This document shows, one piece after another, positions 1 through 64,000 of a stretch of DNA of 64,000 nt. The notes beneath the pieces are model-generated. The model was given only the letters and a program-made list of their open reading frames with translations, did not search any database and had not been told where the DNA came from. The translations under genes and the position numbers were made by a program. The stretch spans positions 132,077 through 196,076 of IMG/VR virus record IMGVR_UViG_3300045988_110853; one strand, 5' to 3'. Positions within the stretch are counted from its first letter, which is position 1; every line of letters starts with the position of its first letter. This DNA comes from a virus.

Positions 1-211
1 CAATACCATCCATTTTTTTAAATGTAATTCCTAAAAAAATTGCGTCATAATCAATATTAGAATTAATTAATTTTTCAGGATCAGTAAATTTATATACATA
101 ACCTGGTAAATTAAATTCTTTAAAATACTAATTTATTATTTCTTCCAATGAATCATTTTGCTAATCGCTATTGTCGCAAACACCTACAGTAAAAATTTTA
201 ATCACCTTCAT
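1..211 (-). CDS. Hypothetical protein, N-terminal part only; the gene runs off the window start. Two in-frame TAGs are read through.
   Basis: Minus-strand ATG at 209-211 opens a frame (MKVIKIFTVGVCDNSD.QNDSLEEI...) that stays open to position 1 when TAG is sense. Confidence 0.3.
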
Positions 212-457
212 TTTTATTTATTTTTAGAAAAAATTTCTCTATCTTTATATTTTTCTATATTATAATTATACAAAAATTTTTAAATATTGTAAAATAAAAA
301 ATTATAAAGTGTCAAATTTATTTAATTTTAAGTAAGTGAAATTTTTATCCAAAAAGTGTTAGTATTTATATTATATTTATACAAAATAAAAATTATATAA
401 TAATGAGAGAAAAAGATAAAAAAACTTTTTACTACTATATTTTTCGGAGGTAATAAC

Positions 458-901
458 ATGAATACTTATGGTTATCCTTAGCAGTATCAACCAATAGGCA
501 ATAGACCTGTTTATGGAACAACTGCTACACCTGTGATTCAAAACAATACTGTATAGCGAATTAGACCAGTAGCATCTTTAGATGAAGTTAGAGCTATGAA
601 TATTGATTTTGATGGTTCAGTTTTTTATTTTCCTGATTATGCCAATCGTAGAATCTATACAAAACAAATAAATATGGATGGAACAGCTTCTATTAATATG
701 TATGAATTAAAAGAAATTCCAAATTCTTCTTAGTCTAATAATGATTATATAACACGAGAAGAATTTAATACTACTTTAACTTCTATTAAAGAAGTATTCG
801 CATAGATTATGGGATCTAATAACGCGGTTGCGCCGTCTTAGGAATCGGGTTAGCCAGCTCAATAGCAATCAACAGAGAGCAAACCGCAATTTAATTTTTA
901 A
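458..901 (+). CDS. Hypothetical small late protein with 7 in-frame TAG codons in 147 codons; ends at TAA.
   Basis: GGAGG RBS at 447-451, ATG at 458. Coherent frame interrupted only by TAG; TAA at 899-901. Not in the ORF track because of the TAGs. Confidence 0.45.
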
Positions 902-913
902 GGAGAGTTTCAA

Positions 914-1162
914 ATGACACAATCGATGAATCCAATGCAAATTATTGCTATGATTAAAAACGGTCAAAATCCATAGCAATTAGTTTTATCTATGCTTGAA
1001 AATCAAATGGGTGGAACGCCAATGGGCAATAATTTATTACAAATGGCACGGAACGGTCAATCCGATGACATTGAAAAATTTGCTCGTAATTTGTTTGAAT
1101 CAAGAGGTTTGAATTTCGATAAAGAATTTAATAGTTTTAAGTCCCAAATGGGGTTTAAATAA
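914..1162 (+). CDS. Hypothetical small protein (82 aa) with one in-frame TAG at 974-976.
   Basis: AGGAGAG RBS followed by ATG at 914; reads ...NGQNP[TAG]QLVLSMLENQ...; TAA stop. Confidence 0.45.
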
Positions 1163-1188
1163 ATAAAATTATAGAAAGAGGTTTTGTT

Positions 1189-2074
1189 ATGTTTAATTAC
1201 AATTATCCAATGAGCACGCCGAGTTATTCATTATCTGACATTGCTGCGGCTTCTGGGAACGGCTATCGTAATAATGATGGCGGAATGTGGGGAGACGGAG
1301 CTTGGTGGATTATTATCCTGTTCTTATTCTGCTTCAATGGTTGGGGCGGTAATGGCTGGGGTAATAATGGTGCTAATGGTTCTGGTTTCCAAGGCACTAC
1401 AACCCGCGAAGAATTAAACTATGGTTTCGATATGAGTGATCTTAAATCTGGAGTCAATGGTTTAAGTTCTAGCCTTTGTAATGGTTTTAGTGGAGTAAAT
1501 ACTAATCTTTTAAGTGGTTTCGCTAATCTTGCTGAAACTAATAATGCTAATACTCGTGCTTTACAGAGCGATATCTGTAATATGGGTATGAATAATATGC
1601 AGAATACCTTTAGTATTACTCAAGCCATTAATGCTGATACTGTTGCTGGTATGTAGAATACTAATAATTTAACTCAGCAATTAAATAATATGGCAGCTAC
1701 TAATGCTCAATGTTGCTGCGAGAATAAACAGTTAATTCAGTCTAGCTTTGCTGATCTTAATTACAATCTCGCTAGTATTGCTTGCCAGAATCGTTAGACT
1801 ACCGTTGATGGTGTCCGCGATATTATTGACAACAATAATGCTAATATGCGTTCTATTCTTGACTTCCTTGTTCAAGATAAAATTGAGACTCTTACCAGTG
1901 AAAATAGCACTCTTAAAAATTAGATTTCTCAAAATCTTCAAAATGCTTATCTTATTGATCAGTTGTCTCCAAAAGCAACTCCTGCTTATATTGTTGCTAA
2001 TCCTTATACTGGTGTTAGTTATACTAGCTATGGATGCGGATATGGTTCAGGATGCGGTTGCAATTCCTGATTGA
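1189..2074 (+). CDS. Gly/Asn-rich protein with one transmembrane segment (about 295 aa). Three in-frame TAGs; TGA stop. Possibly structural.
   Basis: Track ORF 1189..1656 continues in frame through TAGs at 1654, 1795 and 1921 to TGA at 2072. Contains hydrophobic WWIIILFLFCF and GWGGNGWGNNGANG repeats. Confidence 0.5.
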
Positions 2075-2091
2075 AGAAAGAAGGTTAAATT

Positions 2092-2514
2092 ATGGAAATA
2101 ACGGCTAATGCTTTACAATCAGTTGCTACTGGTTCTAATGTAGTATTCACTAACACAGCTGTTGCTGGAAACTGTTCCATACTGTATCGCGAGGGTAGTG
2201 GTTTAGTTACCCTCCGCGGTCTTACGAACGGTCAGCGCAGAGCTCGTTTCCGCATTTCATTTGGAGGTAATATAGGACTTCCAACTACTGGAACTGCGGG
2301 GGCTATTTCTTTGGCTATAGCCATTAATGGAGAGCCAGTTACTACTTCTACAATGATTTCTACTCCTACGGCTACTGGACAGTTTAATAATGTTTCACGT
2401 GCTTTATTCCTCGATGTGTTAGGCGGTTGTTGCACTCAAATTAGTATTGAAAACACGAGTTCATAGGCTATTGATGTTGAAAATGCCAGCTTAATTATCG
2501 AGAGAGTGGCATAA
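2092..2514 (+). CDS. Hypothetical protein (140 aa) with one in-frame TAG at 2464.
   Basis: Track ORF 2092..2466 extended through TAG to TAA at 2512; GGT-rich RBS upstream. Confidence 0.45.
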
Positions 2515-2527
2515 GGAGGTTTTTTAA

Positions 2528-3073
2528 ATGTGTGATAAATTCCAAGAAATTAAAAAGCAATTATTAACTCAAGTAGAAAGCCAAATGGCTCATTTAGAAT
2601 GTGTTGATACAAAGGAAATGGGCGAAGTAATAGATATGATAAAAGACCTTGAACAGGCTATTTATTATTGCACTATTACTGAAGCTATGAATGAATTACC
2701 TGAAACCACACATTATTATACTGAAAAATATAAATCTCCTCATAAAAAAAGAATTTATAAACCCATGACATATGATTATGATTGGGAAGATTATGATTAT
2801 GATGAACATGAATATGAGATGCCAACGAGTGGGAAATCTCATGAAACCCATGATAGCAGAGAGGGCCGTAGCGGCGTCCACAGAAAGATGTATATAGAAG
2901 CCAAAGAACTTCATAAAGATAAAAGCGTTTAGATAAAAGAGTTAGACAAGTATCTTCAAGAATTAAGCTCTGATATAGTAGAAATGATTGAAGATGCTTC
3001 TAATGATGAACGTTCTTATATGGAGAAGAAAATCTAGGCTTTAGCATCTAAAATTGGATCTATGAATGGTTAA
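2528..3073 (+). CDS. Hypothetical acidic protein (181 aa) with two in-frame TAGs.
   Basis: Track ORF 2528..2932 continues through TAGs at 2930 and 3035 to TAA at 3071; RBS GGAGG at 2515. Confidence 0.45.
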
Positions 3074-3365
3074 TATTAATGATAGGAATTGGAGGATACT
3101 ATTAGTATCTTCCAATCATCCTATGTTAATGCGACCTTCTGGAATATATACTTTAGGTTCTTGTGATGATCCTACTTCAACAATTTATATTAATGAAAAT
3201 ATTAGCAATAAAAAATTAAAAAAAGTATTAGCGCATGAATTAACTCATGCTGCTATTTTTAGCTATGATATTTCATTAAAACCAGAAGAAGAAGAATTGA
3301 TTGCGGGTTTGGTAGGAACTTATGGTGAAGAAATTATAAATAATACTAATCTTTTATTTAAATAG
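3066..3365 (+). CDS. Putative Zn metallopeptidase-like protein with an HExxH motif (LAHELTHAAIF).
   Basis: Single HExxH motif in a 99 aa ORF; overlaps the end of the previous gene. Confidence 0.4.
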   Translation: MVNINDRNWRILLVSSNHPMLMRPSGIYTLGSCDDPTSTIYINENISNKKLKKVLAHELTHAAIFSYDISLKPEEEELIAGLVGTYGEEIINNTNLLFK

Positions 3366-3376
3366 ATAAAAAAAAT

Positions 3377-3418
3377 AAGGGAATGAAACTATTTTGTTTC
3401 ATTCCCTTATTTTTTTTA
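3377..3418 (+). terminator. Rho-independent terminator closing the plus-strand late gene block.
   Basis: Perfect 13-bp stem aagggaatgaaac / gtttcattccctt followed by a T8 run. Confidence 0.7.
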
Positions 3419-3847
3419 TTAGTCTTTAAGTGGTAATTTTAAAGTCCTTTCATAGTACTCTTTAGCCTATCCATTTCCACCTAAACCTGCATACACTTTA
3501 AAGAATTCGACTAACTATTCATACTGTCCTGAAGTCATATATCCTTGTTTTAAGAAACTTTGACATAATTGAATTAATCTAAATCTATAAGAAGCAAGAA
3601 TTATTTCAATATATCTCTCACTACTCTTCTTTTCTTCTAATACGAAAGATCTTAAATTATTTAGATCTTCTTTAATTGGAGCTATGTGTTCTTCAATTAA
3701 TTCTTCTAATTGTTCATCTTTCTTTTCTTCTGCCAATTTTTGATACATTTTCATTTGAGTATAAATATATCTACAAAAGGCTAAGAGGCCAGCAGAAATA
3801 AGACCAAAAAATATTTCTATAAAATGCTAGGCAATAAAAGTAGACAT
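3419..3847 (-). CDS. Hypothetical protein with an N-terminal TM segment (142 aa); 3 in-frame TAGs.
   Basis: RBS GGAAGGAGG plus ATG at 3845-3847. Track ORF 3515..3754 is its middle; the frame continues through TAG at 3515 to TAA at 3419. Confidence 0.45.
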
Positions 3848-3924
3848 AAAAAATACCTCCTTCCATTAACTTCTAATATATTTTAAAAGAAAGGAAGGAG
3901 GATTATTTATTTAAGGCCTATTTA

Positions 3925-4437
3925 TTATTCCCAATTAAAATCATTATTGGAACTTTCTTTCGTGAAATATGCGGTATATAAACATATAGCATCACATATA
4001 TCATCATTGGCTTTTATATTATATTTTTGCTATACAAAATCAATATCGGCTTGTTTGAGAGTTTCACGTTTAATACTGCGACCGGTTTTAATTCCAAGTT
4101 TTTTGCGCCACTCACTAGCCTACATTAACTCTAATGTTTTGGAAGTAAATGAAGAATTAACTCCGTGCGCACCTAGCATTACTGCTCCTTGAAGCCACAT
4201 TAATAAACGTGAAGTGTCAGAATACCCATAAGTTTCAGGATGAACATCTTCCGCTACTATCTTTTCTATATTATATTTTTTTACTAACTCAACAATCTAA
4301 TCTTGTATTTTTTGTATTCTATCTAAATTATTAGAGGAAATCGCGGTTAGCAGTCCATAATTTAACATTTCTCCCTCGCTATTAGATACACAATAACCAG
4401 TAGATTTAGTAGATAAATCTAAAAAGAGGATATTCAA
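3925..4437 (-). CDS. RuvC-like Holliday junction resolvase; TTG start; 3 in-frame TAGs.
   Basis: GGAGG RBS 8 nt before TTG at 4435-4437. N-terminal ILFLDLSTKSTGYCV (RuvC motif I) and C-terminal KANDDICDAICLYTAYF (RuvC DDxxDA-like motif). Not in the track because of the TAGs. Confidence 0.65.
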
Positions 4438-4470
4438 GTAATTACCTCCTTTCTTTAAGGTTTGAGGTAA

Positions 4471-4989
4471 TTACTTTGAAGTTGAGCCAAATCCTCCAAG
4501 GCGATCACCAGAAGCATTATCATCTTCGGTGATTAAATAAGGTTTAATAACACCTTGACCAATAACATCACCTTTATGAAGTTGAATATCAAAAGGAGAT
4601 AAATTAATCATTTGAAAATAAATATGTCCTTCATTGTCAGGATTATTATAATAGTCTGCGTCAATAATCCCAACGCCATTAGCAAGAATAAGCCAATATT
4701 TTAAAGGACAAGAACTACGAACTGATAATTCAAGATATGTATTATCATTTAATTCGCATTTAATTCCAGTGGGCACAAGAGTTGGTTTTGCCTTAAGATT
4801 TTTTGTCATATTACCCATATCTTCAAGAGAAATTGAATCAAAATAACGTGTTGGAAATCTATTTAGCAAATTCTTATATGCTGGAATTATAATATCTTCC
4901 GCCACTGTAAAATCATAGCCTGCGGATTTCGCCGTCTTCCTTACGGGCAAAACCGCGTCTGGATATTTGCTTACTCGTTCAAACTTCAT
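4471..4989 (-). CDS. dut: dUTPase (dCTP deaminase/dUTPase fold).
   Basis: Motifs KSAGYDF, RSS, GIIDADY and C-terminal GGFGSTSK. Confidence 0.75.
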   Translation of the reverse strand: MKFERVSKYPDAVLPVRKTAKSAGYDFTVAEDIIIPAYKNLLNRFPTRYFDSISLEDMGNMTKNLKAKPTLVPTGIKCELNDNTYLELSVRSSCPLKYWLILANGVGIIDADYYNNPDNEGHIYFQMINLSPFDIQLHKGDVIGQGVIKPYLITEDDNASGDRLGGFGSTSK

Positions 4990-5237
4990 TAAAAGCTTAC
5001 CTCATAATTTACATCAATATTACTAATAGGATCTTTTTCATCATTGAATTTTTTAACAAGAGTGACTTGATACCATTCATCAACAATTTCACCCTTAGCC
5101 TTTTTTTCTTTCTTTACTGAACTATACTTAGCTAAAATATATTTAGTTTCAGCCTTAGCCTCATCAATAAGTGCAGCCGCACTTTCCTCATTATCTACAC
5201 GATAAACTTCTGTAGCACTTACAAGATACTTATTCAT
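4989..5237 (-). CDS. Hypothetical protein (82 aa).
   Basis: Track ORF with ATGA overlap to the dUTPase gene. Confidence 0.35.
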   Translation of the reverse strand: MNKYLVSATEVYRVDNEESAAALIDEAKAETKYILAKYSSVKKEKKAKGEIVDEWYQVTLVKKFNDEKDPISNIDVNYEVSF

Positions 5238-5497
5238 TAACCTACCTCAACTTTAATTTCTTTTCTATTGGAATAATTTAAACTATTACTTTCATAAATT
5301 TTTGGAATTAATTCATTAATAAAATCTTCAATACCATATAAACGTATAGTATCAGTATCATTCTTATAACAAGATGCTACTAAAACATTTGGAAGATCAG
5401 AAATACTACAAGTTCCAATACTTACTGCCATTCCATCATCATAAGTTTTAAAAACATTTTGTTCCATTGAAAATAAATTAATATTACAAACAATCAT
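5237..5497 (-). CDS. Hypothetical protein (86 aa).
   Basis: Track ORF; TAA stop immediately followed by the next ATG. Confidence 0.35.
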   Translation of the reverse strand: MIVCNINLFSMEQNVFKTYDDGMAVSIGTCSISDLPNVLVASCYKNDTDTIRLYGIEDFINELIPKIYESNSLNYSNRKEIKVEVG

Positions 5498-6031
5498 TTA
5501 ATTACACTCCACAATACCAGCATCATATTGGAATAAATAAAAACAATAAGATTCATTATCAATATTTATCCAAATTTCAATAGCGCCATCATTATTTTTT
5601 TCCCAACCAACAATACTTCCTAATTCTTGACAAAGTATAATTACCATACTCGCTACAGAACCAGTTGAAATAATTGGAGGAATATTTTTGTGAAAAATGG
5701 TATAATAATTATAATCTTTACATAATAACATATAATACATTCCATATTCACTCATTTCATTGATACTACTCATTAATTTATTTAATTCTTCTTCATTGAT
5801 TGGATTCATTTGTATCATAATATTTTTATTAAAATCATATAAATTCATTCCAGTTTGAAATGTAGTAGAATTATCTGATAAACTATTAGTAGTAGTTCCT
5901 ATCATTACCCATTCATTTCCCGTGTAATAATATTGTTTCTGATCTTCACCAGAAATGGCAATAGTTCCTTCTTCGAATTTACGAGGAGAATTATATAATT
6001 CTCCCATTGTATTAGTATAAAAAACATTCAT
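5498..6031 (-). CDS. Hypothetical protein (177 aa).
   Basis: Track ORF; no recognisable motif. Confidence 0.35.
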   Translation of the reverse strand: MNVFYTNTMGELYNSPRKFEEGTIAISGEDQKQYYYTGNEWVMIGTTTNSLSDNSTTFQTGMNLYDFNKNIMIQMNPINEEELNKLMSSINEMSEYGMYYMLLCKDYNYYTIFHKNIPPIISTGSVASMVIILCQELGSIVGWEKNNDGAIEIWINIDNESYCFYLFQYDAGIVECN

Positions 6032-6070
6032 CGTTATATAATCTCCTATCTATTTCATAGAAAAATTATA

Positions 6071-6565
6071 TCACAAATTTTCTTTTTTGTCAAGTTTTAA
6101 ATTAATAATGTTCTAATTGCGGGAACCGCGCAAAGGTAAAGTAATATCCCTTTCCTTTTGGATATATGGTCCATCAATTAGATAATCAGCGGTTTTTAGT
6201 ATATTCTTAATTCTAATATTATTACTATTCTTTAAATCATCGTAAACATATCCAGTCCATATATATATTTTAATGTTTGGATATATTTTTTTAATTTCAG
6301 TAATAACTAAATTAGTTAAAAATTCGTTTTCAGGGCAGAGAGGTTCTCCACCCATAATACAAAGATTGCGCTCAACATTATTTGCATTAATAGCAGTAAT
6401 TAATTCATCTAATACTTTATTAGTAAATTCTTTACCGCCATTAAAATCCCACGTTTCAGGATTCTGACATCCTTCACAATGGTGCGGACACCCTTGTGTA
6501 AAAAATGATACACATACTCCGGGTGCCGCTGCCAAATCATTCTTTATAATTCCTGCATATTTCAT
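6071..6565 (-). CDS. nrdG: Anaerobic ribonucleotide reductase activating protein (radical SAM); a C-terminal extension is read through a TAG at 6113.
   Basis: Motif GCPHHCEGCQNPETW (CxxxCxxC); sits directly upstream of, and overlaps, nrdD. The track-ORF stop at 6113 is TAG; the frame continues 14 codons to TGA. Confidence 0.75.
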
Positions 6566-8832
6566 TCTAATGCTCCTGTATGTTTTACTCTTGCTTCGAC
6601 TTCTTTTTGTTTACCCCAGTTAAAAGCAGTTTTATAATTGCCTGTAAGATAGCCAGTTACACGACGTAATTGCTGAATATTATGACTTCCGCACTCAGGA
6701 CAAGAATCATTAAATTCATCACAATAACCGCAATCAAGACAAGTATCATTAGGAACATTTACCGCAAAATAAGGAATATCTTTATCCATTGCGTAATTGA
6801 CAATAGTTTCAAGAGCATCAATATTATTTTTAACTGTAGAATCAAGCTCAACATAAGTGATACATCCAGCAGAAGAATATCCAGTCAATTCAGATTCAAT
6901 ATCAATTTTATCAAAAGGACTCATTTCTTTCCATACAGGAACGTGAATACTATTGGTAAAGAACTCTTTATCACTGACATTAGGAATTTCACCATATCTA
7001 TCTTTAAACTTTGTCATAGCAGTATAACAAAGATTTTCAGCAGGAGTATAATATACACCAAAATTAAGTTTATATTTTTCTTTATATTCAGCGCATCTTT
7101 CTTTGAAAAGCGTTTCAATCTTTTTAGCAATTTTCATACCATATTCTGTGGTATGGTCTTCACCAACAAGAATTTGAAGAGCCTCGGCTAAACCAATTTG
7201 TCCGATAGCAAGAGTTCCGTGTTTAAGAGCAGAACGAATTCCTTCTTCTGGAACATAACCTGCCATAACATTATTCTCATACATAAATCTCGCAGATCCA
7301 GGATCTTGAGAACAAATCCATTCAAAACGTTCCATTAATTGAATACGTGCTTCATTAATTTTTCTATCAAGTAAAGACATAAATCGTTCTACACCAATTT
7401 TAGTTCGTTCTTCTTGGGACAATAACTTATAGTCATCCCAATTATCATTTTCATTTAAAGTAACGGCCATCATAGCAAGAGTAGGAAGAATAATAGTAAC
7501 AGGACAAATATTTCCACGTCCATCTTTGAGCTGACCGAATCCATTAATATCCCAACCATTCGCAGTTCTACACCCCATTGTAGAGAAATAAGTGCGAGGA
7601 TCATTAATATCATATCCTGCGTTGCCAGACCAATCAACATTTGCGTAATTAGGATAAAGGCGTCTTGCGGTGCTTTCTAATGCTAATCTATATAAATCAT
7701 AGTTAGGGTCGCCCGGTTTGCGGTTAACACCTTTCATACATTGAAAAATCCCGCAAGGGAAAATTGAAGTTTTATGTAGTTTACCGAGACCTTCAATAGA
7801 AACATCTAATAATGCTTTAGTTACCATTCTACCTTCTGGTTTAGTGCAAGTGCCATAATTGATACTTGTAAATGGTAATTGATTACCGCTACGAGATTGT
7901 AGGGTGTTAAGATTATGATAAAGACCTTCTGCAGCCTAATGAGTTTCACGGATAGTCATTTTCATAGCATATTTATATGCTTCTGGAAATGATTCATAAA
8001 AATCATCATCAATGGGAGTTTCTTTACTATAACAGCCATCATATTTACTCATATCTAATCCTTCATATAAAAACTCAATGCCATCATTGAAATGTTTAAA
8101 GAAAGATTTTCTTACATAAGGAACCATAGTCCAATCTAAATGAGTAGCACTAACTCCGCCAAATTGACAAAGGCTTTGAATTTGGAAAATAACAGCGATT
8201 AATTGAAATGCTGTATTAATTGAACCGGCTGGACGAACATCTGCTTGACGAGTATTAAATCCATTAGCAAGTAAATCATCAAAAGGAATACTTAAACAAT
8301 TATGAGAACCAACATAATAAGAATCAAGATCATGAGTATAAATAATATTATCAATATGATTCTTACGAGCCATTGGTGAAAGTAAATAATCAAGCGCAAG
8401 TTGTTTAGTAACGACACTACTTGCTTCACCAGTGCGGCCGCCGAATGAATGTTCGTCAACATTAGCATTTTGATTTTTTACATTATTACCATCAAGCTTT
8501 TCACGAATTGCTTTAATAAAATCATCTCTTTTATTACGAGCGACTTCTTTTTTATATCTATATCTGATATAAGCACGAGCAACATCACGTCGTTCAGAGC
8601 GCATTAAATAATCTTCAATCCAATCTTGAAGATCTTCTACTCCAACGCTTCCATCAGGAAAATGATTTATTTGTCTTTCAATATCTTCCGCGATATCTTT
8701 TGCGGTATCATCTTCATATAATTTGCCATCAACTTCAATAAATGCTTTGTTGATAGCATTAATAATTTTCTTTTTATTAAATTGAGTTATACTTCCATCA
8801 CGTTTAATAATATACAAATTTTTTGCCTCCAA
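6562..8832 (-). CDS. nrdD: Anaerobic ribonucleoside-triphosphate reductase NrdD, one gene with an in-frame TAG at 7936-7938.
   Basis: Track ORFs 7936..8832 (N-terminal ATP-cone, LYIIKRDGSITQFNKKKIINAI) and 6562..7827 (C-terminal glycyl-radical RVTGY motif plus a zinc ribbon CLDCGYC...CPECG) are in the same frame. Only TAG and 36 sense codons separate them. Confidence 0.85.
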
Positions 8833-8880
8833 ACTAAATATAGTAGTTCTTTCAGAATATTCTACTATATTTAGGTTTTG
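8831..8880 (-). terminator. Hairpin between the dNMP kinase gene and nrdD; terminator or attenuator.
   Basis: 16-bp inverted repeat aaactaaatatagtag / ctactatatttaggttt. Confidence 0.4.
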
Positions 8881-8900
8881 TTAGTAAATAATTATTTATT

Positions 8901-9497
8901 TTAGTCCATTTCCGCCCATTGTTTAACTTTTTGGCAGATAGAATTAACAATATTCATATAATCATCGAATGTTTCATTTACCATAATATTACATTTAATA
9001 TTATTCATCTTTTGGAATTGAATTTCATCAGCAGAGTATCTTCTAATAATTTCATCTACATTAGGATTTTCTTCTCTATTTAATTGCCTAATTAAACGAG
9101 TTTTTCCTTTCGCGGTGATATAATATATTTCTAATTCAATTCTATCATCTTCAAGAAGACTCATAATTCCATCAGGATTAAAAACGCCAATATTAATTTT
9201 ATCATTAGATAAACTATCAATACTTGTGCCATAATACCAATTGTTAAAATTGGTGGTTTCTAACATTTTATTTTCATCAATTAATGTTAGAAATTCATCT
9301 TCTAAAACAAAATGATAACTTTCATCTGCTATTTCTTTTTCACGTCTTGGGCGTGTAGTATGGCTTATAATAGGATTTAAATATTTTTCTAAGTGGGAAA
9401 AGATAGCCATCATTAGACTATCTTTTCCAGCCCCAGATTTTCCACATAATGCGATAATTTTATACATCTTCTTCAATTCCTCCTTGATAGCGAGCAT
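8901..9497 (-). CDS. Guanylate-kinase-like (d)NMP kinase.
   Basis: P-loop GKSGAGKDS plus the GMP-kinase signature TTRPRREKEIADESYHFV. Confidence 0.65.
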   Translation of the reverse strand: MLAIKEELKKMYKIIALCGKSGAGKDSLMMAIFSHLEKYLNPIISHTTRPRREKEIADESYHFVLEDEFLTLIDENKMLETTNFNNWYYGTSIDSLSNDKINIGVFNPDGIMSLLEDDRIELEIYYITAKGKTRLIRQLNREENPNVDEIIRRYSADEIQFQKMNNIKCNIMVNETFDDYMNIVNSICQKVKQWAEMD

Positions 9498-12400
9498 CTT
9501 TTAAGATTAAATCTCCATTAGATAAAATTTCATCAATTTTATATAATTGATGTCCTCCAGAAGAAGCATATTTCTTTGACATAAAATTGTCTCCATTGCG
9601 AATACCAGAAACTACAATCATATTTCCACGATTAAACCAAGATTTTTCAACAATATGTTTAGTCCCATCTGCACCACGCTCTGAGATTTGCTTATCGAAC
9701 AAACTAAAATATTCTTTTCTAAACTTTACTTCTACAGGACCAGTAGTAGTAAGAATAGTTACGGTGCTTTTAGTTTTATTTTTTGCTATACAAGTTCCGC
9801 AAATCTTAAATAACTTATAGATATGAATAGTATGATTTCCTTTAGTAAAACTTCTATCAATAATTGGTTCTTCCGGAAGCTTAAAGAAATCTACAAATCC
9901 GTATTTATTGTTATTAATATTATTTAATTCGTGAGTATGATAATAATAACAAAGAACTTCCATTTCCCAAGCAGACAAATTGTTCTTACTTGCGTATTTA
10001 TCCCAATCATCTTTAAATATTTTCATATTTAAATTATTTAGAATTTCATCTTTATTATTTGCTATCCAAGCGCGGAATATATCCATCCATTTTTGATAAA
10101 TGTTATCCCAAATATTTTCGCTTAAATAATAGTCAGTTCCGTCAAATTGAATGTTATTATCTTCTCCAATTTCTACTAAGAAATTAATTGCACGTTCATC
10201 AAGTTGATATAAACCATTATTTCTTGTAGTTTTACAAATTGCTTTTAGATATCTATTAAATTCATAAATGCGACGGGCCATAATTTGATTTTCATTTTCT
10301 TCTGGAAGAAGATCATATTTCATAAGTCCGCCCATATTCTGAAGAGTAATTCTCTTTTTCTTATCGCAAGTTTCCCAAATATACCAAACCATTAATTCTT
10401 TTCTATCCATCATATTGTCAAAGGCGCCTCCTTTGATAAGAGAAATCATAGCTTGTTTACCAGGCTTAATGCGATATAAAAATTCTTTAGGATTTGAATA
10501 AGGACGATTAGCAATAATTGTATTAACCAATTCATCGCCAACATTTAGCATACCTTTTAATCCAAAAAGAATTTTATTATTTTCAATATCAGGAGCAAAC
10601 CCGAATTTAGATTTATTAATATCAGGAAGACCAACTTCAATTCCGGCTTTTTGGATATCGCTAATAGCTTTAGCAATTTTACCATAATCAGTGGCCGCAG
10701 TTTTACGAATCTTACCACTTTTATCAGGAAGGTCTTCAAACGTTACTCCATTTGCTAAATCATCACCCTCGGGCGCATAAATATCTACAATTTCTTCTTC
10801 GCTGTTATCCTCAAGAGAACCACTATTAACAATTAAACAGGCAGTATCCCAATAAATAGGATTAAAATGAATTACTAAGTAAATCATTTGAATTGCTACA
10901 AAAGAGTAAGGAAGAGAGTGGTTGAGACTAAATGCATATCCTAATTGAGGAGCAACCGCAATTTCCCAAAAGTATTCAGCAGATTTTTCATTATCAAACT
11001 TACTAAATACTTGTTCTCTTAATTGTGGGATTTTAGCCATTTGCTTTTTAGCAACAATTTTACGAGCAGTATTTGCTTCACCAAGAGTAAAATGAGCTAC
11101 ATCCATAAGAATTTCCATCATTTGCTCTTGGATAGGGCAACAACCGTAATATTTATCACAATGCTTATGCATCTTATCAATTAATTCTTGCGGAAGATGC
11201 TAAGCTTTCATTTCATTATCAAATACTTCAATACCTGAATGCTGAATACGATAATATCTATCTTGCTGAGATTCTTTTCCTTTTTCAGACATAAGACGCA
11301 TCATAGCATTGGCCGCAGTCATTTCCATAGGGTCTTGAGGTTTAAGACGTTTTGCGATGGCAAGACCAACGCCTGTGGAAAATTGGAATACATCTAACAC
11401 ATCGCCAGCCGCTAGGTGGTCCCAAATTGCTTGGTCGGTTGTATCTATTACTTCTGGATGAATATACTTATTATAAAACTCTCGTAAAGATAATTCTGGA
11501 ATTTGCTTATCTTTTAAAAGTAATTGATAACAGGTAATGATTTTATCAGAAGCTTCAGTTACGAGGAAATCATACTTGGTATCTCCTGCGGCTTCTGCTT
11601 TATGAAGGTCCCAGCAAGTAATCATATCTCCACTAGGAGTTCTCATAAATGATGCGGTATCGAATGGATCATCACCATATAAAATAACACCAGAAGCATG
11701 AGAAGAACGTTTATTAACCATTCCTTCGATATAAATAATAATATCCAAAAGACCAGGATATTGATTTACTTCTCGAATAAATGCTTGAACGGGTTTGCGG
11801 TCTTTTTCTTCATTACCATAAATAACATCGTGAATAGGCCATAAAAATCCACGTTCTTGTGGGATTAATGAAGACATATATTGGGCGTTATCAACATCAA
11901 TTCCTTCTGGGAATTCTTCACTTCTATATCCGCGACAAGCAGTTAAAATACTTTGTTTAGTGCCTTCAGTTCCAAAAGTAGCAACTTGAACTAATCCTAA
12001 TTCTCCACGTTCTTTTCTAATAGCTTTGAAAATTGCGGGACGCTTGCTTGGGGCAAGATCAATATCAATATCTGGTAATTCCGCACGTTCTTTATTTAAG
12101 AATCTCCAATATGGAAGTCCCCAACGAATTGGATCTAGTTGAGTAATACCTAAGAGATAGTTAGATAAAAATCCAGTGGCGGAACCGCGTCCGGGACCTA
12201 CAATACTTCCGCACTCCCAAAATAAATTAATATAATGTTGGAAAGTATTAAAATAAGCAAAAAGACAGTCATCTAATTTTTCACCAATATCTTTTATAAT
12301 ATCAGCTTCAATTTCAAGTCGTTCTAAATAATTTTCATTATAATAAAGTTGTTTTTCTTGTAATGCTTTAATACATTCATTTATCCAATATCTCTCTTGA

Positions 12401-13473
12401 ATATTATCACTATTAATTAAAGAACAAATAATTGGATATTTATCAAACCATTCTGATGGAATAAATCCTTTTTTATAATCTTTTACTTCAACTTTTGGAA
12501 TAATTTGTTTTCTTTCCAGTGAATAAAAAGAAATTTTATTTTGAATTTCTTGAGTATTGTCAAGAATCCAATTTACTAATTCTTTTCCTGTTTTATTACT
12601 TTTATCCCAATCATTAGCATAGGGTTCCATTAATTCAAAAATTTCATCACTTGTCATTAGATAAGTAAATTTATAGAAATCATCAACTTCTCTTTCTCCT
12701 GGTTTAGAAGTAAGATATGCTTTATGAATGGGTCTATCTTCTTTGGTTAAATAGTGCGCGTCTGTTCCAACTACCATTTTTAAATCAAATGCCTTAGCAA
12801 TTTGATAAATTTTATGATTTACCACTATTTGTTCGGCATCTGTAGAAGGCGCGCACTCAAGATAAAAATCTTCTTTTCCAAATACTTTAATACAAAAATT
12901 GATATAATCAATTATTTGATTGTAGTATTTAGTTTGAGTTTCAATATCTTTATTTAATTCAGCTTGAAACATTGGTAAAATACAACTACCAAGTTCTCCG
13001 CCAATACAAGCAGTTGTAGCTATAACGTGCCCTTTATATTGTTCCATTACCATTTCAAGTTCACTCTTTAAGGTAGGAACTCGCTCCATACGCCTATCGA
13101 CATAGCTATGAGTCCAAGCAATAGAACTCAATTCTCTTAATGCTTTATGTCCGATAGCATCTTTAGCGATAAGAATAAAATGGTAATATTTTTGTCCTCT
13201 ATCTCGTGTATCCGTAAGATAAATTTCATTTCCAAGAGCAATAGTAAAATTAGGATTTTCTTCTCTCAATTTTTTCGCAAATTGATTTACTTCCATATGC
13301 GCGGAAAGACATTCGTGGTCTGTAATTGTTATTCCTGATAATCCTAATTCTATTGCTTTATCAATTAGTGCTTGCGGTCTATTAATACAGTCTAGCAAGC
13401 GCAAATTTGAATACATTGTATGATTGTGAATCCCGAAATATGATCTCATTCGCACATTCCTTTCATCTTTCAT
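9460..13473 (-). CDS. dnaE: DNA polymerase III alpha subunit (DnaE-like family C polymerase), about 1337 aa, with one in-frame TAG at 11200-11202.
   Basis: Track ORFs 11200..13473 (PHP domain, GIHNHTMYS...ITDHECLSAHME) and 9460..11172 are in the same frame. They join as ...FDNEMKA[TAG]HLPQELIDKMHKHC.... The combined size matches DnaE. Confidence 0.85.
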
Positions 13474-13745
13474 TTATATTTATATAATACCATATTATTT
13501 AATAACAATCAAATGAAGAAATATAATTATCGCATACAGAACGAATATCTCTTAAAAAATTAGCAAAATCTTTTGATCGAGTTGATATTTTATTCATACT
13601 ATCACAAGCCATAGAATTTAGCCTATCTAATTCTGTATTTAAATTATAGGTAAAAAGTTCTAAATTAGAATTTAAATCCTAAGCCAAATCCGCGTCTTTA
13701 AGAAACATATTATTCTCAAGTATAGCATTAATACTTGAATTTAAA

Positions 13746-14390
13746 TTAGATGCATTTAACATTATCTTCTTCGTCTCCTTGAACTTTAAATTCAGTATCA
13801 TAAATACTATTAAATATATCTACAATAATATAAAAAAGACATCTTAAATGGGGTGGAATCCATTGAGGAGATAAACAAATAAATAGTTCATCAGGAGTAT
13901 CAATCGTTCCTAAATTACATTCTATAATAGGAGTAGAAGAAAAATTAAATTTTCTATCTTCTGGATAATTAGTTGAATCTTCATTTCTAATCCAAACATA
14001 ATTTTCTAATTTTCCTTCTTCAGACAAATACTTCACCCAATTTCCGCAATTTAAATTCTCAATTTTATCTTCAATGTCTTTGTCTGTATAAGCAATATCA
14101 TGATGATGATCTATATTAATTAAAGATATGGTATCATCTATATTTTTATCAATATAAGTAGCAATCATTTCATGCGAAGCAATAAAATGAATGTTCTCTT
14201 TTTTCATACTTTTACTTAATTTTAATAAAAGTTGTAAAACCCTTTTAAAATGAATATAATCAGGTTTAGCAAATTTTAAAATTTCAAAATGAGAACATAA
14301 TGCTTCCCAATCATCAGTTGAATAATTGTTATAAAGTTGAATACAAGGAGACATTATAATATCAAAATCTATTGATAATATTTTTTTCAT
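13746..14390 (-). CDS. Hypothetical protein (214 aa).
   Basis: Track ORF; TAA-delimited. Confidence 0.35.
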   Translation of the reverse strand: MKKILSIDFDIIMSPCIQLYNNYSTDDWEALCSHFEILKFAKPDYIHFKRVLQLLLKLSKSMKKENIHFIASHEMIATYIDKNIDDTISLINIDHHHDIAYTDKDIEDKIENLNCGNWVKYLSEEGKLENYVWIRNEDSTNYPEDRKFNFSSTPIIECNLGTIDTPDELFICLSPQWIPPHLRCLFYIIVDIFNSIYDTEFKVQGDEEDNVKCI

Positions 14391-14393
14391 TTA

Positions 14394-15587
14394 TTACTTC
14401 CTTATAATTACTAGTTTATCACTGGCTCTTGTTGCCATAGTATATAAATATTTTTTATGTTCTTCTTTATCAAAGGGATGATTTTCCTCAAATCCCAATA
14501 CTTTTCCATATTCACTACCTTGAGCTTTCCAACAAGTAATAGCATAAGCATAGGAAAAATCAAGTGGAGGATCAAGGCATTGTTTATTATTTCTTAATTG
14601 ATAACACTAACTACCTGTAAGAGTTCCCTCTCCGGTGATAAGTTGTTTATAATCAATTGGAGTTCCACAAAATTTATCTCCATCACTTAAAACAATTTGA
14701 GTAAACATATAAGTAATAGGAACTTCTGAAATATAATAAGGAACTCGAATATCTTCTGTATAAAAATCTTCAATAGTTCCAACAGTGCCATTAGTTAAAG
14801 CCCATACTCGTTTTTCAGACATAAAATCCCAGTTATTGTGTAATCCAATAATTTTATCTCCAATTTGGGGAACGTCAGGATTAAAACCTTTTCTTTCTCG
14901 AACAAGATTATTTATCTTAGTTCTTGTAGCATTTTTAGCACAAATAATCTAATCAGCCCAATCATACATTTCAGGTATAACTTGACTTTTATCATATACT
15001 CTTACTTGTTTTCCTTCAGGACGATAAGAAATTAAAGATTTACCTTCTCTAATCCACATTGAAAAACGAATAATTTCACTATCTTGCGCTTGACGCATAA
15101 TTTCATCAAGAAAAATGTGTGGTTTATCTAATACATGATTATTTTCATTAGGATCTACAGGTGGCAATTGACCGGGATCTCCAGCCGCGATAATATAAAT
15201 ACCGTGAGTTAACATTAGATCCCATAATTTCTTAGGCAACATTGACACTTCATCAACAACGATTACTTTATACTGCGCCAATTCACTATTATCTCTTGGG
15301 AAGAATTTAAAAGTTCCATTAGCCATCATTTTGGCTTTATATAAGAGTTTGTGCGCGGTCGTAGCATTAGGGCATCCTTTCTGTTGTAGCACGGTCGCGG
15401 CCTTACCTGTAAATGCGACATAACAAACTTCTTCTTCTGGATCAACATCAAGGGCAGAAATAATAAATTTAATTAAAGTGCTTTTTCCACTTCCCGCATA
15501 TCCTGCTATACAAGTCCAACGTTCTCGAGCGTAATAGCGCTCAACCGCAATTTTTAATCCTTCTTCTTGTTTACGAGTTAATTCCAT
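14394..15587 (-). CDS. SF1 DNA helicase (Dda/RecD-like), 397 aa; 2 in-frame TAGs at 14949 and 14607.
   Basis: Walker A GYAGSGKST, Walker B VVDEVSM, and GDPGQLPPV. After read-through of two TAGs the C-terminal motif AITCWKAQGSEYGKV (helicase motif VI type) appears; TAA at 14394. Confidence 0.75.
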
Positions 15588-15792
15588 TATAACACTCTCC
15601 AGGATTTAATCTATAATATTTATCTTTATCTACAATAAAATAATCACAAGCCCATTTTAATGTTCCATAAACGCCAGTAGTATGTCTATCTATATTATCT
15701 AATTTAGAGATTAATTCTTGGGCTTTATTATAATAACTACAATTTTCATAATTAGAACAATAATTACATTGCTCTTTCCAGTAAATCCACAT
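15571..15792 (-). CDS. Hypothetical Cys-rich small protein.
   Basis: Track ORF; Cys/Tyr-rich. Confidence 0.3.
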   Translation of the reverse strand: MWIYWKEQCNYCSNYENCSYYNKAQELISKLDNIDRHTTGVYGTLKWACDYFIVDKDKYYRLNPGECYNGINS

Positions 15793-16070
15793 TAATCATG
15801 CTCTCCAATTGCTTCACTAAGAATTTGATAGAAACGCATACAATCTCTTTCATAAAGGTCTCTAGCTGCACTTTCAGCTTCTTTTTTAGAATATCCTCTA
15901 CTATTAATATACATTTCAATATCTTCCTTCATAGCTTTATAGCGGGCTAATTGGTATCTATAGCAAAGACTATCATACATATAGCCTTTAGTATGTTTTT
16001 CTCTTTCATTAAAAAATTCTAAACTATTATCGTATTTATGAGCTTTATCTATCATTTCTTTTAAATCCAT
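15792..16070 (-). CDS. Hypothetical protein (92 aa).
   Basis: Track ORF preceded by the promoter motif. Confidence 0.35.
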   Translation of the reverse strand: MDLKEMIDKAHKYDNSLEFFNEREKHTKGYMYDSLCYRYQLARYKAMKEDIEMYINSRGYSKKEAESAARDLYERDCMRFYQILSEAIGEHD

Positions 16071-16133
16071 AATGTTTTTCTTCTTTCTTCATTTATATTT
16101 ATATAATACCATATTTTAATTATTTAGTCAAAT

Positions 16134-16577
16134 TTAGAATATAATAAATTCTTTGTCTGTATTATCTGCTTCAATTGTTATAGGAGGCCCAAAAGAGATA
16201 GTTTCTGTATGCGGATTAGATTCAGAAAAAATTTCAGATTTAAGTTTTTCCCCAAAAATTTCTAAATCACTTTTTTCATTTGACTTGTCGGTTTCTTCGT
16301 CTGTTCCCGGTTCGGGCCAGTATCCTTCTTCTTTATAACCGGTAGTGGAAGCTTTAATCCATATGTCTGCTAATTTATTTAATACATCAAATAATTTTTC
16401 TTCGGAAGAAATTCCTAACTTAGCCAATTGATTATTTATTTCATCATTAGCTTTTTCGTATTCATAATTATAAGATGCTAAAGTTCTTGAAAGCTTTTTA
16501 AGGGCTTCTCCACTTTCCTATGGACTTGATTGCCATATCATATTGATATCATCATCATAATAATTAAGTTTTTCCAT
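16134..16577 (-). CDS. Hypothetical acidic protein (147 aa) with one in-frame TAG at 16518.
   Basis: The track ORF 16134..16427 begins at an alternative TTG; the frame continues upstream through a TAG to ATG at 16575. Confidence 0.4.
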
Positions 16578-16600
16578 AATTTACTCCATAAATGAAAATA

Positions 16601-16636
16601 ATGGCTATATGAAGAAATAAATCTTCATATAGCCAT
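16601..16636 (-). terminator. Hairpin terminator downstream of gene 16641..17480.
   Basis: Perfect repeat atggctatatgaagaa / tcttcatatagccat. Confidence 0.55.
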
Positions 16637-16640
16637 AAAA

Positions 16641-17480
16641 TTAATTAATAAAATAATTATAAGCAATGGTCGCATTCTTTTGTCTTTGATTTAAAGAACT
16701 TGACCCGCAACGCTCATAACATTTCGCAAATGCTTTCGCAACTTCTTTTTCGTCATTTAAATTTAAAAAAGAATTAAAATTAAATCCTCTTTTATATGAA
16801 GAACCAAAAGTATTAAATTCATATTCAATAGTATTTATTAAGAATTCACATTGTGAATCTAAATTAGAATACCAAACACTTGGATATCCTTTACTCCATT
16901 GGCAAATTCCATAATAATATTTATTAGAAGCAGTTGGCTGTAAGGATAAAGTATGTCCGCCACATTCCGCCATCATATTACCTAAAATGCCAGCGCAAAC
17001 CGCGTCATTCCAACCTTGGTCTTTCATATAAAGCCAAATTTCTGTTGCTACTGGATAGGTAGATAATTTATCATTCCATTGAGAATTAATTTCATTTAAA
17101 CGATTTTGATAAATTTCTAAATATTCATTAGCAGTTTCATATTCTTTTTTAGCAAATTCAATAATAGGATGATTTTCATCATATCCTAGTGCTCTTGTTG
17201 CTTCGGCTAAGTCATGAGCGCTATTTACAATCTCTTGATATTCTTGGATCAGAGATTTAAGTTCTTTACGATTAACTGTATCGCTAATTTCTCTACTCAT
17301 AGGCTCCATATCAGCAGTTTCTTCTGTTAAGAAATTATATACAGTTGATGATTCAGAAGGGATGTAAGCTTCCGAAAAAGTAGCAATTTCGCTATAATTT
17401 AAAGCAAGAGCAGATGTTTGTAAAATAAAAATTAGTATAAAACAAATAATACTTCCTGCTAAAATCTTATATCTTTTCAT
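16641..17480 (-). CDS. Secreted lysozyme-like peptidoglycan hydrolase (phage tail-tip-lysozyme-like domain) with a signal peptide.
   Basis: N-terminal signal peptide MKRYKILAGSIICFILIFILQTSALA; motif GILGNMMAECGG...YYYGICQW, typical of the phage tail lysozyme family. Confidence 0.5.
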   Translation of the reverse strand: MKRYKILAGSIICFILIFILQTSALALNYSEIATFSEAYIPSESSTVYNFLTEETADMEPMSREISDTVNRKELKSLIQEYQEIVNSAHDLAEATRALGYDENHPIIEFAKKEYETANEYLEIYQNRLNEINSQWNDKLSTYPVATEIWLYMKDQGWNDAVCAGILGNMMAECGGHTLSLQPTASNKYYYGICQWSKGYPSVWYSNLDSQCEFLINTIEYEFNTFGSSYKRGFNFNSFLNLNDEKEVAKAFAKCYERCGSSSLNQRQKNATIAYNYFIN

Positions 17481-17653
17481 AAATGATTTCCTCCTAATAG
17501 GTTTTTTAAGTCTATTAGTCGTAGTGTCAATTATTAAAAATAATAAGCAGCCCTATCTACAATTTCGTAATCTTCTATAATAATCTAAGGACTAATATTA
17601 TTATTCCATATATTTCGTTCGCATTTACCAACGATATTAATTGTCACATAACC

Positions 17654-19282
17654 CTATTCAGAATACAATTTCTCGTATTCCTCCTCGGACGACTTAAACT
17701 TGATTAAACTGATGCCATCAGGCATAGTTATCTTCAAGGTAGGATTTTTATCTTTTGACATTAAAGTTAAGTTATTAGACGCAACTTTTATTCCTTCAAC
17801 GGCAATAGATGCTTCTTCTACCCCTTGGCCCCAAAGTGGTTTAAGTTGAGCGATATCAATAATATCTTTTCCAACTAAATCATTAGTGTGATAAATAAAA
17901 TCAACACTGTAAATTGGGGTGAAATCAAAATCTCGTAAAGCAGAATTCGCATATTCGATAAATTTATCAAAATTTTCATCAATAATACCAAATCCAAAAG
18001 CATTAGGGTGTCCCTCTGCATACATAATTAAATTTGATTTTTGACAAAATTCTCTAAAGTCCTTAAGTGCGGATTTGTCGTATCCTCTGCCGGAGCCTTC
18101 CCAACAAATTTGTTGAGTCTTTTCGTCTATTGTTTTATTAAGAATTAAAACAGGACGTTGATATTTACTCATTAATTGATTAGCTATTAAACCAGTCAAA
18201 TTTTTATCAGCAGCAAATCCATCTAACTTAATTCCTAAGATTTTATTACTTAAAAGATTTTGATTTGCGATTATCTATTCAATTTTTTCCAAGCTAGTGT
18301 CTCTGATTTTAGTTTGCCTATTCTTGATATTAGTACAATTACGACAAGCTTGTTCTACTCTCGTCTCTGCTTGACCTTTACATCCACGCTTTGTTGAAGG
18401 GACAAGTTCGTATCCCTTAAAATCAAGCATTGATTCGAATAGCATGAGCTTTTCTTCTTGCGTCCCAACACGAGTAGTTGCATTAACTAAAGGAGCAATA
18501 TAGAAAGCTACTCCAATAGGCGTAATCTCATTATTAAAATGAAACTAATCTCTATTGATTATGCCTCTGAAGTAAGGATTGGTGATTTGTTGTAAGCCTT
18601 TATTAATTAAATGTTTTGTTTCAAAATCACGCATATCCATCATGTCAGCCACCATTCCAAGAGCAACTAAATCTAATATATGATCCGCATAATGAACGTT
18701 CATAAGTTCATCAATATAACAACAAAACTTATAAACCATTCCTACGCCAGATAAAGATTTAGTTGGATAATCACATAATTGATTGTTAATAATACAAGCA
18801 TACTATGATATTTTATCAGCTTCATGGTGGTCTATTACCAACACGTCAATACCATTTTTATATAAATATTCATGTTCTAAATAATCATTTGATGAAGAAT
18901 CTGGAGCTATTACTAATTTAATATCTTTATCAATACTATCTGGTATAATTCCGTGTTGTTTTCCTGCATGGACACGATAAAAAATATTGTTTAGCACAAA
19001 CGCAGGAAAAAGACAGTATAGGTAATTCATGAGAGCGGCCGCCGAAGTGTAGCCATCACAATCACTATCTACCTATATAAGAACTTTGTCATTTTGTGCT
19101 ATATGTTTGACGAGCATTTTTGCGCCACTTTCTATTCTATCAATAGTTGCTGGCTCTATAATGTCATCATCAGTGGTATTAAGATAATGAGAAATATCTT
19201 GTAATTTAATTCCTCTATTGGTTAGCACCTGTTCGACCGCCGAATACTGCGGGATGCGAGGAGCTTTTAGTTGATAGTCCAT
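17654..19282 (-). CDS. RecJ-like DHH/DHHA1 phosphoesterase (ssDNA exonuclease-like), 542 aa, with 4 in-frame TAGs at 19073, 18803, 18545 and 18275.
   Basis: Four same-frame track ORFs join without other stops. Motifs VDSDCDGYTSAA (DHH motif I/II), VLVIDHHE (DHH motif) and AEGHPNAFGFGI (DHHA1 GGH-like). Confidence 0.75.
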
Positions 19283-19351
19283 AGGCTATTCAACCTCCTT
19301 TCATAATACCACCACTATTATTTAAAAATTTCTATAATTTACTTATTCATA

Positions 19352-19669
19352 TCAGTCCTCTCCTACTGGATCACCATAATAATGATAAGCAGTATAAGGA
19401 AGGGCTCTTGTGCATGGAAAAATAATAGTTTCAATAACTGAAAGAGGGGTTTGACGAGAAATATAAGAAATATTACACTTATGGCCTCTGGCATTTTCAG
19501 TAGAAATAACTACTTTCCAGTAATCTTCATTTTCAAAAACTATAGAATAACGATTGATAGATTTATTTTTTTCTATTGGTTTTATACCCATTGCTTTATA
19601 TTGTTCTTCAATTCTTTCTAATTGTTCAGTTCCTTCAATGAAAGTATTACACCAGACAATACCTGTCAT
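19352..19669 (-). CDS. Hypothetical protein (105 aa).
   Basis: Track ORF; TGA stop. Confidence 0.35.
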   Translation of the reverse strand: MTGIVWCNTFIEGTEQLERIEEQYKAMGIKPIEKNKSINRYSIVFENEDYWKVVISTENARGHKCNISYISRQTPLSVIETIIFPCTRALPYTAYHYYGDPVGED

Positions 19670-19956
19670 AAACCCCTCTCTCCCATCTTATGCCCTAATG
19701 GACAAATATGAAAAAGAACAGGAATTTCCATTTCCGTATATCCTTTTTCTAAATCTCCATTATACCTAATTACTTTTCGAGTTTCAATTCCGCTTGAAAT
19801 ACAATTACTGGTTTTATCATAATATTTATTACATTTATCGCAATAAATACAACTTCGGAGCAAACTATCTCTTTGTTTTTTTAATCCTTCAATTTGCGCA
19901 CTCAATGAAATAATTGTATCATTTATAGAAATAGGAATATCATAATCATCATTCAT
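19666..19956 (-). CDS. Hypothetical zinc-ribbon protein.
   Basis: CIYCDKC...C...HICPLGH. Confidence 0.35.
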   Translation of the reverse strand: MNDDYDIPISINDTIISLSAQIEGLKKQRDSLLRSCIYCDKCNKYYDKTSNCISSGIETRKVIRYNGDLEKGYTEMEIPVLFHICPLGHKMGERGL

Positions 19957-21056
19957 ATAAATATCCTTTCCTTATATAATTGTAAAAATTTTTCTTTACC
20001 ATCATCAATTGGTGAATCTTTGTATTTTGTAATCATATTTTTATCAAAAATAAAAGATATAAGCACATCATTTTTAAATTTAGTTCTAATCTTTAAAAGA
20101 TTTAATTTTAAGTGTTGAAATTCCGCGTCTCCAATTTCTTGGAATTGTCTATCAAAAGCAATTATAATTTCTTGCGCGCCACTATCTAATAATAATTGAA
20201 TTTGATGCGAAGAAACATTACTTCCGCAACAAGCTACTGATATATTGTTATTCCAACCGAAATTAGTAGCATATTTCAATACTGATTTTTCACTTTCAAA
20301 AATTATTGCTTTTTTCATTATGCCAATGGCATTTTTAGACCAATTTAATCCATATAAGTTCATTCCAAGAGGGTGATTATATAGTTGATTATTTATTTTC
20401 ATTGGTCTATATTTACCATATAATTCAGCTTCATCTTTACACATAGTGCGGCCGCGCAAACCGACAAATCTTCCGTTAATATCATAATGAGGAATTGTAA
20501 TTTGGTCTGCTCCTGGATAAAAACCAATATGAGCTTTATTAATTGTTTCTTGAGAAATTCCTTCATTAAGCCAAGGAATTATTTTGATATTATAATTTAA
20601 TCTATCCAGAATAGAGTCATCATAATCTTTTAAAATAACTTTATTATCTTTTAATTCAATTTCTTGAATACGAGAATAATTCGATAAAATTTTCCAGTCT
20701 TCTAATGTTTTACCCATATCGTCATCTTTTATCATACCTGATAAACCAAAACGACGAGCAACCCATAAAACTGAATCATTTAAATCAAATTCTTCATCAT
20801 ACTGAATTTTCATTACTTTAGAGCATAATTCAAAAATATCAAATGCAGAATCGCATCCAGTGTAGCATCTAAATAATCCAGTATTTTCATAGAAATAAAG
20901 TTTTCTACTACCTTCTCCAGGAGGATTATGACAAATAGTGGAAGAGAGAATCCCGAATTCTGTATATTCAGGATCTCCGCCCCATTCAATTAATAAATCA
21001 TAAATATTTTCAAGCCCAAGAGCTTGACGAATTTCTGATTTATCAAATACTATCAT
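19953..21056 (-). CDS. DnaG-like DNA primase (zinc-binding N-terminus plus TOPRIM).
   Basis: N-terminal Cys/His cluster CHNPPGEGSRKLYFYENTGLFRCYTGC; TOPRIM-like EIIIAFDRQ; lies next to the replicative helicase gene. Confidence 0.6.
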   Translation of the reverse strand: MIVFDKSEIRQALGLENIYDLLIEWGGDPEYTEFGILSSTICHNPPGEGSRKLYFYENTGLFRCYTGCDSAFDIFELCSKVMKIQYDEEFDLNDSVLWVARRFGLSGMIKDDDMGKTLEDWKILSNYSRIQEIELKDNKVILKDYDDSILDRLNYNIKIIPWLNEGISQETINKAHIGFYPGADQITIPHYDINGRFVGLRGRTMCKDEAELYGKYRPMKINNQLYNHPLGMNLYGLNWSKNAIGIMKKAIIFESEKSVLKYATNFGWNNNISVACCGSNVSSHQIQLLLDSGAQEIIIAFDRQFQEIGDAEFQHLKLNLLKIRTKFKNDVLISFIFDKNMITKYKDSPIDDGKEKFLQLYKERIFI

Positions 21057-21225
21057 AAGTAATTACTTTAGAACAATTTCTCATAAGTCCACACTGTTCA
21101 TTAACATAATGAATAAGCATTTCTTGCGGACGAAGCTTTGCCAAACGAGGAATAGTCTTATAAGTACGAATAATTTCCTTAGCCATTCTATTACTCATTT
21201 TGTATTCAATATTACCACTCTTCAT
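21043..21225 (-). CDS. Hypothetical small protein.
   Basis: Track ORF. Confidence 0.25.
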   Translation of the reverse strand: MKSGNIEYKMSNRMAKEIIRTYKTIPRLAKLRPQEMLIHYVNEQCGLMRNCSKVITYDSI

Positions 21226-21242
21226 ATTTTTTCTCCTTAATT

Positions 21243-22775
21243 TTAAAAAGCACTTTCCTCTTCAAGAGTAATTTTTATATCATCAATAGGAACAAGTTCA
21301 TAAGCATATGTCGTACAAAACATAGGCGTAATTCTACAAGTTCCTAAATCTGCCTTACACCATAAAATAACTCCTTTATATCTACCACGTCTATTTTTAT
21401 AAACAGACATTTTAATAGTTGGAGTATCAAATAATTTAGTATTTAATATCTTTTCTAATGAAACCAAATCATCATCTTGAACGTTTAAAAGGATTGACCC
21501 ATAGTCCACTTTATCTGCGATAGATTTTGCGCCGCGCAAAAGATTTTGGTCTGGTGTTTTAGAATCAACATAATCACCATTTAACTGAGTTGCTGACATA
21601 ATAAAAACACCGTATTGATTACAAATATCTTTTAATTTATTAGACAACATAAAAAGAATATTATCTTCACGAAGTTTTACTCCACCACTACGACGAGTAA
21701 TCTCTTCAAGAATCTTCATACTTGTATGAATATAATCGTGAAAAATATACTTTACATCATGATCGCGGATACCTTTTTTAATTTCATTTTCGACGTCTTG
21801 TAATGAGAAATCAGGCAACTCACGAATATATAATGGACTGTCTTTAAGAATTTTCGCGGCTTCTATTACACGCTCTTTCTCATTTCCTTCATACTCATTA
21901 TAAATGATATGTTCTTCATTTACATTAGAAAGAAAAGCAAGCATCATCGTCTGAATTTCATTTTTATCTTGCTCTGTTGTGATATATAATACTGGTTCTT
22001 GAATTCCATTTTTAATCCAAGTTCCAAAAGTATCATCATATATTTTATTACAAGCAATATAGCACGAATCCGCAATCATAGAACGAGTTTTACCTACACC
22101 AGTTGCCGCAGACCGCAAATAAAATTTTTTAAGTCTTGCTCCACGAGTAACTGTATTGATTAGTGGCCCATATAGAGGGCTTCCTGCTATTGGATGTTGT
22201 TCTAAATCATCGAGTAATTCAAAAATTCCGTCGCCTGCTTGAACGGCGATTCCTTCTACATCATTTACATATTCATATTTGATTTGTTCTATACGGTCAT
22301 CAATTAATTGCGCGATATGCTCTAATGAAGAATTATCAAGATTATCTTCTTGTAATTGCTTTTTTTCAGTATCTAAAATATTATCAGGGTCATAAATAAA
22401 AGAAACATCTATGCCATATCTATCATAAGCACGAAGTAAAGACATTTTCTTTAAGCGACCATAATAGTAATCAAATGATAAAGGTTTTGCGTTTTCAGAT
22501 ACTTTTAATAGCCATTCTTCACCCTTATTAACTTTAAAAGTCGCTTCATATTTAGGACGAGAAGAAAGAAAATCACTAATATTTTCTAATGTGATTTTCT
22601 AAGCACCTAATTCATGAATTTTATAAATTGCTCCAAAGACAATTCTATGAAATTCATCAGTGAAATCTTCATCAGTTATTGTATATCTATCAGTAAAATC
22701 CAAAAGTTGAGGAGTATTATATACACATCCTATAACTTGCGTAATTGCGGTTGGATCTACATATTTACTCGGCAT
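21243..22775 (-). CDS. DnaB-like replicative helicase, about 510 aa, with one in-frame TAG at 22599-22601.
   Basis: Track ORF 21243..22445 holds the Walker A (SAATGVGKTRS) RecA-like domain. In the same frame upstream, through one TAG, is a DnaB N-terminal-domain-like region (TQVIGCVYNTPQLLDF...FHRIVFGAIYKLHELGA.KITLENISDFL) starting at ATG 22773-22775. Confidence 0.7.
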
Positions 22776-22785
22776 TTAACTCCTC

Positions 22786-23076
22786 CTATTCATCTAAAAA
22801 TGTAAAAACTGATCTTTTTCGAGGTTCTTTTTTAGGAATAGGAATTTTTATTTCCTTTAATTTAGGAACGTAATCAATAACATTTTTATCTTTATTAGAT
22901 TGTTGAATCATCCAAAGATTATAATAATAATTGTAAGCGTCTTTGTAAATAAAAGGTATAATACCAATTCCACCATTAGCTTTATTTTTATCATGTCCTT
23001 TAACTTCATAAAAATAAACCAAGGCTTTTAACATTCCAGAATATGTATATTGATATTCTTTAATATAATCATTCAT
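22786..23076 (-). CDS. Hypothetical protein. The frame stays open upstream to about 23346 through one TAG, giving a Cys/His-rich N-terminal extension without an obvious ATG, so the start is uncertain.
   Basis: Track ORF plus manual translation. Confidence 0.3.
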   Translation of the reverse strand: MNDYIKEYQYTYSGMLKALVYFYEVKGHDKNKANGGIGIIPFIYKDAYNYYYNLWMIQQSNKDKNVIDYVPKLKEIKIPIPKKEPRKRSVFTFLDE

Positions 23077-23390
23077 TTGCTTGCGGACGCGAGCGTTGAT
23101 ATATGATTCACCTAATAAATTTTTTACATATTCTTCAAATTTTTCTTTATCTAAATCTTCTTTTGTTTTTACTTTTTCGGGCGGATTATGAACTTGTAAA
23201 GGAGTGTCTTCATTTTCAGCCTATTTAGCACATTCAGGATGAGCGTATCTTCGAGATTTTACTTGAACGTAAGGAAACTTATCTCTATCAAAAGTTTGCT
23301 GACAATAAATACATTTAACTTTATGTATATAAATTACTCCTTTCCATTACTTTATATAAATATTATACAATATTTTTAAATAAAAGTCAA

Positions 23391-23416
23391 ACCGGAGCGA
23401 CTTTTATCACTCCGGT
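23391..23416 (-). terminator. Hairpin terminator.
   Basis: ccggagcga...tcactccgg inverted repeat. Confidence 0.4.
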
Positions 23417-23433
23417 TATAAATTATATCTTAT

Positions 23434-24429
23434 TTACTTATTCCCCATTTGAGGAAGAAGATCATCTTTAATTTCACCAACAATTAAAGATACAAATTCT
23501 GCCTGTTCGGGAGTGGCATCAGAAATTTTCTTACCCTTACCCAAATATTTGTCAATAATCTGAGTAATACGAGGACCAAAGAATCCAGGGTTCTTATTCA
23601 TCATATCCCCAGCAAGATTTTGGAATTCTGCCATAAGCGCTTCATAATCATAAGTAGGAGCTTCGGGAGCGACTGTCATCTTTTCATCGGTGACAAATTT
23701 ACCACCATTATCTGCGGCTTCTTTGTCAATAGCCTCATGAATAGCATTAATAAGGCTATCATAATTCATAGGAATTTCGCTTTCAATATACTTAAAGCGG
23801 CCGCCGCAGTCAATAAGATCATTACCAGAACGAAGAGTTAAAACAGACATTTGACCTGCGGACTTTTGGTGAGCGTATCCATAAACATCAGCCATACCAG
23901 TAATAATAGTGCGAGTAGACTGAGAAAGATTAGGTCTTACTGCGACAACTTCGGTTCCATCAGGACGAGTAACAGTTTGTTCCTTTTCATGTCCAATGAA
24001 AAAGACTGCATATCCAAGACGAGTCAAACCTCTGAAAACTTCATTAAATTCATCCTTAAACTTAGACCAGCCTTTACCATACCCAAGATCTCCAAGGGAT
24101 TCAATCTGATTTTGATTACAAATATACTTTTCACAGTATTTTGCAGCTTCATCAATAGTATCTACAATAATAGCACTATACATTGCCTTTACTTCTGGAC
24201 GCTTCAAATCACGGTATACCTGCTTCATTTCAGCCCAAGAAGTAATATCCGCGGCCATAACTCCGGGAAGACAGTTATAGCCTTGCTCGAAAGCTAAAAG
24301 CAAAGAATTAGGCATTTGAGTTGCCAAAGTAGTCTTGCCGGTCTTAGGCTTACCATAAATAAAAGTAATATAACCAGAAAGGTCTTTACTTACTTTGTGA
24401 GGTTGAATTTTAGTTAAATCAATAGCCAT
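23434..24429 (-). CDS. Sak4-like RecA-family ATPase (phage recombination/annealing-associated AAA).
   Basis: Walker A GKPKTGKTT; short RecA-like core typical of phage Sak4/AAA_24 proteins; GC-richer than its surroundings. Confidence 0.6.
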   Translation of the reverse strand: MAIDLTKIQPHKVSKDLSGYITFIYGKPKTGKTTLATQMPNSLLLAFEQGYNCLPGVMAADITSWAEMKQVYRDLKRPEVKAMYSAIIVDTIDEAAKYCEKYICNQNQIESLGDLGYGKGWSKFKDEFNEVFRGLTRLGYAVFFIGHEKEQTVTRPDGTEVVAVRPNLSQSTRTIITGMADVYGYAHQKSAGQMSVLTLRSGNDLIDCGGRFKYIESEIPMNYDSLINAIHEAIDKEAADNGGKFVTDEKMTVAPEAPTYDYEALMAEFQNLAGDMMNKNPGFFGPRITQIIDKYLGKGKKISDATPEQAEFVSLIVGEIKDDLLPQMGNK

Positions 24430-24530
24430 TGTGTTATTTCTCCTTATTATTTTTTATCATTATTTCTTTAAGAACTTCTTCAAGTATTTCTTTTAAATTT
24501 GGTATATAAGAATCATCATCATATAAATTA

Positions 24531-24555
24531 ACTTTAGAACGATGGCCTCTTATTA
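24531..24555 (-). terminator. Perfect 12-bp hairpin terminator.
   Basis: gatggcctctta / ttaagaggccatc flanked by T runs. Confidence 0.6.
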
Positions 24556-24589
24556 AGAGGCCATCTTTATTTAATGGCTAATTCATTAA

Positions 24590-25534
24590 TTAGAATTTAA
24601 AACCTTCGGTAGCTGCAGGTGCAGATGTAGATGCAGTAGCATTCTGCTTAGAAGCTTTATATTCATCTTGGCGCTGCTTCAAAGTAGCAAGATAAGTTTC
24701 ACGAGCTGCCATTGCTTCAGTAAGTTCTTTTGCGGTAATAGAACTTTCATCATCCCAAACATAAGGCTCTTTAGCCCCGCCAGTAATAACGAAGTCTTTA
24801 CGAGTGCTCTGAACCTCACGAACATTATCATCGCCAAATGCGGACTCTTCACGGATTTCACGCTTAATTACTTCAGATACCTGACGACCCCAAAGCTTTG
24901 TAAATACAGGCTCAGAAGGAGAAGCGCCAAGGCCCTCATAATAAGCCATAGCCCCAGGGTTGGTAGCAGTAAACTCAACAGGGAGCAAGGACTTGCGGAA
25001 ATCGAAAATTGCGCCCTTAACAATTACCTTTTCAGGAATATTGTGCTCTTCATCAGCATCAACATGAGTTACATTGGTGATAATCATATCGCACTTAAAA
25101 GTATTGCGCTGTTTTTCATCATCAATAAGGGTGTTAGTAGTATGAACGAAACCGCCTTCATTGCGCTTGGTACTTACAAGCTCTTCCTTACCATTACGGT
25201 CGGAATAGAATTCATTAAGACCAATTGCGGAATCAACACGAAGCTTAGCAGCTTTATCCTCTCCATCAGCCATATAATTACCAATTGTACCATCAATAAT
25301 ATTCTGAAGAATACTGTATGTAGCATTAGGAGCACCCTTGGCAGTGGTTTGAGTTACATAAGTAAAATGAACCTGGACGATATTAGTAAGAGCATTATCA
25401 GTAGCAATACTAATAGTACCAGAAATAAAAGGAGTGCCGGGATTCTTAGAATTTTGTCCGGTCACCTTATTTTCCAAAGCATGTTCGTACAAGATACCTT
25501 CAATATGAGTAGCATTTTCCATTACTTTCTTCAT
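24590..25534 (-). CDS. Hypothetical protein (314 aa), possibly the ssDNA-binding partner of the Sak4-like ATPase; GC-rich.
   Basis: Position next to Sak4; C-terminal acidic/aromatic tail ...TEGFKF. No direct motif support. Confidence 0.3.
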   Translation of the reverse strand: MKKVMENATHIEGILYEHALENKVTGQNSKNPGTPFISGTISIATDNALTNIVQVHFTYVTQTTAKGAPNATYSILQNIIDGTIGNYMADGEDKAAKLRVDSAIGLNEFYSDRNGKEELVSTKRNEGGFVHTTNTLIDDEKQRNTFKCDMIITNVTHVDADEEHNIPEKVIVKGAIFDFRKSLLPVEFTATNPGAMAYYEGLGASPSEPVFTKLWGRQVSEVIKREIREESAFGDDNVREVQSTRKDFVITGGAKEPYVWDDESSITAKELTEAMAARETYLATLKQRQDEYKASKQNATASTSAPAATEGFKF

Positions 25535-25548
25535 AAATAAATTTCTCC

Positions 25549-25926
25549 TTAATTAAATAAATTCAATAAATTAATATTTTTTCCTTTTTCTGTTAAAGTA
25601 TAAATAATTGGATCTTGACTAACTTTTTCTACGAAACCATCAGATACTAATTTACGCATGGAACCCGCAACTCCACGGCTAGATACTCCAAGATGTTCTG
25701 CGATTTCTCTCGATTTAACAAGAGGAATATCTTTATTATTATCCTGCATCCATTTAAGAATAGCTTTTCCGCCTTCAGTAAACAGAGGTTTTTCAGTTTC
25801 TTCTTTAGCTTTTAACGCTTCCCAATAAATACGAGCATCTTCACTCATTACTACTGGATAGCGATTTTCATCAGTTGCAACAATTAATTCTTCAACATAA
25901 TCAATAAATGCTTGTTTTTTACTCAT
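25549..25926 (-). CDS. Winged-helix/HTH transcription regulator (MarR-like).
   Basis: SREIAEHLGVSSRGVAGSMRKLVSDGFVEK. Confidence 0.5.
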   Translation of the reverse strand: MSKKQAFIDYVEELIVATDENRYPVVMSEDARIYWEALKAKEETEKPLFTEGGKAILKWMQDNNKDIPLVKSREIAEHLGVSSRGVAGSMRKLVSDGFVEKVSQDPIIYTLTEKGKNINLLNLFN

Positions 25927-26000
25927 TTTAAAAAGTCTATAACCTTTCTTTATCTTATATAAATATTATATAATATTTATTTAGAAAAATCAAGTTATGA

Positions 26001-26663
26001 TTAATTTACCAATAGTTCTTCCGCATAAGGAAGAGTTTCAATCCATCTACAGAACTCTCTCCATTCGGGAAGACGATGGTCTTTTCTCTAAATATATATG
26101 TTTCTTAAACATCTATAATTAGTAGTTAATCTTGCAGTAAGTAAAAATCCAGCAGGATTAGAGTATAGAATTTCAAGATATTTTTCTTTTCTAATTTCCT
26201 CTAATTGCTAGAGCATTTTAATTTTCTAATTTTTATTTTCAGTTTCACAATGCTTAATTTTATCAATAATACTTAAAAGTTGATTATAAATATCAACTTT
26301 TTCACGCATTATTTCAATGATTCTTGGATCAACATATTCATTATATTGCTCGTCTAAATCAAATTTTGTAATACAATGCATTGTAGACTGCGAAGATACA
26401 AATTCAAGGAATCTATATCTTTCTGCTTCGACCCATGCTTTATTAGAAAAAGTTAAATCAAAATTAACTCTAATTCCCGTTAAAAACTAAGCATGAGCCA
26501 TATTTCCACTTTTCGTAGCAGATACAAGATTCTAACATCTTGCCATATCTCTGTCGTCAATTGGATGTTGCTCTGTATCTGTTCTCATTGGATATCCAGC
26601 AGCAACCATACTTTCCGGCAAATCATAGACTCTTACATTACTGACGATTTTATTATTCTTCAT
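26001..26663 (-). CDS. Hypothetical protein (221 aa) with 5 in-frame TAGs; weak ThyX-like signature.
   Basis: ATG at 26661-26663 and TAA at 26001. Motif ERYRFLEFVSSQST resembles the ThyX R-H-R-x7-S signature with H->Y. Absent from the track because of the TAGs. Confidence 0.35.
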
Positions 26664-26665
26664 AA

Positions 26666-26944
26666 TCAATCCTCATTACTTAAAGTATATCCATTAAGAT
26701 TATGCCCGAGAGAACGGACAAAACAATCAAGTTCATCAATAAATACCATACTGCCTTTTGGGTAATTCCCATTAATATAATCGTGATATGAAATAAAATT
26801 AATTCCAACAATTCCATATCCTTCTGACTTAGTTCTCATAGCATTAGGATTAGAGCAAGCAATAATAGCATTTTTCTCTTTGGCTAACAATATTAATCTA
26901 CTCGTTTTTCCAGTTCCACGTTTATCAATTATTCTATACATCAT
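26666..26944 (-). CDS. Small P-loop protein.
   Basis: DKRGTGKTSRLILLA. Confidence 0.35.
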   Translation of the reverse strand: MMYRIIDKRGTGKTSRLILLAKEKNAIIACSNPNAMRTKSEGYGIVGINFISYHDYINGNYPKGSMVFIDELDCFVRSLGHNLNGYTLSNED

Positions 26945-27954
26945 TTTATACTATACCCAAATTCTTTGGCTTTAAAATAGTCTTGCCAATAATCTTCTCG
27001 TGCATCTAACTCTTCACGAGAGCATTCTTCTATTACTTCAAAACTAAAATTTTCTACTCCAATAGCTAACATAGCAGGATAAAGTTTATTGCGTGTAGCG
27101 GATTCGGCGCCAATTCCGCGTTTAATATGTTGTTTCCAACGTGCGGAAAGGTCTACTGCCTAACCTACATAACACATTTGATTTTCTAAATTAGTAATTT
27201 TATAAATTCCTGTGTGAACTCCTGAGCCAATTACTCGACCAATCAAATCAGTAGTTGGTTTTTCATAATAGCTCTTCCAAATTACTTTGTTTAGTATATC
27301 TTTATCGCGAAGTCTTGGTTCAATAGAGCGGAGAAGGCTGATTTCATCAATATCTATTTGAGGCAATTGTAATTTATAAAAATCAGCTTGGGATTTAATT
27401 TCTTCTGCGCGTTTCGCTGCATCAACCGCGGCTGCGACTTCTCTACTATGTAATTGAATTTCTTCATCTAATTTATTTAATTCTTCTTTTTTAGAATTAA
27501 TTAAATTAGATAATTCTAAAGAACAATCAACAAGAGTTGATTGGTATTCATTTTCATATTCTTCTTTAGCTTTTGTATATTTAAATTCTTGTTTATTTAA
27601 ATCATATTCAAGACGAACGCGAGCATTTTCCATTGATTGCTGATAGAAAATATCCGCTGATTGTTTTGCTTGGTTCTATAAAGAATTTAAGCTATTTTCA
27701 ACTTCGTCTCTCTTGGACTAAAGAATATTTAAATTATTTTCTACTTCTTCTTTTCTAGAAGTAATAGCTTTTACTGCCGTTGATAATATTGTATACTAAT
27801 CATCTAAATCCATATTTTTAGATTCAAGGTCTTTATTTTGTTTTACTATTTCTTCATTAAGTTTTTGAATATTATTTAGTCGTGGACGTAAAACAAAATA
27901 TATTAAAAATCCACCAATAATAAACGACAGTATAGCAATTATTAAAGTAAGCAT
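26941..27954 (-). CDS. Membrane-anchored coiled-coil protein with a C-terminal GIY-YIG nuclease domain (338 aa, 4 in-frame TAGs).
   Basis: Track ORF 27160..27633 ends ...GSGVHTGIYKITNLENQMCYVG. Read-through of TAG at 27160 gives AVDLSARWKNHIKRG...EVIEECSREEL, completing GIY-x10-YVG...R...H...E. The upstream frame through 3 TAGs reaches ATG 27952 with a TM helix LTLIIAILSFIIGGFLIYFVL and heptad-like repeats. Confidence 0.5.
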
Positions 27955-27970
27955 AAATATTTAAAAAAGA

Positions 27971-28000
27971 AAGGGGCAGATATTAAATATCTACCCCTTA
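27971..28000 (-). terminator. Hairpin terminator.
   Basis: aaggggcagatat...atatctacccctt. Confidence 0.5.
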
Positions 28001-28014
28001 ATAATCTATATTAA

Positions 28015-28284
28015 TTACTCCGCATCAGGAGCGTCGGGATCAAAGCTCATGCCAGCGGGAGTGAGAGAGAGGAACTTGACCTGCTTATGAGTACCATCCT
28101 CAAGCTCAACCTCAGCGGGAGTGCGAAGACCGAGACCCTTGCGCTGAATAGCACTAGTAAAGATACCATCAACAGAACGCTTCTCAAGGCCGAGAGCCTC
28201 AGCAACATCAGCAGCAGTAACTTCCTGACCGTTAACTTCCTTCAAATAATTAAGAACTTTCTTAGAATTTTCCTTCATAGCCAT
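28015..28284 (-). CDS. Small GC-rich (about 50%) hypothetical protein, possibly DNA-binding; likely highly expressed.
   Basis: Compositional outlier with its own promoter and terminator; no HU/IHF signature. Confidence 0.35.
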   Translation of the reverse strand: MAMKENSKKVLNYLKEVNGQEVTAADVAEALGLEKRSVDGIFTSAIQRKGLGLRTPAEVELEDGTHKQVKFLSLTPAGMSFDPDAPDAE

Positions 28285-28374
28285 AATAATAATAATCTCC
28301 TTTAAATAATTAAATATTTTTTTTATTTTTTCTTTTAACCTTTAGGTTATGTAAATATTATAGTAAAAAATTTT

Positions 28375-28575
28375 TTATTTGTCAAGAATTTTTCCAAGAA
28401 TTTCTTGAACCATTTCATCAATGGTTGTAATATCATCAAGACTGTGAACGTGGCTCGAAAGTTCCATAATTTGATTCTGAGCTTTACGAACGGCTTGCGG
28501 GTCTTCACTTGTCTGAACGACTAATTCTGCGTTAGCAATTTTCTTTGCGAGATTCTTGAGTTCTTTTGTTTTCAT
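28375..28575 (-). CDS. Hypothetical small protein.
   Basis: Track ORF. Confidence 0.3.
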   Translation of the reverse strand: MKTKELKNLAKKIANAELVVQTSEDPQAVRKAQNQIMELSSHVHSLDDITTIDEMVQEILGKILDK

Positions 28576-28626
28576 CTAAAAATTTTCTTCCTTAATTTTT
28601 ACAAGTTTATTTTACAAAAAATTTTT

Positions 28627-29745
28627 TTATTTGTCAAAACATTCCGCCAAAGTACAGTCGGTAATGTTCTTATCGTCGCGGAATCCTTTAAAAAACCCAT
28701 GTCTTAAAGTATGATCTTTGCTATTAATCTCCATACATTGTATAGAAACTACTCGGTTAAGGTATTTTTTAGGTTCTCTAGCAAAAGCTTCTTTAAGTTC
28801 ATCAGTTAATCCAGAGGATACCGTTCCAATTTCAATAAGGTTTCCTTTATCATCATAGGCGCCTAACTTCATAGATGTCTTCCATCCATAATAATAGCCT
28901 TTGGTAATTGGTTGCCAACCAATACAACCATATTGACAAACATGAGTATGAATAATATTATCATCATCCAAAATTTTTTCCCAATAAGGCCAAGTTGTAA
29001 TTTCTTTGCCATCATAATATTTAGTAGCATCTTCAAATCCAATACAAATACAATCAACATAATCCATCTTTTTAATTTTAATAGAAGACCATGCTGGTCG
29101 TTTGTCCGGAACATATGGAGCATCTTTCTTTTTTAAAACCGCACCTTCTTCACCCGCGGCAAGGGCGGCCGCAGTAAATTCTTGAATATTATCAAGAACT
29201 GCATCTGCTAACTCCATATAAGAATATTGACCTAAATTAAACTTATTCCAAATGGCTTTCAATACCTGATAGCGCGTCCAAGCACCCTCATTTTGAATAT
29301 CAATTCCATTATATTTAATAACATCGTGTAGATAATAATGGATTAATCCACTGGACTGCTGACGTTTAATCGCTTCAGGTGCTAAACATCCCATAATTTT
29401 AGTCACATCTTTAGAAGTTTTACCTGGATAATAAATTTCACCTATTAAAATAGTGCCGGAAGGTAAATCTTTGAGTGCTTCACGAATATGAGGGACATTT
29501 GCTAATTTCTCAGTTAAAATACCAGTATTTGCACTTACATTACGACTAAATAAATAATCATAATGTTCTGTCTTTTCATACTGATACCAATATCCATCTT
29601 TCTTCAATTCAGCAAAATATTCACCGCCATTACAAACAACGGGGAAAAGACTCTCTTTACCATCAGGCAATTTCCAAATCTTCATTGCTTGGATACAATC
29701 TGCTTCTGGAGCATACTTATCAAGCAATTCTTTAGAAAAACTCAT
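28627..29745 (-). CDS. ATP-dependent DNA ligase.
   Basis: Motif I AELKKDGYW (KxDG), motif IV EGAVLKKKD, motif V SIKIKK. Confidence 0.75.
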   Translation of the reverse strand: MSFSKELLDKYAPEADCIQAMKIWKLPDGKESLFPVVCNGGEYFAELKKDGYWYQYEKTEHYDYLFSRNVSANTGILTEKLANVPHIREALKDLPSGTILIGEIYYPGKTSKDVTKIMGCLAPEAIKRQQSSGLIHYYLHDVIKYNGIDIQNEGAWTRYQVLKAIWNKFNLGQYSYMELADAVLDNIQEFTAAALAAGEEGAVLKKKDAPYVPDKRPAWSSIKIKKMDYVDCICIGFEDATKYYDGKEITTWPYWEKILDDDNIIHTHVCQYGCIGWQPITKGYYYGWKTSMKLGAYDDKGNLIEIGTVSSGLTDELKEAFAREPKKYLNRVVSIQCMEINSKDHTLRHGFFKGFRDDKNITDCTLAECFDK

Positions 29746-29761
29746 TGATTTATTTCCGTCC

Positions 29762-29805
29762 TATCTTTAAATATATTATAGAAAAATTTTTTAAAAAAAT
29801 CAAGT
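29762..29805 (-). promoter_or_regulatory. Instance of the recurrent sigma70-type promoter, upstream of the ligase gene.
   Basis: Minus-strand TTGATT-N17-TATAAT-like arrangement. Confidence 0.45.
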
Positions 29806-29806
29806 A

Positions 29807-29828
29807 AAGGAGGATTATATCCTCCCTT
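29807..29828 (-). terminator. Hairpin terminator after the topoisomerase A gene.
   Basis: aaggaggatta / tatcctccctt. Confidence 0.5.
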
Positions 29829-29836
29829 ATAAGATT

Positions 29837-32260
29837 TTATACTTTAGTTACTGACTTAATTTTGCTAGACCTAATAATCTGATTACCAATAGAAATTCGT
29901 CCAAGAGTAGGAATATCTTTAGCAGAAATACAAATAGACGCTTTATCTCCTGTAATAAGTAGATTATCTTCATCAGCAATTAGCGCGGTTGCGGTTAACA
30001 AACCGGTAGATCCACTAATTTTATATATACTAAGTCCTTTACCACCGCGTTTTTGTAAAGTCAATTCATCTAAAGAAAATTTCTTTCCTAAACCATTTTC
30101 ACTAAATACTGCCACAGAATCAGTATTATGACGAATTGGCATAGCAGAAATTACTTCATCACCTTCGTTAAGATTAATACCCTTAACACCGCTGGTTGCG
30201 CGAGAAGTCGCTGTAATGTCTGTAGAATTAAATTTGATCCCCATACCATTTTTAGTTGTCAATATAATAGGTTCATCTTTAATTAAACATACAGATGCTA
30301 AACTATCCCCTTCGCGCAAACTAATAGCAACAATACCAGTCTTTTTCTTTGTATTAATATACTCTTCCAAAGCAGTCTTTTTTACAAGTCCATTTTTAGT
30401 AGTAAATAATACATACTTAGCATCAGTATCTCTATAAATTGAATACATTGTCTCAGGATTTTCATCAGGAGCCATATTTACAAGACTTCTAATAGACTGA
30501 CCTTGTGAACTATTTGTTCCTACTGGAATATTATCAACTAAAAGTCGATACATTACACCCTTATTAGAAAAAATCATTAAAGAGTCAATAGTATTAGTTC
30601 TTAAAACACAAGAAGTAATATCTTCTTGAGATTTAATTCCTTTACCATTTTTCTTTTGAGTGCGATAAGAAGCAGTTGGAATACGCTTAATAGTTCCACC
30701 CTCAGTCATTACAACAACACACTTCTCAGGTTCAACATATTCAATTTCTTTATCTTCTTTTTCTACTGAAGCTTGAATAATTTTAGTAATACGAGCATCA
30801 CCATAAGTATTCTTAATAGTAATGAAAATCTTTTCAAGTTCATCAGTAGGATCTTTAAGGATCAAAGCTAAACGCTCGCTCTCTTTAATTAAATTGTCTC
30901 TTTCCTCTTGGATTTCAACTTTCTCTAAACGAGCCAGTCTACTTAATTTAATATCAAGAATTGCCTTAGCTTGGTCTTCATCCAAGTTATACTGAGTCAT
31001 CAAAGCCTGGCGCGCAGCTACCGCACTTTCACTCTTTTTAATAAGAGCAATTACATTATCAATATCTTCAAGAGCTTTAAGAATACCATTTAGAATATGG
31101 ATACGTGCTTGTGCTTTATCATATTCATATTTTGTTTTTCTTAATAATACATCTTTCTGATGACTAATATAAATTTCAATAAGTTGTTTGAGATTTAAAA
31201 GTTTTGGTTTCTTATTAACAAGAGCAACTTGATTAAAACTATAAGTTTCTTCAAGACGAGATAGTTTATAAAGCTTCGCAATTATAGGTTGAGCGCTAAC
31301 TCCTTTATCCAGTTCAATTACAAAACGCACTCCATCCTTAGTGCTTTCATCTCTAATGGCAACAATACCATTTAGTTTACCTTCTTCACAAAGTTTATCA
31401 ATTTCTTCGCAAAGTGTGTCCTTTGAAACTTTATAAGGAATAGTAGTAAATACAATTAAATCATGCGTTTTCTCATGCTCGATGATATAATCAGCTCTCA
31501 TGCGAGCACGACCCTTACCAGTCAAATAAGCAGTTTTTAATTCATCTTTATTAATAACTGTTCCACCAGTAGGAAAATCGGGGCCTTGAACGAATTGAAG
31601 TAAATCTTCAACTTTACATCCAGTATTACGTAAAGTATAAATAATTGCGTCCATAATTTCAGTTAAATTATGTGGAGCAAAAGAACAAGCCATAGCAACA
31701 GCAATACCAGTAGTGCCATTAACCAGTAAATGCGGAATTCTGCCTGGTAAATATACAGGTTCATTCTCAACATCTGTATAAGCTAATTGCCAATCACAAG
31801 TATTCTTTTTAATATCAGCAAGCATTTCTTCGCCAACTTTAGATAATTTACATTCAGTATAACGATAGGCAGCAGGCTCTCCGCCATCACGACTGCCATT
31901 ATTACCGTGAAATGAAATTAATGGATAACGCATCGTCCAAGGCTGACTTAAAATGCATAAAGCTCCATAGATAGAACTATCACCATGAGGATGAAAACGA
32001 CCCATCGCATCACCAACAGGCTGTGCGCATTTGACAAACTTCTTATTATTAAAGTATCCTTTATCAAACATATCATAAAGAATACGTCTTGCTACTGGTT
32101 TTAATCCATCTTCTGCTGATGGGATTGCTCTATCAGTTATTACACTCAAAGAGTAATCCAGGAAGGACTGCTCCACTTCGTGAACTATCGGAGTTTTCAG
32201 AATCTCTCCCATATTTTTTAAGAACCTCCTCAACTGTAATTTTTCCAGTAGCAAGACCAT
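29837..32260 (-). CDS. Type II DNA topoisomerase subunit A (GyrA/ParC-like, T4 gp52-like). The true start is probably the internal Met (MGEILKTP...) near 32212.
   Basis: N-terminal SFLDYSLSVITDRAIPSAEDGLKPVARRILY matches the GyrA/ParC signature; 800-aa size; TAA stop. Confidence 0.8.
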   Translation of the reverse strand: MVLLLEKLQLRRFLKNMGEILKTPIVHEVEQSFLDYSLSVITDRAIPSAEDGLKPVARRILYDMFDKGYFNNKKFVKCAQPVGDAMGRFHPHGDSSIYGALCILSQPWTMRYPLISFHGNNGSRDGGEPAAYRYTECKLSKVGEEMLADIKKNTCDWQLAYTDVENEPVYLPGRIPHLLVNGTTGIAVAMACSFAPHNLTEIMDAIIYTLRNTGCKVEDLLQFVQGPDFPTGGTVINKDELKTAYLTGKGRARMRADYIIEHEKTHDLIVFTTIPYKVSKDTLCEEIDKLCEEGKLNGIVAIRDESTKDGVRFVIELDKGVSAQPIIAKLYKLSRLEETYSFNQVALVNKKPKLLNLKQLIEIYISHQKDVLLRKTKYEYDKAQARIHILNGILKALEDIDNVIALIKKSESAVAARQALMTQYNLDEDQAKAILDIKLSRLARLEKVEIQEERDNLIKESERLALILKDPTDELEKIFITIKNTYGDARITKIIQASVEKEDKEIEYVEPEKCVVVMTEGGTIKRIPTASYRTQKKNGKGIKSQEDITSCVLRTNTIDSLMIFSNKGVMYRLLVDNIPVGTNSSQGQSIRSLVNMAPDENPETMYSIYRDTDAKYVLFTTKNGLVKKTALEEYINTKKKTGIVAISLREGDSLASVCLIKDEPIILTTKNGMGIKFNSTDITATSRATSGVKGINLNEGDEVISAMPIRHNTDSVAVFSENGLGKKFSLDELTLQKRGGKGLSIYKISGSTGLLTATALIADEDNLLITGDKASICISAKDIPTLGRISIGNQIIRSSKIKSVTKV

Positions 32261-32705
32261 CTGCTAACTCATTCCACAAATGACCGTTATGCCCGGAAAT
32301 CTTTCTTAAATCAATTTTAACTTCTTTTTCTGTTTCATAATAATCTTTAATTAAATCAAGATTTTCTGGAACTTTTTTATCAGATTTAATCCAATTATTA
32401 CGTTCCCATCCATACATCCAATTAGTAAAAGTATTTACACAATAAGCTGAATCGCTATATACGATAGGAATATCATTAGTCCATTCTCCATTATCATGTT
32501 TACCATATTTCTTTAAAACATGAAGAATAGCTTTTATTTCTTCGCGGTTATTGGTAGTATCTTCTAAAGCATTTAATTGATAAGCATCAATTACTACACC
32601 ATTCTCAGGATTGCTATCATATTCAATAACAACAAACCCATAGCCACCACTATTATTTGCTTTGCCATTTCCACGGCATGATCCATCAGTATAAATCGCT
32701 ATCAT
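32133..32705 (-). CDS. rnh: RNase H (RNase HI-like).
   Basis: MIAIYTDGSCRGNG...; C-terminal ...NELADGLA; overlaps the topo A N-terminus. Confidence 0.7.
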   Translation of the reverse strand: MIAIYTDGSCRGNGKANNSGGYGFVVIEYDSNPENGVVIDAYQLNALEDTTNNREEIKAILHVLKKYGKHDNGEWTNDIPIVYSDSAYCVNTFTNWMYGWERNNWIKSDKKVPENLDLIKDYYETEKEVKIDLRKISGHNGHLWNELADGLATGKITVEEVLKKYGRDSENSDSSRSGAVLPGLLFECNN

Positions 32706-32997
32706 ATGATGGTCTCCCTAAAAATTCATTTTCTCCACAATCAATATTAAAAGAAGTATTAGCAAAAATAGTAATTTTATCAATAAAATAATCATTAATA
32801 ATATTTACTCTATTATCTGGAAATAACTTCTGTAATTGTTCGTGAAGTTCTCTACAAGTAATTACATCAATATCTTTATTGACGTGAGCTAAAACAACGT
32901 CATTTTTACAAATAGGAATTATTTCAATAGGTATTCCTTTATAATTACTTACATATCCTTTATCAGTTTTATACATCAATATTGGCCCTTTCTGCAT
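32686..32997 (-). CDS. Hypothetical protein.
   Basis: Track ORF. Confidence 0.3.
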   Translation of the reverse strand: MQKGPILMYKTDKGYVSNYKGIPIEIIPICKNDVVLAHVNKDIDVITCRELHEQLQKLFPDNRVNIINDYFIDKITIFANTSFNIDCGENEFLGRPSYDSDLY

Positions 32998-33181
32998 TTA
33001 ACTCAATGAAAGATTTACGAGGGCCAACTGATTCGCCCATTAAATCCATAAATGTTTTATTAACAAGATTCATATCATCCATTGTAATCTGTTTCAAAGT
33101 GCGAGTTTCTGGATTCATAACTAATTCCATTTCATGAGTATCCATTTCGCCTACGTGTTTCTCCAATATCACTATTGGCAC
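32969..33181 (-). CDS. C-terminal tail of the type II topoisomerase large (GyrB-like) subunit. It is separated from the main ORF by about 950 bp, as a detached exon or a separately translated fragment; the upstream boundary is unresolved.
   Basis: GEMDTHEMELVMNPETRTLKQITMDDMNLVNKTFMDLMGESVGPRKSFIELNAERANIDV aligns with the conserved GyrB C-terminus (YKGLGEMNPEQLWETTMDP...[25 protein letters not shown]). The same frame stays open upstream; a possible internal start MMAVNTLAGAKK is preceded by AAGGTAGG. Confidence 0.65.
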   Translation of the reverse strand: MPIVILEKHVGEMDTHEMELVMNPETRTLKQITMDDMNLVNKTFMDLMGESVGPRKSFIELNAERANIDV

Positions 33182-33296
33182 TGACTATTTCTTCGCTCCG
33201 GCTAACGTATTAACTGCCATCATCACGCCTACCTTTTCGAAAGTATGTATCAATAATACTTTCTACTCCCCGACAAAGGGGATAGTCGATACAGGA

Positions 33297-33986
33297 TTAA
33301 ACTACGATATTTTTCCAATTCTAATAACTCCATACGTTCGTAAAAGAACCATATGTAAGTTTATCAGAATAATCTTTATAAACTTCTCTTATATTTTCTC
33401 CATTTTTACGACGCAATCTTATTTGATAAACATCTTGTTCGGTCATTTTAGAGCGACCATTTTTACTTCCCTAATTAGAAGTATTATGTTTATGAAAATT
33501 TTTATTTTCAGTAGTATATACTTCTGGCATAATATTTTTCCAAGTATCACCATTCCAAATTTTATGGAAGCCAGATTCACCAATTAAATTTTTATAATCT
33601 TCATAAACTTCATTTTTTCTTTCTTGATTATTATAACGAGTCCTAATATTAATAACATCTTGTTTAGTTAATTTATGACTTGGATGACTTTCTTCAGCGT
33701 TAAATTGTCCTCCGGGAGTCATGTTATACTAATCAGGATAAGTATTATAATACTTTATATAATACTATTCTTTATTATTAAGTTCTTCTATAGAACATTC
33801 TTCTAATATTTCAAAAGAAAAATTATTTATTCCATATTCTAATATGTCTTTATATAACTTTTTATTTTTTTCTCTATACCAGTTATATGATTTTTTATGT
33901 TCTCTAAAACGCTATTCTATTTGCGTGCTTTGTCCTATATAAGATAAGTTATTTATTTTATTGGTTATTTTATAAATACCAATCAT
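33297..33986 (-). mobile_element. GIY-YIG homing endonuclease gene (229 aa, 5 in-frame TAGs) inserted within the topoisomerase large-subunit gene.
   Basis: MIGIYKITNKINNLSYIGQSTQIE.RFREHKK is the canonical GIY-YIG module; two C-terminal NUMOD-like repeats (LTKQDVINIRTRY..., MTEQDVYQIRLRR...); ATG 33984-33986, TAA 33297-33299. Confidence 0.7.
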
Positions 33987-34138
33987 TTTAATTACCTCAC
34001 CAATTATAAGTAAGATAATATCGTAGTTCTTCCCACGAGATTATCTCCACTAATATTTAACACTCATTCATTTCAGTTTTTCCTGAAATGTCCTAAAATA
34101 TCAGCGAGACTACCTCGTTAGCCGCCAACTGGAAAATT

Positions 34139-35923
34139 TTACCAATTCGCAACCCCGCCGATCAGCGGAAAAGTAGGTAAGGGCCAGACTTCCTCGTACC
34201 CTTTCATACGGCCTAATTCAAAAGATCGGTTCATAGTTTTTCTGAATGTTTCAAGCGCGGCATCGTCTTTAAGATACTTAATATTTGTGCCCCAGGTAGC
34301 CTTATAAAGAGGGGGAACCGCGGCATAAATATAACCTTTTTCAATTAGCTCAGGCGCAAATTTCCAAATAAATGTAAGGAACAAAATACGAATATGACTT
34401 CCATCAACATCAGCATCCGCAGTAATAATAATTTTACCATAACGTAATTTTGATTCATCAACGATTACTTTACCATCTTTAACTTCAAGACCAAAAGCAT
34501 CAATCATTGCGCTAATTTCTTTATTTCCTAATGCTTTGTGTAGATCTGTTTTCAAAGTATTAAGAATTTTACCTCTTACAGGTAAAACTGCTTGAGTATT
34601 GCGATTGCGAGCTTCCTTAGTGGGGCCTTCTGCGGAACGTCCCTCAACAATAAAAATTTCACATTCGCTTCTATTCTTACTATTGGCATCACTTAATGTG
34701 CCAGGTAGAATAGTTCTTTTTTTGGTATCAACCTTACGAACAGTTTCTTTAGCCTTTTTCGCCTTTTCACGAGCGGCGCGCGCCAACATTGCTTTATCTA
34801 CAATAGCTTTAGCATCTTTTGGATTATTATCAAGCCAAACTTTTAAGTCTTTTGAAACAAGACGTTGAACGATAGTTCTTGCTTCACTACTGGATAAAAC
34901 ATCTTTAGTTTGGCCGGAAAAAACTGGATCAGGCATAATAAATGAAAGAACAAGACTTAATCCTTCTTTAAGCTCCTCGCCTGTAATATTGGCGTCTTTT
35001 TCTTTTAAAAGGCCCTTATCACGAGCATATTCATTAATAGAAGTAGTAAGTGCTGTTCTAAAACCTGTCAAATGAGTTCCACCACTATTAGGAATTGAAT
35101 TAGTATAAAGCTTATAAGTATCGCTATAAGTATCATTATATTCCATAGCAATCTTTACACCAATTCTATCTTCAATATTTTCAGTATAAAAAATTGAAGT
35201 AAGAGAAGTTTTATTACTATTTAAATCTTTAATATAATCAAGAATACCATTTTTTGAAGTAATTTCTTCTTCTGGTTTATCAAGATAGGTAAAATGGAAT
35301 ACCATACCAGGAGAAAGATAAGCCAATTCTTGAATCTGTTTTCTTAAAGCATCATAATCAAGAATAATACCTTCTTTAAAAATGCTTTCATCTGGCAAAA
35401 ATTTAACCCAAGTTCCGGTTTCTTTGCCAGTCCATTTTTCTTCTTGATAATCTTTTAATTTTCCTTTTTCAAAAGATGCAACCGCATGCTTACCATCACG
35501 GAAAGATGCTACTTGAAAATAACGAGAAAGAGCATTTGTGGCTTTTGCACCAACACCATTCATACCGCCAGATGTGTTATATCCAGTTTTTCCATTACTA
35601 TCAAATTTTGCACCTGTATGAAGTTTAGTATAAACATTTACTAATGTTTCACTACCGTCTTTTGCTTTTCCAAAAGGAACACCACGTCCATTGTCGCGGA
35701 TTTCAACATAACCATCTTTAGATACTGAGATATCACAACGAGTGCAATGTCCGTTTAAATATTCATCAACAGCATTTGAAATAATTTCAAGAGTAATATG
35801 TCTAACTCCATCGGGTCCAGTAGAACCAATATACATACCTGGTCTAAGGCGAATGGCTTCTATACCTTCAAGAGTTTTAATATCTTTTACTCCATAAGAA
35901 TCTAAATTAATTGTCGTTGCCAT
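34139..35923 (-). CDS. Type II DNA topoisomerase large subunit (GyrB-like ATPase plus TOPRIM; T4 gp39-like), lacking the extreme C-terminal tail that sits at 32969..33181.
   Basis: GHKL ATPase motif (RHITLEIISNAVDEY), TOPRIM (CEIFIVEGRSAEG), and DADVDGSHIRILFLTF...PPLYK. Ends ...RMKGYEEVWPLPTFPLIGGVANW at TAA 34139, just where GyrB proteins continue with KG-LGEMNPEQLW. Confidence 0.85.
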   Translation of the reverse strand: MATTINLDSYGVKDIKTLEGIEAIRLRPGMYIGSTGPDGVRHITLEIISNAVDEYLNGHCTRCDISVSKDGYVEIRDNGRGVPFGKAKDGSETLVNVYTKLHTGAKFDSNGKTGYNTSGGMNGVGAKATNALSRYFQVASFRDGKHAVASFEKGKLKDYQEEKWTGKETGTWVKFLPDESIFKEGIILDYDALRKQIQELAYLSPGMVFHFTYLDKPEEEITSKNGILDYIKDLNSNKTSLTSIFYTENIEDRIGVKIAMEYNDTYSDTYKLYTNSIPNSGGTHLTGFRTALTTSINEYARDKGLLKEKDANITGEELKEGLSLVLSFIMPDPVFSGQTKDVLSSSEARTIVQRLVSKDLKVWLDNNPKDAKAIVDKAMLARAAREKAKKAKETVRKVDTKKRTILPGTLSDANSKNRSECEIFIVEGRSAEGPTKEARNRNTQAVLPVRGKILNTLKTDLHKALGNKEISAMIDAFGLEVKDGKVIVDESKLRYGKIIITADADVDGSHIRILFLTFIWKFAPELIEKGYIYAAVPPLYKATWGTNIKYLKDDAALETFRKTMNRSFELGRMKGYEEVWPLPTFPLIGGVANW

Positions 35924-36530
35924 TAGATTCCTCCTTAACTTTAGGAATAATTTGATTTAATTTATAATCATAAGCTAAATCATTATATAACTTTTTTAAA
36001 TATTTTTTGTTAAGTAATTCTTCAATAGGAGTTCCATTTTTCCATCTAAGAAAAATTACATTAACAAAAGATTTAACAACTGGGTGCATCAAAACTTCTT
36101 CGCGCTTTTTGAGCCACCAATTTAATTCACTTTCCGCATTAAATTTATCTTTCATATATGCGGCTCCCGCACCCAAATAATCACAAAGAAGTTCAACTGT
36201 ATCTTCATAAGGCATTAACAACGCTTTTGGATGACCTTCTCCACCATTTTTAATATCATCAATCCAATATTCCCAATGGTGAGTATTATGGCCTTTATGA
36301 TGTTGCCATGCTCTACTAAATCCATTTACATCTTTACAATTATCAATTGGAGAACGATTACCAGTCCAATAATGAGCGGATTCAATAAATTCAATAGGAG
36401 TAAACTTGGATAAGTCATGCTTAATACCACGCCAAGGGATACCAGCCATTTTACAATATTTAAATACATATTTTTTATGTGTCAGAACAGTATTTAAATG
36501 ATTAATATAATTACTCATATTTTTCTCCAA
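35907..36530 (-). CDS. Hypothetical His-rich protein conserved in phages (207 aa).
   Basis: Track ORF; H...HH..H cluster. Confidence 0.35.
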   Translation of the reverse strand: MEKNMSNYINHLNTVLTHKKYVFKYCKMAGIPWRGIKHDLSKFTPIEFIESAHYWTGNRSPIDNCKDVNGFSRAWQHHKGHNTHHWEYWIDDIKNGGEGHPKALLMPYEDTVELLCDYLGAGAAYMKDKFNAESELNWWLKKREEVLMHPVVKSFVNVIFLRWKNGTPIEELLNKKYLKKLYNDLAYDYKLNQIIPKVKEESNGNDN

Positions 36531-36690
36531 TAATATATTTTTTTTATTTTATAAATATATTATAACAAAAATATTTTAGAAAGTCAAAAAATCGTGGCTT
36601 AAAATGCCGATTTAAATAAAATTTGACAGAGATAAAAAATTTTTTGTATAATATATTTAAGAGAAACGCCCAGAGATATAAATAAAAAAA

Positions 36691-36720
36691 TTGGATAGTA
36701 TATTAAAATATACTATCCAA
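36691..36720 (-). terminator. Hairpin terminator.
   Basis: ttggatagtatatt / aatatactatccaa. Confidence 0.55.
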
Positions 36721-36727
36721 TTTTATA

Positions 36728-37123
36728 TTAAATTCCATAATCAGTGTTTATAGGTTCACTGTTATCACTATAATCATCTTCAGAATAATAATTCATAGAA
36801 GTAGTTTCAACATCACTTACATTTGGAATATTACCAAGTTCTTTTTTATAATTATTATAAGCTTCATCAAGTTCTTTCATAACTGAAGCATACTTAACGC
36901 CATCTTTAGTATTTTCAGCCATTGATTTTTTATAATAATAAACTTGGCTTACGCCATATGCCGCCCAAGGAAGACTTGCGCTTGCGGTAAGCCAGGGTAA
37001 AGAACCCATATATCCATTAAAAATACAATAAAATGCTAAAACAATATATGCTAATGTTGAAATCCAAATTAAGGCAGATTCTTGAATTAATAGAGTTTTA
37101 GAAAATTCTCTTTTTTGTTTCAT
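36728..37123 (-). CDS. Holin-like membrane protein (two TM segments), immediately downstream of the endolysin.
   Basis: TM segments LIWISTLAYIVLAFYCIF and LPWLTASASLPWAAYGV; position next to the lysin. Confidence 0.4.
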   Translation of the reverse strand: MKQKREFSKTLLIQESALIWISTLAYIVLAFYCIFNGYMGSLPWLTASASLPWAAYGVSQVYYYKKSMAENTKDGVKYASVMKELDEAYNNYKKELGNIPNVSDVETTSMNYYSEDDYSDNSEPINTDYGI

Positions 37124-37124
37124 A

Positions 37125-38426
37125 TTACACCAATCCTTTATCTTTCATAATTCTATAAAGAACTACAATCATTTCTTCACGAGTCATAAATTTTTTATAC
37201 ATTTTACGATTTAAATTATCGCCTTTAATATATCCTTTGCTTTCAGCCCAAGTTCTTTCCGTATCAGACCAAGAACTTGCATTTTTTTCAGCTTGTTGAT
37301 TTAAATAAACTTCCATCATTTCATTAAATTTATCCTGAGTCATATCTTCATCCTCCTCATTAATATTTATATTATCACCAATTTTTTGTTTAAATAATTG
37401 CCATTGGTAATCGCCACTTGTTTTATAATAACTATTCATATCACTTCCGCACATTGGGCGAGGACATAGTTTTCCAGTCACGTCATAGTGGCGAATAACG
37501 CGATCCGCAGGTATATTATATTTCTACATTAATTGCTTTACTAATTGTACTGTATTTTCTATTGCTTTTGGATCAAAATACCAATCAGTATCACTAGCTA
37601 CAATATTAGATTTATTTATTTTACAAGGTCTCACTTCGATTCCAATAGAATTGGCATTTCTACATTCAGGATGCTTATATCCTTTTTTAGTGCCACAATG
37701 CCAAGCTATATCTTCATCTTTAACACTACGGTAAATAATATCTTTTTCATCAACACAATAATGAGCCGAAGATTTGGCTGCTGGATTTTTAAAATAATTA
37801 CTAATATTTTTTGCTGTCCCCAAAGATCCAAAATAATGTATAACAATATACTTTATTTTTCTATTATTACTTTTTTGATAATTAGTTGTTGTTAAATTAT
37901 CTACAATTTTCATATCTTCACCTTTTCCTATAAATTGATCGTATATTTCAACTCCATAATATAATCTCTACTACTGGACTTTTAAACTCTAATCTTTTGG
38001 TCGTTCAAACTAAGTTAAAACTATATTTGAAGCAGTCTATATATCTTTACAATTTATTAAAGTATTCCAAATGGTAGGATAATATGTAGAAAGTTGATAA
38101 ACTAAAAATTCAAGTTGAGTATTTAAATCTCCTATTGAAGTATTTTTCTTTTTTGTAAAATCATATAATTGTTTTTTAAGGCTCCAATAGGTCCATTGCG
38201 CTAAGCCATATCCAGCTTTGTCATAAATAAAATTAGTATATTTACCATTGTCTACTTGTTTTGTATACTATTCATCATTTAATCCAAGAGTCTTTTCAAA
38301 ACTATTTTGAAGATTTTTTGGGTTAAAATTTGATTCAGCTTTCAAGTTTCCCATTAATCCCGCGGTTCCGTAGGGATTTTTTATTTGCTTATATAAATAA
38401 TTCCAAATTATTTCAATATTAGTCAT
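37125..38426 (-). CDS. Multidomain endolysin, about 433 aa: an N-terminal lysozyme-like (tail-lysozyme-type) domain plus an amidase_2 (N-acetylmuramoyl-L-alanine amidase) domain plus a C-terminal domain. About 7 in-frame TAGs.
   Basis: GGAGG RBS and ATG 38424-38426. GLMGNLKAESNFNP...GYGLAQWTYW (lysozyme-like) continues in frame through TAGs into track ORF 37524..37913 (IVIHYFGS...AHYCVD, amidase_2), and through TAG 37524 into 37125..37481 (RVIRHYDVTGKLCPRPM). Confidence 0.6.
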
Positions 38427-38488
38427 ATTATCCTCCTTTCTATAAAATAAAAAAGAAAGAGAAGAAATAAATCTTCTCTTTCTTAAAA

Positions 38489-39751
38489 TTACATATGTTC
38501 GGCTATCGCTGCAATTTTAGAACGATGAATTTGTTTTAATTCAACTTCTCCATATACATCTGATCCTCTAAATATCTTAGAAGCACGACGCATACCGTTA
38601 TTAGCTCCTGCGAAAGCGATATCATCAACTTGAGTTTTATCATCGCCATCAATAATACAAATGCCATCTTCGCCAATACGCTGTAAAGTTAATTTCATAA
38701 GTGAAATATCCATATTTTGCGCTTCAGAAATATAAATACCTGCCTTCATTCCAGTAGTATCATAACCGCGGATATCACTTAATGGTAAAAGAACCAATTG
38801 TTCGTTTTCAATCATACGTTCTACAGCTAAACGTCCGCCAAATTTGCTAATTAAAAGATTACCGATTTGACTATCAAGTAATTTTTCATCACGAGTGCCG
38901 GGATAAAAACCTAATTTTGCTGAATTTTTAGTCGCAATTGTATTACAAAATACAATAATTTTATCAATGCGTCCGCGCTCAAACTGATTCATTAAAAAGG
39001 CTAAGCTTAAATAAGTTTTACCTGACCCTGCGGGGCCACGAACCATAGTAATAGTATTGTTAATAAGACTATCTGCGAATAAGGCTTGATATGGGTCATC
39101 TTTCATTGGTTTTACTTTTCCGAATTGAGTAGAATCAAAATTACCAAATGATATGGGTCGATATCCATCGCCTGTATAACATACTTTGTCAACAATATTA
39201 TTATTTTTGTCTTTTATAATTAAATATTCATTAATATGTAAATTATAAATATTTTCATACTGATTAGAATAAAAATCGGCCATTTCCGGGTCGGACATTG
39301 TGATTTCCACATATCCTTTATATTCATCAATTAATTCTTCATCTATACTTTGGATATGATTTTTATCAAAGAAAAGATTCGCCATTGCTTTTAATGATAA
39401 ATCATTAGTAATGAATATAGTATTTGGATGAGCTAATTTAAATTCAATAGCCGTAGATAAAATTTTACTATCATCAGTAATTGGAAGGTTAGAATCTTCA
39501 ATTATTTTTAATCCATCTAATTTAAATAGTTGGATAATATAATCATCAGGGTTTTCATTTAATTTATGTAATACTTTACGAGCTGAATATTTCACGTCAG
39601 CGTCTTTATTTGATGATGTTTTTATATTTTCTAATTCTTTTAAAGTAATAGAAGATATTACTGGCGTATATTCTTCCTCTTGGAGAAATGTGTCAACCGC
39701 CATCAGCAAACTACAAGTATCATAAAATTTATACATCTTCGTACTCATCAT
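38489..39751 (-). CDS. PIN-domain plus PhoH-like ATPase protein.
   Basis: N-terminal PIN-like region; Walker A GPAGSGKTYLSLAF; PhoH-like C-terminus. Confidence 0.65.
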   Translation of the reverse strand: MMSTKMYKFYDTCSLLMAVDTFLQEEEYTPVISSITLKELENIKTSSNKDADVKYSARKVLHKLNENPDDYIIQLFKLDGLKIIEDSNLPITDDSKILSTAIEFKLAHPNTIFITNDLSLKAMANLFFDKNHIQSIDEELIDEYKGYVEITMSDPEMADFYSNQYENIYNLHINEYLIIKDKNNNIVDKVCYTGDGYRPISFGNFDSTQFGKVKPMKDDPYQALFADSLINNTITMVRGPAGSGKTYLSLAFLMNQFERGRIDKIIVFCNTIATKNSAKLGFYPGTRDEKLLDSQIGNLLISKFGGRLAVERMIENEQLVLLPLSDIRGYDTTGMKAGIYISEAQNMDISLMKLTLQRIGEDGICIIDGDDKTQVDDIAFAGANNGMRRASKIFRGSDVYGEVELKQIHRSKIAAIAEHM

Positions 39752-40043
39752 CTTCTTCCTCTTCTATGTTTGGTATAGCAAATCCGACCGCGTGAACTGA
39801 AGTTTTTGTGTCAGTTGCTAATTTTTCGATTTGGGAATTATACTCTGCTATTTTTAAAGTTAATTTTCCCTTTACCAATTCGAGAAAAGTTGTCAATAAA
39901 CTAACTAAACTATCTCCTATTGGGTATAAAAATGCGATAAATATTATTCCGAATATAAATGTTAAAATAAATATTCACCCTTTCATTAGGGATTTGAAGA
40001 TTTTTACCTCTTAACATTTATAAAAATTTATATACTTTTATTT

Positions 40044-40481
40044 TTAGTTCTTGGCCTCATTACGATGCTTACGAATACCTTGGTAAAATTTATCTTTTTC
40101 TTTAATAATATATCTTAATTCTTTTTTAGAATTTTCAATAGAATCATTTACATAATTAATATCTTCTTGCTTCTGACGAATTTGTCTTTGAAGCATTTTA
40201 TTTTCATAAGATTTTGGATTGAAATGTTTGCTTCTATTTATTGAATAATATAGTTGATTTAATGCTCTAAGTTCAGTTTTTAATTCTTTTTTATATGTTT
40301 GTAAAACTTTTACATAAGCACGTCTATAAGCAAAATCACATCCAGTTTTTTCACTTGCCATATCCATATCATCTGGGTGGCATTTAGCAATACCATAAAT
40401 AATATTACCATTTTTATCTTCAATTAAACAAGAAGCTTCACCAGAATTAGGATCATAACTAAATAAAGGTTCTTTTTTCAA
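40044..40481 (-). CDS. Hypothetical protein (145 aa).
   Basis: Track ORF with its own promoter motif at about 40500-40550. Confidence 0.35.
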   Translation of the reverse strand: MKKEPLFSYDPNSGEASCLIEDKNGNIIYGIAKCHPDDMDMASEKTGCDFAYRRAYVKVLQTYKKELKTELRALNQLYYSINRSKHFNPKSYENKMLQRQIRQKQEDINYVNDSIENSKKELRYIIKEKDKFYQGIRKHRNEAKN

Positions 40482-40551
40482 AGTAGTAGAACTCCTTTCT
40501 ATCTATTTCTATAAATATATTAACATAAAAAATATTAAAAAGCAAAAAAAT

Positions 40552-40580
40552 AAAGGCGAAAGTATTATACTTTCGCCTTT
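40552..40580 (-). terminator. Hairpin terminator ending the rSAM operon.
   Basis: aaaggcgaaagta / tactttcgccttt. Confidence 0.55.
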
Positions 40581-40583
40581 ATT

Positions 40584-41876
40584 TTAATTTAATAATTCAT
40601 CTATCCATTCTTGCTTCATATTATTTGGAAATTCTTGATTTATATTATGTTTTTTATAATATTTATTCCAAAATTCAATATTAGCAAGAGCACGAGCTTT
40701 ATGCATAGGACAAATATAAGTAACTCTTTTGTTAAGAACGCCAGTTTCTTGATAATTATATGCTTGACACCAAGCACAGCCAGTAGCGATAGGACATTCA
40801 CGACATTCATCAGAAGATTGGTTGTAAGAATTAATTGCTTTCAATTCTTTTGTTAGTTGTTTTTGTTCTTCTGTTGTTGCTATTTCATTTTTATTTACAT
40901 TTCCTACAATAAGAGGAGGAACAGAATCTCCTAAAGCATCTTCCATATAGCGTAAACAAGGATATAAATTGCCTGTATAATTCATAGCAATCATAGCGCC
41001 ATTTCCGCCACACCAATTCTATAATTCATCTTTATTAGTCCAATCTTTTGGTCTAAATAATTTTGAATCTGGATATTCAAAAAATGAAATATATATATCT
41101 TCTTCTAAATTATTATCAAGAAGATATTGTCCTAATTCTTGTAATTGTTTATAATAGATTTTAGCGTGTTCTAAAGTCCAACCTTTTTCAAAAATTACAT
41201 TGCCTAATATAGAAGTAAATCCTATGTCTAAAAGAGCTTTTACCGCGTCATTTAAATACATAACATTATTAGGAGATAAGGTAATTTTTGAGCAAGGGTA
41301 TTCTCCAGTTTTTTCTTGCCAGTCTTTTATCGCTTTTACTACAATATCATAACTACCAGAGCCATCAGGAAATTTTCTACAAGCATCGTGTAATTCTTTA
41401 TTTCCATCAATACTAATAGAAACAGACAACCATTGTTTATATTTATCCAAAAATTTTTGTACTTTTGGATCAAAATATAACGTTCCATTAGTACAAATTA
41501 AAAATCTTGTAAAATAAATTAACGGACTGTTCATTTCAATTAATTTAGAAATAGTATAATCCATTATTTTATCTATTAAATCTATGTTTAAAAAGGGTTC
41601 TCCGCCAATAAAATCAAAAACTAATCCTATGATATTATCTGGGTCAAAATAATCATTTTTCTAAGGATTTACTATTAGCATATCAATATATTTTTTAGCT
41701 GTTTCAAAATCCATTAAATGATTTTTTTTACAAGTTTGATAACAATAACTGCATCTTAAATTACATGAATCAGTAACTTGTAAAGTTATATCAAAAATTT
41801 TGTCATTTTCTTTTTTCCATAATTCTGGATATAGTCTTTGAATTGTATCACTATACTATTCAAATTTACGTCTCAT
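40584..41876 (-). CDS. Radical SAM enzyme with a C-terminal SPASM domain (anSME/peptide-maturase-like), about 430 aa, with 3 in-frame TAGs.
   Basis: ATG 41874-41876 (ATGA overlap with the upstream gene). CNLRCSYCYQ (CxxxCxxC) lies upstream of track ORF 41019..41564. Same-frame track ORF 40584..40994 carries CRECPIATGCAWCQAYNY (SPASM). Confidence 0.7.
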
Positions 41877-42181
41877 TGAGCATCATCATTAATTGTTACT
41901 GTAATAGTTTTTGTAGAAAAATCAATACTCCAATAAGCATTATTGCCATATTTTTCTAAATCGTAATATTTTCCAACTTTATTTCTTATTTTATCATATT
42001 CAATAAATTTTTCAACATATTCTTGATGATATTTTTTATAATTTTCACTTTCTATATTATTAAAAGCAGTACTATTCATCATATATGTAATAATACTTTG
42101 ACGAGCGAGAAGATCTTGATAAGCTCGTTCTAATTTATCATTTAAATCTGTATTATTGGCATTTACTGTAATTGTTTTCAT
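41873..42181 (-). CDS. Hypothetical protein (102 aa) between the Cys-rich gene and the rSAM gene.
   Basis: Track ORF. Confidence 0.35.
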   Translation of the reverse strand: MKTITVNANNTDLNDKLERAYQDLLARQSIITYMMNSTAFNNIESENYKKYHQEYVEKFIEYDKIRNKVGKYYDLEKYGNNAYWSIDFSTKTITVTINDDAQ

Positions 42182-42207
42182 ATTTTTCTCCTTTTTATCT
42201 TTATAAA

Positions 42208-42912
42208 TTAACTCTTTAAAATTTTAGAATATAAAGTTTTTAAAGCAGTGATTGCTTTTTGCATTTCAGACTTTTTACAAGTATCTCCACTATAAGAAGT
42301 GGATTGCATTTTAGAAATATTTGTAAATATTTCATTTTTTAAAGTTGTATTAACTTTACTATTGGAAGAAACGTTTGTAGATAGAGTACTATAACCACGT
42401 CTAGATAATTCTTTGTTTAACATAGTATAAATATTAGCAACATCAGCCGCATATAAAACAATTCTTAAACTAATAGAATTATAAAGATTTACATTTGCCG
42501 AAGTAGAACAACCATTATCACAAGCTCCAGAACAATTGCCGGTGCAAGCAGAACAATCATTTCTACAACTAGCACTACATCCAGAGCATTGACCGGAACA
42601 GCTACCAGTACAGTCAGTACGACAGGCAGCACTACATCCAGAACAACCTCCAGAACAATCGCCAGTACAGTCAGTGCTACAGGAGCCACCACATCCAGAG
42701 CATTTTCCTTCACAATCGCCCGAACAGCTATTACTACAGGCTCCGCCACAGCCAGAGCAACTTCCATCACAGTCTCCTCTGCAACTTCCTTGACAAACAC
42801 TTGTTCCACAAGTTTCACATAGAGAACAATTTCCACCACATCCATGGTCGCATCCATTACTACAACTTACAAAACAAGATCCAACACATCCAGTTGTAGA
42901 ACAATTAGCCAT
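42208..42912 (-). CDS. Cysteine-rich repeat protein: about 45 Cys in C-S-G-x-C-type repeats over the N-terminal 135 aa, with a C-terminal 100-aa Cys-poor domain.
   Basis: Strong RBS AAGGAGG; repetitive GC-richer DNA at 42490-42900 encoding CSGC/CTGS repeats. Confidence 0.55.
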   Translation of the reverse strand: MANCSTTGCVGSCFVSCSNGCDHGCGGNCSLCETCGTSVCQGSCRGDCDGSCSGCGGACSNSCSGDCEGKCSGCGGSCSTDCTGDCSGGCSGCSAACRTDCTGSCSGQCSGCSASCRNDCSACTGNCSGACDNGCSTSANVNLYNSISLRIVLYAADVANIYTMLNKELSRRGYSTLSTNVSSNSKVNTTLKNEIFTNISKMQSTSYSGDTCKKSEMQKAITALKTLYSKILKS

Positions 42913-42926
42913 ACATTATGTCCTCC

Positions 42927-43388
42927 TTATGTTAAATTTTTTATAATATTTTCCAATTCATCTAATTTATTAAATAATTGATATTTAATAAATATACTGC
43001 TTAATAAAGAATAATATCTTAAAGAATTATTTTCTTTTATTTTGTAATTTTTAAAAAACTCTATATTATTTTCTTTTGTATCTGAATCTAATTTTACTTC
43101 TAAGAATAGATAATCAATAGCTGTTGAAACTTGAATATTATTTTTTAAATAATCAATTTTGTTAATAAAATCCTGTAATTTATTAATCTATTCTAAATTT
43201 CTAAGAATTTCAAAATTTTGAATATTATAAAAAATTATAGCAATAGTTTCTTGATTCTCCAGATCAGAAATTTCATTTAACTATGAAATTAATTCATTAT
43301 CGTTAAATAAAGTACCATCTTCTAATTCTTTAGAAACTTTAATTTTTAAAAGTAAAACATCTTTTTCGGATAGAGACATTTTATTCAT
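42927..43388 (-). CDS. Hypothetical protein (153 aa) with 2 in-frame TAGs.
   Basis: ATG 43386-43388; TAA 42927 sits immediately before the RBS of the Cys-rich gene. Confidence 0.3.
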
Positions 43389-43570
43389 CCTTTCTTTAAT
43401 ATAAATTATAGCAAAATTTTTTCAATTTCGCAAATTTTATTTACCTAATTTATTTATAAATGTTGGGTTTATTTTTAATGGAAAATGGCCTTTTAAGGAT
43501 TTTGCTGAAAAAATTTCTATGGGTGTGAATGATTGGAACTACGGCCGATCGCGTTAATTAGGGTAAAAAA

Positions 43571-43602
43571 ATAGACACTATGAAATAAATCATAGTGTCT
43601 AT
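43571..43602 (-). terminator. Hairpin terminator after the flotillin gene.
   Basis: atagacactatga / tcatagtgtctat. Confidence 0.55.
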
Positions 43603-43607
43603 TTAAA

Positions 43608-44993
43608 TTACTTATTCAGCGCCTTTGAAAGCATTTCCTTAATGTCAATGCCATTTTCAGACATAGCTTCAATGACCTGATTTGCGGAACCCATAACATC
43701 CTTTACAAGACGAGCAGAGTTTCCGTCGCCATACTGGACGATCTTATCCACATTGGTAAGGGGCGCAGCCGCATTTGCCACAATTTGAGGCATTGCATTG
43801 AAATACATTTCAATGATAGAAGCTTCACCCATCTTCTTCTGTGCTTCTGCTTTCTTGTCAATTGCTGCGGCTTCAGCTTCACCAACGGCAGCAATACCAG
43901 CAGCTTTCTGCTCGGCCGCAAACTTCTCAGCTTCCGCGCGAGCACGCATAGCCTTAGCTTCCTGCTCGATTTCATAAGCCTTAGCTTCTGCGTCTTTCTG
44001 ACGACGGATCAAATCTGCTTCAGCAGCCTTTTCCGCAGCATACTTATCAGCATCAGCCTGCTTACGAACCAACGCAGTCAGTTCATATTCCTTAAGCTCA
44101 ATTTCCTTCTGCTTCAGTTCAGCTTCGCGCTCAGCCTTTGCGATATTCGCATTGGTTGCCGCAACATCCTTGAGCTTACGCTGGTTTTCAGACTCAATAC
44201 CTGCGGCTGCCTCAGCCTGAGCTTTCTTAGTGTCAGCTTCCTGCTTCAACTGAGCCTGCTTAATAGCGAGATCGTTATTGCGGATTGCGATTTCCTCAGC
44301 AGCCTTAACCTTAGCGTCATTAGACTGCTTAGCATTTTCCGCACGAGCAACTTCAATCTCACGTTCCGCATTGGACTTAGCGATCGCTGCGTTCTTACTA
44401 ATCTGAGCGACATTATCAATACCAAGGTTAGTGATAACATCATTATCATCAGAGAAGTTCTGAACGTTAAAGGTAATCAACTCAAGGCCATAACGAGCCA
44501 AATCAGGAACTGCGTTCTCCTGGACCTTTTCGCTAAACAGCTTACGATCGCTAACCATATCAGTCAACTTCATCTGACCGACAATCTCACGAATATTACC
44601 TTCAAGAAGGTCATTAATCTTACGAGAAATTTCATCACGACCTACATTAAGGAAGTTCTGAGCGGCGAGCGCAATCATTTCAGGATCTCTGCCAACACGA
44701 ACGGAAACTGTAGAGTCAACACGAACGTTAATATATTCGGCGGTAGGAACCGCAGATCCGGTCTTTACATCAATCTGAATTGCGCCAAGAGCCAGCTTAT
44801 CCAGACGTTCGAAGAAAGGAATCTTCAAGCCAGCTTTACCAACAAGAATTCGAGGTTTCTTATGGACACCACTGATGATATAAGCCATATCAGGCGGAGC
44901 CTTTACATAACCATTGAGGAAAATGAAAATTACCAGTAGCGCAATAAGAACTACAGGAATTGCCGGAAGGATAAATGAAATAATAGCGGGCAT
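43608..44993 (-). CDS. SPFH/band-7 (flotillin/YqiK-like) membrane protein with a long Ala/Glu/Lys-rich coiled coil; GC-rich.
   Basis: N-terminal TM segment; SPFH core (...GLKIPFFERL...IDVKTGSAVPTAEYINV...); flotillin-like EA-rich repeats. Confidence 0.75.
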   Translation of the reverse strand: MPAIISFILPAIPVVLIALLVIFIFLNGYVKAPPDMAYIISGVHKKPRILVGKAGLKIPFFERLDKLALGAIQIDVKTGSAVPTAEYINVRVDSTVSVRVGRDPEMIALAAQNFLNVGRDEISRKINDLLEGNIREIVGQMKLTDMVSDRKLFSEKVQENAVPDLARYGLELITFNVQNFSDDNDVITNLGIDNVAQISKNAAIAKSNAEREIEVARAENAKQSNDAKVKAAEEIAIRNNDLAIKQAQLKQEADTKKAQAEAAAGIESENQRKLKDVAATNANIAKAEREAELKQKEIELKEYELTALVRKQADADKYAAEKAAEADLIRRQKDAEAKAYEIEQEAKAMRARAEAEKFAAEQKAAGIAAVGEAEAAAIDKKAEAQKKMGEASIIEMYFNAMPQIVANAAAPLTNVDKIVQYGDGNSARLVKDVMGSANQVIEAMSENGIDIKEMLSKALNK

Positions 44994-45019
44994 AAATAAT
45001 TCTCCTTATTTATTTAATT

Positions 45020-45283
45020 TTAAATTTTATACTTATATTTGAATAATGCTTCAATAGCATCATCAATCGAATTATAATATCCATCATGTTCGAATTCTCC
45101 ATCTTCATCCCATAAGAAAGAAATTTCTACTTTTAATGGATCTTGTTCTAATTTTTCTTCTGCTTCTTTATAAATTGCTTCTTCCATTTGTCTTATTACT
45201 AATTTTTCCCAATCCTTATAAGACATTTTTCCAGTAATGAATTTTTTTGTTAAATCATTACCTTTATAATCATAAAGTGCCAT
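45020..45283 (-). CDS. Hypothetical protein (87 aa).
   Basis: Track ORF. Confidence 0.35.
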   Translation of the reverse strand: MALYDYKGNDLTKKFITGKMSYKDWEKLVIRQMEEAIYKEAEEKLEQDPLKVEISFLWDEDGEFEHDGYYNSIDDAIEALFKYKYKI

Positions 45284-45293
45284 TTAATTTTCC

Positions 45294-45854
45294 TCATTCA
45301 TCAAGAAATGACTTACATTCCTCAACTTTTGCTTTCATAGCATCAATGATTACATCAAGATTAATAGGATACCCATGATGAGAATCAACGCCTACATGAT
45401 ACATATAAGGTCGATCTTCAAAGAAATTAGTGGTTTGATGAGTATGACCGTAAAGATTTAAGGTCATCTGATGAAGACTTTCTCTTTCAAGATTACCTGT
45501 CATACAAGGAAAATGAGTCATAAAGAAATGATATTTACGATAATTCAACATAATCGCCCAACTCATTTCTACGACATTAGGCAAATCCGCGTAAAGTTTC
45601 TGTCGAGTGGCTGTATCGTGATTACCAAATACAATATGAAATTTACCCTTAAGGCGCTTAATATATTCAATATTAGAAGTGTCGCCAAGCATTAAATCGC
45701 CAAGAATATAAACTTCATCTTCATCAGAAACAATACTATTCCATTTTTCAATATAGTCTTCATTCATTTCCTCAACTGAGGAATAACCACGAGCTTTCCA
45801 GATAAATTCTCTATCATGCCCGAAGTGCATATCACTGGTTAAAAAGATTGCCAT
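45294..45854 (-). CDS. Calcineurin-like metallophosphoesterase (YfcE-like). Candidate RNA 3'-end healing phosphatase; partner of the adjacent kinase.
   Basis: SDMHFGH, GDLMLGD, GNHD motifs. Confidence 0.65.
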   Translation of the reverse strand: MAIFLTSDMHFGHDREFIWKARGYSSVEEMNEDYIEKWNSIVSDEDEVYILGDLMLGDTSNIEYIKRLKGKFHIVFGNHDTATRQKLYADLPNVVEMSWAIMLNYRKYHFFMTHFPCMTGNLERESLHQMTLNLYGHTHQTTNFFEDRPYMYHVGVDSHHGYPINLDVIIDAMKAKVEECKSFLDE

Positions 45855-46369
45855 GTGTGAATCACTTCTCCTTTTTCATTAACCTCTTGGATAAGATGGT
45901 ATTTAATATATTCTTTAAAAGTAGGTGGAGTAAAGGAATTTGCCATACTGCGAATTACATCTTCTGGAACTTGCGCTCGACCTTCACGCTGTTTATTACG
46001 CTCGATACAAACTTCAACAGGAACATTAAAATAAATAACATTCACATTGAGATTTTTATATCCTTTTGCGTTAATTGCTTTAAGCAATTTCTTGCGAGAA
46101 CCAGGTCCAAGATGAGTGGCATCCGCATACACATCATCATAATCTCTTAAAGAAAGAATGATTGCTTCAATAAAAGCGTGCCATACACTTTCCTCTTTAG
46201 CAAAATAACTTTCATCATCATTTAGCATTTGAAAACGAATAGTATCACGAGAAACAACACAACCACACTGGGGCCAACGATTTTTAAGCCAAGTAGATTT
46301 ACCCGAGCCTGGTATTCCGGACATAATCCAAAGATTCTTTTGCTTCATCTTTATACACCCCATTCTCAA
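45839..46369 (-). CDS. T4 Pnk-like polynucleotide 5'-kinase (kinase domain only). The real start is probably the internal MKQKNLW.
   Basis: SGIPGSGKSTWLKNRW...VVSRDTIRFQ and RNKQREGRAQVPEDVIRSMANSF closely parallel T4 Pnk (GCPGSGKSTWAREF...[30 protein letters not shown]). Confidence 0.7.
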   Translation of the reverse strand: MRMGCIKMKQKNLWIMSGIPGSGKSTWLKNRWPQCGCVVSRDTIRFQMLNDDESYFAKEESVWHAFIEAIILSLRDYDDVYADATHLGPGSRKKLLKAINAKGYKNLNVNVIYFNVPVEVCIERNKQREGRAQVPEDVIRSMANSFTPPTFKEYIKYHLIQEVNEKGEVIHTWQSF

Positions 46370-46559
46370 AATTTTCTTTAAACTCTTCTACTTCTTCTGG
46401 AGTTCTACACTCGATATGATTTACTTCTTCTTTACAATAAATACAATATAACTTTTTACGATGAAATTTACCATGTTGAAGACTTACTCGGCGAGACAAA
46501 GGTATTCCTTTTCGTCCACAATTCATACAGTAAAAATCATGGTTTTCATAAGATGCCAT
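46299..46559 (-). CDS. Zinc-ribbon protein.
   Basis: CMNCGRKG...CIYCKEE. Confidence 0.35.
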   Translation of the reverse strand: MASYENHDFYCMNCGRKGIPLSRRVSLQHGKFHRKKLYCIYCKEEVNHIECRTPEEVEEFKENFENGVYKDEAKESLDYVRNTRLG

Positions 46560-46564
46560 TTGAA

Positions 46565-46765
46565 TTACTCCTTTGAACGAGAAGGAACCGCGATATTAAT
46601 AAAAATCTTAATGACAAACATCTGCCAATAAGTAATGCTTGGAAAACAAAACCAAGGAATAAGAGCGGTATTCCAAATAAATAGCATAATAGCTACTTCA
46701 ATAAACATAAGAGCTACACCTGCGACTGCCATAGAAATATCATCATAATCGTCCATTTTTATCAA
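46565..46765 (-). CDS. Small membrane protein.
   Basis: Track ORF; hydrophobic. Confidence 0.25.
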   Translation of the reverse strand: MIKMDDYDDISMAVAGVALMFIEVAIMLFIWNTALIPWFCFPSITYWQMFVIKIFINIAVPSRSKE

Positions 46766-46769
46766 TTCC

Positions 46770-46822
46770 TTTCTTAACTTTCTATATATATTATATATTA
46801 TTTTTTTATAAAAATCAATAAA
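46770..46822 (-). promoter_or_regulatory. Instance of the recurrent promoter motif.
   Basis: ctatatatattatatattatttttttataaaaatcaataaag. Confidence 0.4.
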
Positions 46823-46826
46823 GAAT

Positions 46827-47105
46827 TTATACTTCCTTTAAACGATTTTCACATTCCTCAGCATCATACTCAATAGTTAAATTTGTAGCATCAAGATAGC
46901 CACCATCATAATAAAGTATATCATGTTTAACAGTAGCATTTTCATAAATTTCTGCTTCACCAGTATCTTTTACAATTTCAAAAAGATCGCGTAAAAATCT
47001 ACAAGCAGATTCAATAGTGTCAAATTCAAGAGCTTTATCATCCCAACAGAGAGGATTAACACAACCTCGCGTTTCATAAATATGATACTTCATATCTCTA
47101 ACCAT
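46827..47105 (-). CDS. Hypothetical protein.
   Basis: Track ORF. Confidence 0.3.
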   Translation of the reverse strand: MVRDMKYHIYETRGCVNPLCWDDKALEFDTIESACRFLRDLFEIVKDTGEAEIYENATVKHDILYYDGGYLDATNLTIEYDAEECENRLKEV

Positions 47106-47116
47106 TGTTTTTCTCC

Positions 47117-47836
47117 TTACATAGTAAATTCAATAGTCTCAAATGTATCAAGGTCAATGAGACAAGTTTTTCCAGTAGCGAAAGAACCATTATCAATATC
47201 GCATTTATGTCCGTCGCAATACCAAAAATGATTCATATTTTCTAAGTCAAAATCTTTATAACTTTTTCCTACCGCGATATAGGGATCATAATTAGGCATC
47301 AGCAGAAAAGGAGTATGACCGTGAATACAGAAAGTGCGGTTTGCTGTTTTATCTTCAGGCCACGGGTCATAGAAATGATCTCGGCTCCAAATCAAATCAT
47401 AACGATTAGGCATATCTCCAAAAGTAAACCCAGCATGAGAAAGAAGAATAATTTGATTATTCTTATTCATATAGTTTTCTCGAAGAGAAAGTTTAGCGAG
47501 CTCTTGATACCATCCAAGATTAGCATGTTCTCCAATTTGCCAATCTTCAAAAGTTTTTGCTCCACCATTGTTACAAAGAAGAGCATAAGCACGACTAAAA
47601 TTTTCATCTTTAAGATAATCTTTCATAGCTTCAAATAGCATATCTTCGTGATTACCTTTAAGATAAATAACTCTCTTATCGGCGATAGCATCTTTAATAA
47701 TTTCCCAGCCATCATTTCCGCGGTCAGCGCAATCGCCTAGACAATAAAGAGTATCACTTGGGTCGAGGTATTTCATAATTTGATCCCAAAGAGGTTTCAT
47801 ACCATGAATATCACTTACCGCATATGTTTTATTCAT
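47117..47836 (-). CDS. PPP-family (lambda-phosphatase/ApaH-like) binuclear metallophosphatase.
   Basis: DIHG, GDCADRG, GNHE motifs. Confidence 0.65.
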   Translation of the reverse strand: MNKTYAVSDIHGMKPLWDQIMKYLDPSDTLYCLGDCADRGNDGWEIIKDAIADKRVIYLKGNHEDMLFEAMKDYLKDENFSRAYALLCNNGGAKTFEDWQIGEHANLGWYQELAKLSLRENYMNKNNQIILLSHAGFTFGDMPNRYDLIWSRDHFYDPWPEDKTANRTFCIHGHTPFLLMPNYDPYIAVGKSYKDFDLENMNHFWYCDGHKCDIDNGSFATGKTCLIDLDTFETIEFTM

Positions 47837-47844
47837 AAAATATC

Positions 47845-47895
47845 AATCCTTTCTTAATTTATATATATATTATAATATATTTTTATAAAAAAATC
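47845..47895 (-). promoter_or_regulatory. Instance of the recurrent promoter motif.
   Basis: tatatatattataatatatttttataaaaaaatcaag. Confidence 0.4.
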
Positions 47896-47907
47896 AAGAG
47901 TGAGAAT

Positions 47908-48126
47908 TTATCCCACTCTTGTAAGCTTCATAAATAAATTACAAATGTTTAATCCTAAGCAACTTGCCAACATCCAAATATTCCAATAAAACATTTTATC
48001 AATGTCTTTATACTTTTTAATAAAAGTATATTGAATCCATTTTATAAAACAAAAACACCAAATAGCAACACAAATCCAAAACAAAGCTAAAAATAAATAA
48101 GATAAAGTTAAAAATAAATAATACAT
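47908..48126 (-). CDS. Small membrane protein.
   Basis: Track ORF; hydrophobic. Confidence 0.25.
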   Translation of the reverse strand: MYYLFLTLSYLFLALFWICVAIWCFCFIKWIQYTFIKKYKDIDKMFYWNIWMLASCLGLNICNLFMKLTRVG

Positions 48127-48570
48127 TTAATTTCCCTCTTTTAATTCTTTTCTTACTCGCATTAGAATTTTTCCAAGTTTGTTATGTGCCATAGTGTCTT
48201 GGCATCGAACGCAATGACATACGCCCCATGTATTATCATGCCAGGTATTTCCTTCTTCAAGCCAGGCATCCTCGGTCTTTTCAAGGGCAGTCCGCAAGTT
48301 TGGATTTTGTATAAATTTAGCTTTTACACCTTTATACATAATATCTTCTTTAACATCTTCCCAATCCTTACGAATTACACAATGTCTTCCTAATCTCTTG
48401 GATTTACCGGGCGTAGAAGCAAGTCTAATTTCTTCTGCATCACCAGGGTTTGCGGCTTTCATTGACTGGAAATAGTTTTCTACTGTAAGATATCTTTTTC
48501 CTTCTACTGTAATTGGAGAATAAAAAAAGTTGCTTAAAAAAGCATAATCTCCTTCAAATTTATCAATCAT
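48127..48570 (-). CDS. NADAR (YbiA-like, DUF1768) domain protein.
   Basis: YAFLSNFFYSPITVEGKRYLTVENYFQSMKA..., typical of NADAR. Confidence 0.6.
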   Translation of the reverse strand: MIDKFEGDYAFLSNFFYSPITVEGKRYLTVENYFQSMKAANPGDAEEIRLASTPGKSKRLGRHCVIRKDWEDVKEDIMYKGVKAKFIQNPNLRTALEKTEDAWLEEGNTWHDNTWGVCHCVRCQDTMAHNKLGKILMRVRKELKEGN

Positions 48571-48798
48571 TTAAATCTCCTCAAAGTCCTGAAGAGCCAA
48601 TTCGGCTAAGTCATCAAAACCAAAATCTTCATTTTCATCAATATTGACACCATACATTTCAGCGCCTTCTTCAAGATATTGTCTTCGGCCTTCCATATAC
48701 CACGACCAATTATCGACGCCGTCTCCTTCAAGGACATTAAGCACACTTTCAGCTTTAAGAAGTTCAAGAAGTCTTTCTTTAGAAATAATATAATTCAT
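48571..48798 (-). CDS. Small acidic hypothetical protein.
   Basis: Track ORF. Confidence 0.25.
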   Translation of the reverse strand: MNYIISKERLLELLKAESVLNVLEGDGVDNWSWYMEGRRQYLEEGAEMYGVNIDENEDFGFDDLAELALQDFEEI

Positions 48799-48804
48799 AA
48801 TAAT

Positions 48805-48860
48805 ATCACCTTTCTTTTTATATAAATATTATATAATAATTTTTTAAAAAAATCAAAAAT
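48805..48860 (-). promoter_or_regulatory. Instance of the recurrent promoter motif.
   Basis: tttatataaatattatataataattttttaaaaaaatcaaaaatg. Confidence 0.4.
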
Positions 48861-48871
48861 GGAGATAAGAA

Positions 48872-49378
48872 TTACTCCTTATCTCCCTTTTCTTGAATAA
48901 AAGTCTTAATTGGCTCACTTACAAAGCAACAAATATCACACGCAACTTTTACTGCTTCTTCTGGATCATGTTTTAAATATAATGCGGTTGTCGCATATGG
49001 AGCGCCCGCACCAATAGCCATATAATCTTTAATCTCTCTTACCATAAATTTACAAGTATGAAAAAGATGTCCTTTATAAGCAATAAGAAATTCATTCTTT
49101 AAAAATCCATCACCAATAAGAGTATTTTTCCATTTTGAAAATTCAATAATGTAATTAAGAATTTCTCGTTCATTAGCTTCAACCGGCTGATGATTTTCCA
49201 TATAAAGCCACATTAGACTTTGTTCGTCGCCGTAGCCCACTCCACCGAGAATCATATCATTAATCTTAGCAATTTTAGCAAAATTAATGTTAGGTTCTTT
49301 TTCATAACCATTAGTAAGAATACTATCAGCACTCATTACAATTCTATCATCATAAACTTTAGCCGCAACAACGCTCAT
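48872..49378 (-). CDS. Hypothetical protein with possible Ntn-hydrolase/proteasome-like features.
   Basis: Weak resemblance only (MAIGAGAPYATTALYL). Confidence 0.25.
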   Translation of the reverse strand: MSVVAAKVYDDRIVMSADSILTNGYEKEPNINFAKIAKINDMILGGVGYGDEQSLMWLYMENHQPVEANEREILNYIIEFSKWKNTLIGDGFLKNEFLIAYKGHLFHTCKFMVREIKDYMAIGAGAPYATTALYLKHDPEEAVKVACDICCFVSEPIKTFIQEKGDKE

Positions 49379-49978
49379 TTAATCCTCCAACTGACAAATA
49401 TAAACTTCTTCATGATGGAGGATTTTTCTAATCATTAATAGAATAATATCCCAATCTCCTCCACCAAGGCCACATCCAATTTTATAAGGAAAAGCAATTG
49501 GGATATAGGCAGGAACTAATGTATTTAGATTTTCTAAGCAATTAGCAAATGCTTCATAATTAGTATACCGACGCGGTCCATATCCATAATCATATTGAGC
49601 GAATAAACTTGCTACTCTATGACCGTCTACCGTGGTAGTGCACGCAACTGTACCAAGTAAAATATCATCAGGTGGATTTTCTAAATGAGCGACTTGTGCT
49701 TCTGCATTTTCAATGGTTTTTTTATAATCCTCATATACTTCAGGCCAACGAGCACGGATTTGTTTGGCAATACCCGCACCCATAACGCCTTGGCAATTTA
49801 CCTGATGACAAATTACAATGTTAGGGGATAAATCTAATAGACTTTTATTTTTATAATAAGTAATATTTTTAACCACTAACTTTATCTCCGTTATGATAAA
49901 AATTACAAAATCTTGCGTCGCCACCGCAAGAACAAATTTCGCGTTCTTTAGTGCCCCAACATTCCGCAGTTTTATCAT
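49379..49978 (-). CDS. Macro domain protein (ADP-ribose binding/hydrolase). The start is uncertain; the N-terminal about 50 aa of the track ORF may not be translated.
   Basis: NIVICHQVNCQGVMGAGIAKQI matches the macro NAAN...GGGV-type motif; IAFPYKIGCGLGGGDW. Confidence 0.6.
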   Translation of the reverse strand: MIKLRNVGALKNAKFVLAVATQDFVIFIITEIKLVVKNITYYKNKSLLDLSPNIVICHQVNCQGVMGAGIAKQIRARWPEVYEDYKKTIENAEAQVAHLENPPDDILLGTVACTTTVDGHRVASLFAQYDYGYGPRRYTNYEAFANCLENLNTLVPAYIPIAFPYKIGCGLGGGDWDIILLMIRKILHHEEVYICQLED

Positions 49979-50270
49979 CTCTTAAATGATAACATTCGCA
50001 CTTTTTAACTACTTCAGTAATTGGAACATCTTTGCTTTTGGATTTTTCTTTCTTTTCATAATGGCCGGGAACCCAAATAAGATCTTCGCCATTAACTTCT
50101 TCCCAAGCATCAGCCATTTGTTGAACGCACTCAAGACAATACTGCCAATAAGAATAACATTGATCTCGTGTTAAATCTTCACTTACTTTATCCCAAAGAG
50201 CGATAGGAATTCGCTCTCTAATTTCATATGTATCAGTTTTAGCTTGACTCACAGCTTCATTATCAATCAT
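49869..50270 (-). CDS. Cys-rich putative zinc-binding protein.
   Basis: Track ORF; several CxxC/CxC pairs. Confidence 0.3.
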   Translation of the reverse strand: MIDNEAVSQAKTDTYEIRERIPIALWDKVSEDLTRDQCYSYWQYCLECVQQMADAWEEVNGEDLIWVPGHYEKKEKSKSKDVPITEVVKKCECYHLRDDKTAECWGTKEREICSCGGDARFCNFYHNGDKVSG

Positions 50271-50455
50271 AGATAATCCTCCAATACATATTCAATCTTA
50301 TCCAATCCTTTAAATTCTTTAAGAATTGTAATAACTCTTAAAATAGTTAAAGCGTCATTTAAATCATCCGATAAACAGATTGGGGACTCCCACTCATTGG
50401 CGGAAGCCCACTCTGCGTCTAATTCTAAGTTTCTAATTAATTTATTAATTTTCAT
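50267..50455 (-). CDS. Hypothetical small protein.
   Basis: Track ORF. Confidence 0.25.
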   Translation of the reverse strand: MKINKLIRNLELDAEWASANEWESPICLSDDLNDALTILRVITILKEFKGLDKIEYVLEDYL

Positions 50456-51818
50456 TATTGACCTCCTCAGCCTCTTCCATATCAGGCGCGGTCTCTTCTG
50501 CTTTTACCAAGCCTTCAAGACACTTAAAGGCAAAATTCTTATGCTTATAAGCACAGAACTTCGGACGATTAAGGATACGAATTACAACGCCTTCGCGGAC
50601 ATGAGTCTTACCGATCGGGTCAGGACCATCATAATACTGCTCAGCGATTTCTTTAACCTGTTCGCCAGCAGTCATACCTGCGTCATTCCAATTAGTGGTG
50701 TCATCAAGAAAACCTCTCCACAGAACAGGGACACACTTACAGCCCATCTGCTCGCAACGATAACGCATGAAATCAGGAGTATATTCAACAACATCCCCAT
50801 CTTCATTAGTCATAGTCATACGATAGACATAGAAATCAGACTTGGGAAGCACATCATAGCTACCATCACCATAGGTATAATAACCAGTGCAAGAACAACC
50901 ATAAGAGAAGGTAGTAGTTTCACCATATTTCTTAAGGAAATCCTTATCATTCAGCTTTCTATTAGAAGCAGAGGACATGATAGGCATACCCTCATCGGTA
51001 AAACCAACAACCTCATAGTAGACTTCTTCACCCTTATGGAGCTTACCCTCAAAGAAATCTGCGTGCTTCTTACGGAACATATTAGAACCATAGAAGCCAC
51101 CCTCCCAGTCATTCAGCACAGTGCGACGAGTGCCAGATACATATCCATATTCATAAATGGGAGTACCATCACGACGCATAATTCTATCCAAAAGAGTTCT
51201 CTTATAACCCTTAAACATAGGAAGATAACCGGTGCGCTGAGAAGTGCCATGCATCTTCAAAGTGATTTCAATAAGGTCATTCGGCTTAAAAGCATCAAGA
51301 TTGTAAGCCAACTGCTCCGTATCAGCATGCTCGATAAACAGAGGAGCAATAGGAACTTTCTTCTTACGAACATGATTTCCTTCACTTACCTGGCCCTGAC
51401 GATTCTGACGCATAGGAATATATTTCTTACAAATTTCGTGGCCGTTCAAAGTAGTGAAAGCAAAACCCTCGGTCAGCTCGCTAAGAAGAACCCCAGTATA
51501 AGAAACGCAATTAAGATGGAGAAAAAGACCATCACTCTTCTCTCCGCGCAAACGGATAGTGGTAATATTACGCTTCATGGGGTCCATATAACCGCCAATG
51601 CTCTTACCATTTTCATCTTTCTTACGCAAAAGATTATTGATTTCCGCGAATTCAGGACTTACCTGACCGTCAGTAGGAAAATAAATACCAAGTTCATCAA
51701 CTTCATAAGAAGTATCAACGCACACAGTATTACCGAAACAGTCACCGAGCATCAACCGATCGGCATTCGGGTGCTTTCGCAAATTCTTGATTTTACAAAC
51801 ATACGCATTATAAGACAT
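50445..51818 (-). CDS. Putative ATP-dependent RNA ligase with an N-terminal tRNA-binding (Myf/EMAPII-like) OB domain; GC-rich.
   Basis: N-terminal VCKIKNLRKHPNADRLMLGD matches the tRNA-binding-domain signature (KHPNADKL). Candidate nucleotidyltransferase motif I ITLKMHGTS (K-x-H-G, as in Rnl5/DraRnl-type ligases). Linked to kinase and phosphoesterase genes. Confidence 0.5.
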   Translation of the reverse strand: MSYNAYVCKIKNLRKHPNADRLMLGDCFGNTVCVDTSYEVDELGIYFPTDGQVSPEFAEINNLLRKKDENGKSIGGYMDPMKRNITTIRLRGEKSDGLFLHLNCVSYTGVLLSELTEGFAFTTLNGHEICKKYIPMRQNRQGQVSEGNHVRKKKVPIAPLFIEHADTEQLAYNLDAFKPNDLIEITLKMHGTSQRTGYLPMFKGYKRTLLDRIMRRDGTPIYEYGYVSGTRRTVLNDWEGGFYGSNMFRKKHADFFEGKLHKGEEVYYEVVGFTDEGMPIMSSASNRKLNDKDFLKKYGETTTFSYGCSCTGYYTYGDGSYDVLPKSDFYVYRMTMTNEDGDVVEYTPDFMRYRCEQMGCKCVPVLWRGFLDDTTNWNDAGMTAGEQVKEIAEQYYDGPDPIGKTHVREGVVIRILNRPKFCAYKHKNFAFKCLEGLVKAEETAPDMEEAEEVNNEN

Positions 51819-51820
51819 AA

Positions 51821-52180
51821 TTAATCAACCCTTTCTCTAATTCTTTTCTCTTCCTCTAATTCCCAATTATGAGTAGCATAACCATACTCAAAGTCCACGG
51901 GATCATCAACCTCATAACCCTGTTCCCGCATTTTCGATGTTGCTTTATACATCATTCGACCAAGACTCTTAGATTTACCCTTTTGGACCAAACCAAAATC
52001 AATAAGATCACTAATCAAACGGCTAATTTTCTGATTAGACAATGGACGCAAAATCATATCTCCCATACGAATTTCATCGAGAGTCATAGAACCATCTGTA
52101 TTATTTAATACATCTAAGATTCTAAACTTATAATCTGCATTGACTTCTGGACGAGTAGTTGTCCTAGATCTTCCTGGCAT
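51821..52180 (-). CDS. Hypothetical protein with a winged-helix-like region.
   Basis: Track ORF. Confidence 0.3.
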   Translation of the reverse strand: MPGRSRTTTRPEVNADYKFRILDVLNNTDGSMTLDEIRMGDMILRPLSNQKISRLISDLIDFGLVQKGKSKSLGRMMYKATSKMREQGYEVDDPVDFEYGYATHNWELEEEKRIRERVD

Positions 52181-52199
52181 ATTTTATTTCTTCCTTTCT

Positions 52200-52248
52200 T
52201 AACTTTCTATAAATATTATATTATATTTTTTATATAAAATCAATAAAG
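52200..52248 (-). promoter_or_regulatory. Instance of the recurrent promoter motif.
   Basis: ctataaatattatattatattttttatataaaatcaataaag. Confidence 0.4.
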
Positions 52249-52524
52249 TTAAAAACAACCAGTTTTTTTGTATTTGAAATTGGTTTTCGTATCTAAATGA
52301 GTTATTAAAAGAATATCTCCTTGTTTTTGATAAACAACTCGATAATGACCTAATCTTCTGCGATAAGTATTTGATTGATCGCGTTTTTTATCAACATTTT
52401 TAACCTTCTCGTCTACTTCTGGCGATAAGGTTAAAAATGTTCTTTCTAAATTTCTTTTAGTTTTTTCATTGGCTTTATCATAAAACTTTTTAGCCGATTT
52501 TGATAATATAATTGAATAACACAT
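52249..52524 (-). CDS. RelE/ParE-like toxin-fold protein.
   Basis: YRRRLGHYRVVYQKQGDILLITHLD resembles the RelE/ParE C-terminal signature. Confidence 0.4.
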   Translation of the reverse strand: MCYSIILSKSAKKFYDKANEKTKRNLERTFLTLSPEVDEKVKNVDKKRDQSNTYRRRLGHYRVVYQKQGDILLITHLDTKTNFKYKKTGCF

Positions 52525-52533
52525 TTCTACATT

Positions 52534-64000: not shown

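Follow-up and report, generated by a model that had tools for sequence, protein, structure and literature searches.

A probable group I intron carrying a TAG-recoded GIY-YIG endonuclease gene in a phage GyrB-like topoisomerase gene

Why does a phage gene for a GyrB-like subunit of topoisomerase II stop short of its conserved C-terminal tail, when that tail is encoded further downstream? The window, that is, the whole stretch of 64,000 nucleotides of viral DNA that was analyzed, raises this question on its minus strand, where all features of the locus lie, at the coordinates given in a sequence-only reading. ORF 34139..35923 (594 aa) contains the Pfam domains HATPase_c, DNA_gyraseB and Toprim, and ORF 32969..33181 has a hit to PF00986 (DNA_gyraseB_C; E 8e-13, profile positions 12-63), in agreement with the earlier view of a GyrB-like gene that is broken up, with its tail downstream. 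Two explanations had been left standing: a self-splicing intron carrying a homing endonuclease gene (HEG), or a HEG-mediated split of the gene into two polypeptides. The first of them is strongly supported by the sequence comparisons described below: the insert is very probably a group I intron (subgroup IA) whose 3' domain is like that of the T4 td intron; it carries the HEG and would be able both to splice and to move. Its support consists of an exact in-frame join of the flanking exons, a covarying group I core, a version at this site that has no HEG, and cross-detection of td. The main parts of the locus are the following.

34198..35923, minus strand: exon 1 of the GyrB-like topoisomerase II subunit, codons 1-575 and the first base of Leu576, ending ...AAA GGG T; assigned from Pfam HATPase_c, DNA_gyraseB and Toprim, with the splice point from the in-frame join and intron-less alleles
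33154..34197, minus strand: predicted group I intron, 1,044 nt, start ACGAGG..., end ...AACACG (terminal G)
33297..33986, minus strand: GIY-YIG HEG, 229 codons and TAA; ATG at 33984..33986
32969..33153, minus strand: exon 2, the DNA_gyraseB_C tail; TA of Leu576, GEMDTHEMEL...ANIDV, then stop

Deletion of 33154..34197 joins the flanks in frame (...FELGRMKGLGEMDTHEM...) through a Leu codon split as T/TA, where the slash marks the splice point, to give ...RMKG-L-GEMD.... The joined exons read AAA GGG TTA GGC GAA ATG and encode one protein of 636 aa with the canonical ...RMKGLGEM..., in which the PF00986 match lengthens from profile positions 12-63 to 3-63. The predicted ligated junction is AAAGGGT/TAGGCGAA, that is, ...CGTATGAAAGGGT/TAGGCGAAATGGAT... 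in its longer context. The join proposed earlier, GRMKG to VGEMD, was one codon off in its junction residue, as the V is intron sequence (...CACG/TAGGC) and the actual join is ...GRMKG + L + GEMD....

Megablast with the region found no match among GenBank phages, and no annotated relative could be used because the nearest annotated proteins are only ~43% identical. The insertion point is instead defined by related viral loci. Intron-less loci (L001-5, 12, 13, 44 and 60) encode an uninterrupted 636-aa protein with 99-100% identity and KGLGEM at the junction, which is exactly the joined product. At the same site, 16 relatives have introns, 15 of them HEG-bearing and one, in L016, HEG-less and 287 nt long; the host GyrB of these intron-bearing relatives is 64-99% identical. 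Nearly identical copies of the present intron are found on four other contigs, those of L006 and L007 being 98-99% identical in the 3' domain, and the intron is present or absent among alleles whose proteins are 98-100% identical. L065 has another short intron, and related introns lie elsewhere in the same gene, in other conserved motifs, at IVEG/RSA in L065, which has three introns in its GyrB-like gene, and at DADVDG/SHI in L068. The intron-less relatives have the insertion site in the synonymous form GGT CTT GGA (...AAAGGTCTTGGAGAAATG... versus ...AAAGGGTTAGGCGAAATG... in the spliced exons). Co-conversion tracts, in the sense of exon divergence clustered near the site, were considered and rejected, as the synonymous divergence of ~7% runs through the whole gene. 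The only consistent differences between intron-bearing and intron-less alleles are at positions -2, -1, +1 and +4, for which constraints from P1 and P10 are at least as good an explanation as co-conversion.

These two pairings and the remaining helices of the proposed ribozyme are distributed as follows.

34179..34203, minus strand: P1, 5' exon AAGGGU (34198..34203) with internal guide GCCCUU (34179..34184), U•G at the splice site
34185..34189, minus strand: P10 guide strand GUCUG; partner, the first bases of exon 2, UAGGC (33149..33153)
34169..34177, minus strand: P3 5' strand CCUACUUUU; partner AAAAGGUAGG at 33228..33237
34123..34168, minus strand: peripheral hairpins between P3 and P4, P3.1/P3.2-like, A 34155..34168 and B 34123..34151, with compensatory changes in both
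34032..34120, minus strand: P4-P5-P6 core, J3/4 and P4 5' strand UAACGAGG at 34113..34120
34107..34110, 34048..34106 and 34043..34046, minus strand: P5 GUCU, variable P5 extension and P5' AGAU
34035..34040 and 34032..34034, minus strand: P4' UCUCGU and P6 GGG, P4-P6 core, invariant in same-site introns
34021..34028, minus strand: P6a 5' strand AACUACGA; partner UCGUAGUU at 33300..33307, within the last HEG codons
33183..33287, minus strand: 3' catalytic domain, P7 GACUA 33283..33287 with UAGUC 33183..33187
33267..33282, 33239..33263 and 33228..33237, minus strand: P7.1, P7.2 and P3'
33194..33227 and 33188..33193, minus strand: P8 and J8/7 AAGAAA
33154..33178, minus strand: P9 hairpin (33163..33178) and 3' terminal G (33154), with compensatory changes in 3/6 P9 pairs

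All 17 copies have the U•G at the 5' splice site, the terminal G and a contiguous P1/P10 guide. P1 forms 6/6 pairs in each of them, and in L021, L042 and L045 an A-to-G change in the exon is matched by U-to-C in the guide. P10, whose strand GUCUG lies immediately 5' of the P1 guide, forms 5/5 pairs in 16/17 introns and 4/5 in the remaining one. P3 occurs in four covarying variants at the same site, is predicted independently by RNAalifold and covaries across the wider intron family as well. P6a has compensatory changes in 6/8 pairs and holds the HEG in its loop, a position taken by a short hairpin in the HEG-less L016. P7.1, P7.2 and P8 all covary among the same-site introns, and the GC-rich self-complementary flank ctccccgacaaagggga singled out in the sequence-only reading turns out to be the plus-strand copy of P7.1. 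P4, P5, P6 and P7 are unchanged in every same-site copy, and covariation of P4 and P6 shows up only when more remote relatives are compared, as in the P4 change from CGAGG/CUCGU here to CGGGG/CCCGU in td, EF5, L068 and L065; support for P4-P7 therefore comes only from such distant comparisons. Taken across the intron alignment, the hand-built P1-P9 model has 98.8% of its cells paired and compensatory changes in 32/70 pairs, versus 2-4 in slid (shifted) controls. None of 500 shuffles reached the observed values on 4/5 measures, and 4/500 did so on the fifth. RNAalifold recovers the same helices unaided.

A covariance-model search had been suggested as a check on the intron. With the Rfam model RF00028 (Intron_gpI, gathering score 50 bits) its outcome was below threshold, while the ribozyme fold is supported by a custom model and by covariation. 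Intron_gpI had no match in the whole 1.8-kb region or in the 5' part alone; the 3' part (GAAGAAAUAGUC, weak) scored 12.6 bits, and the HEG-less intron of L016 scored 23.4 bits (E 4.8e-4), both below the gathering score. In the same kind of search, the 3' half of the proven T4 td intron reached only 28.5 bits, so that the RF00028 test is insensitive for this subgroup; the ~690-nt ORF in P6a, together with the IA-type periphery, is what defeats it. Model R1, built solely from the present introns, gives 169.6 bits on the 3' domain of this intron and picks up td with a score of 34.4 bits (E 1.5e-6 for 698 kb), with P7, P7.1, P7.2, P8 and P9 aligned. At least 119 viral contig stretches contain the 16-mer core motif, and R1 has 98 significant matches among the 80 searched loci that carry it.

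That the intron is decayed and inactive, the topoisomerase gene being a pseudogene here or dependent on a co-infecting helper, is improbable. Splicing is a prediction and the Rfam scores are sub-threshold, but the proven td intron likewise falls below the Rfam threshold, and the core helices, splice-site pairings, exon frames and HEG are all intact. Moreover, four other contigs have nearly identical copies, and the compensatory changes show that the fold is still under selection.

As for the class of the proposed intron, subgroup IA is defined by P7.1 and P7.2 between P7 and the 3' strand of P3, and both helices are present, covary and align to P7.1 and P7.2 of td. P2, which in subgroup IA2 lies between P1 and P3 as in T4 td, is absent, and the 5' strand of P3 begins one base after P1. 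Instead, two hairpins separate this strand from UAA-P4. Such an arrangement was considered as unprecedented, an idea that was dropped as it is common in the intron family: at least 41 of the 80 family loci share it, as does the intron of Enterococcus phage EF5, and P3.1 is accepted as an optional element in group I introns (PMC3873408). This order is not found in the T4 nrdB intron, which R1 did not detect. Blastn of the HEG-less intron against phages gave a sole match of 61 nt, in unannotated DNA of the Enterococcus phages EF1 and EF5.

The second explanation, a HEG-mediated split like that of T4 genes 39 and 60 with MobA, supposes that an N-terminal protein of 594 aa and a C-terminal one of ~60-70 aa are made separately and assemble. 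Both pieces are indeed open, as exon 1 continues for another 19 codons before a TAA and an ORF of 70 aa starts from the GTG at 33181, and T4 is the precedent for such a split being tolerated in this gene family. However, neither a conserved tail, nor a start codon, nor a ribosome-binding site for separate polypeptides is found. Many orthologues stop at once after exon 1, with AAA GGG TAA in L021, L022, L042, L046, L047 and the L056 group (the intron begins UAA in frame), so the read-through tail (YEEVW...) is not a conserved feature. The GTG sits in P9 and is GTA in L046, L047 and L056; in the first two of these, a TAA also stands in frame two codons ahead of exon 2. The supposed ribosome-binding site AAGGTAGG is the covarying 3' strand of P3; together with the start proposed earlier (AAGGTAGG / MMAVNTLAGAKK) it resolves into this strand followed by P8, each covarying with its partner. 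The locus has none of the conserved C-/N-terminal extensions of MobA-type splits, the 287-nt insert at the same site in L016 is non-coding, and a split leaves the RNA covariation unexplained. The split is very improbable. An intein, a group II intron and translational bypass were dropped, as the insert is not an in-frame fusion, bears group I hallmarks and is 1,044 nt long.

Its frame, Pfam domain and I-TevI match confirm the HEG as the TAG-recoded GIY-YIG gene recognized earlier at 33297..33986. Two further features belong to it.

33914, 33767, 33731, 33473 and 33323 (codon starts), minus strand: the five TAG (Gln) codons of the HEG
33991..34019, minus strand: hairpin over the HEG Shine-Dalgarno sequence, AUUAUCUUACU...AGUGAGGUAAU, predicted fold

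Its 229 codons include 5 TAG and no TAA or TGA. By an estimate from base composition, such a length without TAA/TGA in DNA of 32% GC has a chance of ~1e-6; an open frame by chance is excluded. With TAG read as Gln, the product matches Pfam GIY-YIG (PF01541, E 6.6e-8), PDB 1MK0/1LN0 and phrog_7168 (E 2e-37), and is 29% identical to the catalytic domain of I-TevI over 116 aa, the GIY, YIG, R, E and (Q/G)YN Asn being aligned. Its C-terminal half consists of two ~45-aa repeats without detectable similarity to I-TevI. The gene is intact in 16/16 orthologues, as a frame of 229 or 238 codons containing 1-5 TAG but neither TAA nor TGA, and the Shine-Dalgarno hairpin is predicted in 16/16 HEG-bearing introns (-9 to -14 kcal/mol); the L056 group retains it although its sequence there is another.

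At several HEG positions TAG exchanges with CAA/CAG between orthologues, and therefore TAG encodes Gln. In-frame TAG codons are also crossed by the Pfam domains of PolIII-alpha, NrdD, RecJ and endolysin. Both observations bear out the recoding (genetic code 15) that had been claimed from the sequence. Hardly credible is the reading of these codons as real stops, with a dead HEG and a standard code in the phage: a search for a TAG suppressor tRNA (CUA anticodon) found none across the 64 kb of the window and nine related fragments with tRNA arrays, but all 16 HEG orthologues keep the frame with swapping TAG positions, the Pfam domains just named run through their TAGs, and no listed stop-to-stop frame of >=120 codons ends in TAG, the last being inherent in the frame definition.

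The proposed model is that the transcribed intron folds so that its guide, 5'-GUCUG/GCCCUU-3', would hold AAGGGU of the 5' exon end and UAGGC of the 3' exon start. Free guanosine would attack after U34198, the freed exon would then attack after the terminal G33154, and the exons would be joined to encode the 636-aa protein. The HEG enzyme presumably cuts intron-less alleles in co-infection, with repair copying the intron in; the presence/absence polymorphism among near-identical phages would follow from such homing. HEG translation would need TAG to be read as Gln, and it is probably restrained as well by the hairpin over the Shine-Dalgarno sequence, the last codons forming one strand of P6a. 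It may be, as a tentative extension, that the HEG is gated twice, by this hairpin and by the five TAGs that stop translation until TAG-to-Gln decoding is active, which would spare P6a from ribosomes and allow early splicing of an essential replication gene, and that GGT CTT GGA is a selected allele, resistant to cleavage or incompatible with splicing. The idea that TAG serves as a late-gene timer loses force, since the replication genes RecJ, PolIII-alpha and NrdD of the window also contain TAG (7, 1 and 1, respectively).

Among the closest known systems is T4 td with I-TevI. Both introns have a GIY-YIG HEG in the P6a loop, a DNA-metabolism gene as host and the 3' domain order P7 GACUA, P7.1, 'GUAG', P7.2, P3', P8, J8/7 (A/G)AGA(A/U)AUAGUC and P9; two further features of the present element are likewise known for I-TevI (PMC2988022). 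However, the td host encodes thymidylate synthase instead of a GyrB-like topoisomerase, the present intron has two P3-P4 hairpins and no P2, it lacks P9.1/P9.2 extensions, and its HEG uses TAG as a Gln codon and has a dissimilar C-terminal half. In T4 39/mobA/60, a homing-endonuclease element also targets the large subunit of a phage topoisomerase II, but MobA is an HNH enzyme, and the ORF is split at aa 466-473, with conserved C-/N-terminal extensions, a 50-nt translational bypass and no ribozyme; the insertion point KG/LGEM has its counterpart in 'IKG/LGS' inside T4 gp60, and here the insert would be removed as RNA. In TGA-recoded 'Agate' gut phages, an early gene contains a recoded group I intron endonuclease, and it has been proposed that reassigned stops delay endonuclease production until late infection (Borges et al., bioRxiv 10.1101/2021.08.26.457843). 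An intron-encoded endonuclease with reassigned stop codons inside an early gene is common to both cases, whereas TGA is reassigned to Trp there and TAG to Gln here, in another host gene and another phage lineage. Jug phages, jumbo phages of the gut, have many group I introns and HEGs in essential replication and packaging genes, some confirmed by metatranscriptome reads (PMC12880540). They share multi-intron genes with the present family (compare L065), but the topoisomerase gene is not among the interrupted genes in PMC12880540, and their genomes are of 360-402 kb versus ~190 kb here.

HEG-bearing group I introns are a classic phage element; what is new is the host gene and the TAG-recoded writing. 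The locus should be annotated as one joined CDS for a 636-aa GyrB-like protein, not as a truncated topoisomerase and an orphan 70-aa ORF, and translation of the endonuclease calls for code 15. KGLGEM, highly conserved in type IIA topoisomerases, is added to the target sites of phage group I introns, and as IVEG/RSA and DADVDG/SHI are also occupied, the GyrB-like gene of these gut phages is a hotspot for introns. The endonuclease is a second, independent example of a recoded-stop intron endonuclease. If the double gating is true, stop-codon recoding would be part of a truce between selfish intron and host, and this in a second lineage with recoding, separate from the published TGA case. Finally, the occurrence of intron-less, HEG-bearing and HEG-less alleles in one phage population offers a natural series for the study of the homing cycle.

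The GyrB-like topoisomerase II subunit gene has a GyrA-like subunit gene and genes for RNase H, PolIII-alpha, NrdD and RecJ as neighbours and is therefore part of a replication module. It is found in two pieces, with a homing-endonuclease gene (HEG) between them:

34139..35923, minus strand: 594-aa ORF with HATPase_c, DNA_gyraseB and Toprim domain matches
33297..33986, minus strand: GIY-YIG frame of 229 codons, between the two topoisomerase ORFs
32969..33181, minus strand: 70-aa ORF whose DNA_gyraseB_C match covers only the last 52 of 63 profile positions
29837..32260: GyrA-like subunit gene, neighbour of the GyrB-like gene

When 1,044 nt are removed, so that the end of exon 1 at 34198 (...AAA GGG T) meets the start of exon 2 at 33153 (TA GGC GAA ATG...), the joined frame is intact, reading ...FELGRMKGLGEMDTHEMEL... 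in a product of 636 aa, whose GyrB_C match spans profile positions 3-63. This in-frame join, the lengthened match and the uninterrupted relatives bear out the interruption by a GIY-YIG HEG claimed by the sequence-only reading; the valine that it placed at the junction is intron-derived, the actual residue being a Leu whose codon is divided T|TA.

Among 69 loci with a GyrB-like gene, collected by a viral-contig scan and mapped by tblastn, the majority lack any interruption, and in nine of these the protein is 99-100% identical to the predicted spliced product, the junction reading KGLGEM. At exactly the same site, 15 loci harbor a HEG-bearing insert of 1,023-1,083 nt, and the related locus L016 a 287-nt insert without an ORF; locus L065 has another short insert. 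The comparison with HEG-less relatives suggested earlier, that is, L016 and the nine uninterrupted near-identical genes, settles the predicted insertion point. Near-identical phages thus differ in carrying no intron, an intron with the HEG or an intron without it, as would be expected for a homing intron. Host GyrB identity among intron carriers ranges from 64% to 99%, and divergence of the HEG and ribozyme follows host divergence. The exon context of intron-bearing alleles is always GGG T|TA GG(C/T/A), whereas intron-less alleles carry GGT CTT GGA or other synonymous variants, never GGGTTAGG; the pairing requirements of P1 and P10 explain this difference, to which endonuclease resistance or co-conversion may also contribute.

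Its pairing and covariation identify the insert as a group I ribozyme. All 17 intron copies start after ...GGGU and have G as final base, and a single contiguous guide, 5'-GUCUG|GCCCUU-3', pairs with both exons, forming P1 with AAGGGU at the end of the 5' exon, where a U•G pair marks the cleavage site, and P10 with UAGGC at the start of the 3' exon; at three loci an exon A-to-G change in P1 is compensated by U-to-C in the guide. A structure comprising P1, P3, two hairpins, P4, P5, P6, P6a, P7, P7.1, P7.2, P8 and P9 was drawn by hand on an alignment of 11 distinct intron copies with a linker in place of the HEG. It leaves 98.8% of cells paired, with both sides changed in 32 of 70 pairs, versus 38-42% and two to four pairs in controls whose partner columns were shifted by 1-3. 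In 500 shuffles, none reached the observed value on four of five measures, and four did on the fifth (further pair types). RNAalifold recovered the same helices without the hand-drawn structure, lengthening P3 to 9 bp. P3 covaries, with four variants at the same site and many more across the wider intron family. P4, P5, P6 and P7 do not vary within the same-site set, but against distant relatives and the T4 td intron, the carrier of I-TevI, P4 changes from CGAGG/CUCGU to CGGGG/CCCGU and P6 from GGG/CCU to GGC/GCU. Unlike td, the window intron has no P2; the P3 5' strand directly follows P1, and P3 is separated from UAA-P4 by two hairpins, a layout that at least 41 of the 80 family loci and Enterococcus phage EF5 share. 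As P3.1 is an optional group I element (PMC3873408), this td-unlike architecture leads us to file the element under subgroup IA, with no choice among IA1, IA2 and IA3.

The sequence-only reading had left the choice between such an intron and a HEG-mediated split into two separate polypeptides, as in T4 39/60-MobA. The group I fold, its covariation and the HEG-less L016 uphold the intron. The split would draw on a 19-codon tail of exon 1 and on a start and ribosome-binding site for an independent C-terminal fragment. However, in six orthologue groups an in-frame TAA opens the intron, exon 1 ending ...KG*, so the tail is not conserved; the GTG start of the 70-aa ORF, located within P9, is replaced by GTA in L046, L047 and L056, and in L046 and L047 an in-frame TAA also stands two codons ahead of exon 2; and the candidate binding site 'AAGGTAGG' belongs to P3 as its covarying 3' strand. 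The MobA-type splits of T4-like phages occur at aa 466-473, with conserved terminal extensions (bioRxiv 10.1101/2022.08.31.505936), whereas the window site corresponds to the 'IKG|LGS' position inside T4 gp60. A gene split is thus very unlikely, and the group I intron is retained.

The 3' half of this intron aligns by eye with td, element for element. R1, a covariance model for which just the 3' domains of same-site introns were used (alignment A2), has one match in the window (33154..33295, 169.6 bits) and matches td at 34.4 bits (E 1.5e-6 in 698 kb), over P7, P7.1, P7.2, P8 and P9; the T4 nrdB intron was not detected by R1. The Rfam Intron_gpI search proposed by the sequence-only reading gave nothing at the 50-bit threshold and sub-threshold matches of 12.6 bits (window 3' part) and 23.4 bits (L016, E 4.8e-4), which says little against group I identity, since the proven td 3' half gets no further than 28.5 bits when searched in this way. 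At least 119 viral-contig stretches contain a 16-mer core motif, and the 80 of them that were searched with R1 yielded 98 significant matches (29-175 bits); the predicted phage intron family is abundant. R1 also matches introns elsewhere in the GyrB-like gene, in L053/L055, L065 and L068:

L068, 5497..5791: intron at another motif
L065, ~2777..3843, ~4081..4350 and ~4595..4825: three introns within one GyrB-like gene

Conserved motifs occupied in relatives are IVEG|RSA, DADVDG|SHI and a site near residue 500; DADVDG|S is the motif position at which T4 gene 60 has its 50-nt translational bypass (DADHDG|LG). EF5 (L070, MF001361.1) has an unannotated group I intron at ~1657..2625 of its locus, which belongs to this family too (R1, 97.9 bits) and is laid out P1-P3-two hairpins-P4 as in the window; its P6a-region ORF is annotated just 'hypothetical protein', and it splits two 'hypothetical' CDSs.

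The HEG frame contains five TAG and zero TAA or TGA codons. Read with TAG as Gln, it matches Pfam GIY-YIG, phrog_7168 'homing endonuclease' and the I-TevI catalytic domain (29% identity; PDB 1MK0/1LN0). The claimed recoding stands: in all 16 orthologues the frame is preserved, at 229 or 238 codons of which 1-5 are TAG, and between orthologues TAG alternates with CAA/CAG (YPD(TAG)YN/YPDQYN; IGQS/IG(TAG)S; WSY(TAG)NWK/WSYQNWK). As Pfam domains of PolIII-alpha, NrdD, RecJ and the endolysin also cross in-frame TAGs, TAG is Gln genome-wide; a search for tRNA(CUA) in the window and nine related fragments was negative. TAG use is very uneven between genes: the endolysin (37125..38516, minus strand; Phage_lysozyme2 and Amidase_2) is readable only with seven in-frame TAGs and RecJ (17534..19300) has seven, while GyrA, GyrB, the major-vault-protein (MVP)-like gene and others have zero. 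The HEG Shine-Dalgarno lies inside a predicted hairpin in 16 of 16 copies, and the last codons, AUC GUA GUU UAA, form the P6a 3' strand, covarying with its partner despite being coding. I-TevI shares both features, which delay its translation and protect splicing (PMC2988022). Borges et al. (bioRxiv 10.1101/2021.08.26.457843) had described an early gene with a recoded intron endonuclease, the codon there being TGA instead of TAG, and had put forward the idea of timing; since TAG is also present in replication genes, recoding as a HEG timing device is treated as an unproven reading.

A second GIY-YIG protein (26941..27960, minus strand; 337 aa, four TAG codons) is free-standing, not intron-borne, with a membrane-like segment at its N-terminus and, before the nuclease domain, a long region resembling a coiled coil. 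The TAG-free MVP-like gene (56522..59038, minus strand; MVP_shoulder and Vault_3) adjoins a TAG-free DUF2828/DUF7788 gene (59135..60718, minus strand). Very long plus-strand open frames, of 317-755 codons (56519..58783, 59114..60778, 50277..51824, 43629..44978, 24590..25540), lie opposite TAG-free minus-strand genes in this genome of 32% GC. Pfam domains are found in the minus-strand products, and translations of the plus strand do not look protein-like, which suggests that codon usage in these genes is unusual. The upper edge of the window (63871..64000, minus strand) holds a tRNA-Leu(UAA) 3' half preceded by non-tRNA sequence. This tRNA is intact in L076 (5325..5412), and in L073 (2128..2865) tRNA-Leu is interrupted by 738 nt with an HNH ORF, ending in G, after U34, the classic group I intron site of tRNA-Leu. 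ARAGORN made no call of this interrupted tRNA and Rfam found no match in the 3' 240 nt of the insert, an unconfirmed candidate group I intron. A related phage array of 22 tRNA genes includes a tmRNA (L082, 8738..9082; tag peptide DNNYFDSHMAA).

The finding is real and the sequence-only reading was sound: by its predicted fold and distribution, the element is a group IA intron, mobile and equipped with a GIY-YIG HEG, that interrupts the GyrB-like gene of a phage, and from its anatomy and the comparative data we infer self-splicing and homing. It would be one more case of a well-known kind of element.

Follow-up and report, generated by a model that had tools for sequence, protein, structure and literature searches.

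The CXXX-repeat system (TIGR04114/04115/04116) has been curated and named and is, as far as the literature search showed, experimentally uncharacterised; full-text searching recovered no paper on the system and no described phage link. Among characterised radical-SAM (rSAM)/SPASM enzymes, PapB forms six Cys-to-Asp thioethers in CX3D motifs (PMC9413430). In the PapB/PapA (freyrasin) ranthipeptide pair, several thioethers are installed in tandem short Cys repeats of PapA, a short peptide made of leader and core whose Asp/Glu acceptors are obligatory. CteB, a SCIFF maturase of the rSAM/SPASM type, has two auxiliary clusters and forms thioethers in a Cys-rich substrate, the SCIFF peptides being about 45 aa long with six Cys. 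QhpD installs thioethers in a functional protein subunit and not in an exported peptide, namely three links to Asp/Glu in the periplasmic QhpC, the gamma-subunit of quinohemoprotein amine dehydrogenase, a system without a repeat array or phage context. Among phages, the SPN3US-like enterobacterial jumbo phages carry a module of phrog_6085 and phrog_1802, with CXXX-repeat ORFs immediately upstream of the rSAM genes.

The window, a 64,000-nucleotide stretch of the virus record IMGVR_UViG_3300045988_110853, carries the same three genes as the CXXX-repeat system, co-oriented on the minus strand (Table 1). ORF analysis gave the order Cys-rich ORF, 102-aa ORF and rSAM gene, so that the rSAM gene lies two genes downstream of the Cys-rich gene as the original prediction stated, and target, small protein, rSAM was also the commonest order among the cassettes compared here. 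The middle gene, which had been overlooked, is the third component of the system. The rSAM ATG overlaps the stop codon of the p102 gene as ATGA, and the first bases of the terminator hairpin overlap the rSAM stop codon, in agreement with the prediction of a single terminator closing the unit. The gap between the end of p153 and the Cys-rich gene is 14 nt, and p153 is probably in the same transcript as the cassette genes. Upstream of p153, two promoter-like sequences (TTGCGA-17-TATAAT with TG, and TTGAAA-16-TATATT) were found by consensus match only, in a scan that returned 40 sigma-70-like sites where 29.8 were expected, so these are a weak promoter candidate. The genes flanking the cassette are p153 and those for an SPFH protein and a PhoH/PIN protein; no recognisable tail genes immediately flank it in NCBIfam, Pfam or PHROGs.

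Table 1. Positions of the cassette, its subregions and neighbouring signals within the window
Feature	Position	Strand	Description
Cys-rich CXXX-repeat target	42208..42912	-	234 aa, 36 Cys; AAGGAGG ribosome-binding site upstream
Cys-rich protein repeat region, residues 4-135	42508..42903	-	35 Cys
Cys-rich protein C-terminal non-repeat domain, residues 136-234	42211..42507	-	predicted helical; motif E-x-x-R-R
p102, small partner, TIGR04116 type	41873..42181	-	102 aa; AAGGAGA ribosome-binding site
rSAM/SPASM maturase	40584..41876	-	430 aa; TIGR04115 match
p153, ORF upstream of Cys-rich gene	42927..43388	-	153 aa; 2 in-frame TAG
Intrinsic terminator hairpin	40547..40585	-	18-pair stem, 3-nt loop, T-run; closes unit
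Candidate operon promoter, two overlapping sigma-70-like matches	43398..43433	-	in 219-nt gap upstream of p153

Profile comparison placed the rSAM protein among the rSAM/SPASM enzymes of the peptide/protein-maturase type, as had been proposed. It matched TIGR04115 at 404 bits (cut-off 350), with residues 30-402 aligned to profile positions 4-359 of 359, and phrog_1802 at 220.9 bits. The next-best profiles were those of thioether formers, each far under its own cut-off: PapB (NF047865) at 188.9 bits vs 340, the SCIFF maturase (TIGR03974) at 133.5 bits vs 425 and QhpD at 107 bits vs 453. Matches at 50-110 bits included anSME, HxsB, cyclophane formers and others. A grouping with anaerobic sulfatase maturases had been named as the outcome that would count against a peptide maturase; given the TIGR04115 score and only 75.6 bits to TIGR03942 (cut-off 349.45), the enzyme does not fall in that group, and no sulfatase was present among the neighbouring genes scanned, which covered part of the window. 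The profile scores likewise rule out a nucleotide-modifying enzyme.

The cluster motif CX3CX2C is formed by C38, C42 and C45, and the SPASM region by C289-x12-G302-x4-C307, C358-x2-C361-x5-C367-x2-C370 and C389, with a further Cys at C166. The last spacing is x2, compared with x3 in the motif CX9-15GX4C ... CX2CX5CX3C ... C. Pfam Radical_SAM matched at 39.8 bits, and no match to the Pfam SPASM model came up at E <= 0.01. The closest solved structure by sequence profile was CteB (5WGG, 109 bits), with the alignment starting at CteB residue 84. The CteB domain preceding this residue is an RRE. As the alignment starts there and the CX3CX2C motif of the window enzyme is already at residue 38, the window enzyme has no N-terminal RRE and thus no counterpart of the CteB N-terminal domain.

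The rSAM gene contains three in-frame TAG codons (41856-41858, 41661-41663 and 41019-41021), and read-through gives the 430-aa product. Under the standard code the gene is split into pieces of 136 and 181 aa, and no suppressor tRNA was present within the window, as would be expected if the TAG codons were genuine stops and the gene a pseudogene in a decaying passenger. Against this, 33 of the 85 window genes contain in-frame TAG while all 85 end in TAA or TGA, and Gln predominates among homologues at two of the three rSAM sites (9/14 and 8/14). Eight related contigs also keep the 430-aa frame, with 88-99% identity and in some cases with CAA or CAG at the TAG sites, and the catalytic Cys are all intact and, with the FIGGEP motif, invariant in the alignment (A1). 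The pseudogene explanation is therefore extremely improbable and can be considered effectively refuted, and the rSAM gene is native and TAG-recoded, as first described.

The carrier is a TAG-recoded jumbo phage, probably with a Bacillota host. A related record, IMGVR_UViG_3300045988_118866, extends over 194 kb. The DNA polymerase of the window shares 41-44% identity with those of SPbeta-like Bacillus phages, and its closest cultured relative by this gene is Phass-1, which was rejected as a carrier of the cassette as it gave a weak partial rSAM match only. A megablast search of GenBank phages with the 8 kb surrounding the cassette gave no match, and the best match to the rSAM protein in the phage collection was a metagenomic record at <=37% identity. 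TAG sense codons are present in the rSAM gene, p153 and the endolysin gene, and number 0 or 1 in the genes for DNA polymerase, ribonucleotide reductase and topoisomerases. This distribution is consistent with late lytic expression of the cassette.

The target protein had been described as containing about 45 Cys in CSGxC repeats followed by a Cys-free domain. We counted 36 Cys, of which 35 lie within residues 4-135 and one (C212) in the C-terminal domain, so the latter is not free of Cys. Cys repeats are present, although not as uniform CSGxC units: among the 34 Cys-to-Cys spacings, 25 are of four residues, seven of three and two of five, and the residues between are mostly G, S, T, D or N. 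The repetitive DNA said to encode them was also found, in a modest form, with a 57-nt period (19 aa, 5 Cys) present in 2.9 copies with 77% matches at 42605-42771. The pairing of Cys-rich ORF and rSAM gene, which had been suggested as something to look for in related phages, is kept in all eight related IMG/VR contigs. Across the nine orthologues 33/35 Cys columns are invariant (94%) compared with 42/100 inter-Cys columns (42%), and one orthologue (L003) has an additional 19-aa unit in the repeat region. The retention of the ORF in eight contigs and the far greater invariance of its Cys columns indicate conservation of the target beyond chance.

By sequence, the window target is typical of the CXXX-repeat family in Cys count, length and Cys spacing. 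Its relatives (n=88) have a median of 36.5 Cys and 236 aa, and the largest has 650 aa and 145 Cys. Family-wide, only Cys and spacing are conserved, the inter-Cys residues varying freely. No conserved Asp/Glu acceptor was found in the repeats across the family, and Asp at position +3, which occurs in 24% of the window repeats, falls to 3% family-wide; PapB-type chemistry is therefore not simply transferable to this substrate. A fixed structural super-repeat was also rejected, since the window pattern of 4-4-4-4-3 gives way to an irregular mix of three- and four-residue spacings across the family. The target weakly matches phrog_6085 through its repeats. Neither the target nor its C-terminal domain has an NCBIfam or Pfam match, and no tail family was matched by the target in Pfam or PHROGs. 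TIGR04114, an 18-position repeat model, gave no reported match to the target; this is a weak model, under which a JGI-named homologue scores 19.1 against the cut-off of 20.

The C-terminal domain of the target scores 39.9 bits (E 2e-14) with a profile built from the C-terminal domains of bacterial-locus targets that also have their repeats first; these domains themselves match the profile of the N-terminal domain found in the common target architecture. Both this domain and the small partner are homologous to their counterparts in bacterial cassettes, although the window target has the minority arrangement of repeats first and domain last (9/88 proteins in bacterial loci). The domain is common to 176 clusters at 50% identity in the representative library and is presumed to be a recognition or docking domain. 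A word-indexed search with the domain alone returned near-identical fragments only, a tblastn search with an N-type target domain against GenBank phages gave no match, and neither the non-repeat domains nor the small partners had a PHROG match. The AF2 model of the Cys-rich protein from a 15-sequence alignment had a pLDDT of 38.6, with the C-terminal domain alone predicted as four helices at pLDDT 50-60.

Sequence comparison assigns p102 as the TIGR04116-type partner of the cassette. Its full-length alignment to TIGR04116 reaches 17.9 bits (E 0.0025) where the cut-off is 50, which sets it apart from the named system. Against a profile made from 46 small proteins in the same slot of bacterial cassettes p102 reaches 64.7 bits, and the pairwise E-values go as low as 5e-14. 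The predicted order of its secondary structure is a strand, two long helices, a short helix and two strands. Its single-sequence AF2 model (pLDDT 58.0) gave nothing below E 0.59 in a Foldseek search of the PDB, a PDB search with a profile of the p102 family yielded no meaningful match (lowest E 0.068), and no similarity to known RRE/PqqD proteins was detectable. The upstream ORF p153 has no match in NCBIfam, Pfam or PHROGs. It is kept in the related jumbo-phage contigs L001-L008, of which L002 holds the last 31 residues only; its absence from every other cassette locus marks it as lineage-specific and not as a general fourth component.

Across the wider family, the CXXX cassettes are overwhelmingly phage- or prophage-encoded and lie after tail-fibre/baseplate genes and before lysis genes. 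The rSAM family comprises at least 7,403 clusters at 90% identity (E <= 1e-20), with relatives on at least 529 IMG/VR contigs. A co-oriented CXXX ORF adjoins the rSAM gene in 74/80 bacterial and 68/73 viral loci. Among the 25 commonest PHROG families of the two genes directly upstream of the cassettes, 19 are annotated, all as tail-fibre, tail-collar-fibre, baseplate, minor-tail or tail, the other six being unannotated; the next two upstream genes are led by Baseplate_J (15), Mu_Gp48 (6) and Sheath_initiator (5), and the downstream genes by amidases and holins. Most cassettes share the orientation of the upstream tail genes. Two copies in Caproicibacterium (CP135996) myovirus-type prophages, at about 850-872 kb and 1,313-1,335 kb, follow Baseplate_J, Mu_Gp48 and tail-fibre genes and precede a GH25 endolysin gene, and tail-fibre neighbours also occur in three other large phage contigs. 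The window cassette differs in that its carrier is a TAG-recoded jumbo phage and that no recognisable tail gene is next to it.

A comparable position was observed in SPN3US, where the module consists of gp163/gp164 and the ORFs under the mis-annotated gp166 and directly follows the virion protein gp167 and the tail proteins gp168-170, which were assigned proteomically; an endolysin gene is nearby. The CXXX ORFs, of 130 and 134 aa with 20-21 Cys, are annotated in the wrong frame. In the correct frames, CXXX ORFs lie on the complement strand of NC_027402 at about 143,828-144,220, 143,413-143,817 and 143,191-143,397. Unlike the window cassette, this module has two rSAM genes (~26% identity to the window enzyme), has no TIGR04116-type partner and is found in phages of facultative Gram-negative bacteria. 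Homology of the N-terminal part (~50 aa) of the SPN3US-type target to the Clostridial domain was rejected, with no significant profile match. The supplement of the SPN3US proteomics paper contained nothing on the genes of the module. Gene callers often mis-frame or truncate CXXX genes, as in SPN3US gp166, Caproicibacterium and several database entries, so that the proteins are missing from the annotated gene sets normally behind proteomics databases.

The original prediction had left a choice between a cross-linked structural protein and a giant RiPP-like product, neither of them commonly described for phages. The system turned out to be already named, while its phage link was not found described. 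The structural option gains support from the relatives beside tail-fibre/baseplate genes and from the SPN3US module beside tail proteins; thioether chemistry and virion incorporation are what we infer from this context and from the enzyme's relatives. Synteny does not prove a structural role, as morons (accessory cargo genes) are also classically inserted between tail-fibre and lysis genes. The cassette could accordingly be a moron gene set whose large RiPP-like product (a bacteriocin, signal or toxin) does not belong to the virion and either leaves the cell on lysis or helps the lysogen. The characterised enzyme relatives (PapB, SCIFF maturase, CcpM and others) all mature RiPP peptides, promoter-like sites and a dedicated terminator accompany the window cassette, which has no recognisable tail gene next to it, and SPbeta, whose relatives have DNA polymerases resembling that of the window, encodes the bacteriocin sublancin. 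However, no ABC exporter, leader peptidase or immunity gene was present among the 25 commonest neighbour families of ~80 loci, and the targets are large and show neither a double-glycine nor another cleavage motif at the junction. The shared orientation with upstream tail genes in most cassettes, and the endolysin-like use of TAG sense codons in the window genes, also fit poorly with a moron, which we regard as rather unlikely.

Our preferred reading, to which we give about an even chance, is that the target is a late-expressed phage protein that is thioether-stapled by the rSAM enzyme and used as a structural or tail-associated virion component. Within this reading, cross-linking of the target by the rSAM enzyme is most likely and a tail association is probable. 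The 234-aa target would be made late in infection, and its helical non-repeat domain would serve as a built-in recognition ('follower') element bound by p102, which would substitute for the RRE domain missing from the rSAM enzyme. Recognition would thus probably proceed through a domain of ~100 aa and a separate partner protein, unlike in PapB/PapA. The enzyme would then move along the repeat region and, by 5'-deoxyadenosyl-radical hydrogen abstraction and with its auxiliary Fe-S clusters, link the sulfur of each Cys to a carbon atom in a neighbouring residue, giving up to about 35 small thioether rings. A bond to C-alpha would make the product of the sactipeptide class, and one to C-beta or C-gamma of the ranthipeptide class. 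The Gly/Ser/Cys-rich chain would become a covalently stapled rod resistant to reduction and proteases, which would be neither exported nor cleaved and would serve in or on the virion. Such a rod would suit the anoxic gut, where disulfides would be unreliable. With its 234 aa and ~35 repeat Cys, this substrate would be far larger than PapA or the SCIFF peptides.

A different chemistry would leave the target as a phage protein, tail-associated or other, whose Cys serve as ligands of metals or Fe-S clusters or pair up in disulfides, with the rSAM enzyme catalysing a reaction other than intramolecular thioether rings, such as Cys-to-formylglycine oxidation, epimerisation, methylation or cross-links between molecules. 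The conservation of Cys and spacing only, with no conserved acceptor, would be expected for such a protein, and SPASM enzymes are chemically diverse, as seen from the anSME, HxsB and cyclophane-former matches above. However, Cys-thioether formation is the activity of the top characterised relatives and of the enzyme with the closest solved structure, the anSME score is only 76 bits vs 349, and the retention of a dedicated enzyme and partner in 74/80 loci argues that the Cys are substrates and not just ligands. We consider this explanation, too, rather unlikely. The broader proposal that the whole CXXX-repeat class, that is thousands of gut Bacillota phage cassettes and the SPN3US-like module, encodes a virion appendage in the form of a poly-thioether rod on the tail fibre or baseplate, made by a phage-encoded rSAM enzyme from a ribosomal protein with between tens and over a hundred Cys, is more tentative than our reading of the window target, being possible but short of probable. 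As SPN3US and Erwinia phage Kwan are cultured and both carry an analogous module, the structural idea is testable now.

The cassette itself belongs to a named family, and what appears new is the phage/prophage tail-context of that family, which was not found described in the literature searched. The annotation of this large rSAM family is 'peptide maturase', and what the family makes has apparently never been asked. Phage carriage, the position between tail-fibre and lysis genes and whole-protein substrates shift the family from natural-product biosynthesis toward virion construction or phage-host interaction. An enzyme handling dozens of sites per chain would be of interest for peptide and protein engineering. 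A thioether-stapled fibre, if this is the product, would explain how phages of strict anaerobes obtain covalent stabilisation without disulfides and would represent a new type of post-translational modification in phage structural biology. If the virion appendage holds true, it would be the first enzymatically thioether-stapled viral structural protein, with RiPP-type chemistry building a particle and not a natural product.

The Cys-rich target protein, p102 (an ORF of 102 aa) and the radical-SAM enzyme were found in a single string of genes headed by p153 (153 aa). The intergenic spaces of 14 and 26 nt each hold an AAGGAG-type ribosome-binding site, and an ATGA overlap joins the p102 and radical-SAM genes. 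Promoter-like sites, identified by consensus match alone, lie upstream of p153 within a 219-nt gap. One terminator at 40552-40580 had been predicted to close the unit, and a strong hairpin is indeed present 3' of the radical-SAM gene.

Coordinates of the cassette, other features of the window and loci in other genomes
Feature	Sequence	Position	Strand	Remark
p153	window	42927-43388	-	first gene of string
Cys-rich target, 234 aa	window	42208-42912	-	second gene
p102, 102 aa	window	41873-42181	-	third gene
Radical-SAM enzyme, 430 aa	window	40584-41876	-	last gene
Hairpin terminator, strong	window	40547-40585	-	after radical-SAM gene
SPFH/Band-7 (flotillin-like) membrane protein, 461 aa	window	43608-44993	-	directly upstream of cassette operon
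Endolysin (Phage_lysozyme2 + Amidase_2)	window	37125-38426	-	
Membrane protein, 131 aa	window	36728-37123	-	after endolysin
Cluster of small ORFs	window	458-3386	+	
ORFs resembling anaerobic ribonucleotide reductase (680 aa) and activase (164 aa)	window	6071-8604	-	adjacent
Vault-domain protein, 831 aa	window	56519-59014	-	
DUF2828/DUF7788 protein	window	59132-60658	-	adjoins 831-aa protein
tRNA-Cys(GCA), tRNA-Lys(UUU), tRNA-Gly(UCC)	window	62712-63364	-	
SPN3US CXXX-repeat ORFs (phrog_6085)	L176 (NC_027402.1)	2070-2462, 2473-2877, 2893-3099		upstream of two radical-SAM genes, downstream of gp167-170
Kwan CXXX-repeat ORFs (phrog_6085)	L177 (NC_031010.1)	3157-3546, 3555-3983		upstream of two radical-SAM genes
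HxsA/HxsD/HxsB/HxsC cassette	L178 (KF114877.1)	4969-8278		Leptospira phage LE1-like
Tandem targets	L022 (Blautia wexlerae MAG)	8325-8855, 8865-9662		
Miscalled CXXX gene	L012	9346-10017		

The radical-SAM enzyme passed the NCBIfam model TIGR04115 ('radical SAM peptide maturase, CXXX-repeat target family') with 404 bits, where 350 are required, the next-best models being PapB (189), SCIFF maturase (134), CcpM (126) and QhpD (107 bits). An identity as anaerobic sulfatase maturase, named beforehand as the counter-reading, was not borne out, with merely 76 bits against a cut-off of 349. In an alignment of 15 sequences, CX3CX2C (C38, C42, C45) and FIGGEP are invariant, as are eight further cysteines (C166, C289, C307, C358, C361, C367, C370 and C389) in a near-canonical SPASM pattern. 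The match of p102 to TIGR04116 ('CXXX repeat peptide modification system protein') was weak but full-length (17.9 bits, cut-off 50), and it scored 64.7 bits against a profile of 46 small proteins from the same position in bacterial cassettes; PDB profile and fold searches detected no resemblance to solved proteins. All three genes form one known, named system, and the identity of the cassette and the pairing of target and enzyme are practically certain. The original prediction pointed in the right direction, and the cassette is a new locus of an already named family, for which no experimental study of any member was found in the literature searched.

About 45 cysteines and a Cys-free C-terminal domain had been expected of the target; the count is 36, and the tail holds one. 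The repeat array itself is real, with 35 of the 36 cysteines within residues 4-135, but its spacing is mixed, with 25 intervals of 4, 7 of 3 and two of 5, and part of it is built on a 57-nt DNA repeat encoding 19 aa with five cysteines. Across nine orthologues, from the window and eight related contigs, the invariant columns number 33 of 35 at Cys positions, 42 of 100 between cysteines and 76 of 99 in the tail. A profile search of curated models gave no family for the target; TIGR04114 is a repeat model of merely 18 positions, on which even a homologue named 'modification target Cys-rich repeat protein' by JGI scored 19.1 (cut-off 20). The 99-aa non-repeat tail matched the C-terminal-domain profile of 'repeats-first' targets (39.9 bits, E 2e-14). 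These C-terminal domains in turn matched the ~105-aa N-terminal-domain profile of 'domain-first' targets, the commoner architecture (E 1e-12 to 1e-3), indicating one domain found at either end of the array. The window architecture was represented by 176 clusters in a search of 1.84 billion representatives. Cys, Ser and Gly are, in that order, the commonest residues of the target, whose gene alone contains 10% of the Cys codons in the 64-kb window. GGA, read by the UCC anticodon, makes up 17 of its 30 Gly codons, and the three phage-encoded tRNAs may support its translation.

The radical-SAM gene contains three in-frame TAG codons, two of them at positions occupied by Gln in most aligned homologues. 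Its full frame is kept at 88-99% identity in the eight related phage contigs, some of which have CAA or CAG in place of a window TAG, and all 85 called window genes end in TAA or TGA, 33 having in-frame TAG. TAG is therefore a sense codon in this phage, most likely read as Gln; no TAG-suppressor tRNA was found within the 64-kb window. The gene is recoded, as originally predicted, and a pseudogene reading of the cassette is effectively excluded. TAG codons are also present in p153 and in the target gene of six of the eight relatives (two in L003-L005, L007 and L008, one in L006), compared with 0 or 1 in the window polymerase, ribonucleotide reductase and topoisomerases. TAG recoding has been proposed to mark late genes in recoded phages; if so, this distribution fits late expression of the cassette.

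A survey of bacteria, scanning one genome per species, gave 80 loci, mainly in Oscillospiraceae, Lachnospiraceae and other gut Bacillota. A co-oriented CXXX ORF adjoined the radical-SAM gene in 74 (upstream in 60, downstream only in 14); of the six loci without one, at least L026 and L056 are truncated by a contig end. The 88 targets of these loci have Cys spacings of 4 (72%) and 3 (27%), chiefly Gly, Ser and Thr between cysteines, and no regular super-repeat across the family. Their medians are 36.5 Cys and 236 aa (range 10-145 Cys; longest 650 aa). The window target sits at the family median, and the substrates are therefore proteins rather than short peptides. At least 529 IMG/VR contigs carry a relative, with an adjacent Cys-rich ORF in 68 of 73 examined. 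Many cassettes, including many IMG/VR loci (L105-L134, pattern 'C18 C64'), have two tandem targets: the first an N-terminal domain with ~18 Cys, the second a protein of 265 aa and 64 Cys, near-pure repeat and lacking a recognition domain, whose gene has a ribosome-binding site and a start codon to itself. CXXX genes are often mis-framed or truncated by gene callers (L012; protein entries P0124, P0127, P0129 and others), as V/A/L-rich alternative frames, the non-repeat domain alone or a wrong frame fused to the partner gene, so that database target counts are underestimates.

The repeat cysteines are probably the substrate of the radical-SAM enzyme. Its alignment with the thioether synthase CteB starts at CteB residue 84, past the N-terminal recognition domain (RRE) of CteB, and the window enzyme thus has no built-in recognition element. 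We infer that p102 would supply this absent function as a recognition protein, with the helical domain of the target as the element recognized. By sequence profile, CteB (5WGG) is also the solved structure nearest to the enzyme, and analogy with PapB, CteB and QhpD modestly favours intramolecular thioether links as the reaction. The second rival is a different chemistry, or cysteines that bind metal. PapB joins Cys to Asp at six places, within CX3D motifs (PMC9413430), whereas CXXX targets have no conserved acidic acceptor, which argues for an acceptor carbon different from that of PapB, possibly C-alpha, should thioether links be formed.

No phage or tail context for the family was found described in the literature searched. 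In a Caproicibacterium chromosome, an identical radical-SAM gene occurs twice, each copy within a myovirus-type prophage ordered as tape measure, sheath initiator, Baseplate_J, a baseplate/tail gene specific to each copy (Mu_Gp48 in one case), short tail-fibre-like proteins, CXXX target, partner, radical-SAM enzyme, a 105-aa ORF and GH25 endolysin. For the two genes directly upstream, taken over all 80 loci, the 25 commonest PHROG families comprised 19 with an annotation, in every case tail-fibre, tail-collar-fibre, minor-tail, baseplate or tail, and six without. The next two upstream genes were led by Baseplate_J (15), Phage_Mu_Gp48 (6), Sheath_initiator (5), Tail_P2_I (3) and Phage_tail_fib (3), and the two downstream genes by amidases (8), then holins and XhlA. 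Three further large contigs, of 206, 108 and 254 kb, likewise have tail-fibre or tail proteins next to the cassette. A moron-type RiPP product, encoded as accessory cargo and released, is the main rival reading; neither an ABC exporter nor a leader peptidase was among the 25 commonest neighbour families of the 80 loci. The synteny, the target size and this lack of export genes tentatively suggest a virion- or tail-associated component instead. In the window itself, no recognizable tail genes are among the immediate neighbours, which are the lineage-specific p153, the SPFH/flotillin protein and a PIN-PhoH protein.

The window phage has ~30% GC, a DNA polymerase with 41-44% identity to those of gut phage Phass-1, 134-142-kb Enterococcus phages and SPbeta-like Bacillus phages, and related contigs of 47-197 kb (five >110 kb). 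Its SPFH/Band-7 protein has a long coiled coil rich in Ala, Lys and Glu. An endolysin with seven in-frame TAG codons and a membrane protein, possibly a holin, lie 2.2 kb downstream of the cassette, echoing the cassette-then-lysis order of the prophages. The 831-aa protein (MVP_shoulder 77 bits, Vault_3, long coiled-coil tail) and its DUF2828/DUF7788 neighbour form a vault-like pair unusual in phage; one DUF2828/DUF7788 protein also lies downstream of a bacterial CXXX cassette. The small-ORF cluster, mostly with TAG codons and without family match, includes an Asn/Gly-rich protein of 293 aa, which has a hydrophobic segment and C-terminal ...YGCGYGSGCGCNS, and one of 140 aa containing a CC pair; the cluster may encode further Cys-containing late proteins. 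The putative anaerobic reductase and radical-SAM activase, recognized by sequence motifs only, would fit a strictly anaerobic host permitting oxygen-sensitive radical-SAM chemistry. A His-Xaa-Ser cassette, another radical-SAM system for repeat peptides, is annotated in a Leptospira phage genome, and phages may carry repeat-target radical-SAM cassettes more generally.

The window enzyme scored 221 bits on phrog_1802 and the target weakly matched phrog_6085, the radical-SAM enzymes and Cys-rich ORFs, respectively, of SPN3US-like enterobacterial jumbo phages. SPN3US has the order gp169, gp168, gp167 (virion structural protein), three CXXX ORFs (130, 134 and 68 aa), gp165 and radical-SAM enzymes gp164 and gp163, with a tail assembly chaperone and endolysin a few genes beyond; Erwinia phage Kwan is organized in the same way. 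Virion proteomics placed gp168-170 in the tail, likely as tail-fibre or baseplate proteins (PMC10052503). Other frames are annotated over the CXXX ORFs (SPN3US gp166, over the second; Kwan gp184 and gp183), and the true ORFs are therefore missing from the annotated gene sets on which proteomics databases usually draw. The N-terminal parts of these targets lack significant similarity to the Clostridial domain and the radical-SAM enzymes share ~26% identity with that of the window; the module is therefore treated as analogous and distantly related, not as the same family.

The value of this locus lies less in itself than in what it exposes about the family: this very large group of 'peptide maturases' is in reality a phage module beside tail-fibre genes, with whole proteins as substrates, and an analogous module in cultured phages is available for testing.

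Follow-up and report, generated by a model that had tools for sequence, protein, structure and literature searches.

The window analyzed here is a stretch of 64,000 nucleotides of viral DNA (IMG/VR record IMGVR_UViG_3300045988_110853) from an uncultured phage with a low GC content and a large genome (about 200 kb or more). It encodes a macro-domain protein of 165 aa (49379..49876, GTG start) and a NADAR protein of 147 aa (48127..48570), both on the minus strand, and the two peptides by which an earlier note had recognized these domains are present in the minus-strand translations of 49379..49978 and 48127..48570. The two genes had been described as adjacent; two further genes in fact lie in between. 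One of them (48872..49378) encodes a 168-aa HslV-like protein of the Ntn-hydrolase family (phrog_1040, 2.6e-20; weak full-length match to HslV, E = 0.1), is syntenic in relatives including the sister lineage L026 (at 68%), and has a dN/dS of 0.02-0.04. The other (48571..48798) encodes a 75-aa protein predicted to be a T7 gp5.9-like RecBCD inhibitor (PF25708, 36.5 bits, cut-off 24.5; phrog_6234, 1e-11). Directly after the NADAR gene follows a gene for a hydrophobic protein of 72 aa (47908..48126) with no family match in Pfam or PHROG, at the position of which relatives carry an ORF of 62-65 aa.

All of these features lie on the minus strand, as do all 10 occurrences of a promoter-like motif of the type TTGATT-N17-TATAAT (0.19 expected). 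One occurrence (48828..48856) is located upstream of the gp5.9-like and NADAR genes and another (52215..52243) is the putative start of a unit comprising a 119-aa ORF, an RNA ligase gene, ORFs of 62 and 133 aa, the macro gene and, as its last gene, the HslV-like gene. This unit ends at a terminator-like hairpin with a T-run (48861..48886, minus strand). A second minus-strand hairpin with a T-run (47895..47921), overlapping the next promoter motif (47869-47897), ends the unit that starts with the gp5.9-like gene, continues with the NADAR gene and closes with the gene of the 72-aa protein. Because a terminator-like hairpin and a promoter motif lie between the macro and NADAR genes at 48886-48828, the two are predicted to belong to two neighboring transcription units. 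The RNA ligase in the predicted unit of the macro gene (50445..51818, minus strand, 457 aa) was assigned by phrog_968 (2e-64), its PF09414 and PF21189 scores both being under cut-off and its TIGR02306 match weak. With this ligase and a PNK-like kinase, three metallophosphoesterases, an RlaP-like nucleotidyltransferase, a cREC domain and tRNAs in the neighborhood, the position beside RNA-repair genes that the earlier note had pointed out was borne out.

Megablast of the 47-52 kb region found nothing similar among 50,697 phage records, and relatives were found at the protein level only. Synteny of the macro-NADAR block extends to 12 close relatives, and the two genes lie at most 1.5 kb apart in 5-6 further homolog clusters (80% identity); the linkage is therefore not due to chance.

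The ORF to which the macro domain had originally been assigned (49379-49978, 199 aa) shares 110 nt with the upstream ORF. Its 5' extension of 34 residues (49877..49978, minus strand) overlaps the end of that 133-aa gene (49869-50270) and has no conserved counterpart in the macro homologs, which are 150-170 aa long. The GTG at 49876 is preceded by a GGAG 9 nt upstream and yields the 165-aa product. Given the overlap, the unconserved N-terminus, the length of the homologs and the GGAG, the gene most likely starts at 49876 and not at 49978, and 49877..49978 is probably not translated within the macro protein; the domain itself was thus confirmed and the full 199-aa extent was not. Homologs begin at the same GTG or, 5 codons further upstream, at an ATG, on which ground a programmed frameshift joining the 133-aa ORF to the macro gene was rejected.

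The macro protein scored 23.2 bits against PF01661 (cut-off 22), which is marginal, matched phrog_335 at 1.5e-42, and has more than 1000 homologs. Its AF2 model (pLDDT 91.9) has a macro fold, and both score and fold place it in the PF01661 superfamily. Foldseek returned a probability of 1.0 to TARG1, DarG and Poa1p, with the best TM-score to Poa1p (6LFR, E = 8.9e-8, TMq 0.75), and the best PDB profile matches were to the SCO6735/BT1257 subclass (1.5e-16). The gene is under purifying selection (dN/dS 0.09-0.15). Invariant or near-invariant residues are H24, N27, Q94, G138, G139 and W142, of which H24 aligns with Poa1p H23, the position mutated in 6LFS (H23A). At the position of TARG1 K84 and DarG K80 the family has an invariant Gln (Q94) and no Lys, and at that of TARG1 Asp125 there is a Gly. 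The corresponding residue of SCO6735, Q85, is likewise the equivalent of the catalytic Lys position (PMC9411070), and Gln85, His24 and Asn27 of SCO6735/BT1257 have counterparts in Q94, H24 and N27. Lys34 and Lys89 of SCO6735, which its activity on DNA requires, are replaced by A34 (Ser/Ala in the family) and G98. By model and alignment the protein is of the TARG1/DarG/Poa1p-like (ALC1-like) fold, Gln type. Isoelectric point and net charge were dropped as a proxy for DNA binding, the pI of 5.5 against 5.1 for the DNA-active AdfM being uninformative.

The NADAR domain, which the earlier note had called clear, proved to be a complete YbiA-type NADAR by profile, fold and residues. The protein scored 99.7 bits against PF08719 (E = 2.8e-28, cut-off 35.1) and 98.7 bits against TIGR02464 (cut-off 73.7), and its sequence matched YbiA (9.5e-20) and PnNADAR (2.4e-7) in the PDB. 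Both the macro and the NADAR profile searches that the earlier note had proposed were thus above cut-off, PF01661 marginally. The AF2 model of the NADAR protein (pLDDT 95.8) has the YbiA-like alpha-helical core and was matched by Foldseek to YbiA (2B3W, E = 1.2e-10, TMq 0.83) and PnNADAR (8BAU, TMq 0.81). The ADP-ribose-binding and catalytic residues of PnNADAR (E43, K50, R79, W89, R93, E125, D130, W133; PMC11543638) correspond to E31, K38, R62, W70, K74 (Arg to Lys), E106, D112 and W115, each of these equivalents being either invariant or conserved in 90% or more of 69 homologs. The position of E125 holds Glu in YbiA, Asp in DarG1/BC4488 and His in T4-type phage NADARs (PMC11543638); here it holds E106 (in LEEGN), which is invariant in the family, aligns with the Glu of ‘YEAS’ in 8BAU and of ‘LVE’ in YbiA, and assigns the protein to the YbiA subfamily. 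It is not a member of the DarG1 (BC4488) clade: the residue is Glu and not Asp, the conserved core begins at residue 2-8 with no N-terminal DNA-binding extension, and the window yielded no ART. The gene is under purifying selection (dN/dS 0.08-0.15).

Among experimentally validated AdfN proteins, AdfN-Bas32 (bas32_0066) of Escherichia phage IrisVonRoten is a homolog with 43% identity (E = 3e-38, 144/147 residues aligned); it neutralizes DarT1 and rescues phages from DarTG1 (PMC11825919). Both are stand-alone phage NADARs of about 147-149 aa that have the catalytic Glu and Lys in common, as well as the distal-ribose-site residues Glu, Asp and Trp. The window protein differs by an insertion of 6 residues with a CxCxxC motif, absent from AdfN-Bas32, and its gene lies in a block of gp5.9-like, NinI and PNK genes rather than among nucleotide-metabolism genes as in Bas32. 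Escherichia coli YbiA (2B3W, 37% identity) and the Phytophthora NADAR (8BAU) share its fold and its Glu at the subfamily-defining position (PMC11543638). YbiA differs in being a cellular protein of a LexA-controlled operon that also acts as a riboflavin-intermediate N-glycosidase (PMC11125620), and the Cys-rich insertion of the phage protein as well as its lack of the N-terminal extension of DarG1-type NADARs set it apart further. All tested NADAR subtypes remove guanosine-ADPr (PMC11125620) and YbiA-type NADARs also cytidine-ADPr (PMC12945103), yet in one study the in vitro activity of the T4 and YbiA NADARs was not accompanied by a rescue of cells from DarT1 (PMC11125620). On sequence and structural model, the protein is well supported as a putative AdfN-like ADP-ribosyl-base N-glycohydrolase that serves counter-defense.

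The nearest characterized relative of the macro protein, judged from sequence comparison, is Adpp of Vibrio phage Gary (KNV71_gp137; 30% identity, E = 2e-14, hhalign 98.8%, full length); identity to PhiKZ AdfM is 25% (E = 2e-9, hhalign 97.5%). Adpp is an ADPR-1''-phosphate phosphatase of the NARP1-AP pathway and counters RES-domain NADases (bioRxiv 10.64898/2026.01.28.702374). The two homologs are stand-alone Poa1p-like phage macro proteins of about 160 aa with an HQxNC motif, a Gln at the Lys position and an IGCGLxGGDW motif in common, and the position of Adpp in its Adps/Namat operon is equivalent to that of homologs of the window protein. The latter nevertheless forms a distinct subfamily in a neighbor-joining tree of unreliable deep order, and its lineage, unlike Gary, has no Adps or Namat gene that could be found near the macro gene (window; 10 kb in 12 relatives). 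The gene order also differs, being Adps, Namat, Macro, NadE in relatives of the window and Adps, Adpp, Namat in Gary. The DarG2 macrodomain and AdfM (PhiKZ gp104; PMC13309987) have the same macro class and overall fold and a very similar N-terminal GVMGxGIA loop, but the catalytic Lys that DarG and AdfM retain in an FPTK motif is Gln in the window protein. The DarG equivalog NF048014 matched only residues 23-63 (41 residues) at 47.5 bits against a cut-off of 250, and the protein is a single 165-aa domain with no DarT-binding domain and no ART found in the window, and hence not a DarG antitoxin. SCO6735 and BT1257 (ALC1-like, PMC9411070) share with it the Gln at the Lys position, the first-loop His and Asn and the RIGCGLAGG-W motif, but are of cellular origin, have a long mobile loop and are only about 21-22% identical to it. 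SCO6735 cleaves thymidine-ADPr, and Q85A or Q85E abolishes this activity (PMC9411070). AdfB of ICP1 was rejected as an analog of the macro protein, as it acts apparently by DarT binding and not by hydrolysis (PMC11481870).

In 18 of the 32 other homolog clusters (80% identity) a Namat-like gene lies directly before the macro gene in operons for NAD+ reconstitution of the NARP1 type, often with a NADAR gene alongside. The same was seen at 68 IMG/VR loci with macros 33-47% identical, 51 of which have a same-strand Namat-like gene directly upstream and 53 a NadE gene, and in all three sampled long contigs the macro gene stands between a NAMPT-like gene and a NAD synthase gene. The operon of the relatives comprises isochorismatase, Adps, Namat, Macro and NadE, and the sister lineage L026 combines a locus order identical to that of the window with the four NAD+ genes. 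NADAR genes occur within or beside Namat/NadE operons in several clusters, a Namat-like gene being nearby in 9 of 35 NADAR clusters. Within 10 kb of the NADAR gene at 73 homolog loci (44-58% identity), NinI-like genes were counted at 17, PNK-like genes at 21 and metallophosphoesterase (MPE)-like genes at 29. Adps, Namat, NadE and isochorismatase were not found in the 64-kb window by tblastn, nor within 10 kb of the macro gene in the 12 close relatives, so that a location in or beside an Adps-Namat operon characterizes L026 and the 18 clusters but not the window macro gene. A Pfam search of all window ORFs detected no KptA/Tpt1, 2H, sirtuin, ART, Nudix or NAMPT. In an IMG/VR search with the L026 Namat, a query that detects close relatives only, contigs of the close relatives were absent from the 80 of 136 loci listed. 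The neighbor-joining tree of macros and references placed the window clade beside the NARP1-associated L026/L027 and all characterized proteins outside the window family, its deep order being unreliable; it was for this reason set aside as an arbiter between Adpp and DarG. NARP3, a PnuC/NadR system (PMC13464706), is irrelevant to the locus.

We tentatively favor the reading that the two proteins are a stand-alone ADP-ribose-releasing pair within a phage NAD+/ADP-ribose counter-defense kit. The pair would be expressed from two neighboring units, each with its promoter, together with genes of RNA repair and of RecBCD inhibition, the latter represented by the gp5.9-like gene in one predicted unit with the NADAR gene. 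The NADAR protein, as a YbiA-type N-glycosidase, would take ADP-ribose off guanine, possibly also cytosine, bases of DNA or RNA and would, as AdfN proteins do, reverse the modification that DarT1-type toxins place on phage DNA. The macro protein, in the manner of Adpp, would convert ADP-ribose-1''-phosphate or a similar 1''-substituted soluble ADP-ribose into plain ADP-ribose, its substrate arising from non-canonical NADase defenses such as the RES-domain aRES. In sister phages the operon of isochorismatase, Adps, Namat, Macro and NadE may rebuild NAD+ from the released ADP-ribose; in the window lineage, where the four NAD+ genes are absent at the locus, the hydrolases would work without a locally encoded NARP1. 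From sequence and by analogy, hydrolysis of an ADPR derivative in the manner of Adpp is a more probable function of the macro protein than that of an antidote to DarT2. On the other side of the Adpp assignment, the known partners are absent nearby unless encoded elsewhere in the genome, and the Gln-type SCO6735 cleaves thymidine-ADPr on DNA (PMC9411070).

The earlier note had proposed counter-defense against DarT-type toxins, a proposal that was to stand or fall with the profiles and catalytic residues. The general idea and its NADAR half held; the profiles pass, and in the macro protein the DarG/TARG1 Lys is absent and the SCO6735-type Gln present. The macro half, with that Lys lacking, a failed DarG model, no DarT-binding domain, a NARP1-type context and Adpp as nearest characterized relative, is weaker. 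Extended to both genes, the macro protein would be an orphan DarG2/AdfM/SCO6735-like T (or U)-ADPr hydrolase and the NADAR protein an orphan DarG1/AdfN-like guanine-ADPr hydrolase, and both DarTG classes would be covered. Its fold neighbors (TARG1, DarG, Poa1p, SCO6735) are consistent with such a role for the macro protein, as is the proposal of thymidine-ADPr reversal as the activity unifying the macro class (PMC9411070); uracil-ADPr on RNA is also undone by TARG1-like macros (PMC13036486), and the phage macro AdfM counters DarTG2 (PMC13309987). Since the Gln is invariant in the family together with H24 and N27, and SCO6735 cleaves thymidine-ADPr, DarT2 reversal is a possible activity of the macro protein. 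The Lys of DarG K80 and TARG1 K84 is however missing, the Lys residues that SCO6735 needs on DNA are Ala and Gly here, the DarG equivalog covers 41 residues far below its cut-off, identity to AdfM is lower than to Adpp, and the main context of the family is NAD+ reconstitution and not DNA metabolism. The NADAR residues and the similarity to AdfN-Bas32 speak for this reading as they do for the favored one. We consider DarT reversal by both proteins unlikely.

That both enzymes act on small molecules only and feed NAD+ reconstitution appears quite unlikely. In this case the NADAR protein, too, would free ADP-ribose, not from DNA but from a soluble conjugate with an N-glycosidic bond, be it an immune signal or a product of NAD+ breakdown in disguise. 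NADAR genes do stand in the operon (Namat, Macro, NADAR, NadE) or right after NadE in several clusters, small-molecule targets of phage Macro and NADAR proteins have been argued for (PMC9503650), and TIGR02464 names YbiA a small-molecule N-glycosidase, but a Namat-like gene is near NADAR in only 9 of the 35 clusters, no soluble molecule is known as a candidate substrate, and the closest tested relative, AdfN-Bas32, counters the DNA-modifying DarT1 (PMC11825919). Very unlikely is a housekeeping role in RNA repair, an association put forward in PMC9503650, in which the macro protein would be the Poa1p equivalent clearing ADP-ribose-1''-phosphate left by a Tpt1/KptA 2'-phosphotransferase on repaired tRNA, the NADAR protein would handle a related NAD+-derived by-product, and both would serve the RNA ligase, kinase and phosphoesterase genes. 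The window contains no detectable KptA/Tpt1, 2H phosphoesterase or sirtuin. The ligase is by its weak or sub-cut-off matches (PF09414, TIGR02306) of the 3'-OH/5'-phosphate sealing type, and healing by kinase and phosphoesterase would, going by the known Pnkp/Rnl pathways, leave no 2'-phosphate. These points, and the tie of the macro gene in relatives to Namat and NadE and not to the ligase, speak against such a role. In its favor are the unit shared by macro gene and ligase, the further repair genes and tRNAs nearby, the best TM-score of Poa1p and the NinI-like, PNK-like and MPE-like genes around NADAR homologs.

Improbable as well is that macro and NADAR proteins form a self-sufficient ADP-ribose-unmasking module that has persisted in this lineage after NARP1 was lost. 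In such a module the macro protein would strip 1''-O-linked groups such as phosphate, the NADAR protein N-glycosidically linked groups, and the module would neutralize defenses that turn NAD+ into non-canonical ADP-ribose derivatives.

The genes of the window are ordinary members of known counter-defense families. Counter-defense roles of phage NADAR (AdfN, 2025) and of phage macro proteins (AdfM and Adpp, 2026) were established recently, and the locus adds to these enzymes a divergent macro/NADAR pair from an uncultured large phage. A macro family that is usually wired into NAD+ reconstitution operons persists here under purifying selection without them, which poses the question of its substrate. 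The recurrence of NADAR inside operons of isochorismatase, Adps, Namat, Macro and NadE is a lead to a possible new accessory step by which phages rebuild NAD+. If the two proteins do act as an unmasking module, extended NARP1 operons (isochorismatase, Adps, Namat, Macro, NADAR, NadE) would have in NADAR a second accessory enzyme, one not described so far, and this would hint at an undiscovered defense in which ADP-ribose is concealed by an N-glycosidic bond to a base or a small molecule.

The source of the window is a large uncultured phage, given that its 12 close relatives in IMG/VR lie on contigs of 113-197 kb and that an 831-aa protein is ~40% identical to proteins of huge uncultured phages; Megablast against 50,697 phage records returned no match. 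GC content is low (about 0.26-0.41, mostly ~0.32) and the minus strand carries nearly all genes. Replication genes occupy the first half: a PolIII-alpha-like polymerase split into two ORFs (11200-13473 and 9460-11172), primase, helicase, topoisomerase II, ATP-dependent ligase, anaerobic RNR and dUTPase. The topoisomerase gene may be split or intron-interrupted, as PF00986, the C-terminal domain of GyrB, has a 70-aa ORF of its own (32969-33181, minus strand) lying ~1 kb downstream from the principal GyrB-like ORF (34139-35923, minus strand), with small ORFs between. The N-terminal two thirds of a 234-aa protein (42208-42912, minus strand) form an extremely Cys-rich repeat (CSGC/CxGxC), and no Pfam match was obtained for it. 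An RNA-centred region spans ~45 kb to 63 kb, with metallophosphoesterases (45294-45854 and 52534-53316), a PNK-like kinase (45839-46369), a NinI-like metallophosphoesterase (47117-47836), RNA ligase (50445-51818), an RlaP-like nucleotidyltransferase (53510-54316), a cREC domain (54931-55251), a vault-MVP-like protein, a DUF2828/DUF7788 protein and three tRNAs. The 831-aa protein (56519-59014, minus strand) resembles the major vault protein, with Pfam MVP_shoulder/Vault_3 in its orthologues, and the DUF2828 and DUF7788 gene beside it (59132-60697, minus strand) matches phrog_850, annotated 'RNA-binding protein'; the two are a possible RNP-like pair beside tRNAs and RNA-repair genes.

The NADAR domain proposed in the earlier note (48127-48570, minus strand, 147 aa) is unambiguous: PF08719 scored 99.7 bits against a cut-off of 35.1 and TIGR02464 98.7 against 73.7, sequence matches included YbiA (9.5e-20) and Phytophthora NADAR (2.4e-7), and the AF2 model (pLDDT 95.8) reached a TMq of 0.83 to YbiA and 0.81 to Phytophthora NADAR. 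All PnNADAR residues that bind ADP-ribose or are catalytic (E43, K50, R79, W89, R93, E125, D130, W133; PMC11543638) are matched, by E31, K38, R62, W70, K74, E106, D112 and W115, which are invariant or nearly so among 69 homologues. Glu at the PnNADAR E125 position marks the YbiA subfamily, Asp the DarG1 clade and His the T4-type phage clade (PMC11543638); by its Glu the window NADAR is assigned to the YbiA subfamily, and the DarG1 and T4-type phage clades were ruled out. The family was found by tblastn in 513 phage records including Escherichia phage IrisVonRoten, which is BASEL phage Bas32 since its locus tags read bas32_; the bas32_0066 NADAR is 43% identical to the window NADAR over full length (E=3e-38). 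AdfN-Bas32, an anti-DarTG1 NADAR, neutralised DarT1 in cells and restored three phages on DarTG1 hosts, and was without effect against DarTG2 (PMC11825919). Guanosine-ADPr is removed in vitro by all NADAR subtypes tested (PMC11125620); NADARs take it off RNA as well (PMC11833690), and YbiA types act on cytidine-ADPr (PMC12945103). From the Bas32 homology and these published activities we infer, on good grounds, that the window NADAR would act on base-linked ADP-ribose. A Cys-x-Cys-x2-Cys insertion (residues 118-123, WGVCHCVRCQD) is conserved in its family but absent in E. coli YbiA and AdfN-Bas32; it may form a small site for a metal or a loop that selects the substrate.

The peptides quoted earlier for both genes are present in the translations, and the macro start placed at 49978 had to be moved. 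The 199-aa ORF beginning there shares 110 nt with the gene before it. Homologues have only 150-170 aa and start where the window has GTG 49876, or five codons earlier at an ATG that reads ACG in the window; GGAG stands 9 nt upstream of the GTG. The macro gene is therefore 49379-49876 (minus strand, 165 aa). Its domain is marginal in Pfam (23.2 against a cut-off of 22) and strong by other measures: a phrog_335 match at 1.5e-42, 1005 homologues, an AF2 model with pLDDT 91.9, and Foldseek matches at probability 1.0 to TARG1, DarG, Poa1p, SCO6735 and a Bacteroides protein. The profile of 68 homologues ranked Bacteroides BT1257 structures highest (1.5e-16), followed by DarG (1e-14), SCO6735 (5e-11), TARG1 (4e-9) and Poa1p (1e-8).

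As for catalytic residues, the Lys of DarG and TARG1 is absent from the macro protein and the SCO6735-type Gln is present, so the earlier note's expectation of hydrolase residues held for the latter type only. Gln94, invariant in the window macro family, aligns with SCO6735 Gln85, which superposes structurally on the catalytic Lys of DarG (K80) and TARG1 (K84) (PMC9411070). A DarG or TARG1-type enzyme was rejected on Gln for this Lys and Gly at the TARG1 Asp125 position; the NCBIfam DarG model gave only 47.5 bits against a cut-off of 250, over 41 residues only. AdfM (PhiKZ gp104; PMC13309987), the anti-DarT2 macro, retains the Lys and is 25% identical to the window macro. The latter better matches Adpp, the ADPR-1''-phosphate phosphatase, of Vibrio phage Gary (30% identity, E=2e-14; hhalign probability 98.8%, full length), and the two share HQxNC, Gln at the Lys position and IGCGLxGGDW. 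Every characterised macro protein fell outside the window macro family in an NJ tree, and the window macro does not share the subfamily of the one tested Adpp.

Macro and NADAR are not adjacent, as had been claimed, and are separated by an HslV-like gene (48872-49378, minus strand; phrog_1040, weak full-length HslV match) and a 75-aa T7 gp5.9-like RecBCD-inhibitor gene (48571-48798, minus strand; PF25708, 36.5 bits against a cut-off of 24.5). The former, of the Ntn-hydrolase family, is under the strongest constraint in the block (dN/dS 0.02-0.04), and in the sister lineage (L026) it keeps its linkage to the region of the RNA ligase and NAD+ genes; the latter is first in the NADAR transcription unit and absent from that lineage. 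The motif TTGATT-N17-TATAAT occurs in 10 copies in the window, against 0.19 expected by chance, all on the minus (coding) strand (25965-25993, 29775-29803, 46790-46818, 47869-47897, 48828-48856, 52215-52243, 56435-56463, 59054-59082, 60735-60763 and 62634-62662). Its spacer is A/T-rich and nearly constant, the element reading TTGATTTTT(T/A)TA(A/T)AAAAA...TATAAT nearly invariantly, and it probably represents a class of phage promoter that divides the region into short transcription units. Three copies flank the macro and NADAR genes, two of them directly preceded by hairpin and T-run terminators, from which three units are predicted as consensus matches, not measured transcripts: one with a 119-aa gene, RNA ligase, 62-aa and 133-aa genes, macro and HslV-like; one with gp5.9-like, NADAR and a 72-aa hydrophobic protein; and one beginning at the NinI-like phosphatase. 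Immediately upstream of the promoter that serves the RNA ligase and macro unit lies a 91-aa ORF (52249-52524, minus strand), whose weak hit to ParE toxin (PF05016 at 21.9 bits, under the cut-off) recurs in one relative.

The decisive lead is the gene context of the macro family. By the NARP1 pathway phages regenerate NAD+ from ADP-ribose; its signature is a Prs-like (Adps) together with a NAMPT-like (Namat) gene. The order isochorismatase, Prs-like, NAMPT-like, Macro, NAD synthase was present in all three sampled long contigs with 45-50% identical macros. Of 80 IMG/VR loci that carry a macro homologue, 12 belong to the close relatives; these share the gene order of the window (macro, HslV-like, gp5.9-like, NADAR, NinI, PNK, phosphoesterase), and NAD+ genes are absent within 10 kb. 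In 51 of the 68 others a Namat-like gene lies directly upstream on the same strand, and NadE (53), isochorismatase (47) and Adps-like genes (46) are frequent. Grouped at 80% identity, these other macros form 32 clusters, 18 of which have the Namat-like gene. L026, whose RNA ligase, HslV-like and NADAR proteins are 73%, 68% and 58% identical to those of the window, has the window's locus order plus four NAD+ genes (RNA ligase, HslV-like, isochorismatase, Adps-like, Namat-like, Macro, NadE, HNH, NADAR, NinI, PNK, phosphoesterase, Band_7); none of the four (isochorismatase, Adps, Namat, NadE) is in the 64-kb window. The extended NAD+ operon (nicotinamidase-like isochorismatase, Adps-like, Namat-like, Macro, NAD synthase) occurs on many related phage contigs (L026 7016-12198; L008, L009, L010; the L219 group), with NADAR inside or next to it (L219 group: Namat 8095, Macro 9588, NADAR 10001, NadE 10416). 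Pairing of nicotinamidase with NadE points to a path via nicotinic acid and deamido-NAD; no literature linking NARP1 with NadE or nicotinamidase (PncA) was found. According to a 2026 preprint, the Poa1p-like macro Adpp, present in 15% of NARP1 operons, dephosphorylates ADPR-1''-phosphate, a product of RES-domain aRES defence proteins that NARP1 cannot use (bioRxiv 10.64898/2026.01.28.702374).

The macro and NADAR pairing is meaningful. A homologous macro lies within 10 kb in 37 of 73 loci with 44-58% identical NADARs, and a Namat-like gene in 32, one group being ordered Namat, Macro, NADAR, NadE; often NADAR is followed by the NinI, PNK, phosphoesterase block with no macro. At 80% identity, 7 of 35 NADAR clusters, the window's lineage counted, have a macro within 1.5 kb, and only the window's lineage among these is without NAD+ genes. 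A 2022 paper had already described large phages in which Macro and NADAR occur together close to genes for RNA repair and NAD+ salvage and to early genes (PMC9503650). In the window's lineage purifying selection acts on both (dN/dS 0.09-0.15 for macro, 0.08-0.15 for NADAR) and, judged from sequence, they are maintained and functioning there without local NARP1.

The best explanation, which we hold tentatively and at somewhat less than an even chance, is a mixed kit in which NADAR would act as an AdfN-like base-ADPr glycohydrolase and the macro protein would, like Adpp, hydrolyse soluble ADPR-1''-phosphate or similar derivatives, both yielding free ADP-ribose. Its main weakness is that Adps and Namat are lacking here and that the macro lies outside the subfamily of the one tested Adpp. 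The earlier note's model, that both enzymes reverse DarT-type nucleic-acid modification, is distinctly less probable, perhaps one chance in four: thymidine-ADPr is cleavable by a Gln-type macro, SCO6735, via the Gln85 that the window macro shares (Gln94), whereas Lys34 and Lys89, on which SCO6735 depends for activity on DNA, are replaced by Ala and Gly in the window macro. That soluble compounds are the sole targets of both proteins, the most novel of these readings, seems rather improbable. Least credible is a Poa1p role for the macro after KptA in RNA repair; the macro is predicted to be co-transcribed with RNA ligase, but KptA and 2H genes were not found in the window, and a pathway of kinase, phosphoesterase and 3'-OH/5'-P ligase needs no KptA/Poa1p by-product step.

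Phage NADAR and macro counter-defence enzymes are already published (PMC11825919; PMC13309987; bioRxiv 10.64898/2026.01.28.702374), and the window's two genes are divergent additions to known families. What may be new is an Adpp-like macro kept without NARP1 and, in related loci, the extended operon of isochorismatase, Adps, Namat, Macro, (NADAR) and NadE.
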